Assembly (NCBI GenBank): GCA_963786955.1
Contig: CAWBAT010000004.1
Coordinates: forward strand, 672,001-736,000
Direction of reading: 5' to 3'
DNA from: an uncultured Acidimicrobiia bacterium
GTDB lineage: Bacteria > Acidobacteriota > Terriglobia > Versatilivoradales > Versatilivoraceae
Length of the DNA stretch: 64,000 nt
Shown: piece by piece, positions 1 through 64,000 of the stretch
How positions within the stretch are numbered: position 1 is the stretch's first letter
How the letters are laid out: each line of letters begins with the position of its first letter
The notes under the pieces: generated by a model
Told to the model about the DNA's origin: nothing
What the model saw: only the letters and a program-made list of their open reading frames with translations
The model's database searches: none
Program-made: the position numbers and the translations under genes

Positions 1-780
1 CACTTTCAATTTGATACGTCCATCCTGAGGGAGCCTTCTCTCGGCAATATTCAGCTTCGCCATGAGCTTGAGGCGGGAGATGATGGCTGCCTTAAGTAGA
101 ATGGGGGGGGGCTCAACGTTCTGAAGAATCCCATCAATTCGGTATCGAATTCGAAACTCTTTTTCAAATGGCTCAATATGGATATCACTGGCACGGCGCT
201 CCACAGCTCGGGAAATGATCACGTTGACGAGTCGGATAACAGGAGCCTCCGAGGCCATGTCGCGAAGATGCTCGATGTTCTCATCGCCACCTGTATAGTC
301 AACGCCCGTCAGCTCAGTGTCTCCATCGATCACACGAGAGGCGTTTCCATTTCCGGCGCCATATAACCGTTCCAGCGTTTCAACGATTTCGTTTTCCAGC
401 CCGAAACGGACCTTGACCTCATAGCCACTAAACAGACGCACCGAGTCCAAGGTCTCGGTGTCTGAGGGATCGGCCATAGCCAGAGTCAAACAATTTCCTT
501 CCAGATCCAGGGGGAGGAGTTTGAATTGCTTCATGAATTTGTAGGATAGGGTTTGAACTTCAATCGGCACCGCCGGAAATTCTGCAGACGTAATCAAGGG
601 AGCCTGCTGCTGATCGCTAATCGCTTGAACCAAATCGCGTTCAGCCAAGTAACCCAGGTCGAGCAGAATCCGGCCGATTTTTTCTTTCCGCTCCCGCTGT
701 AATGTAAGAGCATCGCGGAGCTCCTGAGAGGAAATCAGGTTGCGCTCCACCAAGATCTGGCCAATAAGTTTCCTAACCAA
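1..780 (-). CDS. gspE: Type II secretion/type IV pilus assembly ATPase (GspE/PilB family), N-terminal part; runs off the left edge
   Basis: Read by hand (absent from the ORF track): TTG at 780 after an [25 protein letters not shown]... and ...[27 protein letters not shown], the hallmark GspE/PilB motif. Confidence 0.85.
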
Positions 781-821
781 TGGATCTCCTGAGCTTGGTT
801 GAGAATGGAATTAACACGCCG

Positions 822-1418
822 CTAGTACTGGATGATCCGGATATTCTGTTTCAGATCTTCCATGGAAATCTTGCGCTCTTGGTATTGCTGCAAGACATAT
901 CTCTTCACATTCAACACGATCTGCGATGGGGAGGGCCTTCTCTCATCTCCGCGGGCACTGAAGAGGTACACAACGATAGTCAGGTTTTCTCCCGGCTTTA
1001 ACTGGTTTATTGAATTGCCATGCTCTGCGATGGCCTTGATGATCAGCCCTTTGACATTTTGAATTCGGCTCATCATCTTTTCATAGGCCTCGTCGAGCTC
1101 CTTTTGACTATGAGGTTTCATATCGAAAGGAGAGAGCTGGCGAATCAGGTAAGCATTGACCTCCAAGTTAAACACGGCTCCGTAGTCTGGAAGATAGGTG
1201 CCTCGGGTCGATCCCAAAACGGGAAAAGGGCCTTGAAGGTTCTCTTTGATTGTCGTGTCAATGACTCCCTGAAATACGGCCAACTCTTTCTTAAGGCCGG
1301 GAAGGTCAAGGCCAGTGTTGGTAGAGGGCGTATCAGCGCCCTGGGCTCTCAGTAAGTTTCCCAGAGCAAGAACAAGAATTAAGGTAATACAGGAAATATT
1401 TTTTTTGGGAGTGTGCAT
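822..1418 (-). CDS. Hypothetical secreted protein in the ECF operon
   Basis: 198 aa ORF with signal peptide-like N-terminus, co-oriented between the anti-sigma gene and gspE. Confidence 0.7.
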   Translation of the reverse strand: MHTPKKNISCITLILVLALGNLLRAQGADTPSTNTGLDLPGLKKELAVFQGVIDTTIKENLQGPFPVLGSTRGTYLPDYGAVFNLEVNAYLIRQLSPFDMKPHSQKELDEAYEKMMSRIQNVKGLIIKAIAEHGNSINQLKPGENLTIVVYLFSARGDERRPSPSQIVLNVKRYVLQQYQERKISMEDLKQNIRIIQY

Positions 1419-1454
1419 CTTGTTTTTTATCCTTTTTGAGAAATGGGTCTATCC

Positions 1455-2156
1455 TTAATTAGTCGAAGAGGCCTTCACATAAACTTCGCGGGCCAATGAT
1501 TCAAGGTACGAGGCGTTTCTTGCCGACGCTTTCCAAACCTCTCTCTGGGTCATCTCGAGATATTTCAATCCTTGGGAGACCTTTTGCATGTCCTCCGTTC
1601 TATTCGTGTTAATTTCCGCCTTGGCCTCAAGCAGCAGCTTTTCAACTTTCGAATTCTGCCGCTGTTCACTCTGCGCCAGCACATTTTCGATCAATTTTTC
1701 CAGATCGGAACGGTTCATCGCTGCGGGAACCGCCGCGAGTTGCTGGTTTGCCTCAAACTGAGGGCTCAGCAAAGAGCGGGGCTGGTTAAAGGAAACCCTG
1801 AACTGACCTTCTTTGAATTCTATTTCTGTTTTCAACATCGCTAACGTGCTAATGCAAAGAATGAAACAAATCGTGGCCGCGGCACAGACAACCACTCCGC
1901 GAGACCAAGAACGGGGCGAAAAAACATCGACAAATTGTCTCCAGGATGAACGAGGCGTTTCGAAAATCAGGCTCTTGGGAACCTCCTCGTCCGGCCAACC
2001 ATTGCGAAGGAGCGACGGGATGCCTGAAAGCGAAACCAACTCCTCCCGACAGGTCTTACAAGTCTTCATATGGGCTTGAAGTTCCGCCGATTGTTCTGTG
2101 GTAATTTCTTTTCCCAGATAGTCCGGGAATAAATCCTGCGACTGTTGGCAATTCAT
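1455..2156 (-). CDS. Zinc-finger (zf-HC2) transmembrane anti-sigma factor
   Basis: N-terminal C...HMKTCKTC motif, one TM helix, 4-nt overlap with the ECF sigma gene. Confidence 0.85.
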   Translation of the reverse strand: MNCQQSQDLFPDYLGKEITTEQSAELQAHMKTCKTCREELVSLSGIPSLLRNGWPDEEVPKSLIFETPRSSWRQFVDVFSPRSWSRGVVVCAAATICFILCISTLAMLKTEIEFKEGQFRVSFNQPRSLLSPQFEANQQLAAVPAAMNRSDLEKLIENVLAQSEQRQNSKVEKLLLEAKAEINTNRTEDMQKVSQGLKYLEMTQREVWKASARNASYLESLAREVYVKASSTN

Positions 2157-2749
2157 GTTGTCCCCCTCGGTTGGTCAGTAAGTAACTTTCTAAGTTCTTT
2201 TAACCCGAGATAAAGGCGGGATTTGACTGTACTAACAGGGCATTCCGCGATCTCGGCAATTTCTGAAAACTTCATCCCTTCATAGATCTTTAGCACAACG
2301 GTTTCTCGCTGTTCTGCGGACAAAGTATTAAGAGCTCTGGCAAGGATCACTCGGAGCTCGTTTTGTTCAAAGCGCTGGCCACGTTCGATCGAAACAGCTA
2401 CATGATCCGAGAGAAGATCCTCGATCGAGGGCACCCCCTCGATGTCGTTCGTCAATGATTCGGTAAGAGCCGATTGGTCTCGGCGAAGATTGCTAATCCA
2501 GCAGTTACGCGCAATCCGAAATAACCATTGAGGGAATTTGTCAGGATCCTTGAGGTGCCGTATCTGTTCAAAGGCGCGGGTAAAACTTTCCTGAGCAATA
2601 TCCAGAGCTTCATCTCGGTTCCCGGTCAAACGCAATCCGAAATTAAAAAGTTTCTTTTCCCAACGCTTGACCAGTAGGTTGAAGGCTTCCGCCTCACCAG
2701 CCACAACCTTCTGGACAAGATTTTTATCCGATACCCAGACAAGTCCCAA
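2153..2749 (-). CDS. ECF RNA polymerase sigma-70 factor
   Basis: Region 2 (DIAQESF, WLFRIARN) and region 4 (SEIAEI...STVKSRL); TTG at 2749 follows an AAGGAG RBS. Confidence 0.92.
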   Translation of the reverse strand: MGLVWVSDKNLVQKVVAGEAEAFNLLVKRWEKKLFNFGLRLTGNRDEALDIAQESFTRAFEQIRHLKDPDKFPQWLFRIARNCWISNLRRDQSALTESLTNDIEGVPSIEDLLSDHVAVSIERGQRFEQNELRVILARALNTLSAEQRETVVLKIYEGMKFSEIAEIAECPVSTVKSRLYLGLKELRKLLTDQPRGTT

Positions 2750-2766
2750 TTCGTCTCCTTTTCTAG

Positions 2767-2795
2767 TTGACGCAAAAAAAGTCAAAAAAGTCTTA
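2767..2795 (-). promoter_or_regulatory. Putative autoregulatory ECF promoter (TAAGAC-N17-CGTCAA)
   Basis: Lies directly upstream of the ECF RBS; CGTC -10 element, GAC -35 element and T-rich spacer resemble ECF promoters. Confidence 0.4.
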
Positions 2796-2824
2796 AAGGT
2801 CTTGGATTCTTTTTGGCTTTTTCA

Positions 2825-5299
2825 TTACTTTACAGAGAGTCTTGCCCGTTTGTATGGACGACCGGTGAGGTAAAGCTGAAGCCGACTCTGAATCTCATCG
2901 GAAAGGTCTTTCCTACCCGAAGTCAAGGCCTCTGCAGTTGCTCTGCGCGCCATCGGAACCGCCTCTTTATACCGGCCAGTTGCAGCGTAGGATGCCGCCA
3001 ATGTGTCCAAGTATTCAACAGTGGGCTGTTTGGCTAAAGCCAAAGCCTTTTGTGCAAGCAGCAGTGACTCTTTGGCTTGACTGGTGCCTTCCAGATCATT
3101 CCTTGTCGCCATAATCCAGGCGAGTTTCTGCATTGCGTCAGGCCAATTGGGTCTTACTCGCAGGGCGGCTCGATAAGAATTGATTGCATCCGAAATTCGA
3201 TTCTCTCGCTCCAAAGCAACTGCTCGGTAAAGATAAGCCTCAGGATAATCGGGTCGAAGCCTAATCGCCTCGGTAAATTGTAACTGTGCCTCCTCATTTC
3301 TTTGTACAAATAGAAGTGCTCGGCCCAGGCTATAGTGAGTGCTTGCAACTCCCGGCTCTAGACGGATTGATTCGGTGAGATGGCTGATTGCTTCCTCATA
3401 CTTACCTTGACGGAGAAGCACCAATCCCAAGTTATTCTGCGCGTCTCGATAGTCCGGCTTGAGCCGCAATGCTTCAGATAATTCTTTCAGGGAGATTTCC
3501 ACTTTTCCTTGAATGAGATATAATCCTCCCAAGTTATTGCGTGCCTCGGCATATTCCGGCTTCAATTGGATTGCCCGATTGTACTGCTCCAATGCCAGGT
3601 CAATTTTCCCCTGTTGAGCAAACATTGCGCCTAGATTATTGTGCGCCTCGGCATAGTCCGGGTTCAGTTGGAGTGCCCGATTGTAATATTCGAGTGCCAC
3701 GTCGAATTTTCCCTGTTGGGAATGGACTTTACCTAGACCGTTGTGAGCCTCAGCCAGAGAGGGGTTAATTCGAAGTGCTTCTAGAAAATGGGAGGTGGCC
3801 TCATTTTGCCGTCCTAATGCATCCAAGGTGAGCCCCAGATTGTAATGCGCCTCTGCATAGTCCGGAGCAATCCTCAAGGCTTGTTCGTACCAATCCCGTG
3901 CCTCTTTATTCTTCCCTTCGTCATACAGGTAATGGCCAAGAACATAGGGTGCACGAGGGTTCATGGGTCGCTGCTGAACGACTTTCTTCCACATTGAGAC
4001 CGCATGCTTGTAATCTTCGTTCCTCAATATCGCTCTCCAGGTTAGGGTTGCGACGACAATTACGACAGCTGTTCCGGAATAGAGGTACGGAAGGTATGAA
4101 GGTTTCCCCCAGAAAGCCCAATTCCTCAGCAACGCAAAGACTCCCAGAACTATTATCACTAGAATTGAAACAGAGGGCAGATACATTCGGTGTTCGGCAG
4201 CCACATCATTTAATGGCATGACACTCGAAGTAGGCGCAAGAATGAGGAAGAACCATGCACCTAAGAACCCCATCGCAGGAGAGAATTTCAAGGCCCAAGC
4301 CGTGGCCACCATAAGACCGACAATTATAAGTGCATAAGCAAGGATCTCCTGAGGGCCCTTGACCACTGGCCAGTAGTAATCTAAACAGAGATTTTGAGGC
4401 CATAAGACCAAGCGAAGGTAATGAACAATCACTTGGGGTTGAGTCAGAGCATAATTCAGGGCACTGACATGTTGAAGCTTGAAGCCGGCCGACTCGATCT
4501 TTGGGAAAATAATAAAAGTCGTCGCCAGCACTCCCCACGTCCCAGCGAGACCCCAATAGAGCTTCCGTCGGCTGTGGAGCGCGTTTCGAAAAGAACCGGA
4601 CAGGAATATTCTGTCGTAAAGCAGCACGAGCAGAGGGGTTGCTACCATATTTTGCTTGGTTCCCATACCGAGCGCACAGGCCAGCACAGCCAACCCGTAG
4701 TAAATTGACTTAAATTGAGATGAGTTCCCTCGTTCTACGCAATAGAACGTTAACAGGAGGAAGAGGCTCATCAAAGATTCGTTTCTTTGGGTTATGTAAG
4801 TAACGGCTTCCGCATTCAGAGGATGAGCAACCCAGCACAAGACTACCGTCAAGGAGAGAATTTTCGAGGCATTCGCAAATAACTTCAGTCGCAGTAAAAC
4901 TCTCCGAAGCAAATCAAATAAAACACAGGCATTTAAGAGATGGATAAACAAGTTGACAACATGATAGCCCCAGGTGTTCAGCCCATTCATGGAATAGTTG
5001 AGTGCCAAAGAGAGGCCCATGACAGGTCTCGTTCCTAAACCCCACTTAAAGATCGGGTCCCAAGGGGGCCAGAGGCGCCGAATGTACTTGTTATCTACTA
5101 TAGTCACCAAATCGTCGAAAATGAATTCTCCCGTAAAGCTATTCGCGTAGGCAATTAAGCCCACAGAGAGAATCGAGCAATAGGCAAGCAGGTTCCCACT
5201 CGGCCTCACATGGAGCAAATGGGAAGTATTTGGCGAAATGGATTCCGGTTGGGCTTTCCCCTTTTTTTTGACTTTTGCAGAAACCGTTTTGTGAATCAT
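2825..5299 (-). CDS. TMTC-like GT-C membrane glycosyltransferase with C-terminal TPR array
   Basis: Multi-TM N-terminal half with FIFDD, HPLNAEAVTY and AEHRMYLP motifs, followed by about 8-9 TPRs (PDYAEAHNNLG). Confidence 0.8.
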   Translation of the reverse strand: MIHKTVSAKVKKKGKAQPESISPNTSHLLHVRPSGNLLAYCSILSVGLIAYANSFTGEFIFDDLVTIVDNKYIRRLWPPWDPIFKWGLGTRPVMGLSLALNYSMNGLNTWGYHVVNLFIHLLNACVLFDLLRRVLLRLKLFANASKILSLTVVLCWVAHPLNAEAVTYITQRNESLMSLFLLLTFYCVERGNSSQFKSIYYGLAVLACALGMGTKQNMVATPLLVLLYDRIFLSGSFRNALHSRRKLYWGLAGTWGVLATTFIIFPKIESAGFKLQHVSALNYALTQPQVIVHYLRLVLWPQNLCLDYYWPVVKGPQEILAYALIIVGLMVATAWALKFSPAMGFLGAWFFLILAPTSSVMPLNDVAAEHRMYLPSVSILVIIVLGVFALLRNWAFWGKPSYLPYLYSGTAVVIVVATLTWRAILRNEDYKHAVSMWKKVVQQRPMNPRAPYVLGHYLYDEGKNKEARDWYEQALRIAPDYAEAHYNLGLTLDALGRQNEATSHFLEALRINPSLAEAHNGLGKVHSQQGKFDVALEYYNRALQLNPDYAEAHNNLGAMFAQQGKIDLALEQYNRAIQLKPEYAEARNNLGGLYLIQGKVEISLKELSEALRLKPDYRDAQNNLGLVLLRQGKYEEAISHLTESIRLEPGVASTHYSLGRALLFVQRNEEAQLQFTEAIRLRPDYPEAYLYRAVALERENRISDAINSYRAALRVRPNWPDAMQKLAWIMATRNDLEGTSQAKESLLLAQKALALAKQPTVEYLDTLAASYAATGRYKEAVPMARRATAEALTSGRKDLSDEIQSRLQLYLTGRPYKRARLSVK

Positions 5300-5398
5300 G
5301 TCCAGACCTCAGAACTAGACGAAACGACGTCGAATCGTCAGCGCAATAACCCTTTTGGTCTTTACTTGCGCTCTCTCATGAATAAAAGATCTAGCTGC

Positions 5399-5836
5399 TT
5401 AGGAACGGGGTATCACGGGGGGAGTCTGCGGCACTATATTCGCCCTCTCATCGCGCCCAGTGGCGTCCACGCCTGTCTGATTCTGTGACTCCAGGAATAT
5501 TTGCTCTAACCTTTCAACCCGGCTTTCGAGCAATGCAATCTCCTGTGTCAAGCGAGTGTTCCTTCGCTGATGCCAAGTGAGGGAGACCGAAACTGAGAAG
5601 GAATAAATGTATATGGCGGCCAAGGCCATAAATAAAACTGCCGCCGCATAACTCAGATGGGACCTATTTGCAAAAGACATGATGAGATTAGGAAATAAAC
5701 CACAAACCAACAGTATAAAGGCAAGTATCGTCCACAAGATGGCGTGTTTTTCACTCAGGTCTCTACTTCGAACCCAGTAAATGGTAAGGGAAAAGACCGC
5801 AATCCCTCCCAAAAACATCAAGGTTTCAGCGTTCAA
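5399..5836 (-). CDS. DUF2304-family membrane protein
   Basis: Three TM helices, LSEKHAILW and LTQEIALLE motifs, coupled to the upstream GT2. Confidence 0.75.
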   Translation of the reverse strand: MNAETLMFLGGIAVFSLTIYWVRSRDLSEKHAILWTILAFILLVCGLFPNLIMSFANRSHLSYAAAVLFMALAAIYIYSFSVSVSLTWHQRRNTRLTQEIALLESRVERLEQIFLESQNQTGVDATGRDERANIVPQTPPVIPRS

Positions 5837-6647
5837 ATTTCATTAACTCCTTCATCCTAAGTCTATCAATAAGGATGGCCAATGAAACCATTATCATATA
5901 TTCCAGCGCTTTGAAGTACCGAATGGAAGAGACCCCTCCTTGCCTTTCGTGCATCTTGACGGGGATCTCCCCGATCCGCAGCTTATTGCGTGCACACCAA
6001 AATAAAGATACAGGTTCCGGAAAATCTTCAGGATAATACTCAGCAAATCGTTCCCAAACAACGGGTCCCGCACAACGAAAACCACTGGTCGGATCTGTGA
6101 TCTTCAATCCCGAAAGCAAATGAATCAATGAGGAGCAGAAGCGTATCCCCATCCGCCTCCGAATTGTTGATTGAAAATTGCCCTTCCCCGAGTATAGGAA
6201 ACGCGACCCGATGCACAAATCAAGTTTGTTCGTTTCACACTCAGAAACAAGAGACTCTATGTACTCTGGGTCATGCTGTCCGTCTGCATCGAACTGAATC
6301 ACATACCGATAGTTCCCTCGCCTTTTGGCATATATGTATCCCGTCTGAACAGCTACTCCAATTCCTCCGTTGGAAATCATGCTGACAATTTGGACTTCCA
6401 ACTTACTTTCCTTCTTTGCACTCCTAGCTCTGTGAATTGTTTTGTCATTAGAGCCGTCGTCGACGATGAGGACTTCGTAATCAGCGGGCAGACACTGCAA
6501 GCCCGCCACAGTCTTCTCCAAAGACTCCTCCTCGTTATATGCAGGGATGACAATCAAGTTTTTCACTGAACCAGCCCGCAAGATATTAGAAAACTCCCGA
6601 GAATTGAATTGGTGAGTATCATGGGGATATGACTCACTTTCCCCCAA
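5826..6647 (-). CDS. GT2 polyprenol-phosphate glycosyltransferase (DPM-synthase-like); real start possibly GTG 6566
   Basis: IPAYNEE, VDDGS, DADGQH, GSRF, DPTSGFR motifs. Confidence 0.9.
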   Translation of the reverse strand: MGESESYPHDTHQFNSREFSNILRAGSVKNLIVIPAYNEEESLEKTVAGLQCLPADYEVLIVDDGSNDKTIHRARSAKKESKLEVQIVSMISNGGIGVAVQTGYIYAKRRGNYRYVIQFDADGQHDPEYIESLVSECETNKLDLCIGSRFLYSGKGNFQSTIRRRMGIRFCSSLIHLLSGLKITDPTSGFRCAGPVVWERFAEYYPEDFPEPVSLFWCARNKLRIGEIPVKMHERQGGVSSIRYFKALEYMIMVSLAILIDRLRMKELMKFER

Positions 6648-6803
6648 TATCCCGGGGAGGATATCCTCGAACGCAACCGTTATTTTATTTGAGAATTTCT
6701 TTTTTTCCCATATTCATTTCTAAGGAGATGAGATCCACGCATAGTATCTTGCCCAAAGAATTGTCATGATCCGTATGAAATGCTATTTTGCCCATGTCTC
6801 TGA

Positions 6804-7841
6804 ATGTTGAATAAGATCAGCAGGGCAGATGGGATGACACAAGCTACCATAATCGTGGTGAACCATAATGGAACTATGTTACTAGAGGACTGTTTAAAAT
6901 CTCTCAATGACCAAACCTACACCGACTTCGAGGTTTTATTTGTGGATAACGGATCGACGGATGACTCAATCCTCAACGCCAGGCGGATCTTGCCGAAAAT
7001 CCGTGTTATGTCATTATGTGAGAACTCCGGATGGGCAAAAGCGAACAACATTGGAATTTGCAATTCCGAGAGCGAATTCATTGTCTTGCTGAATAACGAT
7101 ACTCGCGCAGACCCGAATTTCCTATTAGAGCTGGTCAAAGCAGCCGGAGCCAACCCTAAGGTGGGAATGGTCGCTCCAAAGATTCTCAATTTCTATGAGC
7201 CGCGAGTCATTGATTCGGTCGGCGGACTGGTCATTTGCCGTGACGGGATTGCGCAAGGGCTTGGCAGAGGAGAAATCGATAACAGCCAATATGATGACTT
7301 GAAAGAAATCCTAATTCCCAGTGGTTGCGCTGCATTGTATCGTAAGACAATGTTGGATGAAATCGGATTATTTGACGAAACGTTCTTTGCCTATTGTGAG
7401 GATTCAGATCTGGCTTTGCGCGGGTTATGGGCAGGATGGTTAGCCGTCGCAGCGCCTAAAGCCATTGTTTATCACAAATACTCTGCAACTAGCGGGGGCT
7501 ACTCGCCCATTAAGCTCTACTTAGTCGAACGAAACCATTTCTATGTAGCAATCAGGAACTTCCCATTACGAATGATCCTGTTACTCCCAGTATGGACTGT
7601 CTATCGATTTGCGCTAATGACTATAGCCATCATCGCCAATAGAGGCAAGAGTGTAGCGCTGCAAGGAAGCCGCTGGCCGGATCTACTCACCGCTTTATTG
7701 CGAGCACAATTTCATGCGGCTTACCGAGCCTGGCCACAACTTATGCACAGAACTAAGATCCGCCGAATATCCAGCAAACAATTTACCCAAAGGATAAAGG
7801 CCTATCGACTCTCAATGCGGCAAATGGTCTTCAAACGATGA
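6804..7841 (+). CDS. GT2 family glycosyltransferase
   Basis: VDNGSTD, LLNND, FFAYCEDSDL motifs. Confidence 0.9.
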   Translation: MLNKISRADGMTQATIIVVNHNGTMLLEDCLKSLNDQTYTDFEVLFVDNGSTDDSILNARRILPKIRVMSLCENSGWAKANNIGICNSESEFIVLLNNDTRADPNFLLELVKAAGANPKVGMVAPKILNFYEPRVIDSVGGLVICRDGIAQGLGRGEIDNSQYDDLKEILIPSGCAALYRKTMLDEIGLFDETFFAYCEDSDLALRGLWAGWLAVAAPKAIVYHKYSATSGGYSPIKLYLVERNHFYVAIRNFPLRMILLLPVWTVYRFALMTIAIIANRGKSVALQGSRWPDLLTALLRAQFHAAYRAWPQLMHRTKIRRISSKQFTQRIKAYRLSMRQMVFKR

Positions 7842-7910
7842 AGCCTATAGCGGTGCTTTACCCTTTCTGGAAATTAGAGTGAAAGTCTTGATTTGTAGAG
7901 GAGGCAATTA

Positions 7911-8501
7911 TTGCCGTTTTTTAGCAAAGTTGTTGGCCGCTTTTCACCATCCCTGCTTCGCATAGTACGAAATAGTCTCTTAGACTTATCTCGAATTCGT
8001 ACTGTCTTGCCGCTCGCCGGAAGAGTACTTGAGATCGGGTGTGGATATGGCCATGTGCTTTCTCAGTTAGCAGAGGAAAGAACCGACTTACAATTCCTTG
8101 GAATTGACAAAGATGCCGAAGCGATTGACTTTGCCCAAGAAAAGTGGAAATTCCCCAACTTGCAATTCCATCAAGTATCGCTCGAAGAGCTCAAAGAGCC
8201 CTTTGATTTGGTATTGATTCTTGATGTTATTCATCATCTGCCAGACGGGGTTGAAAATCATATTTTCAAGGAGAGCCATCGCCTGCTGGGAGAGAATGGC
8301 CTGCTCTTCGTGAAGGACATTCCCATTCAAAATTGCAAGATCGGAGTGTTCTTGGATAAGTATGTTTCAAGACAACCTCCGCTCGTCCGCAATGATGATC
8401 AGTTACGGAGTGCCCTGAAGTCATATTTCAAGCTAATCAGTTGGGAAACTCCAACCAGGCTGAAGATGGGAGAGCTTTATTTCCTGGCAGAAAAGCTCTA
8501 A
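7911..8501 (+). CDS. Class I SAM-dependent methyltransferase
   Basis: VLEIGCGYG motif I; DVIHH. Confidence 0.88.
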   Translation: MPFFSKVVGRFSPSLLRIVRNSLLDLSRIRTVLPLAGRVLEIGCGYGHVLSQLAEERTDLQFLGIDKDAEAIDFAQEKWKFPNLQFHQVSLEELKEPFDLVLILDVIHHLPDGVENHIFKESHRLLGENGLLFVKDIPIQNCKIGVFLDKYVSRQPPLVRNDDQLRSALKSYFKLISWETPTRLKMGELYFLAEKL

Positions 8502-8616
8502 GAGCTACTCAATACCCTTCGCGGGTTCCCTCAATTGCGTCAGCGATGGCCAGCGACTCGAAAATTTTCAATGAGTGTTCCAATGATAGGAACCTGCAAA
8601 ATTCTCAGGAAGATCT

Positions 8617-9366
8617 ATGATTTATGAATCGGTAAATATTCCACTATGGCGCAATCTGAAAAACATTTCCGGTGCAAGAATATTGGACATCGGTTGTGGA
8701 GCAGGCGCTCTAGGTGAATTACTGTCGAAGAATGGAAATTGCGTGGATGGAATTACCAATTCTCAAGAGGAGTTGGTCATGGCCTCCAAGAGACTGCACA
8801 AGGTATTTCTTATCGACTTGAACGATCCCATCAAGATTCGAACCGAGATCCGTGAATCATATGAAATCATTTTATTTGCGGGAGTTTTAGAGCATTTGGT
8901 TCATCCAATAGAAACGCTTAGATTGTTTGATCGGAACCTGACTTCTGATGGCCAAATCCACATCTCCCTTCCCAACGTCGCTTGCTTCTACGTTCGCATC
9001 GGTCTTCTCTTGGGGAAATTCGATCCCTTAGAGGAGGGTGGAATTCTGGATAAAACGCATTTGCATCATTACACTTTGAAGACTGCCAAAGAAATGATTC
9101 ACGATGCAGGGCTTCGGATTGAGAAGATTGACTTTATGCCAGGTATTTCTGTCTGGCTATACCAGAATTTTCTCAAAAGGGGACTCCCTACCCCAGGTGA
9201 AAAAATGGTGGAGAGAAAAGACTTCCAGATCTATGAAGGTTATGTGTACCCAGTAGAACGTTTCGTTGGATCCATTTGGAGGTGCATGTTTGCTAACGAA
9301 TTTCAGTTCGTCTGCGGCCGACAGAACAGACAGAATGCTGATGACATCAAAGCTGGGTTGCGTTAG
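8617..9366 (+). CDS. Class I SAM-dependent methyltransferase
   Basis: ILDIGCGAG, VLEH, SLPNVA, GILDKTHLHHYT. Confidence 0.88.
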   Translation: MIYESVNIPLWRNLKNISGARILDIGCGAGALGELLSKNGNCVDGITNSQEELVMASKRLHKVFLIDLNDPIKIRTEIRESYEIILFAGVLEHLVHPIETLRLFDRNLTSDGQIHISLPNVACFYVRIGLLLGKFDPLEEGGILDKTHLHHYTLKTAKEMIHDAGLRIEKIDFMPGISVWLYQNFLKRGLPTPGEKMVERKDFQIYEGYVYPVERFVGSIWRCMFANEFQFVCGRQNRQNADDIKAGLR

Positions 9367-9428
9367 AAACAAGACTCGGGCATTTCAATACTGACGGGTT
9401 CCGGGGGGAACTCGGGGAGACGTCAAGA

Positions 9429-10162
9429 ATGGGAATCGAACTAGAACGCATATCCGATGACGCCTTCATCCCGAAATGGGTTGGGCATGAACACTTGGCT
9501 CGATTTAATTTTGCCGCTGAGCGGGTAAAAGGGAAACGCGTAATTGACTGCGCTTGCGGGACAGGGTTTGGTTCGAGCCTGTTTGTGGCGGCTGGAGCAA
9601 GCTCAGTTTTAGCTTTCGACGTTTCTGAACAAACAATTTCGCAATCCATTCTCAAATATCAGGCACCCAATCTAAAGTTTCAGGTTGGCTCGGCTCTCAA
9701 TCTTCCAGTACCCGATCAGTCTGCCGATATCTTCATATCATTAGAGACCATTGAACATTTGGAAAAAGACCGCGAATTCCTGTCCGAAGTACATCGTGTC
9801 CTGGGGCCGGGAGGCATCTTCATTTGTTCCACACCCAATCGAACCGTAACCAATCCCGGGAAGGAGATTGTCGATAGGCCTTGGAACCCATTTCATATCC
9901 GGGAATATTCCGAAAAAGAATTCCTCGACTTGTTGAAGACCGAGTTTGAAAGAGTGACAATCTACGGACAAAACCCCAAGAAGAGGTGGAAAGTGAATCT
10001 TATGGAAAAAATCGGGAGAGTAATGCCTTTTCATGGGGCCGTGCGGATTAACCAGATTTTAAAGCTCCCTCACATGGCCCTGGATAAGGTCGAGGGGACC
10101 ATTTGGTCTTAGATACAAAGGGGGATCATGATTATGAGTATCTGGTGGCAGTTTGTCATTAG
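9429..10162 (+). CDS. Class I SAM-dependent methyltransferase; apparent frameshift near 10094-10097 (ORF as read stops at 10112)
   Basis: IDCACGTG, ETIEH, STPNR, NPFHIREY; adding one G gives the C-terminus DHLVLDTKGDHDYEYLVAVCH* ending at 10162. Confidence 0.85.
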
Positions 10163-10168
10163 GGTGAG

Positions 10169-10735
10169 CTAAGATCTCGACTTGTTCTTTTTCAACCTTG
10201 AACAAAAAAGGGCTCCGGTCATGATCACCAATATCACAAATCGCAGTGGGAGAAGCATTAACCTCATGCCCGCCCAGTACCCAGAGTAAAGGGGCTTTCG
10301 GATTCTCTGTGCCCATGACCGTGGAAGCAGCGCACCCTCACGAGCTCTGGCAGAAACGATGGCCTTGAGATAGCTCGGCTTCAAATACTCACAGTCTAGA
10401 TTTTCGTTGAATACTAAGAGACGTTTGCCTCCGCAGAGAAGTGCAAACGTCTTCGTTCTAGCCCGCTCAGCATCCTGGCACCAAAGAACCGCAATAACAT
10501 CGTAGCTCGCTTTGCGAATTCGCCTGCAAAGTTGCAGCGCCGCCCAATATTCCTGACGATGTGGGAAGACCAGAACTTTTTGAATTTGGGGTTGTCCCTC
10601 GTAATCCAATAAATCTGCCGAGCTGCACAGAAGGTCGATCTGGGGAGATCGGAACACGGAGTCATGCAGAATTCCTAATGCCCTCGTGACATTGGGAATT
10701 GTCGATGTGCAAACCAAAAGAACTCTTTCAGCCAT
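10169..10735 (-). CDS. Hypothetical glycan-locus protein resembling a GT9 N-terminal domain with a C-terminal TM segment
   Basis: Start MAERVLL overlaps the GT4 stop; QIDLL...IQKVLVF...RIRKASYDVIAVL pattern. Confidence 0.6.
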   Translation of the reverse strand: MAERVLLVCTSTIPNVTRALGILHDSVFRSPQIDLLCSSADLLDYEGQPQIQKVLVFPHRQEYWAALQLCRRIRKASYDVIAVLWCQDAERARTKTFALLCGGKRLLVFNENLDCEYLKPSYLKAIVSARAREGALLPRSWAQRIRKPLYSGYWAGMRLMLLPLRFVILVIMTGALFCSRLKKNKSRS

Positions 10736-11919
10736 TCCGGTTCTCCACGAGCTCGAGGAAGCGAGGACGGAGGACATTCCAATCGTACTTTTCCCGAATC
10801 ATTTTCCTGGCATTTGCCCCAAGTTCGGCTCTGAAGTTGGGATGAAGTAGAAGTCGAGTGATCTGGTCTGAGAATTCCTCAGCGGTTTCGGCGAGGAGCA
10901 GGTGTTCACCCTCTTTGACAGAAAATCCGGCTGCAGCGAGGCGCGTGGCAACTACCGCCTTCCCCATTGAGAAAGCCTCTAGCAGTTTAACCCTCATGCC
11001 ATTCCCCGAATGCAAGGGTGCAACGAAAATGTCGGCCTGATCATACGCCGCGCGGATATCCGGAAGGTAACCCAGGAGATGAGTTCCGCCACCCGCTTCC
11101 AGCAAAGTTCGATCCAATAAACCTGCGTTGGCCCCTGCGATGCAGAATTCGACGTTGGCAACATGGGATTGCAGCCGCGGCAGAATCTTTTGAACAAAAA
11201 GTAAGACGGCTTCCCGATTGGGTGGATGTCGATAGTTGCCAACAAATAGCAACCGGGGGATCAGTCTCGTTTCTGGTTGGGGGACTCGAGGCCGGAAATA
11301 GTCGCTATCCACTCCAATGGGAATCCATCTCAGTTTAGCGGATGGGATGAACGAACTGAGAAGGCTACGATCCTGTTCCGTCATGCACACAATCCGGTCA
11401 AACTGTCGGCACATTCGTATTTCATAGTTAAACTGGGATAACCATTCATAGAATTTGCCCATTTTTGCGCTGTAACTCGGCCCTGTTCGAACGTCGTCCC
11501 AAGAATTGGCAAAGTGCACTTCATGCTCCGTAAGAATTCTGAGTAACGGAACATCAGGGGGCACGTGCTGTCCCATTTGTATAAACTCAACTTGCACAAC
11601 GTCGTAATGGTTCTTGGCCAAAGCGTCTCGAACCAAAGTCTTCAAGTCGGTTGAGGCATATTCCCAATGCTCTCTGGGTTTGGACAACAGGAGATCTTGT
11701 GCCCGGGACTGGGCGCCGTAGCACGGTCTTCACTTGGACACCAAGAGCCTCTATTTCATGAATATTCTCCAGTTCTTGCTCCTGTTCAATAAATGAAATT
11801 AAGGTAACAAAATGTTTCTCAGCCAGAATCTTCAGATTGTGAAACATCCTGGCTCCTCCACCATGAAGTCCAAGTACCGGCAGATGAGCGGAGAGAAAGA
11901 GTATCTTGAGAGGAGGCAT
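10728..11919 (-). CDS. GT4 family glycosyltransferase, split by an apparent frameshift near 11702-11706
   Basis: N-part LKILFLSAHLP...GGGARMF (ORF 11587-11940) joins C-part with FVGNYRHPPN and GMRVKLLEAFSMGKAVV if one G is removed. Confidence 0.85.
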
Positions 11920-12117
11920 CAGCAGGATCACCCAATACAATTGAAAGTCAGCATCTCGAGGTTCAGTCAGCGATAAATTCTACAAATTCATTAACGAATC
12001 CCATGTTTCCGATCCGACCCTGAAGGCTAGGATGGAAGCCTTTTTTCAAGAGAAAACCTGTCAGGGTCTCTTCAAGCTTGATCATGGAAACGTGTTCTTT
12101 AAAATGAAAAGGTACTC

Positions 12118-13689
12118 CTATACCAGGCGCATTGCGGCTATGATCACACCCAATTCCCGCTGGTCGTCAGATTTTTCGATTTGAGCAGGGCAAAAGCTGT
12201 GCGCCAAAAGTAGCTTGAAGGCCTGGCAGCCGGGTTTACTCACATGAATGGGAATTGACAGCGCCAATTCTTCAGAATTGCTCCATCGGGCTTCATAAAT
12301 CTTCCTGTCGTTATGGTAAACAGACATCCTCTGGCACCGACTGAGGTAGTTGTTAATTTCTGGTATGGTCCCCCGAATTTCCAAAATTCTTTCGCTCCCC
12401 AGCGAAAACAAAAAGAACCTGCATTCGCGGGCAGTCCACCGGAAACTCTTTTCGCCGTCGTTTTCTAAGTTGTGCCATCCTTCTCCCAATTGGTCTAGAA
12501 AGTCAGACTGGGAAAAATCAATGGAACTGTGCCCCTGCTCAGGAAGATCCTTCGCAGTCTCCTGGAAAATATCGGGATCATCCATAACATAAATCTTTCT
12601 CATGCGTTGGCGCTTCAAGATCGCTTCGGGCAACTGGATCAACGCTCTGAAGAAAGCCTTAAATTCAAATGAGACCGTTGTCTGGGCAAGTAGCCGAGCT
12701 TGGGTCAAGGGAAGAAAAAGGGCATGTTGGATGGTCCACGGGAGTGATGTAATGTTCTTCCACACGAACAAGTATTGGTTTTTTCGGATCGTGTTATCGA
12801 CGTAATTGTCACCAAATTTGAGTTTGTTCGTCCCGCGATGACGGTGGATAACGATGCTGTCAACAGCGAGCAGGCTTTTCCATCCCCTCTTCCAAGCCTG
12901 ATAGGAGAGGTCCGTGTCCTCCAGGTAGAAAGGGTCATATAGAGTGTCTAACCCTCCGATTTCCTGAACCTTTCTCTTGTCAAAAGCACAAGACCCGCCC
13001 CCACCCCAAAAAATGGGTACAACCTTCTTGCGAATGTCTGAAGTCAGAATCTGGTCGTGGTAAGGTTCGAGAAAACCCCATTTCCAGCGGGCCCGTGTTT
13101 TGCCGGTTTCTTCACGCCGCTTTTCTCTGTCCTGAAAGAAGACTTGGCAGGAGACCGAAAAAACACCCTCCTGCGCAAACCCCTCAAGAAGTGGCTTGAT
13201 GAAATCCGGGTCCACCTGCATATCATTATTCAGGAAGATCACGATGTCATTTAGAGCCGCTTGGATACCGGCATTGTTTCCCCCTGTATAGCGCATGTTT
13301 CGTGGCAACGGAACGACCCGAATACCCGGGAACCGGGCCTTTAGAAAGGCGACACTGCCATCCGTGCTTCCATTGTCAACGACTAGGATTTCGTGGTCAC
13401 GGCCATCCTCTTTAACGGCGGCTACAACGGAAGGTAGAAATTCTTCCAGTAAATGTTTCCCTTCCCAATTCAAGACAACGATACTTGCCTTCTCGATATT
13501 CACCCCTGAAGGTGGGGCAAACGTTCGTTGGCTGAGAACGGGGCTGAGAAGAAAGTAAAAAAGGTCCGACAGGAAAAGAGAAAGGCCAACCAGAATGTCA
13601 AAAGGCAGAAGGAACAGTACCGTGACGAGGGAGGTCCAAAAACGGAGGCGAAACAATCTGGCAGACAAAATCATCGCACTGAAAGACAT
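12118..13689 (-). CDS. GT2 glycosyltransferase with N-terminal TM and C-terminal beta-rich domain
   Basis: VDNGSTDGS, FLNND, FYLEDTDL; C-terminal GWHNLE...RWT...RELGV domain. Confidence 0.88.
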   Translation of the reverse strand: MSFSAMILSARLFRLRFWTSLVTVLFLLPFDILVGLSLFLSDLFYFLLSPVLSQRTFAPPSGVNIEKASIVVLNWEGKHLLEEFLPSVVAAVKEDGRDHEILVVDNGSTDGSVAFLKARFPGIRVVPLPRNMRYTGGNNAGIQAALNDIVIFLNNDMQVDPDFIKPLLEGFAQEGVFSVSCQVFFQDREKRREETGKTRARWKWGFLEPYHDQILTSDIRKKVVPIFWGGGGSCAFDKRKVQEIGGLDTLYDPFYLEDTDLSYQAWKRGWKSLLAVDSIVIHRHRGTNKLKFGDNYVDNTIRKNQYLFVWKNITSLPWTIQHALFLPLTQARLLAQTTVSFEFKAFFRALIQLPEAILKRQRMRKIYVMDDPDIFQETAKDLPEQGHSSIDFSQSDFLDQLGEGWHNLENDGEKSFRWTARECRFFLFSLGSERILEIRGTIPEINNYLSRCQRMSVYHNDRKIYEARWSNSEELALSIPIHVSKPGCQAFKLLLAHSFCPAQIEKSDDQRELGVIIAAMRLV

Positions 13690-13731
13690 TCATGAAAGGA
13701 TTTGGGAGCCGGGAGATCCTACTCGGTGATT

Positions 13732-14409
13732 TCAGTTACTGAACCGGAATTTCACCAGGGTCCAGATGGCTGAAAACCCATCACGCCAGGTGATTTTCTT
13801 CCCTTGCTCAAAGCTTCTTCCAGCATAGGAAATGGGGACTTCAACGATCCGTAATCGTCGCTTCAAGAGCTTAGCCGTAATCTCCGGCTCGAAGTTAAAT
13901 CGATTGGAAACGATTCGAATGCTTTGGATCGTTTCTCTGGGAAAAAGCTTATAACAAGTCTCCATGTCTGTGATGGATGTCTGGAAGAGAATATTGGTCA
14001 TGAGAGTCAGGAATTGATTTCCAAAGTTATGGAGAGAGCTCATATTGTGACGTTTTCCGCTAAACCTTGAACCAAACACGACGTCCGCCTGTCCTTCCAA
14101 TAAAGGTTGAAGCAGCTTAGGATATTCCCCTGGATCATATTCCAGGTCGGCATCCTGGACGATGACAAAATCCCCGGTTGCATGCTGAAACCCTGTTCTT
14201 AGGGCAGCCCCTTTCCCCATGTTTCGTTCATGATAAAGCACTCTCACTCCCTCTTTCTCCAACTGTTGCAGTAGCCCGCGAGTGCCGTCAGTCGAATAAT
14301 CATCGACGAGGATAATCTCCTTCTCGAGGGAGACAGATTGCACTTTGTTGACAATTTCCAACAAGGTCGATCGTTCGTTATAGACAGGAATGATGACTGT
14401 CAGTTTCAC
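13732..14409 (-). CDS. GT2 polyprenol-phosphate glycosyltransferase (DPM-like)
   Basis: IPVYNE, QDADLEYDP, DMETCYK, FEPEIT, GKKITWRDG. Confidence 0.9.
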   Translation of the reverse strand: MKLTVIIPVYNERSTLLEIVNKVQSVSLEKEIILVDDYSTDGTRGLLQQLEKEGVRVLYHERNMGKGAALRTGFQHATGDFVIVQDADLEYDPGEYPKLLQPLLEGQADVVFGSRFSGKRHNMSSLHNFGNQFLTLMTNILFQTSITDMETCYKLFPRETIQSIRIVSNRFNFEPEITAKLLKRRLRIVEVPISYAGRSFEQGKKITWRDGFSAIWTLVKFRFSN

Positions 14410-14429
14410 CGGACTCTACCTACTTATTC

Positions 14430-15290
14430 TCAACTCTTTGACGGTCTCGTCGAAATATACTCCAGCAAAGCATCCTGCCAGGATTTTAAATCATCCATGC
14501 CCCATTTTTTGAGGTGCGCATTCTCCATTACGGAAAAGGCCGGTCGCCTGGCAGGCGATTTGAATTCAGCCGAAGTCGTCGGCGAAAGGTCTGCTTTGAT
14601 TCCAACAAATTCAAAGACGGCCGCCGCAAATTCATACCAGGAGCAGGCACCTTGAGACGTCACGTGATAAAGTCCATAATGCTTAGTCTGGATCAACTCC
14701 GCGACCTTTCGGGCTAATTCGCGGGTACTAGTTGGAGTCAGCACTTGATCGTGGACCACACGAATCGAGTCACGGGCTATAGCTTTTTGCAGCATCGTTT
14801 CAACAAAATTACCGCCCTTTCCGCTACTGCCTGCATGACCATACAGACCACAGGTCCGTATCACAAAGCTCTTTTCCCAAAGATAGCGGATGATTTTCTC
14901 TCCCGCGAGCTTCGAGACTCCATAAGCATTGACCGGGTTGGTTTCATCCTGCTCCAACAGGGGCCGACGAAGGTTCCCCTCAAAGACATAATCCGTGCTG
15001 AAATGGACGAGAGTGGCGTCAACGGCTCGGGCCGCTATGCATAGATTCTTAACGCCTAAGGCATTGACTTGGAAAGCGGCGAGGCTCTCCGTTTCACACA
15101 AATCGACTTTGTGAAAAGCAGCCGTATTGATGATAATTTCCGGGCGGAGGGCCTGGACTTGTTGAACCACCTGCTCGGGAATGGTCACATCGAGGATCGC
15201 ATGGGTCGTTCCAGAAACTTGATGCGCTAATAGGGATTTTCTGAGGTCAGACCCGAGCTGGCCATTCGCCCCGATCAGCAGGATCTTCAA
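14430..15290 (-). CDS. rfbD: dTDP-4-dehydrorhamnose reductase
   Basis: GANGQLG, STDYVFEG, YGVSKLAGE, RRPAFSV. Confidence 0.92.
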   Translation of the reverse strand: MKILLIGANGQLGSDLRKSLLAHQVSGTTHAILDVTIPEQVVQQVQALRPEIIINTAAFHKVDLCETESLAAFQVNALGVKNLCIAARAVDATLVHFSTDYVFEGNLRRPLLEQDETNPVNAYGVSKLAGEKIIRYLWEKSFVIRTCGLYGHAGSSGKGGNFVETMLQKAIARDSIRVVHDQVLTPTSTRELARKVAELIQTKHYGLYHVTSQGACSWYEFAAAVFEFVGIKADLSPTTSAEFKSPARRPAFSVMENAHLKKWGMDDLKSWQDALLEYISTRPSKS

Positions 15291-16390
15291 TGGTCGGCTC
15301 CCTGCATCCTTCGCATCGGGTTCCCCGCGGCGGGCTGGGACGAGGGGCCCGAAGTAACGTCAAAGACGGATCCGGTCACTTGGATAATTTTGTCGGCTTC
15401 CTCCAGGAGTTTCATCCAGGCAATGTTGTTGTAGCGAGGATTGTCAAAATCCGAATAGCGGTATCGCGAAATGCTTTCCACCATATCTTTCACAGCCTCT
15501 TCTACCGAAACCGCTGGCTTAAAATCTAGTGTTCTCTCCAGCTTTTTCCCGGAAACACGGTAGCTCCGGACCCCATGATAACGATAATCCGGCTTCAATT
15601 CTGTCTTGATCCCTACCTCTCTGAGAGCTTCAATGACCCGCAAGGCCAACTCCGAGATCCGGAAATTCCCATAGACCACATTGAAAATTTGGCCTTTCAC
15701 CTTACTTTCCTCTGCCTCCAAACATGTAATGTACGCACGGGCTGCATCCCGCACATCCACAAGAGGACGCCACATCTCTCCACCATAATGGGTGGTGAGA
15801 TATCCCTTCGAGAGGACATCTTTCAAGAACGTATTGACTACCAGATCGTAGCGCATCCTTGGAGAAAATCCGTAGATCGTCCCTTTGCGAAGAATGACCG
15901 GAGAAAAGTCCTCATCGTTCATGGACAACAAGATCCTCTCGGCTTGGTACTTTGAGCTCGAGTAGGCCGCTTTTGGATTCACCGGGACTTCTTCATCCAA
16001 GAGAATATCCTTTTCATCATTCCCGATGCCAACATCATAAATGGAACAAGAGGATGCAAATATGAATCGCCGGACGCCTCGTTTCTTGCAAATCTTGGCG
16101 AGGTGTTCCGTCGCTTGGGTATTCATCTCAAAATTGGCTTTGGGATTGTATTCGGCAGTAGGATCATTGGACAAACCACTCAAATTAATCACTGCATCCA
16201 CTTCGTCCAACACCGAACTATCCATGGTTCGGATATCTCCGGCCACAAGCTTTATTCTTTCCAATACTTCACGGATACCCTGGTCGCCGTAATACAGACG
16301 GTCAAATACCTTGACCGCATAGCCGCGCTCCAACAATTCTCGAACTAAAACGGAACCTACATAACCTGCGCCTCCAACCACTAAGATCAT
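15287..16390 (-). CDS. NAD-dependent epimerase/dehydratase (extended SDR)
   Basis: GGAGYVG, LSNDP, SSCSIY, YSSSK, SPRMRYDLVVN. Confidence 0.9.
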   Translation of the reverse strand: MILVVGGAGYVGSVLVRELLERGYAVKVFDRLYYGDQGIREVLERIKLVAGDIRTMDSSVLDEVDAVINLSGLSNDPTAEYNPKANFEMNTQATEHLAKICKKRGVRRFIFASSCSIYDVGIGNDEKDILLDEEVPVNPKAAYSSSKYQAERILLSMNDEDFSPVILRKGTIYGFSPRMRYDLVVNTFLKDVLSKGYLTTHYGGEMWRPLVDVRDAARAYITCLEAEESKVKGQIFNVVYGNFRISELALRVIEALREVGIKTELKPDYRYHGVRSYRVSGKKLERTLDFKPAVSVEEAVKDMVESISRYRYSDFDNPRYNNIAWMKLLEEADKIIQVTGSVFDVTSGPSSQPAAGNPMRRMQGADH

Positions 16391-16585
16391 CTTAATCCTC
16401 CGCAGAAGATTTAGTCAGTTGCGCTCGTGCCAACTGTGAGCCCCCAACTCAATGACTCTCTTGGGGGGACTCATTTCTATATAACAAAGTTAAAATCAGT
16501 TTGAAACGCCCAAAAAACGAATGATTGCACAGTTTACGTGAAGAATCGACTCGAGATCCAAATTTGTCGACTTTAACCTATCGTT

Positions 16586-17647
16586 TCAGATCTTGGGCAC
16601 GAGTCCTAGAACCTTACTAAAACGGTAGAGTTTTGACTGCTTGAGCCTTTCCAGCTTGGCCTGACAAAGGCCTAATTCATTGTTTAGGCGAAGCGCCCAC
16701 TCAGTTCTTTCATCATATTCCCTCTGGAGCTGGGTGATCTGTTCGTCCCTTTGCCTTAGGTCATCCGATAGGCGATTGGCCCAGTCCGTCCTCTCCAAAA
16801 ACTCCTGATGGCACTTAGTCAGTTGGGCAGTGCTCTCTTCAACTTGTTGGTCATATTCTTTTTGTAGCGTTAATATTCTTCTATCGAGTTCTTTAATCCG
16901 GGATTCCAGTTCACCAATCCACTCCTCTTTTTCCCTCAGGAGATTGGCTGTAGAAGGTAAAAAGAGCAAATTCTGATATGGGGGGATGCGCCCTGCTTTC
17001 TTGGCACATACCGCCAGGAAAAAGTTCGAAGTGGTCTTCCATTTGGGATCAAGTCTCTCAATGTGAGTGTTTAGCGCTCTGGAAGGTTCAGGGTCCCCCA
17101 AGAAGATAGAGGAGACTTGATTCTGAAAACAGATTTCAACCTCCTCAAAACATCGCTTCAAGTAGGACGAGAATTCTTCATGGTCGAACTCATGCATGTG
17201 GTAAGGGTTAATTTCCTGCCGTTCTTCCGTGTAATAGAGCCGATTGGGCGTGGAAATCACCAAAAGTCCATCCTGCTTCAAAACTCGGGATATTTCATCG
17301 AGCAGACGTTCTTGCTCAGAAAGATGTTCCACAACTTCGAAACAGACCACCAGATCTAGACTTTCCGATCTTACAGGTAGTTGAGTGCAGTTTGCCACGA
17401 GGAAGTCTATTCCCGGTTGCGCATAGTTTTCACGCGCATAAGCAATCGTTTCCCTGGAGATGTCAACTGCAAAGACACTCATGGCGGACTCCGCTAGAAT
17501 AGCCGAGCCATAGCCAGTCCCGCACCCGAGGTCTAACACTTGTCGTGAGGACGCGAAACCACGGGCGAACAAGTATCTGGAAAGGTGCTCGTTCAATAAG
17601 TCGGGCTCGACCTTGCCAGGGACAACGCGCTCGCCGGTAAACTCCAT
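16586..17647 (-). CDS. SAM methyltransferase with C-terminal coiled coil (glycan chain-terminator-like)
   Basis: FTGERVVP, LDLGCGTGYG, FEVVEH; heptad tail with a duplicated ERT(D/E)WAxRL repeat. Confidence 0.85.
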   Translation of the reverse strand: MEFTGERVVPGKVEPDLLNEHLSRYLFARGFASSRQVLDLGCGTGYGSAILAESAMSVFAVDISRETIAYARENYAQPGIDFLVANCTQLPVRSESLDLVVCFEVVEHLSEQERLLDEISRVLKQDGLLVISTPNRLYYTEERQEINPYHMHEFDHEEFSSYLKRCFEEVEICFQNQVSSIFLGDPEPSRALNTHIERLDPKWKTTSNFFLAVCAKKAGRIPPYQNLLFLPSTANLLREKEEWIGELESRIKELDRRILTLQKEYDQQVEESTAQLTKCHQEFLERTDWANRLSDDLRQRDEQITQLQREYDERTEWALRLNNELGLCQAKLERLKQSKLYRFSKVLGLVPKI

Positions 17648-17669
17648 AGAAACCTCGTACTTTTACCTT

Positions 17670-18965
17670 TTACACCAACAAATGATTTGAAGAGACGTGG
17701 ACTAACTCGATCTGACAATCAAATCTCATATAACCATATACCGGCAGGCGCTGCTTTACCGACAGCAAGATTGCGTTGTCGATCCAATCGCAAATGACAT
17801 TGTCCAGGTGGGTCCCATTCGCCACAGCGAGTGAAAAGTAATAGTTTCCAGGATGCAAATAGGGCACTTGAACACGGAAATCCACCGTATAGATCTGGAA
17901 CCCGTCTGCCGGGGGTAAGACAATGCCTTCGGCAGAGGTATTAATTCCAGCGATATCTTCCCCCAGGCGATTCCTCATGAGGAATCCCACAATCGGGTGA
18001 GGGAGTGAGCGATTAAATTTAATCGAGACCCTGACGGTCAATGAATCTCCATGAGTGAGGCTATCGCACGGGCACCCTTGGCCGTCCAATAACTGAACTC
18101 CGAGGATTTCCGCCTGTCCATTTCCCCAGCGGCGGTCAATATTCGGGAGGGACTGCACAATGAGATCGGAAGGGCCGATAGAATCCGGTCGTGGAGGCAA
18201 CGAGGCTCGTTCCCCCTGCAAAGTCGCAAAGGGATCTTTTCGCTGTGTGATCTCTGCCAGGTAATGGCCAACAACTTCGTCCGGGTTGCCGACTTCTTTC
18301 ACCCTGCCGTGATCCAGCCATACGGCTGATTCGCAAAGATTCTTGACTGCAGTCATATCATGAGAAACAAACAAAATGGTCTTCCCCTCTTCCTTCATCT
18401 GGCGAAGCTTGCGGATGCAGCGCTGCTGAAAGTAAACATCCCCCACGGACAACGACTCGTCGACGAGGAGTATTTCCGGATCAACATGAATCGAAACTGC
18501 AAAAGCCAAGCGGACGTACATGCCACTTGAGTATGTTTTGACCGGTTTATTGATAAATTCTCCAATCTCCGCAAATCGCTCAATATCAGGAAACTTTTCT
18601 TCAATTTCAGAGGTGGAAAGACCCATAATCGCCGCATTGAGAAAGACATTTTCCCGCCCAGAAAATTCCGGATTAAATCCCGCCCCCAATTCCAACAGTG
18701 CAGCGACTCTTCCGCCGAGAGACACTTGCCCCGAGGTAGGCTGCAGTGTCCCGGCAATGATTTGAAGCAAAGTGCTCTTGCCAGAGCCATTCTCCCCAAT
18801 AACCCCAAACGTCGTCCCTCTTCTGACAGTGAAGGTAACATCCGAGAGAGCCCAAAAATCCGTGTGATATTTTTTTCGCCTTTGGAAAAGTTCCTTTAGC
18901 CTGTCGACAGGTTTTGAATAGATCCTGTAGTTTTTGAAGACTCTTTCAACGTTGACGGCGTCCAT
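17670..18965 (-). CDS. wzt: Polysaccharide ABC exporter ATP-binding subunit with Wzt C-terminal domain
   Basis: Walker A GENGSGKST, YSSGMYVRLAF, VGDVYFQ; start MDAVNVERV is coupled (TGATG) to the wzm stop. Confidence 0.92.
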   Translation of the reverse strand: MDAVNVERVFKNYRIYSKPVDRLKELFQRRKKYHTDFWALSDVTFTVRRGTTFGVIGENGSGKSTLLQIIAGTLQPTSGQVSLGGRVAALLELGAGFNPEFSGRENVFLNAAIMGLSTSEIEEKFPDIERFAEIGEFINKPVKTYSSGMYVRLAFAVSIHVDPEILLVDESLSVGDVYFQQRCIRKLRQMKEEGKTILFVSHDMTAVKNLCESAVWLDHGRVKEVGNPDEVVGHYLAEITQRKDPFATLQGERASLPPRPDSIGPSDLIVQSLPNIDRRWGNGQAEILGVQLLDGQGCPCDSLTHGDSLTVRVSIKFNRSLPHPIVGFLMRNRLGEDIAGINTSAEGIVLPPADGFQIYTVDFRVQVPYLHPGNYYFSLAVANGTHLDNVICDWIDNAILLSVKQRLPVYGYMRFDCQIELVHVSSNHLLV

Positions 18966-19786
18966 CACAACACGTCCGCAAAACTGCGTTTGGAGTATTT
19001 GAAGAATAGCCCACCCCCAATAAAAACAGCGATGGCCACTGCATAAAGCAGCAGTAATGACGCCAGGTGGGGAAGTTCGTGGTTGAGCAGGCAATTGCGA
19101 TATGCGGTCACCACAGCAGCGAGAGGGTTGAGTTGCATGACAATTCTCAAATTTTGCGGGAGTCTCTGCTCGTCGAAAAAAATAGGCGTAAACCAGAACC
19201 AAAAAGTCAGGACAACCGTCAGGATTTGGGCCGTGTCCCTTAAAAATACCTGCACACTCGCGAGAAACCAGCTCAGTCCCAAAGCGAACAACGAGAGCGC
19301 AAAAAGATAGACGGGAATGAGGATGATCATCCAACTGAACGATTGCAGATAAAAGAAGCAAACGATCTGGAATATCCCCAGTCCGATGAAATGGTTGACG
19401 AGATTCGCAATCAGTACCGAGACGGGCAGGATTTCGGACGGAAAGAGAGTCTTGGTAATGAGATTGGAGTGGTCAACAAGAATATTGCTTGAACGCGTCA
19501 ACGTTTCCTGGAAGACCAGCCAGGGGAGTATTCCGCAGAACAGGTAAATGGCAAAGCTCGAAGTTCCCGCCTCTGGACCCAGTCTTTGTTTCATGATAAT
19601 GGAAAACACAAAAGTGTAGCTGGCAAGCAATACGAGAGGATGGATCACTGACCAAAATAGACCCATCGCGGACCCGACATACCGGCTCCTCAGGTCGCGA
19701 ATAACCAAATTCTTGATTAACCCGCGATGCCGGATCAATTTTCCAATGAAGTTAAAACCGGTTTGTAGGTATGTCACCGAGGACAT
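18965..19786 (-). CDS. wzm: Polysaccharide ABC exporter permease
   Basis: RDLRSRYVGSAMGLFWS, FLRDT, TPIF, LNPL; multiple TM helices. Confidence 0.92.
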   Translation of the reverse strand: MSSVTYLQTGFNFIGKLIRHRGLIKNLVIRDLRSRYVGSAMGLFWSVIHPLVLLASYTFVFSIIMKQRLGPEAGTSSFAIYLFCGILPWLVFQETLTRSSNILVDHSNLITKTLFPSEILPVSVLIANLVNHFIGLGIFQIVCFFYLQSFSWMIILIPVYLFALSLFALGLSWFLASVQVFLRDTAQILTVVLTFWFWFTPIFFDEQRLPQNLRIVMQLNPLAAVVTAYRNCLLNHELPHLASLLLLYAVAIAVFIGGGLFFKYSKRSFADVL

Positions 19787-20163
19787 GAAATGCTTTGGAT
19801 GGCTATGTCTCTTAGTTCTTGGGAATATAGGGGAGCCACGAAATTATTAGGCGACAGACCACGAGCATGAAATCCATCAGGACCCCGGCCGCTACAGAAC
19901 CGACCCAATCATGTGTCGTGCCTGGCCTAAAGAGGTGTTTCCGTACGGGCTGTTGCAAGCCCTATCCCGCATCATTCAACAAAGTATCAGGAGTTGCGGA
20001 AACTAATCAAAGCGTACGAGTGCCGGGGGAAAAGGGTCCTCTGCAGCCATGCGACCCCATAATTCCTCCCGGTATCAATTTTACAATGTTGCTTGAACGC
20101 TAGTATTACTGGCTGGAGTGTCTCCATTGGGAACTGCGATCCGCCAGCACGGTTCGGCAAGAA

Positions 20164-20496
20164 CTAAGCAACATCTTTTTCCCCGGTGCGAATGTTGTAT
20201 CCTTGCTCAACCGGAAGGACAAAAATCCGACCATCTCCAATCTCACCTGTTCGAGCGGTTTCAATAACCACCTTGACAACTTCGTCGACGAGATCATCGG
20301 TGAGCACCATTTCGATCATCATCTTCGGCAGGAGAGTTACGCTATATTCCCGACCGCGATAAATGGCTTTGTGCCCCTTTTGTCTTCCGTGCCCGCGGAC
20401 TTCCGTCACGGTCATCCCGGATACGTTGAGTTTGCCGAGGGCTTCCCGTACTTCCTCTAATTTGTTTGGCCGGATAATGCACTTCACGAGTTTCAT
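20164..20496 (-). CDS. glnB: Nitrogen regulatory protein P-II (GlnB/GlnK family)
   Basis: GHGRQKG, T-loop YRGREY, TGEIGDGRIFV. Confidence 0.9.
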   Translation of the reverse strand: MKLVKCIIRPNKLEEVREALGKLNVSGMTVTEVRGHGRQKGHKAIYRGREYSVTLLPKMMIEMVLTDDLVDEVVKVVIETARTGEIGDGRIFVLPVEQGYNIRTGEKDVA

Positions 20497-20631
20497 GGAG
20501 TTCCCCTTTTCGTGAGAGTATCGAGTCTCTTTGCAATGAATGGAGTTATTGAGTCACCTTCTGAGCAATTTCCCTGGGGTTCGGCTGAAAATCGTGCCAC
20601 AGGATCACCTTCCGAAGCAATCCACGACTTC

Positions 20632-23210
20632 CTATAAAAGAGGGGCATCCAGAGTCCTCATCATCACGGAAGACAGGTTCTCCTTGGCACTCTGGTCAAG
20701 CTTACCGCCTCCTTGGGTCAGATAGAAAACATCTATGGCCCGATTCCCTCAGTAGAAATAAGAGCCACTTCAATATTGCACGCGTTCTGAGCGAAAGTTC
20801 GGGCTATGGTTGAGAGCAAACCGTAACGATCGCGTGTGACAATCTCAACGATTGTATACTTCTCTGAAGAACGGTCATCAAAATTTATGAATGTTGCTAC
20901 GGAACCCTTGTGTTTACGCTGGAAGAGGATACTACTTTCCCTTCGCTGGAGCAACTGAGATAAGCTCTCCTCCCCCCCTAAGACCCGTTGCAACGTGAAT
21001 CGAAAATTTTCAATTTCACTCTTGTTGAGTTTGAACGTTTGGAGTTCGTCTTCAAATTCTATGATGTCCAAAATCATTCCACGATTGTTCGCAAAAGCTT
21101 GGCCTCTCAAAATATTCATCCCAAAATAAGACAATACCCCGGTTAAGTCTGCAAATAGGAACGGACGATCGAAGGCCATGAGGCTCAATTCGAAAGTAGT
21201 ACGGGACCGCACCAATTTGAAAGCTACATCATTCGGGGTCTTCAATTTCTCGGAGAGGCGAAAGTGGTCGGCAATCTTTCTCTTGGGCGTAAAACGAAGA
21301 TAGCGGCGGGGAAACCCATCCAGGAACACCCGAAGCTGATCTTTATAAGTCTCTGAGGCAGAGCCCAGTTGAGTGGCGACTTCTTGCATCAAATTCCCAT
21401 CGGCCTGTGTCCGCCAGCGATCATCTGCAAACTGGCGCGTCAGCTGAGCTTCGGTTTCAACATAAAGCTGCCACAGCAAATCTGCTTTCCAGGGGGTCAG
21501 CGCTTCAGAGCTGACTGCCTTGATATCCGCATAGGTTACAAGACAGAGCATCCGCAAATTCTCCTGAGACCCGACGAAATCCGCAAACCGTTTGATCACG
21601 GATTCGTCGGTAATATCTCTTCTCTGAAAGGTCACGGACATCTCAAGATGGTTCTGAACCAGGAATTGGATCGTACTGGTCTCCTCCTCTAAGATGCGAA
21701 GGCGGCTGGAAATCGCGTCGATCGCTCGCAAGCTGTTCTCACAATGGTTGCCGGGGTCTGCCTTCCCCACATCATGGAAAAGCATGGAGAACAAAACCAG
21801 GTCCGGTCGAGGAAGGGCTTTGAGAATCCCAGCAAAACGTCTTTCTTTGGCCTTCCTCGTGTGGTAGAGGTCTTCTAAATTCTTGATGGTCAACAAAGAA
21901 TGTTCGTCCACTGTATATTTGTGAAAGAAGTCCTGGATCACGTGACAGCGGATGCGGTCAAATTCCGGGAAAATAGCACCCAGTAATCCAATTTCATGCA
22001 TTAACACGAGGGCTTGATAAATTCCTCTGGGTTGTTTGAGCAACTTCAAGAAGAGATCCCGCACTTCATTGGAACTACGGGTTTCTTCATCGATCAGATC
22101 GAGGTGTTTCTTGACTTGATCTAAAGCCTGCTCGCTCACTGGGATCTGGTATTTCACCGAACGGCAAAACAACTTCAACATGTTGGCGGGGTGATCGACA
22201 ATGACCGCTTCACTCGGGAAACCGAGGGCCCCGCGACGGACTATGGTTGTGCTCCAGTGAGGGGACTGCAGCCTCCCGGCAGTTTTTCGGGTTGGAGGAA
22301 AGGCTCGCCGGATCATCGACTCTCTAAAGCCATAGATCGACTTGGCTCTCAGAAAATAGTCTTTCATCAGGCGCTCAACGGCAGAGCTACTTTCTCCCTC
22401 ATAACCCAAGAGTCCAGCGATCTCAATCTGTAAGTCGTGCGAAAGCACATTCCGATTTCGCCCCGTAAGAAAATGTAAGTGGTTCCGAGCGAGCAGCAGA
22501 AATTGTTGTGCATCAACATTCCGAGAGAGTTCCTCTGTCGTCAAGAGATCATGGGCCGGGTAGTCTTCGAGGCGCTCGAGATCGAAAAGGATCCTTCCGA
22601 TCCACCGCGACAACTGAAAATCGCGCAACCCGCCTGGCGCATCTTTGATGTCCGGCTCGAGTTGATAAATGGTTTCGTTGAATCGCTTATGCCTCTCTTC
22701 ATTGGAAGCAATTAATGCTTTCAAGATCTCTTTCTTACGTCTCGAGAGAACACGAGGAAGCTCCTCGCTTTTGAAATATTGAAAAATCGTGTGTTCTCCG
22801 GCAATAAAGCGGATGTCCAACAGCGCTGTGGCAAGTTCCAAATTTCTCAACTCGAAATCATAATGTCTCAGCTGCAGGACATGCTGTCCGATGTTGAGTC
22901 CAAGGTCCCAAAGAGGATGAAGAAAGGCTCGGAGGAATTTCTCGTCGCTGGAAAGCAGCGGATTCTCGAAAAGTAAAATAATGTCCACATCGGAGTGAGG
23001 ATGCAATTCACGTCGGCCAAATCCTCCCGTCGCCAATAAGGCAACCTTGCTTCCGCTTGCTTCCAGAAGCGGATGCGCCTCGGAGAACGAGTCAGAAACA
23101 ACCTTCTCCATCAACTGGGTAACTTCGCCCAGAACCAGCCGCGCATCCCTGGACCCGATCAAGTGTTCCCTGATATCATTTAATTCTTGGTCGAATTTTT
23201 CACGTTTCAT
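20632..23210 (-). CDS. glnD: [Protein-PII] uridylyltransferase; apparent frameshift near 20743-20748 (ORF as read stops at 20733)
   Basis: GGFGRRELHPHSDVD, EPDIKDAPGGLRD, HKYTVDEH, HD domain, ACT domains; adding one base restores EGNRAIDVFYLT...DAPLL*. Confidence 0.92.
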
Positions 23211-23386
23211 GTCTTGAGCCAACCGTGTTTTTTAGCCGACTTGAAAAGAATATGCAAGAACCATAGCAAAAGTGATGATTTCTGCGTGGAGTTAAAATCA
23301 GGGGATGTTGACAATCTGGGCAAGATAGAGGAAATTTTGTCTGTGAACACACATTGGAGAATCCATTCATTAGCAAGGAGAGAGCC

Positions 23387-24355
23387 ATGAAGGCGGTTAA
23401 AATTCACCAATTCGGGGGCCCAGACGTATTGTCCTTTGAAGACGCCGCCACCACTGAGCCAGGAAAAGGTAATGCTGCAGTTAACATCAAGGCGATCGGC
23501 GTAAACTATATCGATATTTACCATCGGACCGGCCTCTACAAAGTCCCTGTTCCTTTCACTCCTGGCATGGAAGCTGCCGGCGTCGTCGAATCTGTCGGTC
23601 CGGGTGTAACGGATTTAAAGCCCGGAGACCGAGTTGGATATGCTATGGCCATTGGATCGTATGCAGAAAGAGCCATCGTGCCTTCCTGGCAACTCGTTAA
23701 ACTACCAGAGGAAGTTAGTTTCGAGCTAGCCGCGGCAGGTCTTTTGCAAGGCATGACAGCGCATTACTTGACACAGACGACTTACCCAATCCAGAAAGGG
23801 GACACCGTGCTTATCCATGCAGCGGCCGGAGGCGCGGGTTTGCTCATCATCCAGATGGCAAAACAGCGGGGTGCTCGTGTCATTGGCACAGTCTCTTCCA
23901 GGGAAAAGGCCGAATTAGCCCGGGAGACTGGAGCAGATGAAGTCATTCTCTACACCGAAACTGATTTTGAAAGTGAGGTTAAAAGACTGACCGAAGGGAA
24001 AGGCGTCCCGGTTGTTTATGATTCCGTTGGAAAGACTACCTTCGAAAAGAGCTTGAATTGTCTTCGTACTAGAGGAATGTTGGTTTTGTTTGGGCAATCC
24101 AGTGGAGTGGTTCCTCCTTTCGATCCAGGGATTTTGGCCTCCAAGGGCTCATTGTTCTTGACCCGGCCTTCCTTGGGTCACTATACCCTAACCCAAGAGG
24201 AACTCCTTTGGCGGGCAAGAGATATCTTAAATTGGACCTCTTCCGGGAAACTTAAGATCCGTATTCACCAGACATATCCTCTTGCCGAAGCTGCTGCGGC
24301 CCATCGTCATCTGGAGTCACGACAGTCCACCGGCAAATTGCTGTTGATCCCCTGA
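23387..24355 (+). CDS. qor: NADPH:quinone oxidoreductase (MDR family)
   Basis: GVNYIDIY, PGMEAAG, HAAAGGAG, GSLFLTRPSL; AAGGAG RBS before ATG 23387. Confidence 0.9.
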   Translation: MKAVKIHQFGGPDVLSFEDAATTEPGKGNAAVNIKAIGVNYIDIYHRTGLYKVPVPFTPGMEAAGVVESVGPGVTDLKPGDRVGYAMAIGSYAERAIVPSWQLVKLPEEVSFELAAAGLLQGMTAHYLTQTTYPIQKGDTVLIHAAAGGAGLLIIQMAKQRGARVIGTVSSREKAELARETGADEVILYTETDFESEVKRLTEGKGVPVVYDSVGKTTFEKSLNCLRTRGMLVLFGQSSGVVPPFDPGILASKGSLFLTRPSLGHYTLTQEELLWRARDILNWTSSGKLKIRIHQTYPLAEAAAAHRHLESRQSTGKLLLIP

Positions 24356-24469
24356 ACTTTCCGTGGACTTACCAAGTGGAAAGCTCTCGCGCGACGGGAG
24401 GCAAAAAGGCCTGAAGAGCTAGTTCATCCATGATTCGGCTTGGTTGGCCTACAAGATCTTTGTAAATTC

Positions 24470-24958
24470 TTATTTTTCAGAGCGTCTTTTTCTGCTCAAC
24501 ACCTGCTGAAGGGCATAACTGTCAGGATCCGATAACATCAGAATTGAACTGAGAGCCAGGAAGAAAAAATTTCTCATGAGACTCAATGGCCCGATCATTT
24601 CCCCCCCAGAGGCAAAGCACCCACAATGAATATTAAGCCCCCGAAATAGGGCTGTGCTCATGGCAGCGATGAAGGTCACAAACAACCCACTGCTGAGGAT
24701 GGCAACGCTCCGGGTGAAAACTCCAAGAAGCAAGAAGACGCCACAAAACCATTCAACCCATGGAAGCGTGGCAGCAGCATACCTCACCCACTGAGGGGAC
24801 GGAATGAGCTGATAAGCAACCAAATTCTCGGCAAAGGACTGAGGATCCAAGATTTTTCCGAAGCTGGAAACGAAAAAAACGATTCCCAATAATAGGCGAA
24901 CAGAGAAAAGGGTTTTCGGATGAGCAAGAATTTCCCTCAACTTATTTTCGTGCTGCAT
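24470..24958 (-). CDS. DoxX/MauE-family membrane protein
   Basis: RLLLG...K, LPWVE, GLNIHCGCF, RN motifs. Confidence 0.85.
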   Translation of the reverse strand: MQHENKLREILAHPKTLFSVRLLLGIVFFVSSFGKILDPQSFAENLVAYQLIPSPQWVRYAAATLPWVEWFCGVFLLLGVFTRSVAILSSGLFVTFIAAMSTALFRGLNIHCGCFASGGEMIGPLSLMRNFFFLALSSILMLSDPDSYALQQVLSRKRRSEK

Positions 24959-25496
24959 TTTTTCCGCTTCCTCTTTCGACTGGATTCCCACCGAGAAACC
25001 ATTCTGAATAGCCGCCAAAATAGATCTTGAGCCGCTTAAATCCCTTCTTGGCAAGCGATCCCGCCAAAATCTGCGCCAAGCTACAGTCGTGCCCCCCGCA
25101 ATAAACCGCCAATAATTGGTCATGAGTGACTTGAGCGGCGAACTGTGGAAAAAAAGTCTCCATTTCTAAGGCAGGAAGATTGTATGCGCCAGGGATATGC
25201 CCTGCTTCAAAATCCTTTACCGCTCGGCCATCGACCAACACGACTCCTCCGCTTGAAACAAGGGTTTTAAGTTCGCCCAACTCAACTCGCTCCGGGGTAA
25301 CGGAAGTTTTGGGCGGCGAATCATCAATCGGTACGAAGATAGAGTGACCGTCCACTTGTTTCATTGTGAAAGTCCTTTTCTCTGGCCCCCTCAGAAATGG
25401 GCGATTGATTAAAACACCGATCCAAGCCGATCCGGCTATGAGAATGGAAATGACGATGAGAACTTTTAAAATGCCTGAGGCGTTTATCCGAGTCAT
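24942..25496 (-). CDS. Membrane-anchored rhodanese-like protein
   Basis: VDGR, GHIPGA, VYCGGHDC, GGYSEW; N-terminal TM helix. Confidence 0.88.
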   Translation of the reverse strand: MTRINASGILKVLIVISILIAGSAWIGVLINRPFLRGPEKRTFTMKQVDGHSIFVPIDDSPPKTSVTPERVELGELKTLVSSGGVVLVDGRAVKDFEAGHIPGAYNLPALEMETFFPQFAAQVTHDQLLAVYCGGHDCSLAQILAGSLAKKGFKRLKIYFGGYSEWFLGGNPVERGSGKNAARK

Positions 25497-25802
25497 GATC
25501 TCTTCCCAAACCGCTTTCTGGAAATAGTCCCTTAGCCTCGTGCGGGAAAGGGGGGCCATGGTTCACATCATCGGTATCACCGCAAGTTTGCTTTAACATC
25601 CATCAGTTGAATCATTCCCTCTAATATTCATCCGATAAATATAAGAAGTGTCTGGGACGATTGAGGGAAAATCGAAAGATTCTTAAAGTTAAGCACAATC
25701 GTTTGTCCATTCAAAATGTGCTATATTCTCATCCTCAAGTCATCGCGAATGAGATTTTACTAAAGTCTCCAGCCAGTAGGTCGAATAGCTAGAACGAGTT
25801 AA

Positions 25803-27125
25803 GTGAATATTCTTCTGATTTATCAACAGCTGACAACGCTGGCAGCTCTAAAAGAGTTTGCGCTTGCAGAAAATCACTCTCTTGTCTCTAGATCTAGCCT
25901 CGAAGAGGGTCTTGCCTCTCTTGAGAGCTCGAATGGAGATTTGGTAATCATTGAACTGGGAAGCCATTTAACGGCAATGAGGCAAACACTGCAGGAGAAA
26001 TGGACCAATCGAAAGGCTCCCCCTACCTTTTTTCTCGGCCAGGGTGCGGATGAAGAGGTTTCGTTGGCTTGGGATCTTGGCGCGCAGTTCTTCCTGAATA
26101 GTCCAGTTCATCCCAAAATTCTCTCCATGGCGGTCAATTTAATTCGTGACAAGATCCAGTTGATGCAAACCATTTATCTTGCTGAAAAGGAAAATACAAA
26201 AGTCCAGAAAGAACTGGATGGATCGGTGGTTCGTCAAAGAGAGGCGATTCTAGAGCGTGAGTTGACTTACCGGGAATTGCTGCTAGCCTACTCTCGATTG
26301 CAGGAACTCAATCAATTAAAGAATAACTTTCTGGCCAAAGCAACTCACGAGCTCAGAACCCCCGTAACAGTCATCAAAGGCTATCATCGCATCTTGCTAG
26401 ACGCGCGATTGGGTGAACTTCTCCCCCAACAAAAAGAAGTTCTTTTGGAATCGGAACAAAGCTGCGCCAGGTTAATCCGAATCGTCAACTCACTTCTTGA
26501 CTTTTCCCGAATAGAAGCTGGGAAGTTGGAACTTGTTTATCAGGAATATGACTTGGCATCGAATGCAAAGCTCGTCGCAAGTCAAATTAAAGAAACGGCC
26601 AATAAGAAGGATCTGCTTTTGCGTGTAAGGATCAATAAGGATGTGCCCCAGCTAAATTGTGATCGAGAGAAAATCAATCAGGTTCTCACAAACCTGCTGG
26701 ACAATGCGGTCAAGTTTACACCGACCGGCGGGCGCGTCTCCCTTTCTGCTTGGCCTCTCTCCTGGGATAAGGGGAATCTGCCAACTCGTCGCCCGAGTTC
26801 TGCTCATACGAGAAAAGAAGAGCATTCGACCAGTCAACCCAATGGGAGTTTGGCAAAAAACGCCGTTCTGATTGAAATCTGTGACACGGGTCCTGGTATT
26901 TCACCTCAACATCAAAGTGAGATTTTCGAAGAATTCACTCAGATTTCTTCTCAGTTGTTGCAGCGGTCGGGACTCGGTCTGGGCTTGGCCATATCCAGGC
27001 GGATTATTGAAGCTCATGGAGGAACGATCTGGGTTGAAAGCGAAATTAATAAAGGCAGCCGTTTTGCGTTTGTGCTGCCGATGAGTCCTGGTGGGGCCAT
27101 GGGAATGAAACCAGAAGTCAACTAG
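25803..27125 (+). CDS. Cytoplasmic histidine kinase with degenerate N-terminal receiver-like domain
   Basis: H-box THELRTP, N-box NLLDNAVKFT, DTGPGI, GLGLGL. Confidence 0.9.
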   Translation: MNILLIYQQLTTLAALKEFALAENHSLVSRSSLEEGLASLESSNGDLVIIELGSHLTAMRQTLQEKWTNRKAPPTFFLGQGADEEVSLAWDLGAQFFLNSPVHPKILSMAVNLIRDKIQLMQTIYLAEKENTKVQKELDGSVVRQREAILERELTYRELLLAYSRLQELNQLKNNFLAKATHELRTPVTVIKGYHRILLDARLGELLPQQKEVLLESEQSCARLIRIVNSLLDFSRIEAGKLELVYQEYDLASNAKLVASQIKETANKKDLLLRVRINKDVPQLNCDREKINQVLTNLLDNAVKFTPTGGRVSLSAWPLSWDKGNLPTRRPSSAHTRKEEHSTSQPNGSLAKNAVLIEICDTGPGISPQHQSEIFEEFTQISSQLLQRSGLGLGLAISRRIIEAHGGTIWVESEINKGSRFAFVLPMSPGGAMGMKPEVN

Positions 27126-27162
27126 TGGATCCATTCTGTGTTTTGAGTTTGGAAATGGTGTT

Positions 27163-28575
27163 ATGAACGAAATCACATCAATCTTAGTCGTCGATGATGA
27201 AGAGGGAATCAGGAATTACCTAAGAACTCTCTTAAAGCTGAAGGGCTATGAAGTCACTACCGTCTCGAGCGGAAATGAAGCCATTGAATATTTTGGCGCG
27301 AATCCCCCGCCTTCGCTGATCCTAATGGACATTCTGATGCCCAATATCGATGGCATCGAAACGCTGAAGCGTTTGAGAAAATCGAACAAGGAACTTCCTG
27401 TCATCATGTTGTCCTGCATTGGTGAAACCCGTACGATTGTCGAAGCGATGAGATCGGGTGCCACGGACTACCTCAACAAGCCCTTCGAGGAAGCCGAGTT
27501 GGAGATTGCGATTTTAAAAGCGTTAGATCGCAAGAAACTCGTCGAAGAAAACAAGATTCTGCGCGAGCAGAATGAGCAACTCACCGAGGAATATCGCTTT
27601 ATTGCTTCGAATCCTAAAATGGTCAGGATTCGTGAACTCATTACTCAAATCGCAGATACGGATGTCACCGTGTTTATCCAGGGAGAAAGCGGCGTGGGAA
27701 AAGAGATTGTGGCACGCGAAATCCATCGGGGATCTCCCAGACGGGATAAGCCGTTTGTCAAGGTCAACTGTGCTGCTCTCCCCTCGGAGTTGCTGGAAAG
27801 CGAGCTCTTTGGTTATGAACGGGGTGCTTTTACGGGGGCGTTTCGCCTCAAACAAGGGAAGTTCGAATTAGCCAATTACGGAACCTTGTTCTTGGATGAG
27901 ATTGGAGACATGGCTCCAGTCCTTCAGGCCAAACTGCTCCATGTCTTGCAGGATAGCGAGTACTCAAGGCTCGGCGGGAAAAAGAACGTAGTCATTGACG
28001 TGCGAATTCTGGCAGCCACTAACCAGAACCTGGAACAGGGCATGCAGGATGGCCGATTTCGTGAAGACCTCTATTATAGATTAAATGTCGTCAACATCAC
28101 AATCCCCCCTTTGCGTGAACGAAAGGAAGAAATCCCACTGCTTTGTGAACATTTCGTCCACAAACACCACCGGAAATATAACATCGGGGCTCAGCCCATA
28201 ACCCAAAGCCTCATGGGATACATGCTGCAATACGATTGGCCCGGCAATATCCGCGAGCTTGAGAATGTCATGAAGCGGTTTGTTATCTTTGGAAACGAGC
28301 AACAAATCATTGAAGAACTGGTCCAGAAATCTGAAGATCGAAGGAAGGTTGAAAAGGTTCCCCATGAAAAGCCAGGCGTTGAGACGGTTAATGATGACGC
28401 CGTTGGAGGAATGAGCCTCAAAAATATGAGTCGGAGCCTTACCTCCACCGCCGAAAAAGAGGTAATCTTGAGAGCTTTGCAACAGACTCAATGGAACCGG
28501 AAACAAGCGGCAACCATGCTTAATGTGAGCTACAAAACGTTACTAAACAAAATCAGAAAATTGGACATCAAATGA
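27163..28575 (+). CDS. Sigma54-dependent response regulator (NtrC family)
   Basis: Receiver domain, GESGVGKE, GAFTGA, WPGNIRELEN, Fis-type HTH. Confidence 0.93.
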   Translation: MNEITSILVVDDEEGIRNYLRTLLKLKGYEVTTVSSGNEAIEYFGANPPPSLILMDILMPNIDGIETLKRLRKSNKELPVIMLSCIGETRTIVEAMRSGATDYLNKPFEEAELEIAILKALDRKKLVEENKILREQNEQLTEEYRFIASNPKMVRIRELITQIADTDVTVFIQGESGVGKEIVAREIHRGSPRRDKPFVKVNCAALPSELLESELFGYERGAFTGAFRLKQGKFELANYGTLFLDEIGDMAPVLQAKLLHVLQDSEYSRLGGKKNVVIDVRILAATNQNLEQGMQDGRFREDLYYRLNVVNITIPPLRERKEEIPLLCEHFVHKHHRKYNIGAQPITQSLMGYMLQYDWPGNIRELENVMKRFVIFGNEQQIIEELVQKSEDRRKVEKVPHEKPGVETVNDDAVGGMSLKNMSRSLTSTAEKEVILRALQQTQWNRKQAATMLNVSYKTLLNKIRKLDIK

Positions 28576-28742
28576 GTCAGTCTTTCCGTTAATTTTTTCA
28601 GACGGATTTCCCCCCTGCATTACCACTTGCCAATCCCTGCTTCCTCTTTCCTCCCGAGTCAAATTGCCCCGGGAAAGAGCTCTCCGCTGACTTCCGAGGA
28701 TCGCAAAGAGAAGCAAATCACTGTCCGCTAGAGAACGAGAGG

Positions 28743-29111
28743 TTACTTGAGGACCAGCTGCAGCAATGAGATCAAACTTGCGGCAGTGAATGGTTTCGGC
28801 AGAAAAAGCACACAACCCGAAGAAAAGCTTCTCTTGATCATGTCTGTCTCTTTGCTGGCCGTCACCATGATGACGGGGATATTCTTGAAAATTGGGTCAT
28901 TCTTGACCACCTGGGCCAAAGCATTGCCGTCCATTTGAGGCATCAAAGCATCCGTGATGATCGCATCAAACTTGTCCTGCTTCAGGAGCTCCACGGCGAG
29001 AGCCCCATTGAGGGCAGTGGAGACTTTAAATTCCTTTTGTGTCAAGATGGTCTTGACTAAGGTCAATATGTTTTGATCGTCGTCCACAACCAGAATATGC
29101 TTCTGAGCCAT
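28743..29111 (-). CDS. Single-domain response regulator (receiver)
   Basis: VVDDD, TDALMP, VTA, KPF. Confidence 0.9.
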   Translation of the reverse strand: MAQKHILVVDDDQNILTLVKTILTQKEFKVSTALNGALAVELLKQDKFDAIITDALMPQMDGNALAQVVKNDPIFKNIPVIMVTASKETDMIKRSFSSGCVLFLPKPFTAASLISLLQLVLK

Positions 29112-29366
29112 AAACCTTGAACCCTTCGGATTGCCGTTGGTACGAAATCGACCAACTCGTTTGGTGTCATTCTATGACGCGTTAAGGGAAAATCAAGTTA
29201 AACCTTTCGACCTCGTCGTCTTTTGGGGTGTAGCTGGTCGCTGCCGGCTGCGATGACTCCTATTTGAAAGAATGTGCATCGTGAGCGGGTTTCACCTCGA
29301 TCGCTGCCACGAGCATTCAGGAGGACTGTCCAGCCATTCCAGCGATATGGCATAGCACCAGTCTAT

Positions 29367-29867
29367 ATGGAGTATTCATTTTGTCCAAAATGCGGGGGCC
29401 CATTGGAATTGATCGTACTCAAACCTCTTGAGCCCGCACGAATGGTCTGTTCCCGCTGTAAGTTCGTTTTCTTTCAGGACCCCAAAATCGCCGCTTGCTG
29501 TATTGTAAAGATTGACCAAAAAATTGTTTTGCTCCGGCGGAGCATTCAGCCAGGCTACGGCAAGTGGGTTTTTCCCGGTGGTTACGTCGATCGCGGTGAA
29601 ACGGTCACCGCTGCCGCGATTCGAGAGACCCGAGAGGAAATTAACCTCGAGGTGCAGCTGGAGTCTTTACTGGGAGTCTATTCCTACCCTCAAAGCCCCG
29701 TTATCATCGTTGTCTATGTCGCTCGAATGGAAGGTGGAAAGCTTCTCCCAGCCGATGAGACCCTTGAAGTTCGAACTTTCTCCCCTCACGAAATCCCTTG
29801 GGAAGAGCTGGCCTTCCCAAGCACCAAGGAAGCTTTAAAAGACTTCTTTAAAAGCAATAGTTCCTAA
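29367..29867 (+). CDS. NUDIX hydrolase with N-terminal zinc ribbon
   Basis: CPKCG...CSRC and Nudix box GGYVDRGETVTAAAIRETREE. Confidence 0.9.
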   Translation: MEYSFCPKCGGPLELIVLKPLEPARMVCSRCKFVFFQDPKIAACCIVKIDQKIVLLRRSIQPGYGKWVFPGGYVDRGETVTAAAIRETREEINLEVQLESLLGVYSYPQSPVIIVVYVARMEGGKLLPADETLEVRTFSPHEIPWEELAFPSTKEALKDFFKSNSS

Positions 29868-29932
29868 TAACTACTTTACCCGATTAGGATGCAAAGCGGA
29901 CGATCAATCTTTAATGCGGGAGGCACAATGAA

Positions 29933-30325
29933 ATGGACCGGAATAACCCAGCTATTCGCGTCATCATGATGCCAAAAGATACGAACGCGCGGGGGACGAT
30001 CTTCGGTGGGGTTATCCTTAGTTACATCGATCAGGCCGCCGCCGTTGCAGCATACAAACAGTCCAACAAGAATTTTGTCACCAAGGCGATGAATACTGTA
30101 GAGTTCGTCGCTCCGGTCCAACTGGGAGATGTCGTTAGTTTTTATGCCAGCATCGTGCGTTTCGGGACAACTTCCCTCACGGTGAAAGTGGATGTGGAAG
30201 CTGAACGGGCTCAGCCAAAAGGCCAGAAGCAACTTGTAAGAGTCACCGAGGCCGAGGTCGTCTGCGTCGCCGTCGACTCACAGGGTAGACCTATCCCAAT
30301 TCTAGATCGAACCCCACCAGCCTAG
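29933..30325 (+). CDS. Acyl-CoA thioesterase (HotDog, YciA-like)
   Basis: PKDTNARGTIFGG..LSYID.AA motif. Confidence 0.9.
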   Translation: MDRNNPAIRVIMMPKDTNARGTIFGGVILSYIDQAAAVAAYKQSNKNFVTKAMNTVEFVAPVQLGDVVSFYASIVRFGTTSLTVKVDVEAERAQPKGQKQLVRVTEAEVVCVAVDSQGRPIPILDRTPPA

Positions 30326-30459
30326 ATTGGATTAGCCACGTGGAAAAGTGAACTCGGGAAAATTCAAATTAAAGAAATTTGGCCTAAAGTTTTGTCTGGA
30401 TTCTATCGAAAAATAAGTTTGTCGGCGGAGAAAAGCTGACAAAGGATCGACAATTTATC

Positions 30460-30493
30460 GTCAATTAATTGACTATATAGCCAAATAATTGAC
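30460..30493. promoter_or_regulatory. Two tandem enhancer-like boxes, GTCAATTAATTGAC (30460-30473) and GCCAAATAATTGAC (30480-30493)
   Basis: A perfect 14-bp palindrome plus a near-copy 20 bp downstream, about 150-185 bp upstream of a sigma54 promoter; resembles the FleQ box GTCA-N6-TGAC. Confidence 0.6.
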
Positions 30494-30644
30494 TATAAAG
30501 TTGGTAAAGTTACAAATTCGTAATCCAATAAACCCGCCTTCCGTTCCCTCCACTCATTTTTCAGTAAGTTTTATCCCCTTACATTTCAACTCTTTAAACC
30601 TAATCTCACATTTTTAACTCATTTTTTTGATCGGACATTTTTAC

Positions 30645-30661
30645 CTGGTCACACTTTTGCT
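30645..30661 (+). promoter_or_regulatory. Sigma54 (-24/-12) promoter upstream of fliA
   Basis: CTGGTCACACTTTTGCT = GG-N10-GC with TTGC, preceded by an AT-rich tract. Confidence 0.6.
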
Positions 30662-30854
30662 TTAGTGAAGTCATCGTGTTTGGGATTTTGAATAAATAGA
30701 GGTCAGAAGCCAATGATCTTGTCCGGGGTAAGTCGACACAATGCATGTATAGCAGGAAATGACGACAAATCCAGAGAACGACTGATATCCCACTTCGCGA
30801 ATCATCAGTTCTTGACCCCCTCTTTGCTTTATTTCAGGTCTTAGGAGAAAAACG

Positions 30855-31637
30855 ATGTTACAAACCCAGCCCCAGAAGAAAGCTGTAGTCCAAAATCGAA
30901 GTAATTCTGCCAGCCAAAAGCGTGAAGACCTGATCCTGGAACACGTCCCCCTGATCAAGTACCACGCCTACCGATTAGCGAGTCAGTTGCCTCCAAACAT
31001 TGAGATTAATGACCTAATCAACGCTGGGGTTTTGGGTTTGATGGATGCCATTGAAAAGTTTGAGCCGTCCCGCGGAGTCAAATTCAAGACCTATGCAGAA
31101 CTGCGCATCCGCGGAGCCATGATTGACAGCCTCCGAGAACTCGACTGGGCACCGAGGTCTTTAAGAAAGAAGAGTAAAGAGCTGTCGAAGGTATCCCAAA
31201 AGCTGCAGCAGGAACTAGGCCGCGAAGTCAGCGACAATGAAATTTGCGCGGAAATGGGAATCGAACTTGAGGAGCTCTACAAGCTAGAAGACCAACTAAC
31301 TGGGTTAAGCATCGGAAGCTTCTATGATGCATCCCGCAGGTTTGGTGAAGAAGATAGCGACGCTGAAAGTTTGATTAATTATTACCCCGACGACGCTGAA
31401 AAGGGTCCTCCACATGTTTTCGAAAAAGAAGAACTCAAGCAGATTCTAGCAGATGCGGTGGATTGCCTCAGTCGGAAGGAACGTTTGGTTGTTTCCCTAT
31501 ATTACTTCGAAGAATTAACAATGAAAGAAATTGGAGCGGTTTTAAGAGTTAATGAATCAAGAGTTTCACAACTGCACACCAAGGCAATGCTCCGACTGAG
31601 AGGTAAATTAAAGAACTCTTCCTATCGGCCAAAATAA
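30855..31637 (+). CDS. fliA: FliA/WhiG-family sigma-28 factor
   Basis: RIRGAMIDSLRELDWAPRSLR, ELTMKEIG, VNESRVSQLH. Confidence 0.93.
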   Translation: MLQTQPQKKAVVQNRSNSASQKREDLILEHVPLIKYHAYRLASQLPPNIEINDLINAGVLGLMDAIEKFEPSRGVKFKTYAELRIRGAMIDSLRELDWAPRSLRKKSKELSKVSQKLQQELGREVSDNEICAEMGIELEELYKLEDQLTGLSIGSFYDASRRFGEEDSDAESLINYYPDDAEKGPPHVFEKEELKQILADAVDCLSRKERLVVSLYYFEELTMKEIGAVLRVNESRVSQLHTKAMLRLRGKLKNSSYRPK

Positions 31638-31696
31638 AACATCCTCGATAGAAACCAAGGAAATTAAAGCAGTCGCATTGTCAAAATTTTGACTAT

Positions 31697-31816
31697 TCAT
31701 AAGTATTTGATTAATAAGAACAAAAAGAACAAAAAGACGTAGTAGAGCCCCAGGATTCCAATGATGATCAGGCCGACCACCTTTTCAAAGTTCCATTTGA
31801 TTTTTGGCTTTGTCAT
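31697..31816 (-). CDS. Putative 39 aa single-TM small protein
   Basis: Hand-translated MTKPKIKWNFEKVVGLIIIGILGLYYVFLFFLFLLIKYL*; no clear RBS. Confidence 0.45.
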   Translation of the reverse strand: MTKPKIKWNFEKVVGLIIIGILGLYYVFLFFLFLLIKYL

Positions 31817-31940
31817 CTAAGATTGGGACGATCAAACAATCAACCTTTATTTCAACTCCACACGACAATAAGCGACGGGACTCGATAAAAGACAGGGTCA
31901 AAGGCTTTTCTGCGGAACTAACTCATGAAGAGCTGGTGAG

Positions 31941-32156
31941 TTACTCGGTTGGGTGTTCACTTCGAGGCAACTCGGTCATGAGAGCAGCGATGATGTCGCG
32001 GGCTTCCAGCGCTCCCTTAATGACGAGTTTTATCCTCTCCTTTTCCTTGTCGCTGTCCAAGCTGAGTTGCATGAGTTCGGCATATGCAAGAACTTGGGCT
32101 ACCTTGTTATTGAGTTGATGAAGTGAATCTCTCGTCTTGTTCAAGTCCAGTTTCAT
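31941..32156 (-). CDS. Stand-alone HisKA/DHp-like small protein
   Basis: LHQLNNKVAQVLAYAELM resembles a kinase H-box; no ATPase domain; follows the NtrC-family gene. Confidence 0.6.
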   Translation of the reverse strand: MKLDLNKTRDSLHQLNNKVAQVLAYAELMQLSLDSDKEKERIKLVIKGALEARDIIAALMTELPRSEHPTE

Positions 32157-32183
32157 TTGACCACCCTTAACACCGATAGAGTC

Positions 32184-33596
32184 TTAAGCAAAGTGTCCTT
32201 TTTCCGCCGCCGATTCATTGGTGAGATCAAAGCGTCTTAATTTCTCGATGAGGGTGGTCCTCTTCAGGTTAAGGAGCCTGGCAGCTTGATTTTTGTTCCC
32301 TCCAGTTTTTTCCAAGCTCTGCAGAATCAGTTCCTTTTCCAGCTTGGCAATCTTGCCATTTAGATCAATCCCTTCATCTGGAATGAAAATATCCGACAAG
32401 GAAAAATTCGTTTTGGAATCCTGGATCTCACTGGGCAAGTCTGATGACAAAACAATGTTGCGGGTTCCGAGGAGCGCAACGGCTCTTTCGATCGCATTTT
32501 CGAGTTGCCGGATATTTCCGGGCCAAGAGTAACTCATCAACAATTTCATTGCGTCTTGAGAAACTGATTTTGTTTCGACGTTTCCGCAGAATTTCTTAAT
32601 GAAATGGCGCGCCAGCACCGGGATATCTTCTCGTCTTTCTCGAAGGGGTGGCAACTGGATACGAATGACATTCAACCGGTAATAAAGATCACTTCGAAAC
32701 AGGTTCTGCTCCACCATTCCCTTTAGATCAGCGCTGGTGGCGGCAATGATCCGTACATCGACTCGAATCGTCTCCGTTCCCCCCACCCGTTCAAATTCTC
32801 TCTCCTGAAGCACCCGAAGCAATTTCACCTGTAATGAGGGGCTCATGTTCCCGATTTCGTCGAGAAAGATTGTACCTTTATCCGCCTGTTCGAATCTGCC
32901 GATCCGCGTTTGGTGTGCACCAGTAAAAGCACCTTTGGCATGACCGAACAGTTCGCTTTCCAGCAACGTCTCTGGGATCGCTCCACAATTGATACTGACA
33001 ATTTTCTGTTCCTTGCGTGGGCTGTTGAAATGAATTGCTTTGGCGATGAGTTCTTTGCCGGTTCCCGTTTCTCCTGCGATCAGGACAGTGCTGGCGGTCG
33101 CGGAAATCGTCTCGACGAGTTGGAAGATCTCCTGGATCCTTTTACTGTTCCCGACGATACTCTCGATCTTGTATTTTTCTTTGAGCTGAGTCTTCAGATA
33201 GGCATTCTCTTCTCTGAGCCGACGCTTTTCCAACGCTTGCCTCACAACATGGGAGATTTCCAGCAATTGGAAAGGTTTGGCAATATAATCGTAGGCGCCT
33301 TTCTTCATGACCTGAACGGCGCTTTCGACGGTTCCATAGCCAGTAATGATAATACAGATCAATTCCGGATAGAGAGTCAATGCGCCCTGCAAAACGGCGG
33401 TCCCATCAATTCCCGGGAGCTTCATGTCGGTCAGAAGGATATCGAAGGGAAGGGTCTTGAGTAGCTCGAGAGCCTCTTCTCCATTGGATGAAGCCTGGAC
33501 TTGGTATCCCTCTTCGGTGAGATAATCCATAATGGCATTTCGAAAATCCGTCTCATCGTCGACGATCAGTATGGACTCAGATTTTGTTTTTTCCAT
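32184..33596 (-). CDS. Sigma54-dependent response regulator with FleQ/FlrA-like HTH
   Basis: Receiver domain, GETGTGKE, GAFTGA, HTH NKNQAARLLNLKRTTLIEKL. Confidence 0.92.
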   Translation of the reverse strand: MEKTKSESILIVDDETDFRNAIMDYLTEEGYQVQASSNGEEALELLKTLPFDILLTDMKLPGIDGTAVLQGALTLYPELICIIITGYGTVESAVQVMKKGAYDYIAKPFQLLEISHVVRQALEKRRLREENAYLKTQLKEKYKIESIVGNSKRIQEIFQLVETISATASTVLIAGETGTGKELIAKAIHFNSPRKEQKIVSINCGAIPETLLESELFGHAKGAFTGAHQTRIGRFEQADKGTIFLDEIGNMSPSLQVKLLRVLQEREFERVGGTETIRVDVRIIAATSADLKGMVEQNLFRSDLYYRLNVIRIQLPPLRERREDIPVLARHFIKKFCGNVETKSVSQDAMKLLMSYSWPGNIRQLENAIERAVALLGTRNIVLSSDLPSEIQDSKTNFSLSDIFIPDEGIDLNGKIAKLEKELILQSLEKTGGNKNQAARLLNLKRTTLIEKLRRFDLTNESAAEKGHFA

Positions 33597-33647
33597 TGTT
33601 GCATTCCCTACCGGCTTGAAGACCTTTTCTTTTCGGAATCCGTTGAA

Positions 33648-36434
33648 CTAGGATCGCCTCAGCACAGACTGTACGGCGTTCAAGAGGTCCTGCATTTGAC
33701 AAGGCTTCGGGAGAACGAGAGTGATTCCCGATTCTCTAACTCTGGCATCATCCAACTGGATACTCCACCCGCTTAACAAGACGATAGGTACTTTCTGATT
33801 GGTGGCACGGATTGTCTTGGCGATTTCCCAGCCTGTCATTCCAGGCAATCCTAAGTCTGAAAAAATCACATCATAATGGCCTGCCTTAAATAAGGCAATA
33901 GCTTCCGGTCCATTCGCCGCTACATCCACCGAGTGACCCTGCATTGTAAACATCTCAGCCATGAAATCGCGAATCACGTCTTCGTCATCGATCACCAAGA
34001 TTCGGATTTTTTCCTTTTGCGTGGCCACAGCTCTTGACCCAACGAGATCCGACGTTTTAAGAGCGGCCGGTAAAGAAATGATGCAAGTCGTTCCGCGACC
34101 CAGGAAACTAAATACTTTAATATCCCCATGGTGCCGCCGAACAATACCATAGGTAACACTCATTCCGAGCCCTGTTCCTTTAGGACCTTTGGTTGAAAAG
34201 AAAGGATCAAAAATCTTACGCTTCACTTCATCGGACATTCCAATGCCGGTATCGACGATTTTTATAGTCACCGTTGGATACGGATCGGCCTGTTCCGTCG
34301 CCGTCGTAATTCGAATCGTTCCGCCATCCGGCATCGCATCCAGAGAATTTCGGAGGATGTTCCTCACTGCTTCTATCAACTCGGACCGATTCCCCGAAAC
34401 AGGCGGAATATTGCCAGGGTCGAATAGGACTTCGAGCCGGATCCCTTCCGCTTCAAATTGGTCGCGCCAAATAGGCTGGATGCTTTTGACCGCCTCTTCG
34501 ACCACTTCATTCAACGCGACCTCTTGAAAAAACTGGTCGGCGCGGATGCGTGTAAAATCCTGTATTCTTCGAACCGTCTGGGCGCCTTGAATGCTCTTGC
34601 CTTCAATGGTCTTGAGATCCGCTTTCAAACTCTGAACATCCACCCCTGTCCCTCCTTCAATTTGCTTCAAAAGCAGTTGGGTTTTGCCCAAAATGCCAGC
34701 CAGCAGATTATTAAAATCATGGGCCACCCCGTTAGCCATTTCGCCCAGTGCTGTGAGGCGCTCGAGTTCGACAATCTGATTCTGTAACTTCCGCTGCTCA
34801 GTAACATCTTTACCGACGAATAGCCAGGCAAAAAGCCGCCCTTCTGCGGTGTAAACTGGAGTTGTCGAGATCTCGAAGTACCCTTTCAGCCGTTTGTCCT
34901 CAAACTCGACGGAAATCACTTTGTCCTTCACGTACATTTCCTCTTTCTGATGATGACACCAGGGAGATTGCGGATCTTGAAACAACTCCTCTGCTTTGCG
35001 ATTCACCATATCTCTCGGCTGTAGATTCAGCCGCCGCGCAAGCGCCTGATTTACCCGAATGATCACCCCTTCCGAATCTTGCGTATGAATGAGTTCTGTC
35101 ATCGTGTCAAACGTGGTTTCCCATTCCCTTTTGGCATCACGCACCACATTGAACAGTTTGGCGTTCCCGAGAGCCACGCTGATCTGTTTTCCGATCGCGT
35201 TCAGAATTTCAGTTTCGTCCGCCTTCAAATCCTTTCGAACGTGCCTCCCCCCGAACAAAAACCCCATTAATTCTTCATTGAAGAAGAGCGGGAGCAGGAG
35301 ATACGAGCGGACCCGTTCTTCGGCGCAAAGTTCCACAAACTTGTCGAATGAAGCGGAGACGGGGTCGTCCTCCATTTCACGATTCGTCAAGGGTTGTTTC
35401 AACTCTTTCAGCCCCGAAAGCAAGTTCCTCAAAAGTGATTTCTCTTCCAGCCGAGCAATGAACTTGGTCGAAAGATTGTGGAGGGAGGCCATGCGGAAAA
35501 CGGTCTCGTCAAAGGTAGCAATCAGAACCGCACCACAGCTCAAAACTGCCAACTCACAGAATCGCTCTAGTGAGACTTTGGAAATTTCATCAATGTCGAG
35601 GGTATGCGAAACAGCGGAAGATACCGACACGACCGCCGTTAACTCTCGATTCTTCTGCAATATTTGCTTTTCAAGAGCAACTCGTTGCGTGCAATCCCGG
35701 GCAATTCCTTGGTAGGCTATGACTTTATTCTGCGAAACAATCTTTGAAAGGCTCAGCTCGAGATTTCGCGCCTCCCCTTGCTTTGTCATGATTTCCAACT
35801 CAATCAAGTTCCTGCTGTCCCCTAGCCGCTGAGGGTGCAGTAGATCTTCAAGCCTTAACGGATCGCCCGGCCTCAGAAAGTCAGCCAAATTTCTGCCCAT
35901 GATTTCCTCGGGGGAGTAACCCAAGAATTCGCGGACACGGGAAGTCACAAAGCTGATATTCCGAGAAATGTCCATCATGAAGATCAAGTCATTGGCGTTT
36001 TCTGCAAGGTTCTTGTATCGCTCCTCGGCTTCTTTGAGCTGGCCTTCCAAATTGGATTTTTCTATGGCACTTTCCAGGATCTGAGGCAACTTAAGAAGAA
36101 AGCCTTTGCTCTTGACCACATATTCATTTGCACCGGCCTTCATGGCTCGAACCGCAATTTCTTCGTCTCCCTGCCCAGTGACCATAATGAGTGGGTGCGA
36201 CCAACCCCGGCGGCGGATTTCCTCAATGAGCTCAACCCCGTTCATCCCCGGAAGGTTATAGTCCAAGATCACAGCGGAGCAATCTTCTTCGGAAAAACCG
36301 CGGATACATTCCTCGCCGGTTGACACGGTGTGGACCTGAATTTCCTCAATATGCTTGCGGAGGCTCTTCTCTATCGCGAATGCTTGGTGGGGATTGTCTT
36401 CAACGACTAAAATCTTGAGCGGGTAAGAAATCAT
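33648..36434 (-). CDS. Hybrid histidine kinase (REC-PAS-GAF-PAS-HK-REC)
   Basis: N- and C-terminal receivers, PAS/GAF segments, AHDFNN H-box, FFSTK, GTGLG. Confidence 0.92.
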   Translation of the reverse strand: MISYPLKILVVEDNPHQAFAIEKSLRKHIEEIQVHTVSTGEECIRGFSEEDCSAVILDYNLPGMNGVELIEEIRRRGWSHPLIMVTGQGDEEIAVRAMKAGANEYVVKSKGFLLKLPQILESAIEKSNLEGQLKEAEERYKNLAENANDLIFMMDISRNISFVTSRVREFLGYSPEEIMGRNLADFLRPGDPLRLEDLLHPQRLGDSRNLIELEIMTKQGEARNLELSLSKIVSQNKVIAYQGIARDCTQRVALEKQILQKNRELTAVVSVSSAVSHTLDIDEISKVSLERFCELAVLSCGAVLIATFDETVFRMASLHNLSTKFIARLEEKSLLRNLLSGLKELKQPLTNREMEDDPVSASFDKFVELCAEERVRSYLLLPLFFNEELMGFLFGGRHVRKDLKADETEILNAIGKQISVALGNAKLFNVVRDAKREWETTFDTMTELIHTQDSEGVIIRVNQALARRLNLQPRDMVNRKAEELFQDPQSPWCHHQKEEMYVKDKVISVEFEDKRLKGYFEISTTPVYTAEGRLFAWLFVGKDVTEQRKLQNQIVELERLTALGEMANGVAHDFNNLLAGILGKTQLLLKQIEGGTGVDVQSLKADLKTIEGKSIQGAQTVRRIQDFTRIRADQFFQEVALNEVVEEAVKSIQPIWRDQFEAEGIRLEVLFDPGNIPPVSGNRSELIEAVRNILRNSLDAMPDGGTIRITTATEQADPYPTVTIKIVDTGIGMSDEVKRKIFDPFFSTKGPKGTGLGMSVTYGIVRRHHGDIKVFSFLGRGTTCIISLPAALKTSDLVGSRAVATQKEKIRILVIDDEDVIRDFMAEMFTMQGHSVDVAANGPEAIALFKAGHYDVIFSDLGLPGMTGWEIAKTIRATNQKVPIVLLSGWSIQLDDARVRESGITLVLPKPCQMQDLLNAVQSVLRRS

Positions 36435-36689
36435 TGGACCGACGGCGTTACGACAAAGTGGAATTTATCCGTGACTGCATTGACCTGAGAATTTTCAAGT
36501 AAACCATTGCCAGAACCCTTCAGAATCGGCACACTCCTCCCTGCACGATCACTAAGAATCTAATCGACAGAAAATCTTCTTCTTCTTATAAAATAATACT
36601 TGAAGTACCCGTGAAACTGGGTTGGAAGCTGCATCCTAGGAATAGCGGTGGGTAGTGGAAATTCCAATGTCAGGAGAGAGGTTATTCTA

Positions 36690-37139
36690 ATGACCATTCC
36701 AGAACGGATTCAAAAAGAGCTTACAGAGGCGATGAAAGCCAGGGAATCGCTAAAAATTGATGTCCTGCGCGGCATAAAAACGGCCCTAAAACTGAAGGAG
36801 GTTGAGAAAATCCGGGCTTTATCAGACCTCGAGGTCTTACAAGTAATACAGACCCTGCTGAAGCAGCGAAAAGACTCGATCGAACAATTCACCCTGGGAG
36901 GAAGAAGTGACTTAGTTGCCCGCGAGCAAGCCGAGGTTAAGATTCTAGAAGACTACTTGCCTGCGCCGGTTAGTGAGAACGAGCTAAGAGCGGTTATTGG
37001 GGAGGTCATTTCGGAACTTCAGGCGAGCAGTGGTAAAGACATCGGTCGGGTTATGAAGACGGTCATGAACCGATTTGCTGGGAAGAATGTGGACGGGAAA
37101 ACGGTGAATGAAATGGTCCGAGCCCTACTCGGAAGCTGA
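36690..37139 (+). CDS. GatB/YqeY domain protein
   Basis: AMKA, KQRKDSIEQF, YLP, DIGRVMK, DGK motifs. Confidence 0.9.
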   Translation: MTIPERIQKELTEAMKARESLKIDVLRGIKTALKLKEVEKIRALSDLEVLQVIQTLLKQRKDSIEQFTLGGRSDLVAREQAEVKILEDYLPAPVSENELRAVIGEVISELQASSGKDIGRVMKTVMNRFAGKNVDGKTVNEMVRALLGS

Positions 37140-37151
37140 GTACCCGCGCGC

Positions 37152-37955
37152 CTAGTGGATACGTGTTCCGGAACCAGCCATTGCTGAACTAATCGGCTTG
37201 CGAACCCGGGCATCGGCAAATACCACCTCTCTCACCCCTTCTCGAATGGCTTCTACAGCTCCAAGCACTTTCTTTTTCATCCGCCCTTGGGCGAAATGCG
37301 CGTACTGTTCAATCTCGCTGATCCGAATTTCTGAAATTAAACTGGATTCATCCTTCACATCTCGCAAGAGGCCGGGAACATTGGATAGGATGATCATCTT
37401 CTCCACTTTAAGAGCTGCCGCCAACATGGCTGCAGCTCTGTCCCCGTCGACATTGATCGCTTCGCCGTCATAACTGATCGCTGGCGGACATAACACGATT
37501 GTAAAATTGTTCTCCATCAGTAATCGAATCAAAGGAAGATTGATTTTTTCAACTTTGCCTGTGTAATCGTCTCGTAAGACTCTTTTCTTCCCATTTTCTA
37601 CGATAAGAATGGTCGACTTCCGAATCCCCTCCCAGATTCGGCCATCAATGCCTGACAAGCCAAGGGCATTAATACCAAGCCGCTGCAGTCTCTCCACAAT
37701 CCCCTTGTTGATCTTCCCGCAATAGACCATTTCAAAAATTTCCAAGGTTTCTCGGTCGGTATATCGAGATTCGTATCCGGAGACGGATGTGACCATCCGA
37801 GGAGGCTTCCCAAGTTTCTCAGAAAGGAGATTTGTCTCGGCCGAGCCCCCGTGAACGAGAATCGCCCGCTGGCCGGATTTTATCAGCGACGCCAGATCGT
37901 CGCAAACCGCATCATAATCAATCCCCAAACTCCCACCTACCTTAATTACAATCAT
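37152..37955 (-). CDS. lysZ: [LysW]-aminoadipate/[LysW]-glutamate kinase
   Basis: KVGGS, VHGGS, SRYTD, NVDGDRAAA, GRMKKK; located in the LysW cluster. Confidence 0.88.
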   Translation of the reverse strand: MIVIKVGGSLGIDYDAVCDDLASLIKSGQRAILVHGGSAETNLLSEKLGKPPRMVTSVSGYESRYTDRETLEIFEMVYCGKINKGIVERLQRLGINALGLSGIDGRIWEGIRKSTILIVENGKKRVLRDDYTGKVEKINLPLIRLLMENNFTIVLCPPAISYDGEAINVDGDRAAAMLAAALKVEKMIILSNVPGLLRDVKDESSLISEIRISEIEQYAHFAQGRMKKKVLGAVEAIREGVREVVFADARVRKPISSAMAGSGTRIH

Positions 37956-37990
37956 CCATGCATCTCAACTTTCCTTTAGAGAAGGTTTGC

Positions 37991-39061
37991 TTACAGACTT
38001 TTCTGAATCCAATCGAGGACCATCTGCGACACTTCCGGACTGCCAGCGACGAGTCTTGAACCTTTCAAACTGGAGTCGTGGATGATCCGAATCTGGACGG
38101 GAAATCCTGTCCGTTTTTCGAGCTGTTGACAAGAATCGATTGCTGCTGGGTCTCCTTGAGCGGCGATAAACAAAATCGAGTGAGGCTGAAAATTTTGGAT
38201 TCCCTTGGCCCAGGTCTGGGCGATTTCAGCCGTCGGGGAGAGGGCGATTGCAGTCCGGATCTCCTCGAACTTACCAGAAGCAAAGTAAGCCAAATCGGCA
38301 CCGATTCCTCCACCCATACAAGCAATCCGGTTGAAGTCGACCCCCTCCTTTGACTTTAACCACTTCATTGCGGCCTCTATATCGGCCGGAAACTGAATCG
38401 GATCGGTGACCCCGCTCGGCAATGCCTGAACTTTATCGTTTCCATTTAAAGTGCTTTCGCCGTGGCCCCGCAAATCGAGATTCAAGACACCGAATCCTTT
38501 GGGTAGCAAATAGTTTTGGATAAAGGAATCCCAGGAATGACGTTCTTCACCAAGGCCATGAATTAACAGGACGGTCGGGAATTTTTCCTTGGCCCCTATC
38601 GGCTTATACCAATCTGCCACCAATTTAAAGGAAATGCTGCCCCCCGGTTCGATTTCGACCCGATCGGGACGATACGACAGATTTCCGGATTTCGTGTGGA
38701 TCTCTTCCACCAACCCTAGAGTCAGGAAGTTGTCAGCCCTGTCCAGATAACGACTTATCGTCTTCTTCTCCGAAGTCAAGGTTTTGGTTTCGGCATAGAC
38801 AATATAATCGATCTTCGGATCTAGCCCATAGATCGAAAATAATCCTGACTCATCCGAGGTCAATATGGTTGTCTTGTTTTTCGAAGCATCCCGAATAAAG
38901 ACTTTGGCCCCTGCGACGGGCTGATTGGTTTTGTCCACAACTTCACCCCGGATGGTTTTAGTCGGGGGTTCCTTTTTCTTCAGAGCCAGTACCTCACTGT
39001 CGTAAAAAGCGAGGAAAAGCAAGATCCCGATCATGAGCTTGGCGAAAATCCGATGATCCAT
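37991..39061 (-). CDS. Secreted protein: carboxypeptidase-regulatory-like domain plus alpha/beta-hydrolase fold
   Basis: Signal peptide, IRGEVVD...VAGAKV, LIHGLG, DLRGHGES; GGGIG at the nucleophile elbow. Confidence 0.75.
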   Translation of the reverse strand: MDHRIFAKLMIGILLFLAFYDSEVLALKKKEPPTKTIRGEVVDKTNQPVAGAKVFIRDASKNKTTILTSDESGLFSIYGLDPKIDYIVYAETKTLTSEKKTISRYLDRADNFLTLGLVEEIHTKSGNLSYRPDRVEIEPGGSISFKLVADWYKPIGAKEKFPTVLLIHGLGEERHSWDSFIQNYLLPKGFGVLNLDLRGHGESTLNGNDKVQALPSGVTDPIQFPADIEAAMKWLKSKEGVDFNRIACMGGGIGADLAYFASGKFEEIRTAIALSPTAEIAQTWAKGIQNFQPHSILFIAAQGDPAAIDSCQQLEKRTGFPVQIRIIHDSSLKGSRLVAGSPEVSQMVLDWIQKSL

Positions 39062-39098
39062 TGCCGTCTCCATTCCCCGAGGATACTGCACTAAAAGG

Positions 39099-39494
39099 CT
39101 ATTTCTTCGACGACTCTAACTCAAATTTCAGGATAATGTTCTGTCGCTCGTCCTGTACAAACGAAACCGTTCCCTGGGATGATGCGAACCCTGCCCGTGT
39201 CCCATGAACTACGAAAGTATGGCGACCGGGCGGAAGACGCAGCGCAAATTCACCTCGTGCATCGGAGACCGTTTGCCACTTCTTCACTTTGCCGTGCTTT
39301 TCTTCATTCGTTTGCATCTCTACGCGAATCGTTGCTCCAGGCAAGCTAAATCCCTCGTCATTGGTGCAAGTCCCCACCAGAAGGGCAAAGGGTTCCGGTT
39401 CCTTTTCTTTTGCCACTAGGCTGGCTTCCTGCAAGAAAATAAGAACTCCACAAAGCCCCATCCCTAGGACTGTTTTTTTCCAGGGCCCACTCAT
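39099..39494 (-). CDS. Secreted carboxypeptidase-regulatory-like domain protein
   Basis: Signal peptide, GFSLPGATI, SDARGEFALRLPPG. Confidence 0.75.
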   Translation of the reverse strand: MSGPWKKTVLGMGLCGVLIFLQEASLVAKEKEPEPFALLVGTCTNDEGFSLPGATIRVEMQTNEEKHGKVKKWQTVSDARGEFALRLPPGRHTFVVHGTRAGFASSQGTVSFVQDERQNIILKFELESSKK

Positions 39495-39597
39495 TTTCTT
39501 TCTTGTGGCGCTCATCATTCCATGGCACATGCTGAAACTTACCCCAAAAAACGGATGCTTAAAAGTAACACACCATCTCCGGGCCTGCATCTCGGGC

Positions 39598-40641
39598 TTA
39601 GATGGGGTGGAGTCCCGCAAATTCCAATCCGGTCTGCTCTTCCCAACGGTACATCACGTTCATGGCCTGTACCCCATTCCCGGCAGCCCCTTTCATCAAA
39701 TTATCCAGCGCCGAAAGAACGACGAGTCTGTTTTCGTGCGGGTCAAGTTCGAATCCGACATCACAATAATTTGAACCAATTAATAATTTGGGTTCAGGGT
39801 AACGGTAGATCCCGTTCTTTTCTTTGACAATTCGAATAAAGGGCTCATCCCGGTAAACGCTCCGATAGATCTTCCACAATTCTCTTTCCTCGGTTGATTG
39901 CCGGAGGGAGACATGGGCAGTGGAAAGAATACCTCGCACCGCATCGGTGGCCGTAGCTGAGAAATGAATGCGAGGAGTCTCTCCCTCAAAAGTCAGTTCC
40001 TGCCGAATTTCCGCCGTATGTCGATGGCCTGTGGGTTGGAACGAACGCATGGCTCCGCTCCGTTCGGGATGATGAGAAGATAGGCTGGATTTGTTTCCGG
40101 CGGCAGACGATCCGACTTTGCCTTCGATATAAACGTGGCTAGGGTCGGCTATTCCACTCTTAAAGAGCGGATATAACCCCAGGATAGCCGCAGTGGCCAA
40201 ACAGCCAGCACCGGTCACCAGAGTCGCATTCCGGATCGCTTCACGATGTAATTCCGGGATGCCATAAACGGCTTGTTGCAAGTAGCTGGGGTTACTATGT
40301 TCATGTCCATACCAGACAGAATAATCCGCTCCATTGCGCAAACGAAAATCGGCAGAAAGGTCGATGGCTCGCTCAGCCAAAACCAGGAATTCGGAAATAC
40401 GTGTCATCGCCATGCCGTGGGGAAGACACAGGAATATTAGATCCGATTTTTTGAGGTCCGCACTGGCAATGAACTTTAAATCGGTACGCTTTCGCAAATT
40501 GGGGTGAACGGAATAGACAAATTTCCCGGCATTCGATTCGGAGGTTACCTGGCTCACCTCTACTTGAGGGTGACTCAACAAAAGCCGTAACGTCTCTCCA
40601 CCCGTATACCCTGAAGCACCGACGATAGAAACCGAAAGCAT
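39598..40641 (-). CDS. lysY: [LysW]-aminoadipate-6-phosphate reductase (ArgC family)
   Basis: GASGYTG, AGC, GSSAAG, SSHHPER, HRHTAE, DNLMKGAAG. Confidence 0.88.
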   Translation of the reverse strand: MLSVSIVGASGYTGGETLRLLLSHPQVEVSQVTSESNAGKFVYSVHPNLRKRTDLKFIASADLKKSDLIFLCLPHGMAMTRISEFLVLAERAIDLSADFRLRNGADYSVWYGHEHSNPSYLQQAVYGIPELHREAIRNATLVTGAGCLATAAILGLYPLFKSGIADPSHVYIEGKVGSSAAGNKSSLSSHHPERSGAMRSFQPTGHRHTAEIRQELTFEGETPRIHFSATATDAVRGILSTAHVSLRQSTEERELWKIYRSVYRDEPFIRIVKEKNGIYRYPEPKLLIGSNYCDVGFELDPHENRLVVLSALDNLMKGAAGNGVQAMNVMYRWEEQTGLEFAGLHPI

Positions 40642-40804
40642 GTTCCTCCTAGCAAACTACGTTTGATCGCTTCAATCCCTGCTGCCTCGTGGGTCCGGAG
40701 TGGAAGGTATCCCATAGATCTCCCTCCTTCGGGCTCCTGCCAATCAAAGCTTAACGGCCGCGAGGACACATTGTCGAGCAGGAAGACTCGAATGGCTGAA
40801 TGGA

Positions 40805-41653
40805 CTAGTCACCCGCGCTGGCGACCTGGATAACATAGTCGATCACTTTCGCAGGGATGTTGACTCCGGTGGTGTCGATAGAGTTTCTGAACTCCATCGT
40901 GTAATTGACTTCATTGACAAGGAGTCCACGTTCGGTCTCAAAAAGGTCAATAGCCAGCACACCGCCACCAACGGCCCGGGCTGCCTCCAAGGAAAGTCGA
41001 TTGAGTTCTGGGGTAATCAGGCAGTTCTGGGCTTTTCCGCCTCGCGCCGTATTCGTAATCCAATGAGAGGAATACCGGTAGATCGCACAGATCGTTTCGT
41101 CACCGACAACGAAGCTCCGGATATCCCTTCCTTCCTTGGGGATATACTCTTGAATATAGAAGATCGAATGGTGATAAGAGCCCAATATCTCCTTATGCTC
41201 AAGAATCGCCTCTGCAGCCTCCCGATCGTTGACCTTCGACAACAACCGCCCCCATGAACCAACCGCCGGCTTGAGTACCACAGGATAGCCCAACTCTTCA
41301 ATCGCCTGAAGCGCCGACTCCGGAGTGAATGCCAGAATCGTCTGGGGAGAAGGGACTCCTCTTTTGATCAATGCATTCGTGGTCAAGAACTTATTTCCGC
41401 ATGTATCCGCTACCTCGAAGCGGTTCACTGTCTTTACGCCCCAGTCATTCAATACTTTGAGAGCATAAAGCGCACGCGAGTGGTTGACACAGCGTTCGAG
41501 CACCACATCAAAATCCATGTGCTTGGAATTCAAGCGAAAAATCAGCTCGCGATCATCTAATATCTGAAGGTCGATTTGTCGAGAACGAAACTCGTCGATA
41601 AGAAGTTTCTCTTCCTTGCGAACAATCGAACATAAGAGTGCAATTTTCATCAT
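40805..41653 (-). CDS. lysX: LysW ligase, ATP-grasp LysX/ArgX family
   Basis: [36 protein letters not shown]. Confidence 0.92.
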
Positions 41654-41779
41654 GATTGCCAAAAAATAAAAAAACCACAGCAGCTTCAAGACCCCCCTTT
41701 AGGGGTGTATCTTGATTTTGTCTGTGGTTACAAACACGAACACAGAGTCGAAAATCAAGGGAAGACGTCACTTTCCAGC

Positions 41780-41941
41780 CTATTCTCCCCAATCTTCCTC
41801 TTCTTGCGGCGCCACTTCTAACTCAACCGGATCTGTTCCGACCACTTCCAAATCCGCACCGCAATCGGGACAATTGACAATCTCACCTTTTTCGACATCT
41901 TCTAATTCGATATCTGCCTCGCACTCGGGACAGTATGCCAC
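41780..41941 (-). CDS. lysW: Amino-group carrier protein LysW
   Basis: Hand-translated GTG-start 53 aa [53 protein letters not shown]; GGAGG RBS; EDWGE C-terminus. Confidence 0.97.
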
Positions 41942-42094
41942 GACTCCTACCTCCTTAAACTTTCATAAAAATTCATCCGAGTGATCGACGAAGTTCCTGA
42001 ACTCAAGCGTCTCATCCAGGAATTATCCCCCTGCGCAGCCACTCGGATAGGAACCCTCAATCGATTCAAACAATAAAGGGCTCACCAATTCCTC

Positions 42095-42547
42095 TCAGGC
42101 GCTCGCATCCAGGCTGCTGAGCGCGTTGAGTCTGGACTGATAAGACCGGTTGAGGATCTGTTTCAAAAGAGGGTTCCCAATTTCAGTTTGGTCAATCCGC
42201 TCTTGAATCTCTTCCAGTTCTTCGACCGATTTCGCCTGCTGAATCACCTGCTTGAAATAGCTGAGGTCACCGATGGTCATGATCTCTTGGCTTTCTTCAT
42301 CCTCGATGATCGCCAAATGCCCACTCGGCAGGATCGATCGAATTTTCTGGTAGAGTTTCTCTCGGTATTCAAGGTTGCTCTCGCCAAATTCAGAATGGAA
42401 CCACTCTGCTGTCAGAGAACTAATCCCGCACTGAATATTCAGTTCGGCATAATTATTCGGTTCGGCTTCTGAAGAGTCCAATATCATTTCTTCGATATCA
42501 TCGATCACCGCTGCACTGGAAAAAACTGTTACGATTGTAACTTTCAT
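42095..42547 (-). CDS. Hypothetical protein
   Basis: 150 aa acidic ORF with AGGAG RBS. Confidence 0.65.
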   Translation of the reverse strand: MKVTIVTVFSSAAVIDDIEEMILDSSEAEPNNYAELNIQCGISSLTAEWFHSEFGESNLEYREKLYQKIRSILPSGHLAIIEDEESQEIMTIGDLSYFKQVIQQAKSVEELEEIQERIDQTEIGNPLLKQILNRSYQSRLNALSSLDASA

Positions 42548-42866
42548 AGACTCCTACTTAATTGAGTAAAACCGATTCCAAGATCATTCCACAAAAAGAA
42601 TGCTTTGAATTATAAGAAGATTCGTTTGGCCATGGCAAATATTTTTGCTGAATTCGTCAATGGGATGTTTTTTAGAAAACCCAGTTTTCATTGCATTCTG
42701 GTTCAAATCCAGAGTCGGAGTGCAATAGGAGCAAACAAAACTGCCGAGAACATGTCAGCTGCCCTTCCGTGGACGGATCCATGGTTTACCTTGAGCTTGG
42801 GCCGTGAATCCTCTAATATTCTGCTTCGATTCTATCTTAAATCCCGGATCGACATAAATTAAAGCG

Positions 42867-43202
42867 ATGAAAAAAACTAAGACCCCCAGTGGAGGGCACT
42901 CTCCCAGAAAATCAAAACGCGTGCACCTCAAGATAAGATTTAGACTGAGCGGGAGAGATCTAAATGGAAACCCGTTTGAGGACCTCGTCGAGACCAAAGA
43001 CATCGGAACCAGTGGAGGCAGTCTCTATACTAAACGCGATATTCGGGTTGGCTCAACCTTGAAGTTGTCCGGCCCCAAAGGATTCATCGCTTTGGTTCGA
43101 ATTATCTGGAACGAAGAAGAAGAAAACGGTTCGCGCCGCGTCTTGGGATTCCAATTGCTTGAGCCAAGGGAAGATTGGGTTTTGCAATTTCAGAGCCGCT
43201 AG
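42867..43202 (+). CDS. PilZ-like domain protein
   Basis: RKSKR (RxxxR) and DIGTSG (DxSxxG-like) motifs; GRDLNGNPFE. Confidence 0.75.
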   Translation: MKKTKTPSGGHSPRKSKRVHLKIRFRLSGRDLNGNPFEDLVETKDIGTSGGSLYTKRDIRVGSTLKLSGPKGFIALVRIIWNEEEENGSRRVLGFQLLEPREDWVLQFQSR

Positions 43203-43213
43203 GAGTTGTTCGA

Positions 43214-43894
43214 ATGAAAATTCAGTGGCTTGCGCACGCAACGTTTCTCATCGAAAGCAATGGGCTGCGCATTGTAACGGACCCCTACACCCCCCATGTC
43301 CTGGGCTTTCCAGAAGTTCAGGAACGGGCGGATCTCGTCATTCGGAGCTCGGCGGATGATGAAGGCCACTGCAATGCTGCCATGATCCAGGGAAAACCTG
43401 TTGTCGTTACCGCAACCGAGATTCCTCCCGGTGGAGTTGAGGTTCATGGAATCAAAGTGCTGGCGATCCCGGCACGAGAGAGTCTAATCTATAAGGAAAA
43501 TCCAGGCCTCAACGCCATGTACCGTTTTGCTCTGGAGAGCATACAGATCGCACATCTAGGAGATGTGGGAAACCCGCTCTCGGCCGATCAGGTTGCGGCA
43601 CTGCAGAATACCGATGTTCTCATGGTTCCCGCAGGGGGCCCCCCGACAATCAACCTGGAGGATTTGTGGGATGCCATTGCACTCATTCGGCCCCGAATTG
43701 TGATCCCCATGCATTACCATCTACCGATGACCAAGGTCAAGATGCTTTCCGTGACAGAGTTTACGGCGCACTTCCCCCCGGCTATCGTTGACTGGTGGCC
43801 AAATTCGGAAGTGGAACTCTCGCGGGATTCCCTTCCCAAAGAGTTACGGATTTGGGTGCTCAAACCCGGAGTCTTTTCCAAACCTAGAAAATAG
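43214..43894 (+). CDS. MBL-fold metallo-hydrolase (degenerate HxHxDH motif)
   Basis: WLAHATF, TDPY, HLGD, IPMHY; SADDEGH replaces the canonical HxHxDH. Confidence 0.8.
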   Translation: MKIQWLAHATFLIESNGLRIVTDPYTPHVLGFPEVQERADLVIRSSADDEGHCNAAMIQGKPVVVTATEIPPGGVEVHGIKVLAIPARESLIYKENPGLNAMYRFALESIQIAHLGDVGNPLSADQVAALQNTDVLMVPAGGPPTINLEDLWDAIALIRPRIVIPMHYHLPMTKVKMLSVTEFTAHFPPAIVDWWPNSEVELSRDSLPKELRIWVLKPGVFSKPRK

Positions 43895-43908
43895 CCTTCA
43901 AGAACCCG

Positions 43909-44199
43909 CTAATCGTTTTTTGATCCGGGCAGACCCAGAACGGTTGGGCCATGTTCTTTTTCCATCTCTTGCAACAAAGCCTCAAGAACTTCTCCCGCCG
44001 TTCCAGGGCGCTCCATCTTAGATGACCAGTGCCATTCATCAAGATACTCATCGCTTCCAATGAGGCCTTCCACCATAGCTACGCGGTCGATGGCCTGCTG
44101 GAAAGAATCCGGCAGAGGACGTGAAACTGGCTTGGATCCTTCGAAGACTTTGATCTGCGCCGGGATGTCACGCCAGTAAAGGATTTGATATTGAGCCAT
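43909..44199 (-). CDS. Small 'virulence factor' domain protein of the type seen in corrinoid methyltransferase clusters
   Basis: YWRDIPAQI...LP..FQQAIDRVAM..GL.GSDEYL..W signature. Confidence 0.75.
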   Translation of the reverse strand: MAQYQILYWRDIPAQIKVFEGSKPVSRPLPDSFQQAIDRVAMVEGLIGSDEYLDEWHWSSKMERPGTAGEVLEALLQEMEKEHGPTVLGLPGSKND

Positions 44200-44375
44200 C
44201 TTTTGGTCCTTTCATTGAAGGGTCTCTCCCAAGCACCCCATAGATCGAGAGCCCCGTTTGTCCCAACTCAATGCTTTTTGGCCACAGTGCGAGCTCGCTG
44301 TTGGCATGGCCGAGAGGCCCTTGTTTGAAGGCCTTTTAAGTATCCCTGGTGTCGGGCGAGCTTGCCGCGAAGGGT

Positions 44376-45431
44376 TTAACCGGCCCCAATTCCCGCCTCA
44401 AGCTCTTTACTCCGATAGGCACGAAGGAAGCTGCGACAGCCGATGTCACGGCCAAGCAACAGGTCAGCAGCCACCTGGTAGCTTCGGGATTGCCGGTCCA
44501 TTGCAAACACCTGATCCACTCGACCCGCTGCCGGATCAATGATGCCACTGTCGATCCCCGCTTCGGTGGCCAGAATGAGGAAGACGTTGTTTACCAGTCG
44601 GCGCATCGGAAGCCCGAAGGATACATTACTGAGCCCGCCGGTGATATGGATTTCCGGTCCGAACTTTTCGCGAAGTCTGCGTACTGCCTCGAAATAGTGG
44701 TTCCCAAAATCGCTGTCGACCGATATCGGAAACACCAGAGCATCAATGTAGAGATCCCGAAGAGGAATCCCTTTCTTCAGAGCCAGTTCGACAATTCGCG
44801 TTGCATTGTCAATTCGCTCGACCTCATCTTTCGGCATACCGCTTTCTCCTGCCGCCGACACAACCACTTGAGCTCCAAATTGAACTGCCAAATCCAACGC
44901 CATGATTCGTTCCAATGAAGCGGAATTCAGCAGGGGTTGGCCAGAATGTCCCTGGCAAGCTTCCAAGCCCGCACGAATCGTTTCCGTGTTGGAAGAATCC
45001 ACTGAAAGTGGAACCGGGCATACGGGACGCACAGCGTCGACCAGCCATAGCATGGCCGCTTTTTGGCTTTCGGGACGCAAAGAAACCTCATCGACGTTCA
45101 AATCAATGAAATCGGCTCCGGCATTCAGCTGGACCCGAACCTTCTGGTGCAAATACTCCAAACCCAGCGAGGCTCCAGGCTCTTGCCCCGACATCGCTGC
45201 CTGAATCGCAATTTTGATGTGCTTGATACGCCCTTCCTGGTATTCCTGTGTTTTCTTGTACTCCTCCGGAATGGGGAGATAACGCGGTTCCCCATTGGCC
45301 CCGGTGAACCGGACCGATTCCTGCCCTTCTTCAGTGGTGGTAACAAACTGCCCCCCTCGAAGGAGAATCCTTGTCGCGTGGATATTCTCACCAATAACGA
45401 TGAAATTTCTTCCCAGAGCTTTAATCTCCAT
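44376..45431 (-). CDS. Pterin-binding methyltetrahydrofolate:corrinoid methyltransferase (AcsE/MetH folate-domain-like)
   Basis: IGENIH, DLNVD, SVDSS, LNS, D.LV, GLSNVSFGLP. Confidence 0.88.
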   Translation of the reverse strand: MEIKALGRNFIVIGENIHATRILLRGGQFVTTTEEGQESVRFTGANGEPRYLPIPEEYKKTQEYQEGRIKHIKIAIQAAMSGQEPGASLGLEYLHQKVRVQLNAGADFIDLNVDEVSLRPESQKAAMLWLVDAVRPVCPVPLSVDSSNTETIRAGLEACQGHSGQPLLNSASLERIMALDLAVQFGAQVVVSAAGESGMPKDEVERIDNATRIVELALKKGIPLRDLYIDALVFPISVDSDFGNHYFEAVRRLREKFGPEIHITGGLSNVSFGLPMRRLVNNVFLILATEAGIDSGIIDPAAGRVDQVFAMDRQSRSYQVAADLLLGRDIGCRSFLRAYRSKELEAGIGAG

Positions 45432-45494
45432 TGTGTCTCTCCTGATGATCCGTTATTCCCCTCTTTAACGATTATTTGTTGCACCGAGACTTTA

Positions 45495-47072
45495 TCACGA
45501 TCTTCTTCGACTATGATCCCTCCCGAGAAATTTGTTCATCCAGCCACTGGTCCCTTTGAGAGCAGCATTTTTGATCACTACCGGTCTCTTGAGCATATCT
45601 TCCTCTCCCCCATAGGCCTTGAGTCGATCATAGGACAGCGACCAGATACACTCCTTCTCTCCAACTTCGCATTTGCCACGCCGTGTTCCACCACAAGGGC
45701 CATTCCTCTGGTTTTTGGCACATTGGGATTCCGGGCATAGGTAGGCAATATCCGGTAGTGAGCAATCGCCGCAATCCCGGCAATCGAAGGCAGCGACTTT
45801 CACTCCGTATTCAAGAGCATGCAAGGTTTTCCGCAAAACGCCGTCGGATTTTTCGACCGCTTCACTAATCCACTTTCCTGTCCGAAACCCCAAAGTGTCT
45901 TCAACGAAAACTTTATCATGCGTTAATCGGTTTATCTTGTAACTCAGCGGCACCTGGCGGCGCAAACTTGCCAGCGCTTCCGGAGACTTAGACCGCAGAT
46001 AGGCGCGATTGACCTCCGTTGAATTCAGTCCTGTTTCCAGATCAGGCTCAAAGTAGTAAAATTCGTCGGGCTGATGAAATTGAATCTCTCGAGCAAAATC
46101 TTTCCAATCGTTCTCCCCAAAGCTTTTGATCAATTCCAAGAGCCTTTCAAAATCTCCGTAATCCCAGTGCCCGCCCAAATAGGCACCACGAAACCCCAAC
46201 CCCTTGGCCACGGCGCATTGTTTGGCGGCAAATTCCAATAGGAAAGCTTTGCCTTTGTCCGGAGACTGGGCCTGCTTCTCAACCAGCGTTAACAATTCGT
46301 CCGTGACCACGCAGCCAGGAATTTTATCGGCGTGGAAAAAACGTGCGATGGGCAGACTTAAGACAAACACGTTGGCTAGCACCGGGGCCCTCAAGTGGTG
46401 GAGAGCCATGTACTTTAACAGTTCATCATGTTTTCGCGAGTCAAATCCAATCTGGGTGATAATGAATGAGGCGCCGCATTCTATTTTCTTGGCAAGCTTA
46501 AAATACTGGGGCATCACCTCACGTTCATAGCGTTTGTGATTATTGACCACCGCTCCCAAGAAGAAATGAGTCTGTTCCATCTTGCGTGTTTGACCATTGG
46601 GAAGGGTCAACTCCAAACCGGCATTCATTTCGGAGTACATCTTCAACAACGCTACCGAATCGATATCAAATACGGCACCGGCCTGACCTTGATAGCCATC
46701 GGCCGGAAAGTCACCGGAGAGAGCCAGGATGTTGTTGAACCCTTCACTAGCCAGTTGCCAGCCTCGACTTTGCAATGCATTCCGGTTCCAGTCTTTGCAC
46801 GACAAGTGAATAATGACTTCCTGTCCACGCGAGATAAGATCGGTTCCAAAAGCGTCCGCACCAATCATGGCGTTGCCACCCGGATTGTCGGTGATGCTTA
46901 GCGCATGCACTTGGGGATGCTCTGAAAGTTGCCTGGCCAAATGCAGGACTTTCCGTCCATTGCGACCTGTAATGAGCCCTCGCGAGGTCACTAGTTCTGC
47001 CACCGTGACAAATGTATCCGTTTCCTCGATAAGCTCACGCAAAGGCATTTTCGGCCATTCACCGGGTTGCAT
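45495..47072 (-). CDS. metF: Methylenetetrahydrofolate reductase MetF fused to a Cys-rich MetV/MTHFR_C domain
   Basis: ITDNP, HLSCKD, ALSGD, IITQ; C-terminal CRDCGDC...CPESQCAKNQRNGPCGG...CE...CIW. Confidence 0.85.
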   Translation of the reverse strand: MQPGEWPKMPLRELIEETDTFVTVAELVTSRGLITGRNGRKVLHLARQLSEHPQVHALSITDNPGGNAMIGADAFGTDLISRGQEVIIHLSCKDWNRNALQSRGWQLASEGFNNILALSGDFPADGYQGQAGAVFDIDSVALLKMYSEMNAGLELTLPNGQTRKMEQTHFFLGAVVNNHKRYEREVMPQYFKLAKKIECGASFIITQIGFDSRKHDELLKYMALHHLRAPVLANVFVLSLPIARFFHADKIPGCVVTDELLTLVEKQAQSPDKGKAFLLEFAAKQCAVAKGLGFRGAYLGGHWDYGDFERLLELIKSFGENDWKDFAREIQFHQPDEFYYFEPDLETGLNSTEVNRAYLRSKSPEALASLRRQVPLSYKINRLTHDKVFVEDTLGFRTGKWISEAVEKSDGVLRKTLHALEYGVKVAAFDCRDCGDCSLPDIAYLCPESQCAKNQRNGPCGGTRRGKCEVGEKECIWSLSYDRLKAYGGEEDMLKRPVVIKNAALKGTSGWMNKFLGRDHSRRRS

Positions 47073-47074
47073 CG

Positions 47075-48724
47075 CTATCCCTTCCTTCCGGGAACCGCCA
47101 AAGAGACAATGTCGTTCGGCATTGGCTTGAATTGGCAGCCCTCAACAAAAAGCTCGAAGAAATCAGGTATGGTTTCCAACTCAATGTGAGTAATATTCTT
47201 TAACAATTTCTGAATGAAATCCCTCCGACTCCTTGAAACTAAAAATTCCCATGCGCCCTGGACTGAGGCATTCCCGATCTTCACGACTCGTTCCTGCGGG
47301 ACAGGTGCCAGAAAACCAATCTCCATGGCATTGGCCACATCCACGTAATTGGCGAATCCCCCCGCCAGGTAGAGTTTCCGAATATCGGCCGGGCCCACGC
47401 CAAATTCCCGCATCAGGATGTATTGCCCGCAATAGTTGGCAGCTTTGGCCTGGGCCAGATAACTGGCATCCTCCCGAGAGAAGGTGATGCCGTATTCTGG
47501 CACGATGTCCAGGACATACTTCTTGTCTTTAAAAACCCCTTTGGGTGTCATGAGTTCATGGCATCGCAATTCTGCCAGCAGGTCTATGAGACCAGAGCCA
47601 CAAATTCCCTGCGGGGCAACATCGCCAATCGTCCGGTAGTCAAACTCCCCTGCCTTCCAGGAAAAACTCTCGATGGCGCCATCACAGCCCGGCATCCCAA
47701 ACTTGACCGCACCTCCTTCAAAGGCGGGCCCGGCCGGACAGGAAGCAATCAACATCCGGCCCGCATGCCCGATGACGACCTCAGTGTTGGTCCCGACATC
47801 CACGACCATGACCACGTCCTGTTGGGAGTCCATGTCCATCGCCAGTAAATCCGCCACCGTATCGGCGCCAACATGACTCGCGATCAACGGCATGCCGTAA
47901 ACCCTGGCTTTGGGATGAACCTGGATGCCAAGCTTACTCGCCTTTTCAATTAAGGCCGTATCCTGACGTTTTCCTGCAAGCATTTCTAATTCGATGACCG
48001 ATTTGTACGGCTTCTGCCCGATGCTCTGCACATCGATGTCGAAAAACAAGTCTCTCATCGTGGAATTTCCCGCCACGACAATTTCGTAGATCTCTTCACG
48101 ATTCACGCCGGCGATTCGGCAAATTTCTCGAACCTCATGATTCAGGGCGTGAATGATCGACTTGTGTAATTCCCCATGAAACCGCCCCCCGTCATAAGAA
48201 ATCCGGTGCATCACATCGCTTCCCCCAAACCGCTGCGGGTTATCAAAAGAGCTCAAGTAAAGGGAGGAACCCGTTTCCAGATCGACCAGGTCACACACCA
48301 CCGTCGTAGTGCCCAGATCCATCGCGATTCCGTAAAGATGGCCACGATACCGGTCAATCGGTTCCTCCCCGTAATACACTTCATTCCCCCGGTGTGTCAC
48401 CTGGGGATCCATTTGGAGGGATTTCTCCTGACGGGAAGTGAGGATTTTGGAGCGCCGGCGCCATGGCACAAAGCGGATGTCAAGGGTCGGATTTTCGATT
48501 TTCGCCTGGCAGGCAAGCCGGCATGGATTTCGCAGGAAAGATTCCGCTTGAGTAGTCGAATTCAATGCGTCCAGACCTTCGACAACCTCAACAATGCACT
48601 CATGGCAGGTCCCTTTGCGCCCGCAGGTGCTCGGTAATGGGACGGCAAGAACATCCGCGCATTCAAACAGAGACTCCCCGTAATTCCCCAAACACAATCT
48701 TCCTTCACAGGATATGGTCGCCAT
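47075..48724 (-). CDS. ATP-dependent corrinoid reductive activator (RACo/RamA-like, 2Fe-2S + ASKHA, DUF4445)
   Basis: CGRKGTCHEC...RLAC, DLGTTT, DVGTNTE, GPAFEG, GICGSG, AGGF. Confidence 0.9.
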   Translation of the reverse strand: MATISCEGRLCLGNYGESLFECADVLAVPLPSTCGRKGTCHECIVEVVEGLDALNSTTQAESFLRNPCRLACQAKIENPTLDIRFVPWRRRSKILTSRQEKSLQMDPQVTHRGNEVYYGEEPIDRYRGHLYGIAMDLGTTTVVCDLVDLETGSSLYLSSFDNPQRFGGSDVMHRISYDGGRFHGELHKSIIHALNHEVREICRIAGVNREEIYEIVVAGNSTMRDLFFDIDVQSIGQKPYKSVIELEMLAGKRQDTALIEKASKLGIQVHPKARVYGMPLIASHVGADTVADLLAMDMDSQQDVVMVVDVGTNTEVVIGHAGRMLIASCPAGPAFEGGAVKFGMPGCDGAIESFSWKAGEFDYRTIGDVAPQGICGSGLIDLLAELRCHELMTPKGVFKDKKYVLDIVPEYGITFSREDASYLAQAKAANYCGQYILMREFGVGPADIRKLYLAGGFANYVDVANAMEIGFLAPVPQERVVKIGNASVQGAWEFLVSRSRRDFIQKLLKNITHIELETIPDFFELFVEGCQFKPMPNDIVSLAVPGRKG

Positions 48725-48790
48725 CTTAGAAGCATCCGGGGCAGGAGACCCATTCTCTAACCGCGTGTCTCTCTTTCCCCTGGTTCCTCG

Positions 48791-49030
48791 CTATGATTCC
48801 CAGGCACCGCGATAGTCTAACTGATCGTCCCCGGCACAAATTGGCAGGCTGCCTGCGTCCGGAGATTTCCGCTTGTTCCGGCATCCGAAGTTTGCAGTGC
48901 ACTGATTGAGGCGGTTCTTATAGGGGCAACGGCATTGGGAGAGTTCGTCGGCATGAACAACCATACTGGCAAATAATTCTGTGAGCTGATTTAAACTTCT
49001 TTGATAGCGCTCCGGATCTATTTTTTGCAT
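48791..49030 (-). CDS. Small Cys-rich hypothetical protein
   Basis: 79 aa, CRCPY...C...FGC...C; 3 nt downstream of the corrinoid gene. Confidence 0.75.
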   Translation of the reverse strand: MQKIDPERYQRSLNQLTELFASMVVHADELSQCRCPYKNRLNQCTANFGCRNKRKSPDAGSLPICAGDDQLDYRGAWES

Positions 49031-49033
49031 ATC

Positions 49034-49798
49034 TTATGAATTCCTAACACCGGCCTTCACGCCAAGCAATTGCTTCGCTAGTGCCACACATGCCATTGCA
49101 TCTTTCCCGTAACCGTCGGCCCCCATATCATCGGCAAAATCCTGAGTGACCGGAGCCCCTCCGACCATGATTTTGACCTCATCCCGAAGTCCTGCATCAA
49201 TGAAGGCCTCGATCGTCTTGCCCATGTTCGGCATCGTTGTCGTCAACAAAGCTGACATCCCGAGGAGAGGGGCATGGTGCTCTTCAAATGCCTCGATGAA
49301 ACGGTCAGGCGACGTGTCCACGCCTAGGTCATGAACAATAAACCCTGAACCTCGTAACATCATGATGCACAGATTCTTCCCAATGTCATGGAGGTCACCC
49401 TTGACTGTTCCCATGATCACGGTTCCCATCGGTTTAATGCCCGAGGCCGAAAGAATCGGCTCAATGTGACACATACCAGCTTTCATCGCACGAGCGCAAG
49501 CCAAAACCTCCGGAACATAAATGAAGTTCTGCCGGAATTTGATCCCTACGATCGCCATCCCGGCAATCAATCCGTTGTCCATGACATCCAGAGCCTCAAA
49601 TCCTTTATCCAGGGCTTGGCGCGTCAACTGGTCAACGCCCTTATTTTCCCCTTCGATCAGGGCTGCCGCAATGGCCTGGAGTTCCGGATGCGCTTTGGCA
49701 AACAATTGGATGATGCGCGCCCGTTCCTCCGGTCGTTCTATATATTCTTCTATTTCTGTTCGAATGAACTCATTTTGAATATCGTTGACTTCGACCAT
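49034..49798 (-). CDS. Corrinoid (cobalamin)-binding methyl-carrier protein
   Basis: YVPEVL cap domain, GDLHDIGKN (DxHxxG), SALLTT, VGGAPV. Confidence 0.93.
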   Translation of the reverse strand: MVEVNDIQNEFIRTEIEEYIERPEERARIIQLFAKAHPELQAIAAALIEGENKGVDQLTRQALDKGFEALDVMDNGLIAGMAIVGIKFRQNFIYVPEVLACARAMKAGMCHIEPILSASGIKPMGTVIMGTVKGDLHDIGKNLCIMMLRGSGFIVHDLGVDTSPDRFIEAFEEHHAPLLGMSALLTTTMPNMGKTIEAFIDAGLRDEVKIMVGGAPVTQDFADDMGADGYGKDAMACVALAKQLLGVKAGVRNS

Positions 49799-49915
49799 GA
49801 AGACCTCATCAAAAATGGAATATGGGCATGACTTCGTGCCGGTGTCGGCGCCCCTGGCCCCCGGCTGGTAGAGGACCGGCTAGAATGCGTCCCTGTAATA
49901 CCGGCGATTCCAGTT

Positions 49916-50989
49916 TCAGGCGGTGGTTCCTGGCGCCGCCTTGGTGCGGTGCTCTCGATGCCAGTCACGCACAGCCTTGGGAATCTCCTTCAGGTTCTCA
50001 ATGGCTGTTTGAAGGGGTATAGCGCATTCGGGACCGACTAGCTGTACACCGGCCTCCAGATTCTTATAGACTTCCCGACGGACTTCTTCAGGACCTTTCG
50101 AGAAAAGCGTCTCCGGATTATTGATATTCCCGACCAGGGAGATGCGGTTTCGTACAACGTTCATTGACTCCACCGGCTCGTTTTTTGAGTCGTAATGGAA
50201 GGCGGCCATTCCTGTCTGCGCGATATATTCCATGCGGTCTACGGTCTTGCCGCAGATATGCAAAATAATGGGAGCAGGCAGTCGCTCGGCAAATTCCACA
50301 TGGAGATCACGCAGGTAACGGGCGTAATATTCACCGCTGACCAAATCACCCGTGGCATGATCCGGCAAGGTCAAAGCGTCCGCTCCCGCTTCGATCTGGG
50401 CTAAACCAAACAAGACCGTGATTTCTTTGAGCTTGTCGAGGACAGCTTTGGTCTTTCCCGGGTCATCTAATGACAACAGCAAAAAGGGTTCCACTCCAAA
50501 GCAGTGATAAGCCAGGGACCAGGGCCCCATCGTTTTCCCAATAATGGCTACGGCATCGCCCAATTCTTTTCTGAGCAGCTTGATTGCCTGAAGCACACAC
50601 TGCATGTCGGGATGTTTCAGAAGATTCGAAGGAATTTGAATATCGTCAACATCCTGCCAAATCGGCTCACGCATTTTAACGGTCGGCCAGTTGTCTTTTT
50701 GTTCCCACTGAATCTTGCATCCTAATGCTGAAGATTCCTGGATAATGCTGAAGACCGGCATCACACTATCGAAACCTAACTCGGTATGCCCGGTCGCGGC
50801 CAGACGGGCCATAGTTTCCGGAACGCGATTGGCATCCGGAAAGGGAGCATCCACCAGGTCCATCAGCTCTACGGTGGCTACTGATGTTGGATTGCAAACT
50901 GGCGTTTGATCCACGGGTTCACGGCGCAAAGCCGCGAGAACGCGTTGCCGCCCGGTCATGGGAGGAATGGTCTGACCTACACTGTGCAT
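49916..50989 (-). CDS. MtaA/CmuA-family methyltransferase (URO-D superfamily)
   Basis: RVLAAL..EPVD..PV.NPTSVATVELMD, Zn ligands HICG and GPEC, GNIN. Confidence 0.9.
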   Translation of the reverse strand: MHSVGQTIPPMTGRQRVLAALRREPVDQTPVCNPTSVATVELMDLVDAPFPDANRVPETMARLAATGHTELGFDSVMPVFSIIQESSALGCKIQWEQKDNWPTVKMREPIWQDVDDIQIPSNLLKHPDMQCVLQAIKLLRKELGDAVAIIGKTMGPWSLAYHCFGVEPFLLLSLDDPGKTKAVLDKLKEITVLFGLAQIEAGADALTLPDHATGDLVSGEYYARYLRDLHVEFAERLPAPIILHICGKTVDRMEYIAQTGMAAFHYDSKNEPVESMNVVRNRISLVGNINNPETLFSKGPEEVRREVYKNLEAGVQLVGPECAIPLQTAIENLKEIPKAVRDWHREHRTKAAPGTTA

Positions 50990-51033
50990 CTCATTCTCCT
51001 TTACACAATTGTCAACGGAGGATACGTGCTGAG

Positions 51034-51690
51034 CTAGAGATTCATCGATTGATTCTGGGCGCTAGGTGGCGCAAGAATACCCTTCGACGCCGCCAACTCC
51101 TGCTCCCGGAGCACAGCCCGAACATTCAAGGCCCTCCCGAGCAGTAGACCAATGAGTGGATCGTGTCGTTGGCCGCAGGGAAAGGAAAGCTGATTCGAAC
51201 CCTGTTCTTCTATCCGCAATTCAGCAAGTTTAGTCAACCCTTGGGCGACAGCGGAAATCCGGAGGGGCTTCTCTTCATTGTCCGGGCCATCCGCCGTCAA
51301 CTCATAGCTGAACCCCGGACCCATGGTCACCCGGATCGTCCGATTTGATTTCTTGTCGAAGATTAACAACTCTTTGGGAACCAACAAACTTCCATTCGGT
51401 ATCTTGCAAACTTCCAGAAAGACCCGTCTACAAGCCTTCAGATGGTCCCCATGGCAAGGAAAACGAACCCGCCCCGAGCCATCCTGGAGAAACTCCATCC
51501 CTCCCAAAGTGACCATTCCCTCGCCGATAAACCGGATTCGGTCCATCGCTTCCGGGCGTTGACTATAAGTATGGACCAGAAATTCCGGCCCCCGACCATG
51601 GTCTTGTAGATAAAGCGCAATCGAGATGTTCAGGCAATGGGGGTCCATCGACACCAGCTCAATGCGCTTGCCAATATCGATCGTAAGCAT
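51034..51690 (-). CDS. Hypothetical protein with two FPCxxxH repeats; first gene of the methyltransferase operon
   Basis: GAGGAG RBS before ATG 51690; RFPCHGDH and SFPCGQRH. Confidence 0.75.
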   Translation of the reverse strand: MLTIDIGKRIELVSMDPHCLNISIALYLQDHGRGPEFLVHTYSQRPEAMDRIRFIGEGMVTLGGMEFLQDGSGRVRFPCHGDHLKACRRVFLEVCKIPNGSLLVPKELLIFDKKSNRTIRVTMGPGFSYELTADGPDNEEKPLRISAVAQGLTKLAELRIEEQGSNQLSFPCGQRHDPLIGLLLGRALNVRAVLREQELAASKGILAPPSAQNQSMNL

Positions 51691-51780
51691 CTTGATCCAA
51701 TCTCCTCGAAATGGGTTCCAGCCAACTTGCCCCAAATTTTCTTGACCGGCATCCGGTCATTCCGTTAACCTTGGAGTCAG

Positions 51781-51807
51781 TTCTCAGGTTGTCTGACAAC
51801 TTGAGAA
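51781..51807. promoter_or_regulatory. FadR/GntR-type operator palindrome TTCTCAGGTTGTC-T-GACAACTTGAGAA
   Basis: 27-bp inverted repeat with one mismatch, core TTGTCTGACAA, overlapping the -10 element and predicted start site of the operon promoter; FadR gene is divergent. Confidence 0.7.
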
Positions 51808-51832
51808 TACGATCAATTTTTTCCCTTGTAAA
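51804..51832 (-). promoter_or_regulatory. Sigma70 promoter for the methyltransferase operon (TTTACA-N17-TATTCT)
   Basis: -35 at 51832-51827, -10 at 51809-51804, exactly 17-bp spacer. Confidence 0.6.
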
Positions 51833-51851
51833 GCAAAATTCAGTAGTTTTT

Positions 51852-52019
51852 GTAATGCGTTAGTTACGGGGGGAAATCTGTAAGGGCAAGGCCTTCGGTG
51901 ACGATTTGAGATTGTCGCTTCTGTAGCGGCTGAGTGGCTAGGGACGGACCGCCGGGCCGTCCGCGGCGCGCTCGGCGAGCGCGCCCTACCAGAAATCCCC
52001 CCGATAACTAACGCATTAC
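51852..52019. mobile_element. 168-bp MITE-like element with 15-bp perfect TIRs and 8-bp target duplication
   Basis: TIR GTAATGCGTTAGTTA / TAACTAACGCATTAC; TAGTTTTT at 51844-51851 and 52020-52027; internal REP-like hairpin doublet at 51937-51990. Confidence 0.8.
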
Positions 52020-52240
52020 TAGTTTTTTTGCTTAAGAAGTCTGCCTTGGGGTCGGCCCAATGGGCAGAGAAATTGAGCACCCCTTCAGAGCCTAAGGGCA
52101 GAAACAATGTGTGATGGTATGGACGAAACTTGCAGGCCGCAACTTCGAAACCCGAGAGGCATCCAACGGGCTTCCCACAGCCGAGAATGTTGATGACGCG
52201 CGTCAGCTCAAAAAAATTGCCCAGCCATTCAATGCCGGCT

Positions 52241-52972
52241 ATGAAACCGATCATCCGGACATCTTTGAGTGATGAGATTGTCGAACGGATTATCGTTCTG
52301 ATCTCGGAGAGAGTGCTTAAACCCGGAGAACGTCTTCCTTCTGAGAAGGACTTGGCCAGCCAGTTTGGAGTGGGACGCACCACCGTTCGGGAGGCCCTGC
52401 GTTCTCTCGCAGTATTGGGAATTGTGGACGGGCGAGTCGGTGAAGGGACATTTGTTTCCAGCACAAACCGGCGTTACCTCGAAAAAGCGTTACAGTGGGG
52501 CTTGTTGATTGACCGGAAAGATGTCCAGGATTTGATTGAAACGCGCCTTCTCCTCGAATCACAGACCGCCTATTGGGCGGCTCACCGGGCAAATCAAGGC
52601 AATCTTAAGGAAATCGCAGAAGCCATTCAAGGAATGGTGCAATCGATTCATGACCCTGAAGGCTATTTGCGGTCTGATTTGAAGTTCCACATTTCCATTG
52701 CGCAATCCAGTCAGAACTCTATCCTTTATCACCTCGTCAGCATGACGCGCGGATATCTTCAAGCCTGGATCCAAAGAAGTCTCTCTCGCCCGACTCCTCG
52801 CAAAGCTCAGCAGCGGGCAGAGATTTCAATCCAAGAACATCGGAATATCTTTCAAGCCATTCGGTCCGGAGATGCTGAGGGAGCCCGTCAGGCCATGAGT
52901 GCGCATATCCTTTCGAGCAGCCAAGACCTACAGTCCTGGCTGGCCCGGAAAAAAATCCCGAAGGGAGGCTAG
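52241..52972 (+). CDS. FadR/GntR-family transcriptional regulator (start uncertain, 52187-52241)
   Basis: LKPGERLPSEKDLA..FGVGRTTVREAL; FCD domain DLKFH...EH. Confidence 0.92.
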   Translation: MKPIIRTSLSDEIVERIIVLISERVLKPGERLPSEKDLASQFGVGRTTVREALRSLAVLGIVDGRVGEGTFVSSTNRRYLEKALQWGLLIDRKDVQDLIETRLLLESQTAYWAAHRANQGNLKEIAEAIQGMVQSIHDPEGYLRSDLKFHISIAQSSQNSILYHLVSMTRGYLQAWIQRSLSRPTPRKAQQRAEISIQEHRNIFQAIRSGDAEGARQAMSAHILSSSQDLQSWLARKKIPKGG

Positions 52973-52978
52973 AGACTC

Positions 52979-53833
52979 TTGAGACAGACGGCAAAGCTGC
53001 TGGTTTCCTGCAACGATCGGAAAGGACTGGTCGCTCACATTTCGGATTTCATCTATCGAAATGGCGGTAACATTCTGGACTTCGACCATCACACAGACCT
53101 CGAAGCCGGCGTATTCCTGGCCCGGATAGAATGGGAGCTCAAAGACTTCCAGATTCCAAGTACTCAAATCGCCGCAGCTTTTTCGAGCCTGGCCTCGGAT
53201 TTTCAAATTCGTTACCAGGTCTACCTTGGCGACCAGGTCCCTAAGATTGCCATCTTTGTCTCGAAACTGCCTCACTGCCTGGTTGACCTGCTTTTGCGAA
53301 ATCAGGCTGGAGAGTTCAAAGCGGACATCACATTGATTCTCAGTAATCATACTGATGTCGAGGAAATTGCGAGGTCATTCGGGATTCCGTTCATGCATTT
53401 CCCCATCACGCCACAGAACAAAGTGCAACAGGAAGAAGCCCAGATTCGAGAGATTCTCCACCGAGAAGTCGAGCTGATTGTTCTGGCGCGATATATGCAA
53501 ATTCTCAGTGAGCATTTTGTGTCAACTTTTCCGAACCGCATCATCAACATTCACCATTCTTTTTTGCCTGCCTTCATTGGAGCGGCCCCTTATCATCAAG
53601 CCTTTGCGCGAGGAGTCAAATTAATCGGAGCAACAGGCCATTACGTGACGACGGCGCTCGACAATGGCCCCATCATTGAACAGGAAACAGCCCGGGTGAG
53701 TCATCGGGACTCAGTTGAAGATTTGATCCGGAAAGGACGCGACCTGGAAAAATCAGTGCTGGCACGCGCCGTGCGTCTCCATTTATTGCGTAAAGTTCTG
53801 ACTTATGGGAATAGGACTGTTGTCTTCGACTGA
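52979..53833 (+). CDS. purU: Formyltetrahydrofolate deformylase
   Basis: ACT domain, LARYMQILS, NIHHSFLPAF.GA.PY, GVKLIGAT. Confidence 0.95.
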   Translation: MRQTAKLLVSCNDRKGLVAHISDFIYRNGGNILDFDHHTDLEAGVFLARIEWELKDFQIPSTQIAAAFSSLASDFQIRYQVYLGDQVPKIAIFVSKLPHCLVDLLLRNQAGEFKADITLILSNHTDVEEIARSFGIPFMHFPITPQNKVQQEEAQIREILHREVELIVLARYMQILSEHFVSTFPNRIINIHHSFLPAFIGAAPYHQAFARGVKLIGATGHYVTTALDNGPIIEQETARVSHRDSVEDLIRKGRDLEKSVLARAVRLHLLRKVLTYGNRTVVFD

Positions 53834-53965
53834 TGGCATATCGCCTCTTCTGCCCTAAAGGTTAGCAAAGGACAGTTCTCCTTCATCCTCTGTAATCAGT
53901 CTCTCGTTATTGTGATAGCCTCCCGTAATCTTGCAAATTCAGCCAAATTATTTCGGAGGTTCTCG

Positions 53966-54762
53966 ATGAATAAACACCGATGGAGTTCTCTGCTTATAGG
54001 GTTTCTCTTTTCGTTATGGCAACACCTTTAATGTCCCAGGACCAACCCGCCGTCTATACAAGGGTCGCTTTCTGGAATATTGACCGGCAGTACTGGGAGG
54101 GCTATCAAAAAAACTTTGAAGAATATGACCAGCCCGTTTTTGAAAAACTCTTGGCTGATGGGGTGATTACTGAGTGGGGGGCGGACGCACAGGGTGTTCA
54201 CACAGCGGAAGGCGCCACGCATGCAAACTGGTTTTCGGCCAAGAGCATCGCCAACCTCGAGCGCGCTCTGGAGGAAGTCCAGAAAGGGATGTCGAAGATG
54301 TCTCCAGAAGTTCGGAAAAAATCTGAAACCGATTTTGCCGGTCCAAAGCACTATGACTTATTGTTCCATTCTGATTTCTATCGCTCTCGGCCAGCCAAGC
54401 TAGACAGTGGCTATGACATGACCAATATCATAAAGGTCAAACGTGGAAAAGCTGCGGAGTACAAGAAACTGTGGGAAAAATACACAAAGCCAATACTGGA
54501 TCAGCTCTTTAACGATGGCACCATCAAGACCTATGCGCTGTTTTCCGACTACATTCATACCGCCACCCCGGGAAATCAATACAGCTGGTATGTCGTGGCC
54601 GATGCGGCTGCTTTGGACAAAGTCGATGCGGCCTTTGACGCTGCCCGGAACAAGCGTACTCCCGAGGAGCGCGATGCGGTCATGCGGTCACTCGAAGAGA
54701 TTTCCGTCGAAGGATCTCATCGTGACGACATGTCCCGGATTTTACACTACAACTCGAAATAG
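53966..54762 (+). CDS. Secreted hypothetical protein with two related halves; apparent frameshift at 54008-54011
   Basis: GGAGG RBS + ATG 53966; adding one T gives the signal peptide MNKHRWSSLLIGFLFFVMATPLMS joined to ORF 53980-54762; repeats PVFEKLLADGVI / PILDQLFNDGTI. Confidence 0.7.
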
Positions 54763-55081
54763 AGTCTTCCCATCCGCCTGGAAACTGCAAGCGACCCATG
54801 GTTCACAAATCTGTTTTCCCTGGATGCCGGGGCTAAAGACCCCGGCCATTCAATCCAGTCACAATCCATTCCCTCTTCCCATTCCCTCTTCATCTTCCCG
54901 TCCTATCCGGATTGATGTCTTACCGGATGCTCTCTTCGTTTCAATCCTTTTGCAAGACGCCTTCGAAAAGGCGTCTTGCAAAATCGATCTCTCTATAAAT
55001 TTGAGCAGACCAACAAACTGCCTTTACCGCCTGACGAATATGCTTCACAACTACTGACAAAGAAAGGGAACGAGGCCTCTT

Positions 55082-56361
55082 CTACTTGTAACCTGCCGCC
55101 CCTAGCCCGGCTGCACGGCCTGTCACCCAGGCCCAGAGGAAATTGTATCCACCAATCGGGCCGAAGGCATCGAGCAGTTCTCCGCAGAGAAAAAGGCCCG
55201 GATACCTCCGGCTCTCCATAGTCCGGGGATTGATCTCCGACAAACTTACACCGCCTCCAGTGACCTCCGCTTTTTGGTAACCTTCATCCCCGCTCCAAGG
55301 GAGATTGCAGCGCACGAGGGCGTCCACCACACGCCGACGTTCTTCGCGTCTCAGTCTGGCAAGCCGGCAGGCTGATTCGACATTTGCTATTTTTAATAAC
55401 CCCTCCGCGAGCCGCTCCGGGAGCCGTGACGCACAACAGCACCAACCGTGCGTGCACCATCATTCCGAAGCAACAAATCCCATGCCCCGGAGTCGAGACT
55501 GGTCCAGCTTACCGACAGGCGCGCCGGAGGTCTGCCCTCAGTTAAAGAACGCACTGCCACATGGGAGACGTCCAGTACAGCCGGCCCACTGTAACCCCGG
55601 TGCGTAAAAAGAAAGCCACCGGTTGCAGTAGCCTTTCGCAACCCATCACTGGCCGTAATCCGCACCTGTAGTGACACACCTGCCAGGCCGCAGAACGGAG
55701 ACGACTTCGCCGTCAATGGTGTCAAAGCAGGATAAGTCGGATGAATAGTAAGTCCGAGCTTCTCTAGAATCGATAGTCCTCTTCCGTCACTGCCTGTCTT
55801 CGGGACGGAAAGCCCCCCAGTGGCTAAAACTACTGCATCCGCATCGAGCGGTGCTCCCCCTTCCCGTTCCACTCGCCAGGAACCCTGTTGGGGAGTGAGG
55901 CCTGTCATCCGACTATGAGGCATAAACTTCACACCCTTCCTGGCTCCCAGCATGAGAAGACCATCACGAACGTCTCGCGCGCATTGTGAGGCAGGAAATA
56001 ATTTTCCAGACTCCTCTTCTTCTTCCAGAGGAAGTCCAAGCTCTCGTTCAAAAAATATGATTTGCTCATGGAGCGCCCACGAGCGAATCATTTTCCGCAG
56101 CGTGTTGGGCGAAGAATCGGTAACGAACCGTGATTCATCGAGCCGTGCCGGAAGGATATTGCAGCGCCCCCCTCCGCTGATCAGTACCTTGCGCCCACCC
56201 TCATGTGTGCTCTCAAGCAACAGCGTTTCTGCCCCTGTTGCTGCAGCAAAAATCGCGGCCATTGAACCAGCCGCCCCTGCCCCAATCACCAATACCCGCC
56301 GCCGTTTGCCTTTAGAAGAGCTGGAATAGAATTGGGGTGTCACTGCGATGCTATTCTCCAT
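55082..56361 (-). CDS. HI0933/YhiN(BaiN)-family flavoprotein, split by an apparent frameshift near 55424-55428
   Basis: GAGAAG, GRKVLISGGGRCN, ATGGLS, LFTHRGYSGP; C-part AEVTGGGV...GELLD..GPIGGYNF in ORF 55082-55330. Confidence 0.88.
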
Positions 56362-56574
56362 ATTCTGAAGAGCGCGGGGCGGGATGTGCCAGTCAACCCT
56401 CCCGAACATAGCGGTTCCACCCATTCCCCCAGACGGTGTGAAAGAATTGATGAGCGGGCTTATTGAGGGTTTGTAGTGACGACTTTAGTCGTTTCTTTTC
56501 AACCTGACTCTGGCACGACTGAAGTCGTTACTATGATCGTTTCACACCTTCCCATCCAGCAGGGGATGAATGCG

Positions 56575-58221
56575 CTACTGAGACGGCAGAAAGTTATCGA
56601 GTACTTTGATTTCATCGTTAGAGATTTCCTTATCGAGTTGGTAGGGGACTTTGGCCTGGCGAAGATCATTACCAAAGAGAACAATGTCGCGAGTTCCTTT
56701 TCCCAGGACTTTTAGAAAAACAGCCGTTCCCTGTGGGGCCCGCGAGTTTCGGACCATAGCGTCCGTGACCTTATCAAGAACCACAGCGGGCAGGTCCTTG
56801 CCTAACCCGGCTTGTCGTCCGGTGAACCCATCGAGTTGGAGGCCATTGACATCTTCGAAGTAGAGCGCACTCTCCCATTGTTTCAGGGCTGGTTCTTCCC
56901 AGACCACTTCGAGGTCCTTGACTTTGAGATTCTTCAACCATCGGTATTTCATGGCGTGCACGGCCGAATCATAAGGCGCGTCAGGATCGGTGGTAAGGAA
57001 TAGCTTGATATTTTCGAGCCGGAGGCCGTCGAGCCAGCTGTCCGGATGTCCATTAATGATGGAAGTCCCCTTACCGCGGGCAATCACATTCTGGATCAGC
57101 ACATTTCGAATCGAACCTGCCGGCGGTTCATCCGCCTTGGGAGTTTGTCCCATCCATTCGCTTTTTCGTGTAATTCTGAAATAGAAGGGCTGCGCATCAC
57201 CCGCCCAAAACCAATCGAAACGATTGCATTCGATAACGAGATTGGAGAGCACTACGTCGGTCACATAGCCACCCTCCGTGACGGAAAACACAAACCCGCG
57301 GTTGACATTGGTCATGACCGTATTGTCCACCACAATGTTCCGGACCCCCACCCAATTCCCTTCGCTGAACTTGATGCCTGCGGAGGCCGATGAAAGTCGG
57401 CAATTCGTCACGGTTATATTTTCGCAGGGCAGTGCAGGCCCCCAGACGTTGGACGAAATGAAGATAATGCAATCATCACCCGTCTCAATCGTGCTATTTG
57501 AGATGTGGACGTCTTTACATCCGTCGAGATCGATGCCATCCGCCCAAACGGCTTCCTTCAAGCTTGTATAGATATAAACACCGTCGACGACCATCCGCTC
57601 AGTGGCATAAGAAGAAATTGTCCAACTGGGCGAATGAAGTAACGACAGCCCCGTGATACGCACGTCTTTGCACCTTTTCAACCACACCAAAAAAGGATAG
57701 AGGGAGCGTTGAGGAAAGCCCTTTGGAAATGTCCTCATGATCGGCTTCCCCGTAGCCAGCATCGAGCGCTTGTGGCCGTAACCATGCTCATGGTCATCTT
57801 CCCGCCACTCATACTCAGCTTGGCCGTCAACCGTCCCTCGCCCCTCAATCGTGATGTTTTCCACCCCTTCGCCATACAGCAACCCGGAGTGGTTTGGCTC
57901 TTTCCGGTCAAAATCTTTCACGTCTTTTGATCCAAACAGCGTTGCTCCTGCTTCAATATAGATGCTCACGTGGCTACGGAGGTAAATAGTACCGGAGGTG
58001 TACTCCCCAGGGGGAAGATACACCGTCCCTCCACCCGCTGCGGCGCAGGTTTCAATGGCTTTCTGAATGGCCGGGCGGGCGTTGTCTGACTTTACCCCCG
58101 TTGCCCCGTAATCTCTGACGTTAAAGATTGCCTTGTCGGATGCATAAAGATTAGAGCTGGCGGAGAGCATCATGAAAATGACAATTGCTGGTAATAATTT
58201 CACTAAATTTGATTGGTTCAT
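56575..58221 (-). CDS. Secreted GH28-like (polygalacturonase family) beta-helix glycoside hydrolase
   Basis: FNVRDYGA, GGGTVYLPPG, DGID, TGDDCI, GIKF; signal peptide. Confidence 0.85.
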   Translation of the reverse strand: MNQSNLVKLLPAIVIFMMLSASSNLYASDKAIFNVRDYGATGVKSDNARPAIQKAIETCAAAGGGTVYLPPGEYTSGTIYLRSHVSIYIEAGATLFGSKDVKDFDRKEPNHSGLLYGEGVENITIEGRGTVDGQAEYEWREDDHEHGYGHKRSMLATGKPIMRTFPKGFPQRSLYPFLVWLKRCKDVRITGLSLLHSPSWTISSYATERMVVDGVYIYTSLKEAVWADGIDLDGCKDVHISNSTIETGDDCIIFISSNVWGPALPCENITVTNCRLSSASAGIKFSEGNWVGVRNIVVDNTVMTNVNRGFVFSVTEGGYVTDVVLSNLVIECNRFDWFWAGDAQPFYFRITRKSEWMGQTPKADEPPAGSIRNVLIQNVIARGKGTSIINGHPDSWLDGLRLENIKLFLTTDPDAPYDSAVHAMKYRWLKNLKVKDLEVVWEEPALKQWESALYFEDVNGLQLDGFTGRQAGLGKDLPAVVLDKVTDAMVRNSRAPQGTAVFLKVLGKGTRDIVLFGNDLRQAKVPYQLDKEISNDEIKVLDNFLPSQ

Positions 58222-58669
58222 AAGGGTCCTCCTAGCATTTCGTAGATAGATTTAGCGGGGTTGCCAGAATGCTCCCGAAATAATTCCGCAGGCATTCAAG
58301 CGGGGCATCGCCATGTCACTGTTATTTACATGTTCCGTTATCACGGGCAGCTAAGGCTCAGCGCACCACGAAAGCTTGGGAAGAGCTCAAGAAAAGCAAG
58401 TAGACTTCCCCTTGGCAGCTTTTGGGAATTCTCCGGATCGGAAACAAGCGAAAGCAGGCCCCCCTATGTCATTCCAAGTATGTGGGTTTCAATGCTTATC
58501 AGTCAAATCTAGTTGGCGCAATTGGACATTCCAATTAACTCTCCGCGAATATCTGTACGATGAATTGGATAGGACCATTTTTTTGCCGAGTCAACAACCC
58601 ACCGTGACCCAGTTAGTCGAATAATCAGTACGGAATAGAAACAGTTTCTGCATGTTAATCTATTAAAGC

Positions 58670-59731
58670 ATGAAAACTTTTTGGCGCATTAAACAAAGCC
58701 TTCCCGGTGTCGTGGGCATTTTGATTCTCATGGAATTCTATATGGGGATGGCTCCAAGAATTGCGAAGGGGGCCGAACAAGAGCCGGAACCATCACCCTT
58801 TTCCATTAAAGTGAATGTCGATCTTGTCATTTTGAACCTTACCGTCATGGATGAGAAGGAGGAAGTCGTCACTTCGTTGAGACGAGACGATTTCATCATT
58901 TACGAGGATGATGTGAAGCAAGACGTCGCCGATTTTCTGCCCGTCGAAATACCATTTAAGCTGGTATTGGTCATCGATACCAGCATCAGTACTCGCTCCA
59001 GTATCCGACTGATCAAAAAAGCCGCCATTCATTTTACCGAGCAATTGCGTCCCGCCGACCGAATTGCCGTCATCGAAATCAGCTCCTCAGTAAAATTAGC
59101 GCAGGATTTTACCAGTGATCGAAGAAGGTTACAGCGGTCTATCGACGATATCACTTCTTCTTCTTCTGGAGGCTCCAAAATCTACGATGGCTTAGCTCAA
59201 GCAATCCATTCTCTGCGGCAAGGGGAAGCGGGCCGTCACGCGGTCATTCTACTCAGTGACGACATGGAGAATTCCAGCCGAATGGGCTTTCCTGAACTTC
59301 GTCGCTTACTAGCTCAATCCGACGCCGTGTTTTATCCCGTCACCATTGTGAACAGACAAAACGAGAGAGACATGTTGGAAGATTTCATCAAAAACGCAGA
59401 CCAGAACAATCCGGATGAGGTTTCCACTGTTGAAAATGCCAAATTCAGCCTTTCATTTTTGGAAGAAGTCTATCAGATCCAAACGGAGCGATTACAGTCT
59501 CTAACAGAAGAGTCAGGAGGGCGGAGATTTCTGGTTAGTGATCTGGGAGACCTGGCAGAGGAGTACGCCAAAGTTGCCCACGAATTGCGCAATACGATGA
59601 GTTTGGCCTATTACTCAAAGAATCGAACGCCAGATGACAATATTCGCAAGATCCGAGTTGAAGTAAAGAAACCTGGTTACCGTGTACGCTGCAGAACCAG
59701 TTACTCTCTTCCCGAAGACTCGGTAAATTGA
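58670..59731 (+). CDS. VWFA-related acidobacterial domain protein
   Basis: IKVNVDLV, DF.IYEDDVKQ, MIDAS DTSIS, ESGGR, LAYYS. Confidence 0.85.
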   Translation: MKTFWRIKQSLPGVVGILILMEFYMGMAPRIAKGAEQEPEPSPFSIKVNVDLVILNLTVMDEKEEVVTSLRRDDFIIYEDDVKQDVADFLPVEIPFKLVLVIDTSISTRSSIRLIKKAAIHFTEQLRPADRIAVIEISSSVKLAQDFTSDRRRLQRSIDDITSSSSGGSKIYDGLAQAIHSLRQGEAGRHAVILLSDDMENSSRMGFPELRRLLAQSDAVFYPVTIVNRQNERDMLEDFIKNADQNNPDEVSTVENAKFSLSFLEEVYQIQTERLQSLTEESGGRRFLVSDLGDLAEEYAKVAHELRNTMSLAYYSKNRTPDDNIRKIRVEVKKPGYRVRCRTSYSLPEDSVN

Positions 59732-59740
59732 TCTCATAAG

Positions 59741-59793
59741 GCAGGTGGGGACGCCTGCACGACGCGATTGTGGTGCGGGCCTCTGGCCTGCAC
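59741..59793. repeat. REP-like GC-rich hairpin doublet
   Basis: GCAGGTGGGGACGCCTGCACGAC and GTGGTGCGGGCCTCTGGCCTGCAC in inverted orientation between convergent genes. Confidence 0.5.
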
Positions 59794-59871
59794 AAGTGTC
59801 CAGACTTGAGTGAAGGCGCGGGGCGGAGCGAGCGTTACAGGTGGGACAAAGATGGGCTTTAGTTCCCTGTT

Positions 59872-61047
59872 TTAGGCACCGAACACCACTTGCTCGATGC
59901 GAGTATCGGTGTGGAGACGTTCTTTTCGGCCGTTCAGATCCAGTTGGTAAATCGCGCTGCCGTTAGAATAAATTAAAGTGCCATCCACAGCCAAATCATA
60001 CGATAAAACTCCTTTGGCAAGGATTTGTGATGCTCTTCCCTTCTGCTGACGAATGAGTTGCCAAGACTGCGGCACCAGAGCGGGCACGTCGTCGGTCTGG
60101 GTTTCACGTGACACCTTTTCGGCATCCAGCTGGTTTCCGAGAATCAACATCTGCTTCAGATCGATCTCTTTCCCCCTAGTTCCCCCTGCGGTCGTCAAAG
60201 GTTTACCAGTATAACGCACAGTAAAAAAATTAAGCCACTGGAAGAGAGCATGCAGGACATTCAGGGGAAGCATCACTAAATCCAAGACAGCCCGAAAGGG
60301 GTTAAAGCGGCTATAAGGTTTTTCATAAGGACGACGGATGGCGTAAATTGTCCCATGCGCATCCAGTCGAGGCCCCATGAAGTCAAACTTGGGGTCTTCC
60401 AGCAGACAGGACATTTCTCCGCTATCGAGATCGAGATGTTGAATGAGGTAGGGGCCACGCATCATCAAACGTCCTTGGCTATCTCGCCCCATGCCGGCCG
60501 ACTGAAATACGAGCATCCGCGACGCTCCGGGGACCCAATAGGGTGCAAGATCGGATGATTCCCCTTCCGTAATCTCGGTCAGATCCGATCCGTCGGCACG
60601 CATCGTTGCCAAATTGGCAATCCCCTGTGTGTGAAGGATGGAGCAAGCCACCAAATCCTGTTCACGGCTGGCACAGGGATTGCCCACCCGGCAATCGGAA
60701 CTATGGAATAAGCGCTGCTCACCATGACCTGAACCCTTAAGAGCAAAGATTCCGGAGATCTCATCCGTTTCCAGTGTATAAAGCAACTTGCCGGACTCGC
60801 GCCCTCGAGATAAACCAGTGATGGCGATTCGCAGCTGGGCCTGGTCCTGATCCTGGACGCCCCAGAGCATTCCTCCGGACATAAATTGCGCCCCACTGCC
60901 TTGGGTTTTCCAGACATAGCGCTGCCGCAACCGGATGGCCCGTTCATGGACATCCTTTCCAAATCCGCTTTCCACAGCCCTTATTGGAGCGTCACCCGTT
61001 TTGAAATAAATCTTGCTCTGGGACAAATAGGCAAAACTGGCCGTCAT
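59872..61047 (-). CDS. Hypothetical protein with TolB-like beta-propeller segments
   Basis: 391 aa; DGSDLTEITEGESSDLAPYW repeat-like motif. Confidence 0.65.
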   Translation of the reverse strand: MTASFAYLSQSKIYFKTGDAPIRAVESGFGKDVHERAIRLRQRYVWKTQGSGAQFMSGGMLWGVQDQDQAQLRIAITGLSRGRESGKLLYTLETDEISGIFALKGSGHGEQRLFHSSDCRVGNPCASREQDLVACSILHTQGIANLATMRADGSDLTEITEGESSDLAPYWVPGASRMLVFQSAGMGRDSQGRLMMRGPYLIQHLDLDSGEMSCLLEDPKFDFMGPRLDAHGTIYAIRRPYEKPYSRFNPFRAVLDLVMLPLNVLHALFQWLNFFTVRYTGKPLTTAGGTRGKEIDLKQMLILGNQLDAEKVSRETQTDDVPALVPQSWQLIRQQKGRASQILAKGVLSYDLAVDGTLIYSNGSAIYQLDLNGRKERLHTDTRIEQVVFGA

Positions 61048-61252
61048 TATTCCCGGTCCAGGAGATCAATATTTAGGTTCAAACATTCTATCGGCTGGCT
61101 ATTTCACAAATCTTAGGGATTCTGCAGACAGGGCTTTTTCCGCAAGTGATGGCCGATTCGCCCTCAAAGAGTTGCTTGCGGTGACTCACAGGTTGCCTGC
61201 CCCAATGATTCGGCAGCCGGGCAGGAATCACTCATCTTAATGAAGAATTTAA

Positions 61253-61501
61253 TTAAATATTTGGCATAGCGCGGTGGACTTCCCCCAAGGTTGTTTTAAG
61301 ATCTCTTCTTAGCTCTTCCCTATGGCCGATCTGTTCTCCGACCTTTCGGACAGCCAAACCTAATTCCCCCAGCCATTCGGAACCTGTCGCATAGGCAGTG
61401 CCCTGAACAGTTTCCAGTGAACAGGGATCTAATCCAGCCTCACGAAATTTTCCAATTACAGCATTGATGAAATGATAGAGTTCAGATGATGTGTTGGCCA
61501 T
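61253..61501 (-). CDS. Hypothetical small protein
   Basis: 82 aa ORF, ATGSEWLGELG motif, AGAGAG upstream. Confidence 0.5.
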   Translation of the reverse strand: MANTSSELYHFINAVIGKFREAGLDPCSLETVQGTAYATGSEWLGELGLAVRKVGEQIGHREELRRDLKTTLGEVHRAMPNI

Positions 61502-61749
61502 GAGTCTCTCTTGTTCTGATGAACCGCCATCTGATTTTCTTCTGTACTCGGCTGAAAGCTACTTAAGCAAGGACTGACTCAGACATGCATTCACTTTCCG
61601 ACCAGGCTTTGAGTTCTGACCGATCACACTAAATGGATAGGTTCTTCTGAGAGACAATATTCATTATCTTAACATCCGATTCACAGATTTATCTAGAATT
61701 GCCAAAATAGCTGTTCTGCGAGACATAACTTGGTTTGAGGGAGACTTAG

Positions 61750-61874
61750 TACTGCTATTCGTAATTGCGGTGACATATCTTAAGATAGGCGCCGCGTGGG
61801 GTCACGCGGCCTACAAAGTTGTAGGTCGGGGCACCGACCCGGCGTTAACGTTACCGTATTTATGAAAAGCAGTA
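61750..61874. mobile_element. 125-bp MITE-like element with imperfect TIRs and flanking CTTAG direct repeats
   Basis: TACTGCTATTCGTAATTGCGGTGAC ... GTTACCGTATTTATGAAAAGCAGTA; CTTAG at 61745-61749 and 61875-61879; two back-to-back GTAGG hairpins inside. Confidence 0.65.
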
Positions 61875-61915
61875 CTTAGCTTGGCCTCACTATCTGGCAT
61901 GAGAGAGGTTCTGAC

Positions 61916-63244
61916 ATGATACGCATCGTTAGTTGTGGATGCCTGTGTATGATCCTGCTGGCCCTGATTCCCGGGGTAGCCGGGAAACAAAACGATAAGC
62001 GGGGTTTCGAACCATTTAACTGGGTGTCCGAGCCGCCGCCGGACTGTCCATTTCCAATCTCTACTGAAATCACGGGGCTTCAGTTCACTGGTATCCATAG
62101 TGATTATCACTTTGCCGACACCTGGTTTCCTAGTTGGGCCGCTGACGGTAATCTTTATTCTCCTTTTACCGATGGCGATGTTTACGGCGAAATTTCAAAT
62201 TCAGACGGATACACTTTCAACAAAGATGGCTGCATGGGCACATTCAACTGTCAACCTCACAAGGCGACCACAGGGCAGGCCGTTCTGATCGGGGATGACC
62301 CTGTGAACCTGACCGTCAAAAGTTTGGGTACGGTCCAGGCTGATCCCTACCCCTATGGCGGACGTTATCCTTGCGGGAGCCTGGTTCACAACGGCATCTG
62401 GTACTATGGGACTTACTGCTTGTCTCCACACAGTGTGACAAGCTACGGAAAAACACTTTATAACTGGCCCTGGTTAGGGCCGTTGGTTGGCTTCCGCATT
62501 TCGACTGACTATGGTAAGACTTGGCGAGAGACTCCGCATCAAGCAGAGAAACCGCTTTTTGCTGAATCGGGTCTTTGGGGGCACTCCTTGAAGATTGGCG
62601 CACCCCATTTCGTCGACTTCGGCAGAGACATGGGACACTCCCCAGATGGAAAGGCTTACCTGGTGGCGCAGGGGGCAGTCGAGCCCGATTCCAAGCCGCG
62701 CTTTGGCAACCTGAGCTGGATCACAGCCGATCAGGTTTACCTGCTGCGTGTTACACCCTCCCTTGAGAATATGAACGACCCATCCAAGTATGAGTTTTAC
62801 GCTGGAACGGATGCCCGCGGCAATGCTCTCTGGACCCATACATTGGGCAAAATCAAACCGCTCTTAGAGTGGAACAACCGTATGGGTTGCGTCACCGTTA
62901 CCTACAATCAGCCGAAAAAGAAGTACTTGATGTGCGTGACCGATGGCGGGGATACCTCGGCCCGCATGCACACTTACGTTCTGGAGTCGAACCAGCTGGC
63001 AGGTCCCTGGCGCCTGGTGACTTACATGAAGAATTTTGGCGAGCAAGCTTACTTCGTGAATTTTCCATCGAAGTTTATTAGCGCCGACGGGCAAACCGCC
63101 TGGCTCTGTTACTCGGCTAATTTCGCCACCGACTGGAACGGGGAAAAAATCCAATCCAATCCTCCCGGCAGTCATTACGGTTTGGTGCTACAGCAGGTCA
63201 AATTATTGGGTGAACGGAAGGCCGGGAAAACCGGGAAGGACTGA
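61916..63244 (+). CDS. Secreted hypothetical protein, probable beta-propeller glycoside-hydrolase-like
   Basis: Signal peptide, DTWFPSWAADG.LY...TDG, STDYGKTW Asp-box-like motif, GPW, YFVNFPSK. Confidence 0.65.
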   Translation: MIRIVSCGCLCMILLALIPGVAGKQNDKRGFEPFNWVSEPPPDCPFPISTEITGLQFTGIHSDYHFADTWFPSWAADGNLYSPFTDGDVYGEISNSDGYTFNKDGCMGTFNCQPHKATTGQAVLIGDDPVNLTVKSLGTVQADPYPYGGRYPCGSLVHNGIWYYGTYCLSPHSVTSYGKTLYNWPWLGPLVGFRISTDYGKTWRETPHQAEKPLFAESGLWGHSLKIGAPHFVDFGRDMGHSPDGKAYLVAQGAVEPDSKPRFGNLSWITADQVYLLRVTPSLENMNDPSKYEFYAGTDARGNALWTHTLGKIKPLLEWNNRMGCVTVTYNQPKKKYLMCVTDGGDTSARMHTYVLESNQLAGPWRLVTYMKNFGEQAYFVNFPSKFISADGQTAWLCYSANFATDWNGEKIQSNPPGSHYGLVLQQVKLLGERKAGKTGKD

Positions 63245-63530
63245 ATCATTCAGGAAATCGTCGAGTCCACGTCTTGTGGCGGTTCAGCGAGACACATTCT
63301 AATTCACCCACCCTTGGAGCCTCAAGGCTCCGTCCGCTCCGGCGGAGGGGGATCCACCGGGTCTCCTTCTCCGCGCCTCTTTTCCTAAACGAGGGAGAGG
63401 GGTAAAGGGGACTATTCTTGGTCCCCCATCAAGAATGAATATAAACGGGGTCCGCATGGCCACAAAATCACCTTGCCCACTCCGCGCTTTCTCACCCGCC
63501 CGGCCAAACCTTAATGCAAAAGGACCAACC

Positions 63531-64000
63531 TTACTCGCTATCCACGACCTTAATCCTTTGCTCAGCCCCATTACAACGAATCTCAGGGACATACATGGCA
63601 TGACCCACAACCGGCAAAGCATGAAATTGTCCTGGAACTTCAGCCCGAAGCTCATAGCGAATTTGCCATATCCCCTCAGGCAATTTGTCGATGAACAGCG
63701 CCACTTTTCGATCCCGCAATTCCTGGTAGACCCAACGGGTGCGACCCGAAAAATCTTCGGAAGACAAAGTTCGATCGGACTTCATTTTCTCGAAGGCATC
63801 AGATCTTAATTCCTTCGTATAGAGGGGTTCGCCACTGCGGACCTGGACCGCTTCCAACCCCGCCGGCTTCAAATCTTCGAAGACCAGGTATTCGTAGTTG
63901 TTCTTGGCTTCAATGGTGATGATCACTTCAGCCCGTTCGCCACTTCTGATTGAATCACCATCATTGAGAGGTTGCCTATCCGTGACAAATCCTTTTAATA
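63531..64000 (-). CDS. Bacterial alpha-2-macroglobulin family protein, C-terminal end; runs off the right edge
   Basis: YLVFEDLKPAGLE, ELRDRKVALF, YELRAEVPGQFHALP...AMYVPEIR. Confidence 0.85.
   Translation of the reverse strand, partial: LKGFVTDRQPLNDGDSIRSGERAEVIITIEAKNNYEYLVFEDLKPAGLEAVQVRSGEPLYTKELRSDAFEKMKSDRTLSSEDFSGRTRWVYQELRDRKVALFIDKLPEGIWQIRYELRAEVPGQFHALPVVGHAMYVPEIRCNGAEQRIKVVDSE

Follow-up and report, generated by a model that had tools for sequence, protein, structure and literature searches.

In the cmu pathway of Methylorubrum extorquens CM4, methyl groups are passed from a corrinoid to tetrahydrofolate (THF) by a pterin-binding methyltransferase and are then converted to formate by MetF, FolD and PurU. 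CmuA is a fusion of a methyltransferase with a corrinoid domain, and the pathway is not known to have a link to a homocysteine methyltransferase. Another arrangement is the MtgB-MtgC-MtgD-MtgE/MetF2/RamA hub of Ruegeria pomeroyi; there, MtgC and MtgD are needed for both methionine synthesis and demethylation, and MetF2 is induced (PMC12478193). Among the MtaA-type zinc enzymes, MtpA is an example of specificity for a thioether (MMPA)/thiol pair (10.1101/548461). Type 1 mlp clusters, which contain two or three Mlp paralogues, lack a THF methyltransferase and are confined to obligate anaerobes, were proposed to serve methyl-S or methyl-Se metabolism (Kountz and Balskus, PMC10418091). The same study gives a His-Cys-Cys site as the mark of S/Se methyltransferases within the superfamily, whereas O-methyltransferases have one or both Cys ligands replaced, and it counts O-demethylases among the URO-D-family members (PMC10418091).

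The locus studied here lies in a DNA stretch of 64,000 nucleotides (the window) and contains eight co-oriented minus-strand ORFs, whose positions and domains were verified with the ORF list and a profile search. The divergent GntR/FCD regulator, purU and a palindrome were likewise found as claimed in the preliminary description (Table 1). Its identification of a corrinoid-dependent methyl-transfer module was borne out by the Pfam and NCBIfam matches, and the cluster is a genuine and probably regulated operon for a B12-based methyl-transfer system. Clusters of this kind occur in Acidobacteriota, Poribacteria, Latescibacterota and Gemmatimonadota, and 80 related loci were compared; none of their neighbouring substrate, transporter or catabolic genes is linked consistently enough to tell what the compound is. 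Parts of the operon are covered, at a likeness of at least 90%, by contigs of four metatranscriptome runs from three studies, which, DNA carry-over being possible, are weak evidence and of presence only. A GH28 gene is located 6 kb from the operon.

Table 1. Features of the methyl-transfer operon and its divergent flank (positions in the window)
Feature	Position	Strand	Basis
PF13769 ('Virulence_fact') small protein, last operon gene	43909..44199	-	E 1.2e-18
Pterin-binding methyl-THF:corrinoid methyltransferase (MeTr / MtgD-like)	44376..45431	-	PF00809 Pterin_bind, E 4.5e-22
MetF-MetV fusion	45495..47072	-	PF02219 MTHFR + C-terminal PF12225 DUF5981/MetV
RACo/RamA-type ATP-dependent reductive activase of corrinoid proteins	47075..48724	-	PF14574 + PF17651
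79-aa Cys-rich protein	48791..49030	-	no Pfam or NCBIfam family
Stand-alone corrinoid protein, 254 aa	49034..49798	-	PF02607 B12-binding cap + PF02310 Rossmann domain
MtaA/CmuA-family zinc methyltransferase, 357 aa	49916..50989	-	TIGR01463 mtaA_cmuA, 252.3 bits
Partner protein 'unk218', 218 aa	51034..51690	-	no Pfam or NCBIfam match; ORF 51034-51735
Candidate GntR operator, 13-nt-arm palindrome	51781..51807		sequence symmetry
MITE-like repeat	51852..52019		22-nt terminal inverted repeats
GntR/FCD regulator, divergent from operon	52241..52972	+	PF00392 + PF07729
PurU, formyl-THF deformylase	52979..53833	+	TIGR00655, 384.7 bits vs cut-off 286

The palindrome, TTCTCAGGTTGTC-T-GACAACTTGAGAA, has a core that occurs at a single site in the window when both strands are searched with up to two mismatches, against 0.32 expected. 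Of 35 related loci, 10 retain this core between the regulator gene and the first operon gene, and all 10 belong to Acidobacteriota. It had been described as an operator lying on the promoter; the palindrome is real, but the promoter is a consensus match only, since the -35/-10-like pair that abuts it (51832-51804) belongs to a class of sites that is not enriched (5 found, 5.8 expected from shuffles). The divergent promoter region also holds the MITE-like repeat, which recurs genome-wide in at least 29 near-full copies, is skipped by one RNA-library contig and is not part of the methyl-transfer system. The ORF of the regulator opens at 52130, its likely start being the one given in Table 1. A lack of conservation of purU and the regulator with the cassette, which the preliminary description had named as a refutation of its own proposal, is largely what was observed: GntR is present in 35 of the 80 loci and PurU is adjacent in only three. 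The folD gene, as stated earlier, is outside the window, at position 1357264 of contig 5.

The MtaA-like enzyme, which as already noted is separate from the corrinoid protein (117 bp lie between the two genes), exceeds the curated TIGR01463 cut-off of 235.4 bits with its whole-protein score. Assignment to MtaA proper or to MtbA proper is not supported, both equivalog cut-offs being missed (NF040654, 235.2 against 400 bits; NF041608, 193.5 against 600 bits). No other match comes near that to M. mazei MtaA (4ay7; E 4e-54), with which the LHICG and GPECA motifs of the H-x-C...C zinc site align, and H244, C246 and C322 are invariant in 35 sequences. Identity across four phyla is 79-90%. The earlier suggestion that this enzyme is most likely the substrate-specific step is supported.

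The first gene of the operon had been listed simply as an 'FPCxxxH' protein among the eight; it is present, but in fact it is the invariable partner of the MtaA-like gene, which it adjoins in 80 of 80 related loci. The constant unit of the system is the MtaA/CmuA-family enzyme plus this 218-aa protein, and the pair is widespread in soil, sediment and sponge bacteria. The partner most likely starts at the ATG at 51690, because M1 is invariant in 36 homologues. Near-invariant residues are H18, H40, C79, H83, C95, C172 and H176, together with a conserved C-terminal tail. The sequence had no match in Pfam, NCBIfam or the PDB. The AF2 model is confident (pLDDT 87, pTM 0.84) and folds into two alpha/beta half-domains, for which no clear match was obtained with Foldseek (best E 0.15) or VIA (best Z 6.8 over 88 residues).

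For the two proteins together, structure prediction gave a complex score of 0.84, the best of three controls giving 0.00. Among solved complexes 116 of 157 attain this mark, as do 2 of 215 mismatched pairs, counts that are approximate here because own alignments were used. Contact agreement between prediction runs was at least 64%, with a partner pLDDT of at least 82. The predicted interface takes in C246 and C322-323 of the enzyme and residues 201-212 of the conserved tail, so that in the model the partner sits over the active-site face. This is the face where the corrinoid of the carrier should dock, and the partner could accordingly be a cap or regulator, not a catalytic subunit. The literature search returned no paper describing the pair, nor one describing the gene set, in line with the earlier remark that the set is not a recognised pathway.

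The remaining genes are less constant. The carrier gene is found in 42 of the 80 loci, with 72-89% identity to relatives, the 79-aa Cys-rich gene in 41, MetF-MetV in 33 and the PF13769 gene in 29. All five Poribacteria chromosomes have a carrier orthologue elsewhere in the genome; in the two that were fetched the operon reads carrier, Cys::RACo, homocysteine methyltransferase. The 79-aa protein corresponds to an N-terminal extension of RACo in relatives and is fused to it in locus L118 (638 aa). RACo itself comprises middle and ASKHA domains and an N-terminal CX5CX2C...C 2Fe-2S motif. The pterin methyltransferase scores 203 bits against the methyl-THF:corrinoid methyltransferase model NF005719, below the cut-off of 259, and corresponds to MetH positions 375-611; FolP is the only other Pterin_bind protein of the genome.

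With a probability of roughly 60%, we read the operon as a corrinoid hub of the MtgC/MtgD/MetF2/RamA type, in which the MtaA-like enzyme and its partner form a port that swaps methyl groups with a probably sulfur-linked compound. From the gene content, the conservation pattern and the predicted pairing, we infer its chemistry, direction of flow, substrate and regulation as follows. The RACo activase with its extra 4-Cys module would keep the stand-alone B12 carrier in the Co(I) state, the pterin-binding methyltransferase would exchange methyl groups between carrier and THF, and MetF-MetV would connect CH3-THF with CH2-THF; in this genus the carbon could then reach formate through FolD, encoded elsewhere, and the adjacent PurU. 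Carrier and pterin enzyme could also feed a homocysteine methyltransferase, namely a YitJ-type fusion here and an in-cluster stand-alone gene in many relatives, so that the hub would double as a split B12-dependent methionine synthase. Three results speak for this second role: FolP aside, the cluster has the sole pterin methyltransferase of the genome, no full-length MetH was found in the 93% complete assembly, and 19 of 80 related loci have a stand-alone homocysteine methyltransferase in or near the cluster. The port would be a heterodimer of the His-Cys-Cys zinc enzyme and the 218-aa protein, its zinc ligands being of the kind given for S/Se methyltransferases (PMC10418091). It would reversibly pass methyl groups to and from the carrier, the other party being a soft-atom compound. 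A methyl thioether with its thiol is the most likely choice; MMPA/mercaptopropionate, as an example of a carboxylated pair, would suit the FCD-type regulator, and the GntR repressor would induce the operon upon that compound.

A more specific version of this proposal is tentative, and the odds are somewhat against it: the two proteins may constitute a new two-subunit thioether:corrinoid methyltransferase, moving methyl groups directly from environmental methyl-sulfur compounds (MMPA, DMS, methanethiol or the like) to homocysteine, or to THF and on to formate. If true, methionine could be made without folate, by transmethylation between thiols over a single B12 carrier; volatile organosulfur compounds would have an unrecognised and widespread sink in aerobic bacteria of soil, sediment, sponges and the ocean; and the partner would represent a new family, and a new fold, that acts at the active site of a corrinoid enzyme.

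The direction of flow through the port is a separate matter. For the related MtpA, moving the methyl group of a thioether onto Co(I) is reported to be thermodynamically uphill, and MtaA and MtpA both favour methylation of the thiol (10.1101/548461), so the port may run mainly outward. Taken as a full account, CH3-THF would charge the carrier for S- or Se-methylation of a small thiol, sulfide or selenide alongside methionine synthesis, for detoxification, volatilisation or the making of an S-methyl metabolite. The His-Cys-Cys site and the presence of MetF-MetV and the pterin methyltransferase in one operon are consistent with this, as is a related Mlp that methylates selenide from methylcobalamin in vitro (PMC10418091). 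We nevertheless regard it as rather unlikely. The two Poribacteria operons described above have no pterin methyltransferase, leaving the methyl source missing unless the MtaA-like enzyme supplies it; PurU here and FTHFS in locus L020, both beside the regulator, point to C1 oxidation; and selD, which 55 of 61 relatives have whether they bear the cluster or not, gives no selenium signal.

Could the cluster be a split methionine synthase and nothing else, with the pair as an auxiliary or alternative homocysteine methyltransferase or a maturation or protection factor? No full-length MetH was found in the assembly, although its loss is unproven, as the assembly is 93% complete and the metH region of a relative has no synteny here. 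The one PF02574 domain of the genome is in the YitJ-type fusion on contig 5, in which the homocysteine domain is joined to a second MTHFR, and the cluster itself has no homocysteine methyltransferase; a stand-alone one is found inside the cluster or at most 10 kb away in 19 of the 80 related loci. A B12 uptake operon follows the only cobalamin riboswitch of the genome. A MetH match over the cut-off was obtained for 5 of 27 cluster-bearing relatives versus 25 of 34 without the cluster, a contrast that is overstated because related genomes are not independent. The possibility of a split methionine synthase, raised in the preliminary description as an objection to its own proposal, is thus partly realised: a full MetH was not found, the cluster holds the sole non-FolP pterin domain, and 22 of 27 cluster-bearing relatives are without a MetH match over the cut-off.

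A purely biosynthetic role is nonetheless unlikely. The cluster and MetH occur together in G001 and G002, which are of the same genus and have a full MetH, and in G004, G006 and G010, and probably in five Poribacteria chromosomes, where frames of 1229-1254 aa are a putative full MetH; a methionine role is therefore not general. Moreover, a dedicated PF02574 enzyme coexists in 21 of the 22 MetH-less cluster bearers, so that a second homocysteine enzyme would be unneeded, and the operon here is accompanied by PurU and by a GntR/FCD regulator of catabolic type. The three-part split MetH in the literature functions with no comparable pair (PMC12478193).

The use of methyl halides as in cmu, with the methyl group of CH3Cl or CH3Br passing by way of the carrier and THF to formate through MetF, FolD and PurU, is very unlikely: the corrinoid-THF-formate order and the mtaA_cmuA subfamily are shared, with the pterin methyltransferase and MetF in the operon and PurU adjacent, but the enzyme here is unfused, the metF/folD/purU linkage does not hold across the related loci (folD was adjacent in none seen), and the frequent homocysteine methyltransferase linkage is not known as a cmu feature. 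Nor is the cmu pathway known to have an obligatory 218-aa partner, which counts against this reading. On the other side, the roseobacter MtgC has been placed near the CmuA corrinoid domain (PMC12478193). A system for O-demethylation or methanol methyl transfer, with methoxy-aromatics, methylated sugars or methanol as substrate, would fit the O-demethylases of the URO-D family and the nearby GH28 gene, but is highly improbable given the invariant H244/C246/C322, of which O-methyltransferases replace one or both Cys ligands (PMC10418091), the far better match to MtaA and a separate, more O-demethylase-like module on contig 9.

The preferred reading, a corrinoid hub with a probably sulfur-directed port, can be set beside the described systems. 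With methanogen MtaA (4ay7), MtbA, MtsA and MtpA the enzyme shares the URO-D fold, the H-x-C...C zinc site and a separate corrinoid protein; unlike them it is bacterial, non-methanogenic, outside any coenzyme M context and paired with an obligatory 218-aa partner. Type 1 mlp clusters were considered and rejected: against the two or more Mlp paralogues (Mlp2, Mlp3) and the absence of a THF methyltransferase described for them (PMC10418091), this locus combines a single URO-D gene with a pterin methyltransferase, MetF-MetV and the 218-aa partner. In architecture, the set of carrier, RACo, pterin methyltransferase, MetF-MetV and PF13769 protein agrees with the Ruegeria MtgC/MtgD/MetF2/RamA hub (PMC12478193). 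This locus has in common with that hub and with the three-part split MetH of Phaeobacter inhibens a corrinoid protein that stands alone, a pterin-binding methyltransferase able to work in both directions, a RamA/RACo activase replacing the MetH reactivation domain, an extra MetF beside the pterin gene, an aerobic host and, as proposed here, the dual logic of demethylation and methionine synthesis (PMC12478193). A separate homocysteine methyltransferase (MtgE there) has its counterpart in the stand-alone gene of 19 of the 80 related loci. The core is not new in its pathway logic. The differences from the Ruegeria hub are that MetF is fused to MetV, that RACo carries the extra module, that the cluster has no DUF1638 and that the genome carries its homocysteine domain elsewhere, in one protein with a second MTHFR. 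The input also differs, being the MttB-family MtgB there and the MtaA/CmuA zinc enzyme with its partner here, and PF06253 (MttB family) had no match in the 93% complete genome. The core resembles the published split-MetH hub, and the MtaA-like/partner pair on the substrate side is where this cluster departs from it.

Annotation of the ORFs against Pfam and NCBIfam bore out the arrangement given in the preliminary description: eight minus-strand genes, all in the same orientation and with intergenic gaps of 2-176 bp, are divergent from a GntR/FCD regulator and purU, with a palindrome in the promoter region. The listed ORF of the first gene, a family-less protein hereafter called the partner, begins at a TTG at 51735; the ATG at 51690 fits the M1 that is invariant in 36 homologues.

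Features of the operon and its divergent promoter region, with counterparts found by tblastn of the window's proteins against the best 80 of 527 loci encoding relatives of the MtaA-like enzyme; several of these loci end at contig ends (e.g. L023, L057, L058), so genes counted as absent may lie off-contig
Feature	Position	Strand	Remarks	Loci
Gene 1 from promoter, partner, 218 aa	51034-51690	-	Pfam/NCBIfam blank; directly upstream of MtaA-like gene	80/80
Gene 2, MtaA/CmuA-family methyltransferase (MtaA-like enzyme)		-	TIGR01463, 252.3 bits vs cut-off 235.4	
Gene 3, corrinoid protein (carrier)		-	Pfam/NCBIfam	42/80
Gene 4, Cys-rich protein, 79 aa		-		41/80
Gene 5, RACo-type activase		-	2Fe-2S motif	41/80
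Gene 6, MetF-MetV fusion		-	Pfam/NCBIfam	33/80
Gene 7, pterin-binding methyl-THF:corrinoid methyltransferase		-	Pfam/NCBIfam	33/80
Gene 8, distal end, PF13769 protein		-		29/80
Palindrome	51781-51807		13-nt arms	
MITE-like element	51852-52019		168 bp, 22-nt terminal inverted repeats; between palindrome and regulator	
GntR/FCD regulator		+	divergent from operon	35/80
PurU		+	divergent from operon; TIGR00655, 384.7 bits	3/80

The palindrome had been described as lying on the promoter. A promoter-like pair matching the consensus does adjoin it, but a promoter scan gave nothing above chance. Of the 35 regulator-bearing loci, 10 retain the core of the palindrome, TGTC-N-GACA, all 10 being from Acidobacteriota; the GntR protein would control the operon through this site. 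An Rfam search over 40000-58000 found no riboswitch at the operon, the sole match being a chance miRNA. The MITE-like element has at least 29 near-full copies in the genome of the window (G000), with 92-99% identity, and one RNA-library contig links 51846 to 52024, omitting it. Contigs from four metatranscriptome runs in three studies match most genes of the stretch in part, with a likeness of at least 90%, which shows that close relatives of the operon are present in RNA libraries; levels are not implied and DNA carry-over is possible. Elsewhere in the window (37152-41689), a LysX-type ATP-grasp ligase is encoded in the same direction as an amino-acid kinase and a semialdehyde dehydrogenase; the three make up an amino-group-carrier-type set for lysine/arginine biosynthesis, which has no relation to the operon.

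Relatives of the MtaA-like enzyme are encoded in 527 candidate stretches of a species-representative genome collection, the best 80 of which, from Poribacteria, Latescibacterota, Acidobacteriota and Gemmatimonadota, share 79-90% identity with it. The partner and the enzyme are among the most conserved gene couples met in this analysis. In 36-37 of the 80 loci (L045-L097, mostly Poribacteria), two genes of the same orientation stand ahead of the pair (e.g. L045:6804-9303), one for a PQQ_2 beta-propeller protein (about 505 aa) and one for a protein resembling class-A beta-lactamases (about 300 aa), and no carrier was found near the pair. An orthologous carrier, 76-77% identical, is located elsewhere in all five complete Poribacteria chromosomes queried; in the two whose operons were read, the order is carrier, Cys-module fused to RACo, and homocysteine methyltransferase. 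In 19 of the 80 loci, a PF02574 homocysteine S-methyltransferase of about 330 aa is encoded as a separate gene no more than 10 kb away. From the locus counts together with these Poribacteria carrier operons, four components emerge as the conserved core: the MtaA-like enzyme with its partner, the carrier, and (Cys-)RACo; a homocysteine methyltransferase usually goes with them. The pterin enzyme, MetF-MetV and the PF13769 protein, which make up the folate arm, are frequent yet optional, and PurU is a speciality of the genus of G000 and its nearest kin. In two genomes of genus g8, the MtaA-like matches (G009:C49:1597-2640 and G015:C23:135823-136866) are each reported with one TAG within the match, which may be the natural end stop or an internal codon.

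The MtaA-like enzyme aligns with Methanosarcina mazei MtaA (4ay7; E 4e-54) with the H-x-C...C zinc motif in place, and H244, C246 and C322 are invariant in alignment A2, from which L075 was left out owing to a stop codon in its reference. The partner has no match in Pfam, NCBIfam or PDB sequences. A profile search of 1.84 billion nameless representatives tied no known family to it and returned a small family of 276 representatives at E <= 0.001; among the 150 matches listed, most are by length stand-alone proteins (~200-250 aa) or shorter pieces. The possibility that it is a divergent DUF1638 protein was ruled out by hhalign (probability 0.3%). AlphaFold models the partner with confidence (pLDDT 87.4, pTM 0.84), as a protein of two alpha/beta halves. 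Foldseek found no PDB structure similar to it at E <= 0.001 (best E 0.15), and the best VIA-align wide result was Z 6.8 over 88 residues of a urea carboxylase domain, in the range that the tool calls common; the missing clear fold match does not show a new fold.

Structure prediction supports binding of the partner to the MtaA-like enzyme, as a matter of model confidence. Using our own alignments, the predicted complex scored 0.84 and the best of three controls 0.00; as a yardstick, which holds only roughly for such alignments, 116 of 157 solved complexes attain this mark, as do 2 of 215 mismatched pairs. Across runs at least 64% of contacts agree and partner pLDDT is at least 82. On the enzyme side the predicted interface involves zinc ligands C246 and C322 together with the invariant stretch 36-49, and on the partner side the N-terminus, residues 41-45 and conserved tail 201-212. 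In full-text searches of papers outside subscription journals, neither the pair nor the operon was found described. For all the conservation of the couple, one of its members belongs to no known family and has neither a fold match nor any literature; the pair would form an uncharacterised, very conserved and widespread port.

The operon is proposed to encode a corrinoid hub, in which the MtaA-like/partner heterodimer would be the substrate-specific port, a sulfur-linked methyl group being its most likely cargo. Together with MetF-MetV, FolD and PurU, the pterin enzyme would constitute the folate arm, running to formate or back to supply CH3-THF, and a homocysteine methyltransferase would provide the methionine exit. 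For methyl transfer from a thioether on to homocysteine the energy balance is nearly neutral, which makes it feasible even though the loading step, taken by itself, is unfavourable. Chief among the rivals is an outward direction, in which the operon would serve to methylate a thiol or selenide at the expense of CH3-THF. Co-occurrence with selD was considered as a selenium link and is uninformative, since this gene is present in 55 of 61 relatives, with or without the cluster. Most selD genes of the class (relatives G003-G060) have one in-frame TGA, the selenocysteine form; those of G000, G002, G004, G006 and G007 have none.

A purely biosynthetic role, with the operon acting as a split methionine synthase, ranks lower. 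The genome data on methionine synthesis bear on the methionine exit of the hub as well. G000 (5.65 Mb, 9 contigs, 93.3% complete) yielded no full-length MetH match, and its MetH pieces are two corrinoid proteins, the pterin enzyme of the operon and one homocysteine domain; Pterin_bind is limited to FolP and the operon gene, and the single PF02574 protein is a YitJ-type HcyMT-MTHFR fusion above its equivalog cut-off. However, both same-genus relatives have the cluster together with full MetH. In G000 hardly anything corresponds to the metH neighbourhood of G002, at DNA or protein level, so loss and an assembly gap are indistinguishable and the absence of MetH is unproven. The MtaA-like gene occurs in 27 of 61 genomes of the class (24 of 30 in family f1, both in f11, 0 in other families). 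MetH matches above cut-off were found in 5 of them, with one contig-end fragment besides, and in 25 of the 34 genomes that lack the gene, a contrast that is suggestive rather than statistical because the genomes are kin. A PF02574 gene is present in 21 of the 22 MetH-less carriers of the MtaA-like gene, the exception being 77% complete.

G000 also has two short MetE-like (Meth_synt_2) genes of 402 and 360 aa (G000:C3:128535-130564 and G000:C4:833967-836359), both under every NCBIfam methionine-synthase cut-off; they are possible core methionine synthases. One comes after a PF12974 phosphonate-type binding protein and the other adjoins an AIR-synthase-related protein. A search of the genome for folD and cobalamin uptake genes found both. 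The sole cobalamin riboswitch stands ahead of the btuB-btuFCD operon, and was therefore dismissed as a pointer to a B12-independent methionine synthase. At this locus (G000:C5:396757-399519) the TonB-dependent receptor reads as two ORFs, one of 486 aa with the Plug domain and one of 312 aa with the barrel, perhaps through a frameshift or an assembly error, followed by btuF-, btuC- and btuD-like genes.

The methyl-halide reading also ranks lower: the operon is not a cmu cluster, its MtaA-like enzyme being unfused and its purU not conserved. Conservation of purU and the regulator with the cassette, on which the preliminary description made its reading depend, is largely lacking, at 3 and 35 of the 80 loci. 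An O-demethylase reading ranks lower too, as the enzyme retains the His-Cys-Cys set that, according to PMC10418091, marks S-/Se-methyltransferases, O-demethylases of the superfamily replacing the cysteines. No MttB-family gene was found in G000 at its 93.3% completeness. A second corrinoid module (G000:C9:134773-139692) lies next to an enolase-superfamily gene and a GH38 mannosidase. It encodes a distant URO-D protein (419 aa), a corrinoid protein (209 aa), DUF1638 and RACo (514 aa) and lacks a THF methyltransferase of its own; it might be a methylated-sugar O-demethylase drawing on the folate arm of the operon.

Methyl transfer by the pair between the B12 hub and a sulfur compound (or a selenium or halide one), should it take place, would form a B12-dependent link in aerobes between organosulfur or trace-gas turnover and methionine and C1 metabolism. 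This would help account for the need that these uncultured groups have for B12, and would extend the 'intertwined' methionine synthase/demethylase principle past glycine betaine and Alphaproteobacteria.

Among known systems, type 1 mlp clusters are described in PMC10418091 as having several Mlps and no THF methyltransferase and as belonging to obligate anaerobes, and the operon is not one of them. MtpA is a family member specific for the thioether/thiol pair MMPA/mercaptopropionate, with uphill Co(I) loading from the thioether, according to 10.1101/548461. The preliminary description, whose reading is partly supported, did not recognise the gene set as a characterised pathway; the port is indeed uncharacterised, but the core of the operon is of a known kind, that of Ruegeria pomeroyi. 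According to PMC12478193, this organism depends on the corrinoid protein MtgC and the pterin enzyme MtgD in two processes, methionine synthesis (where MtgE takes part) and the demethylation of glycine betaine (where MtgB does); it also induces a second MetF, and MtgC/MtgD are accompanied by RamA and DUF1638. The core is common to the Mtg hub and the present operon, whereas the input enzyme differs.
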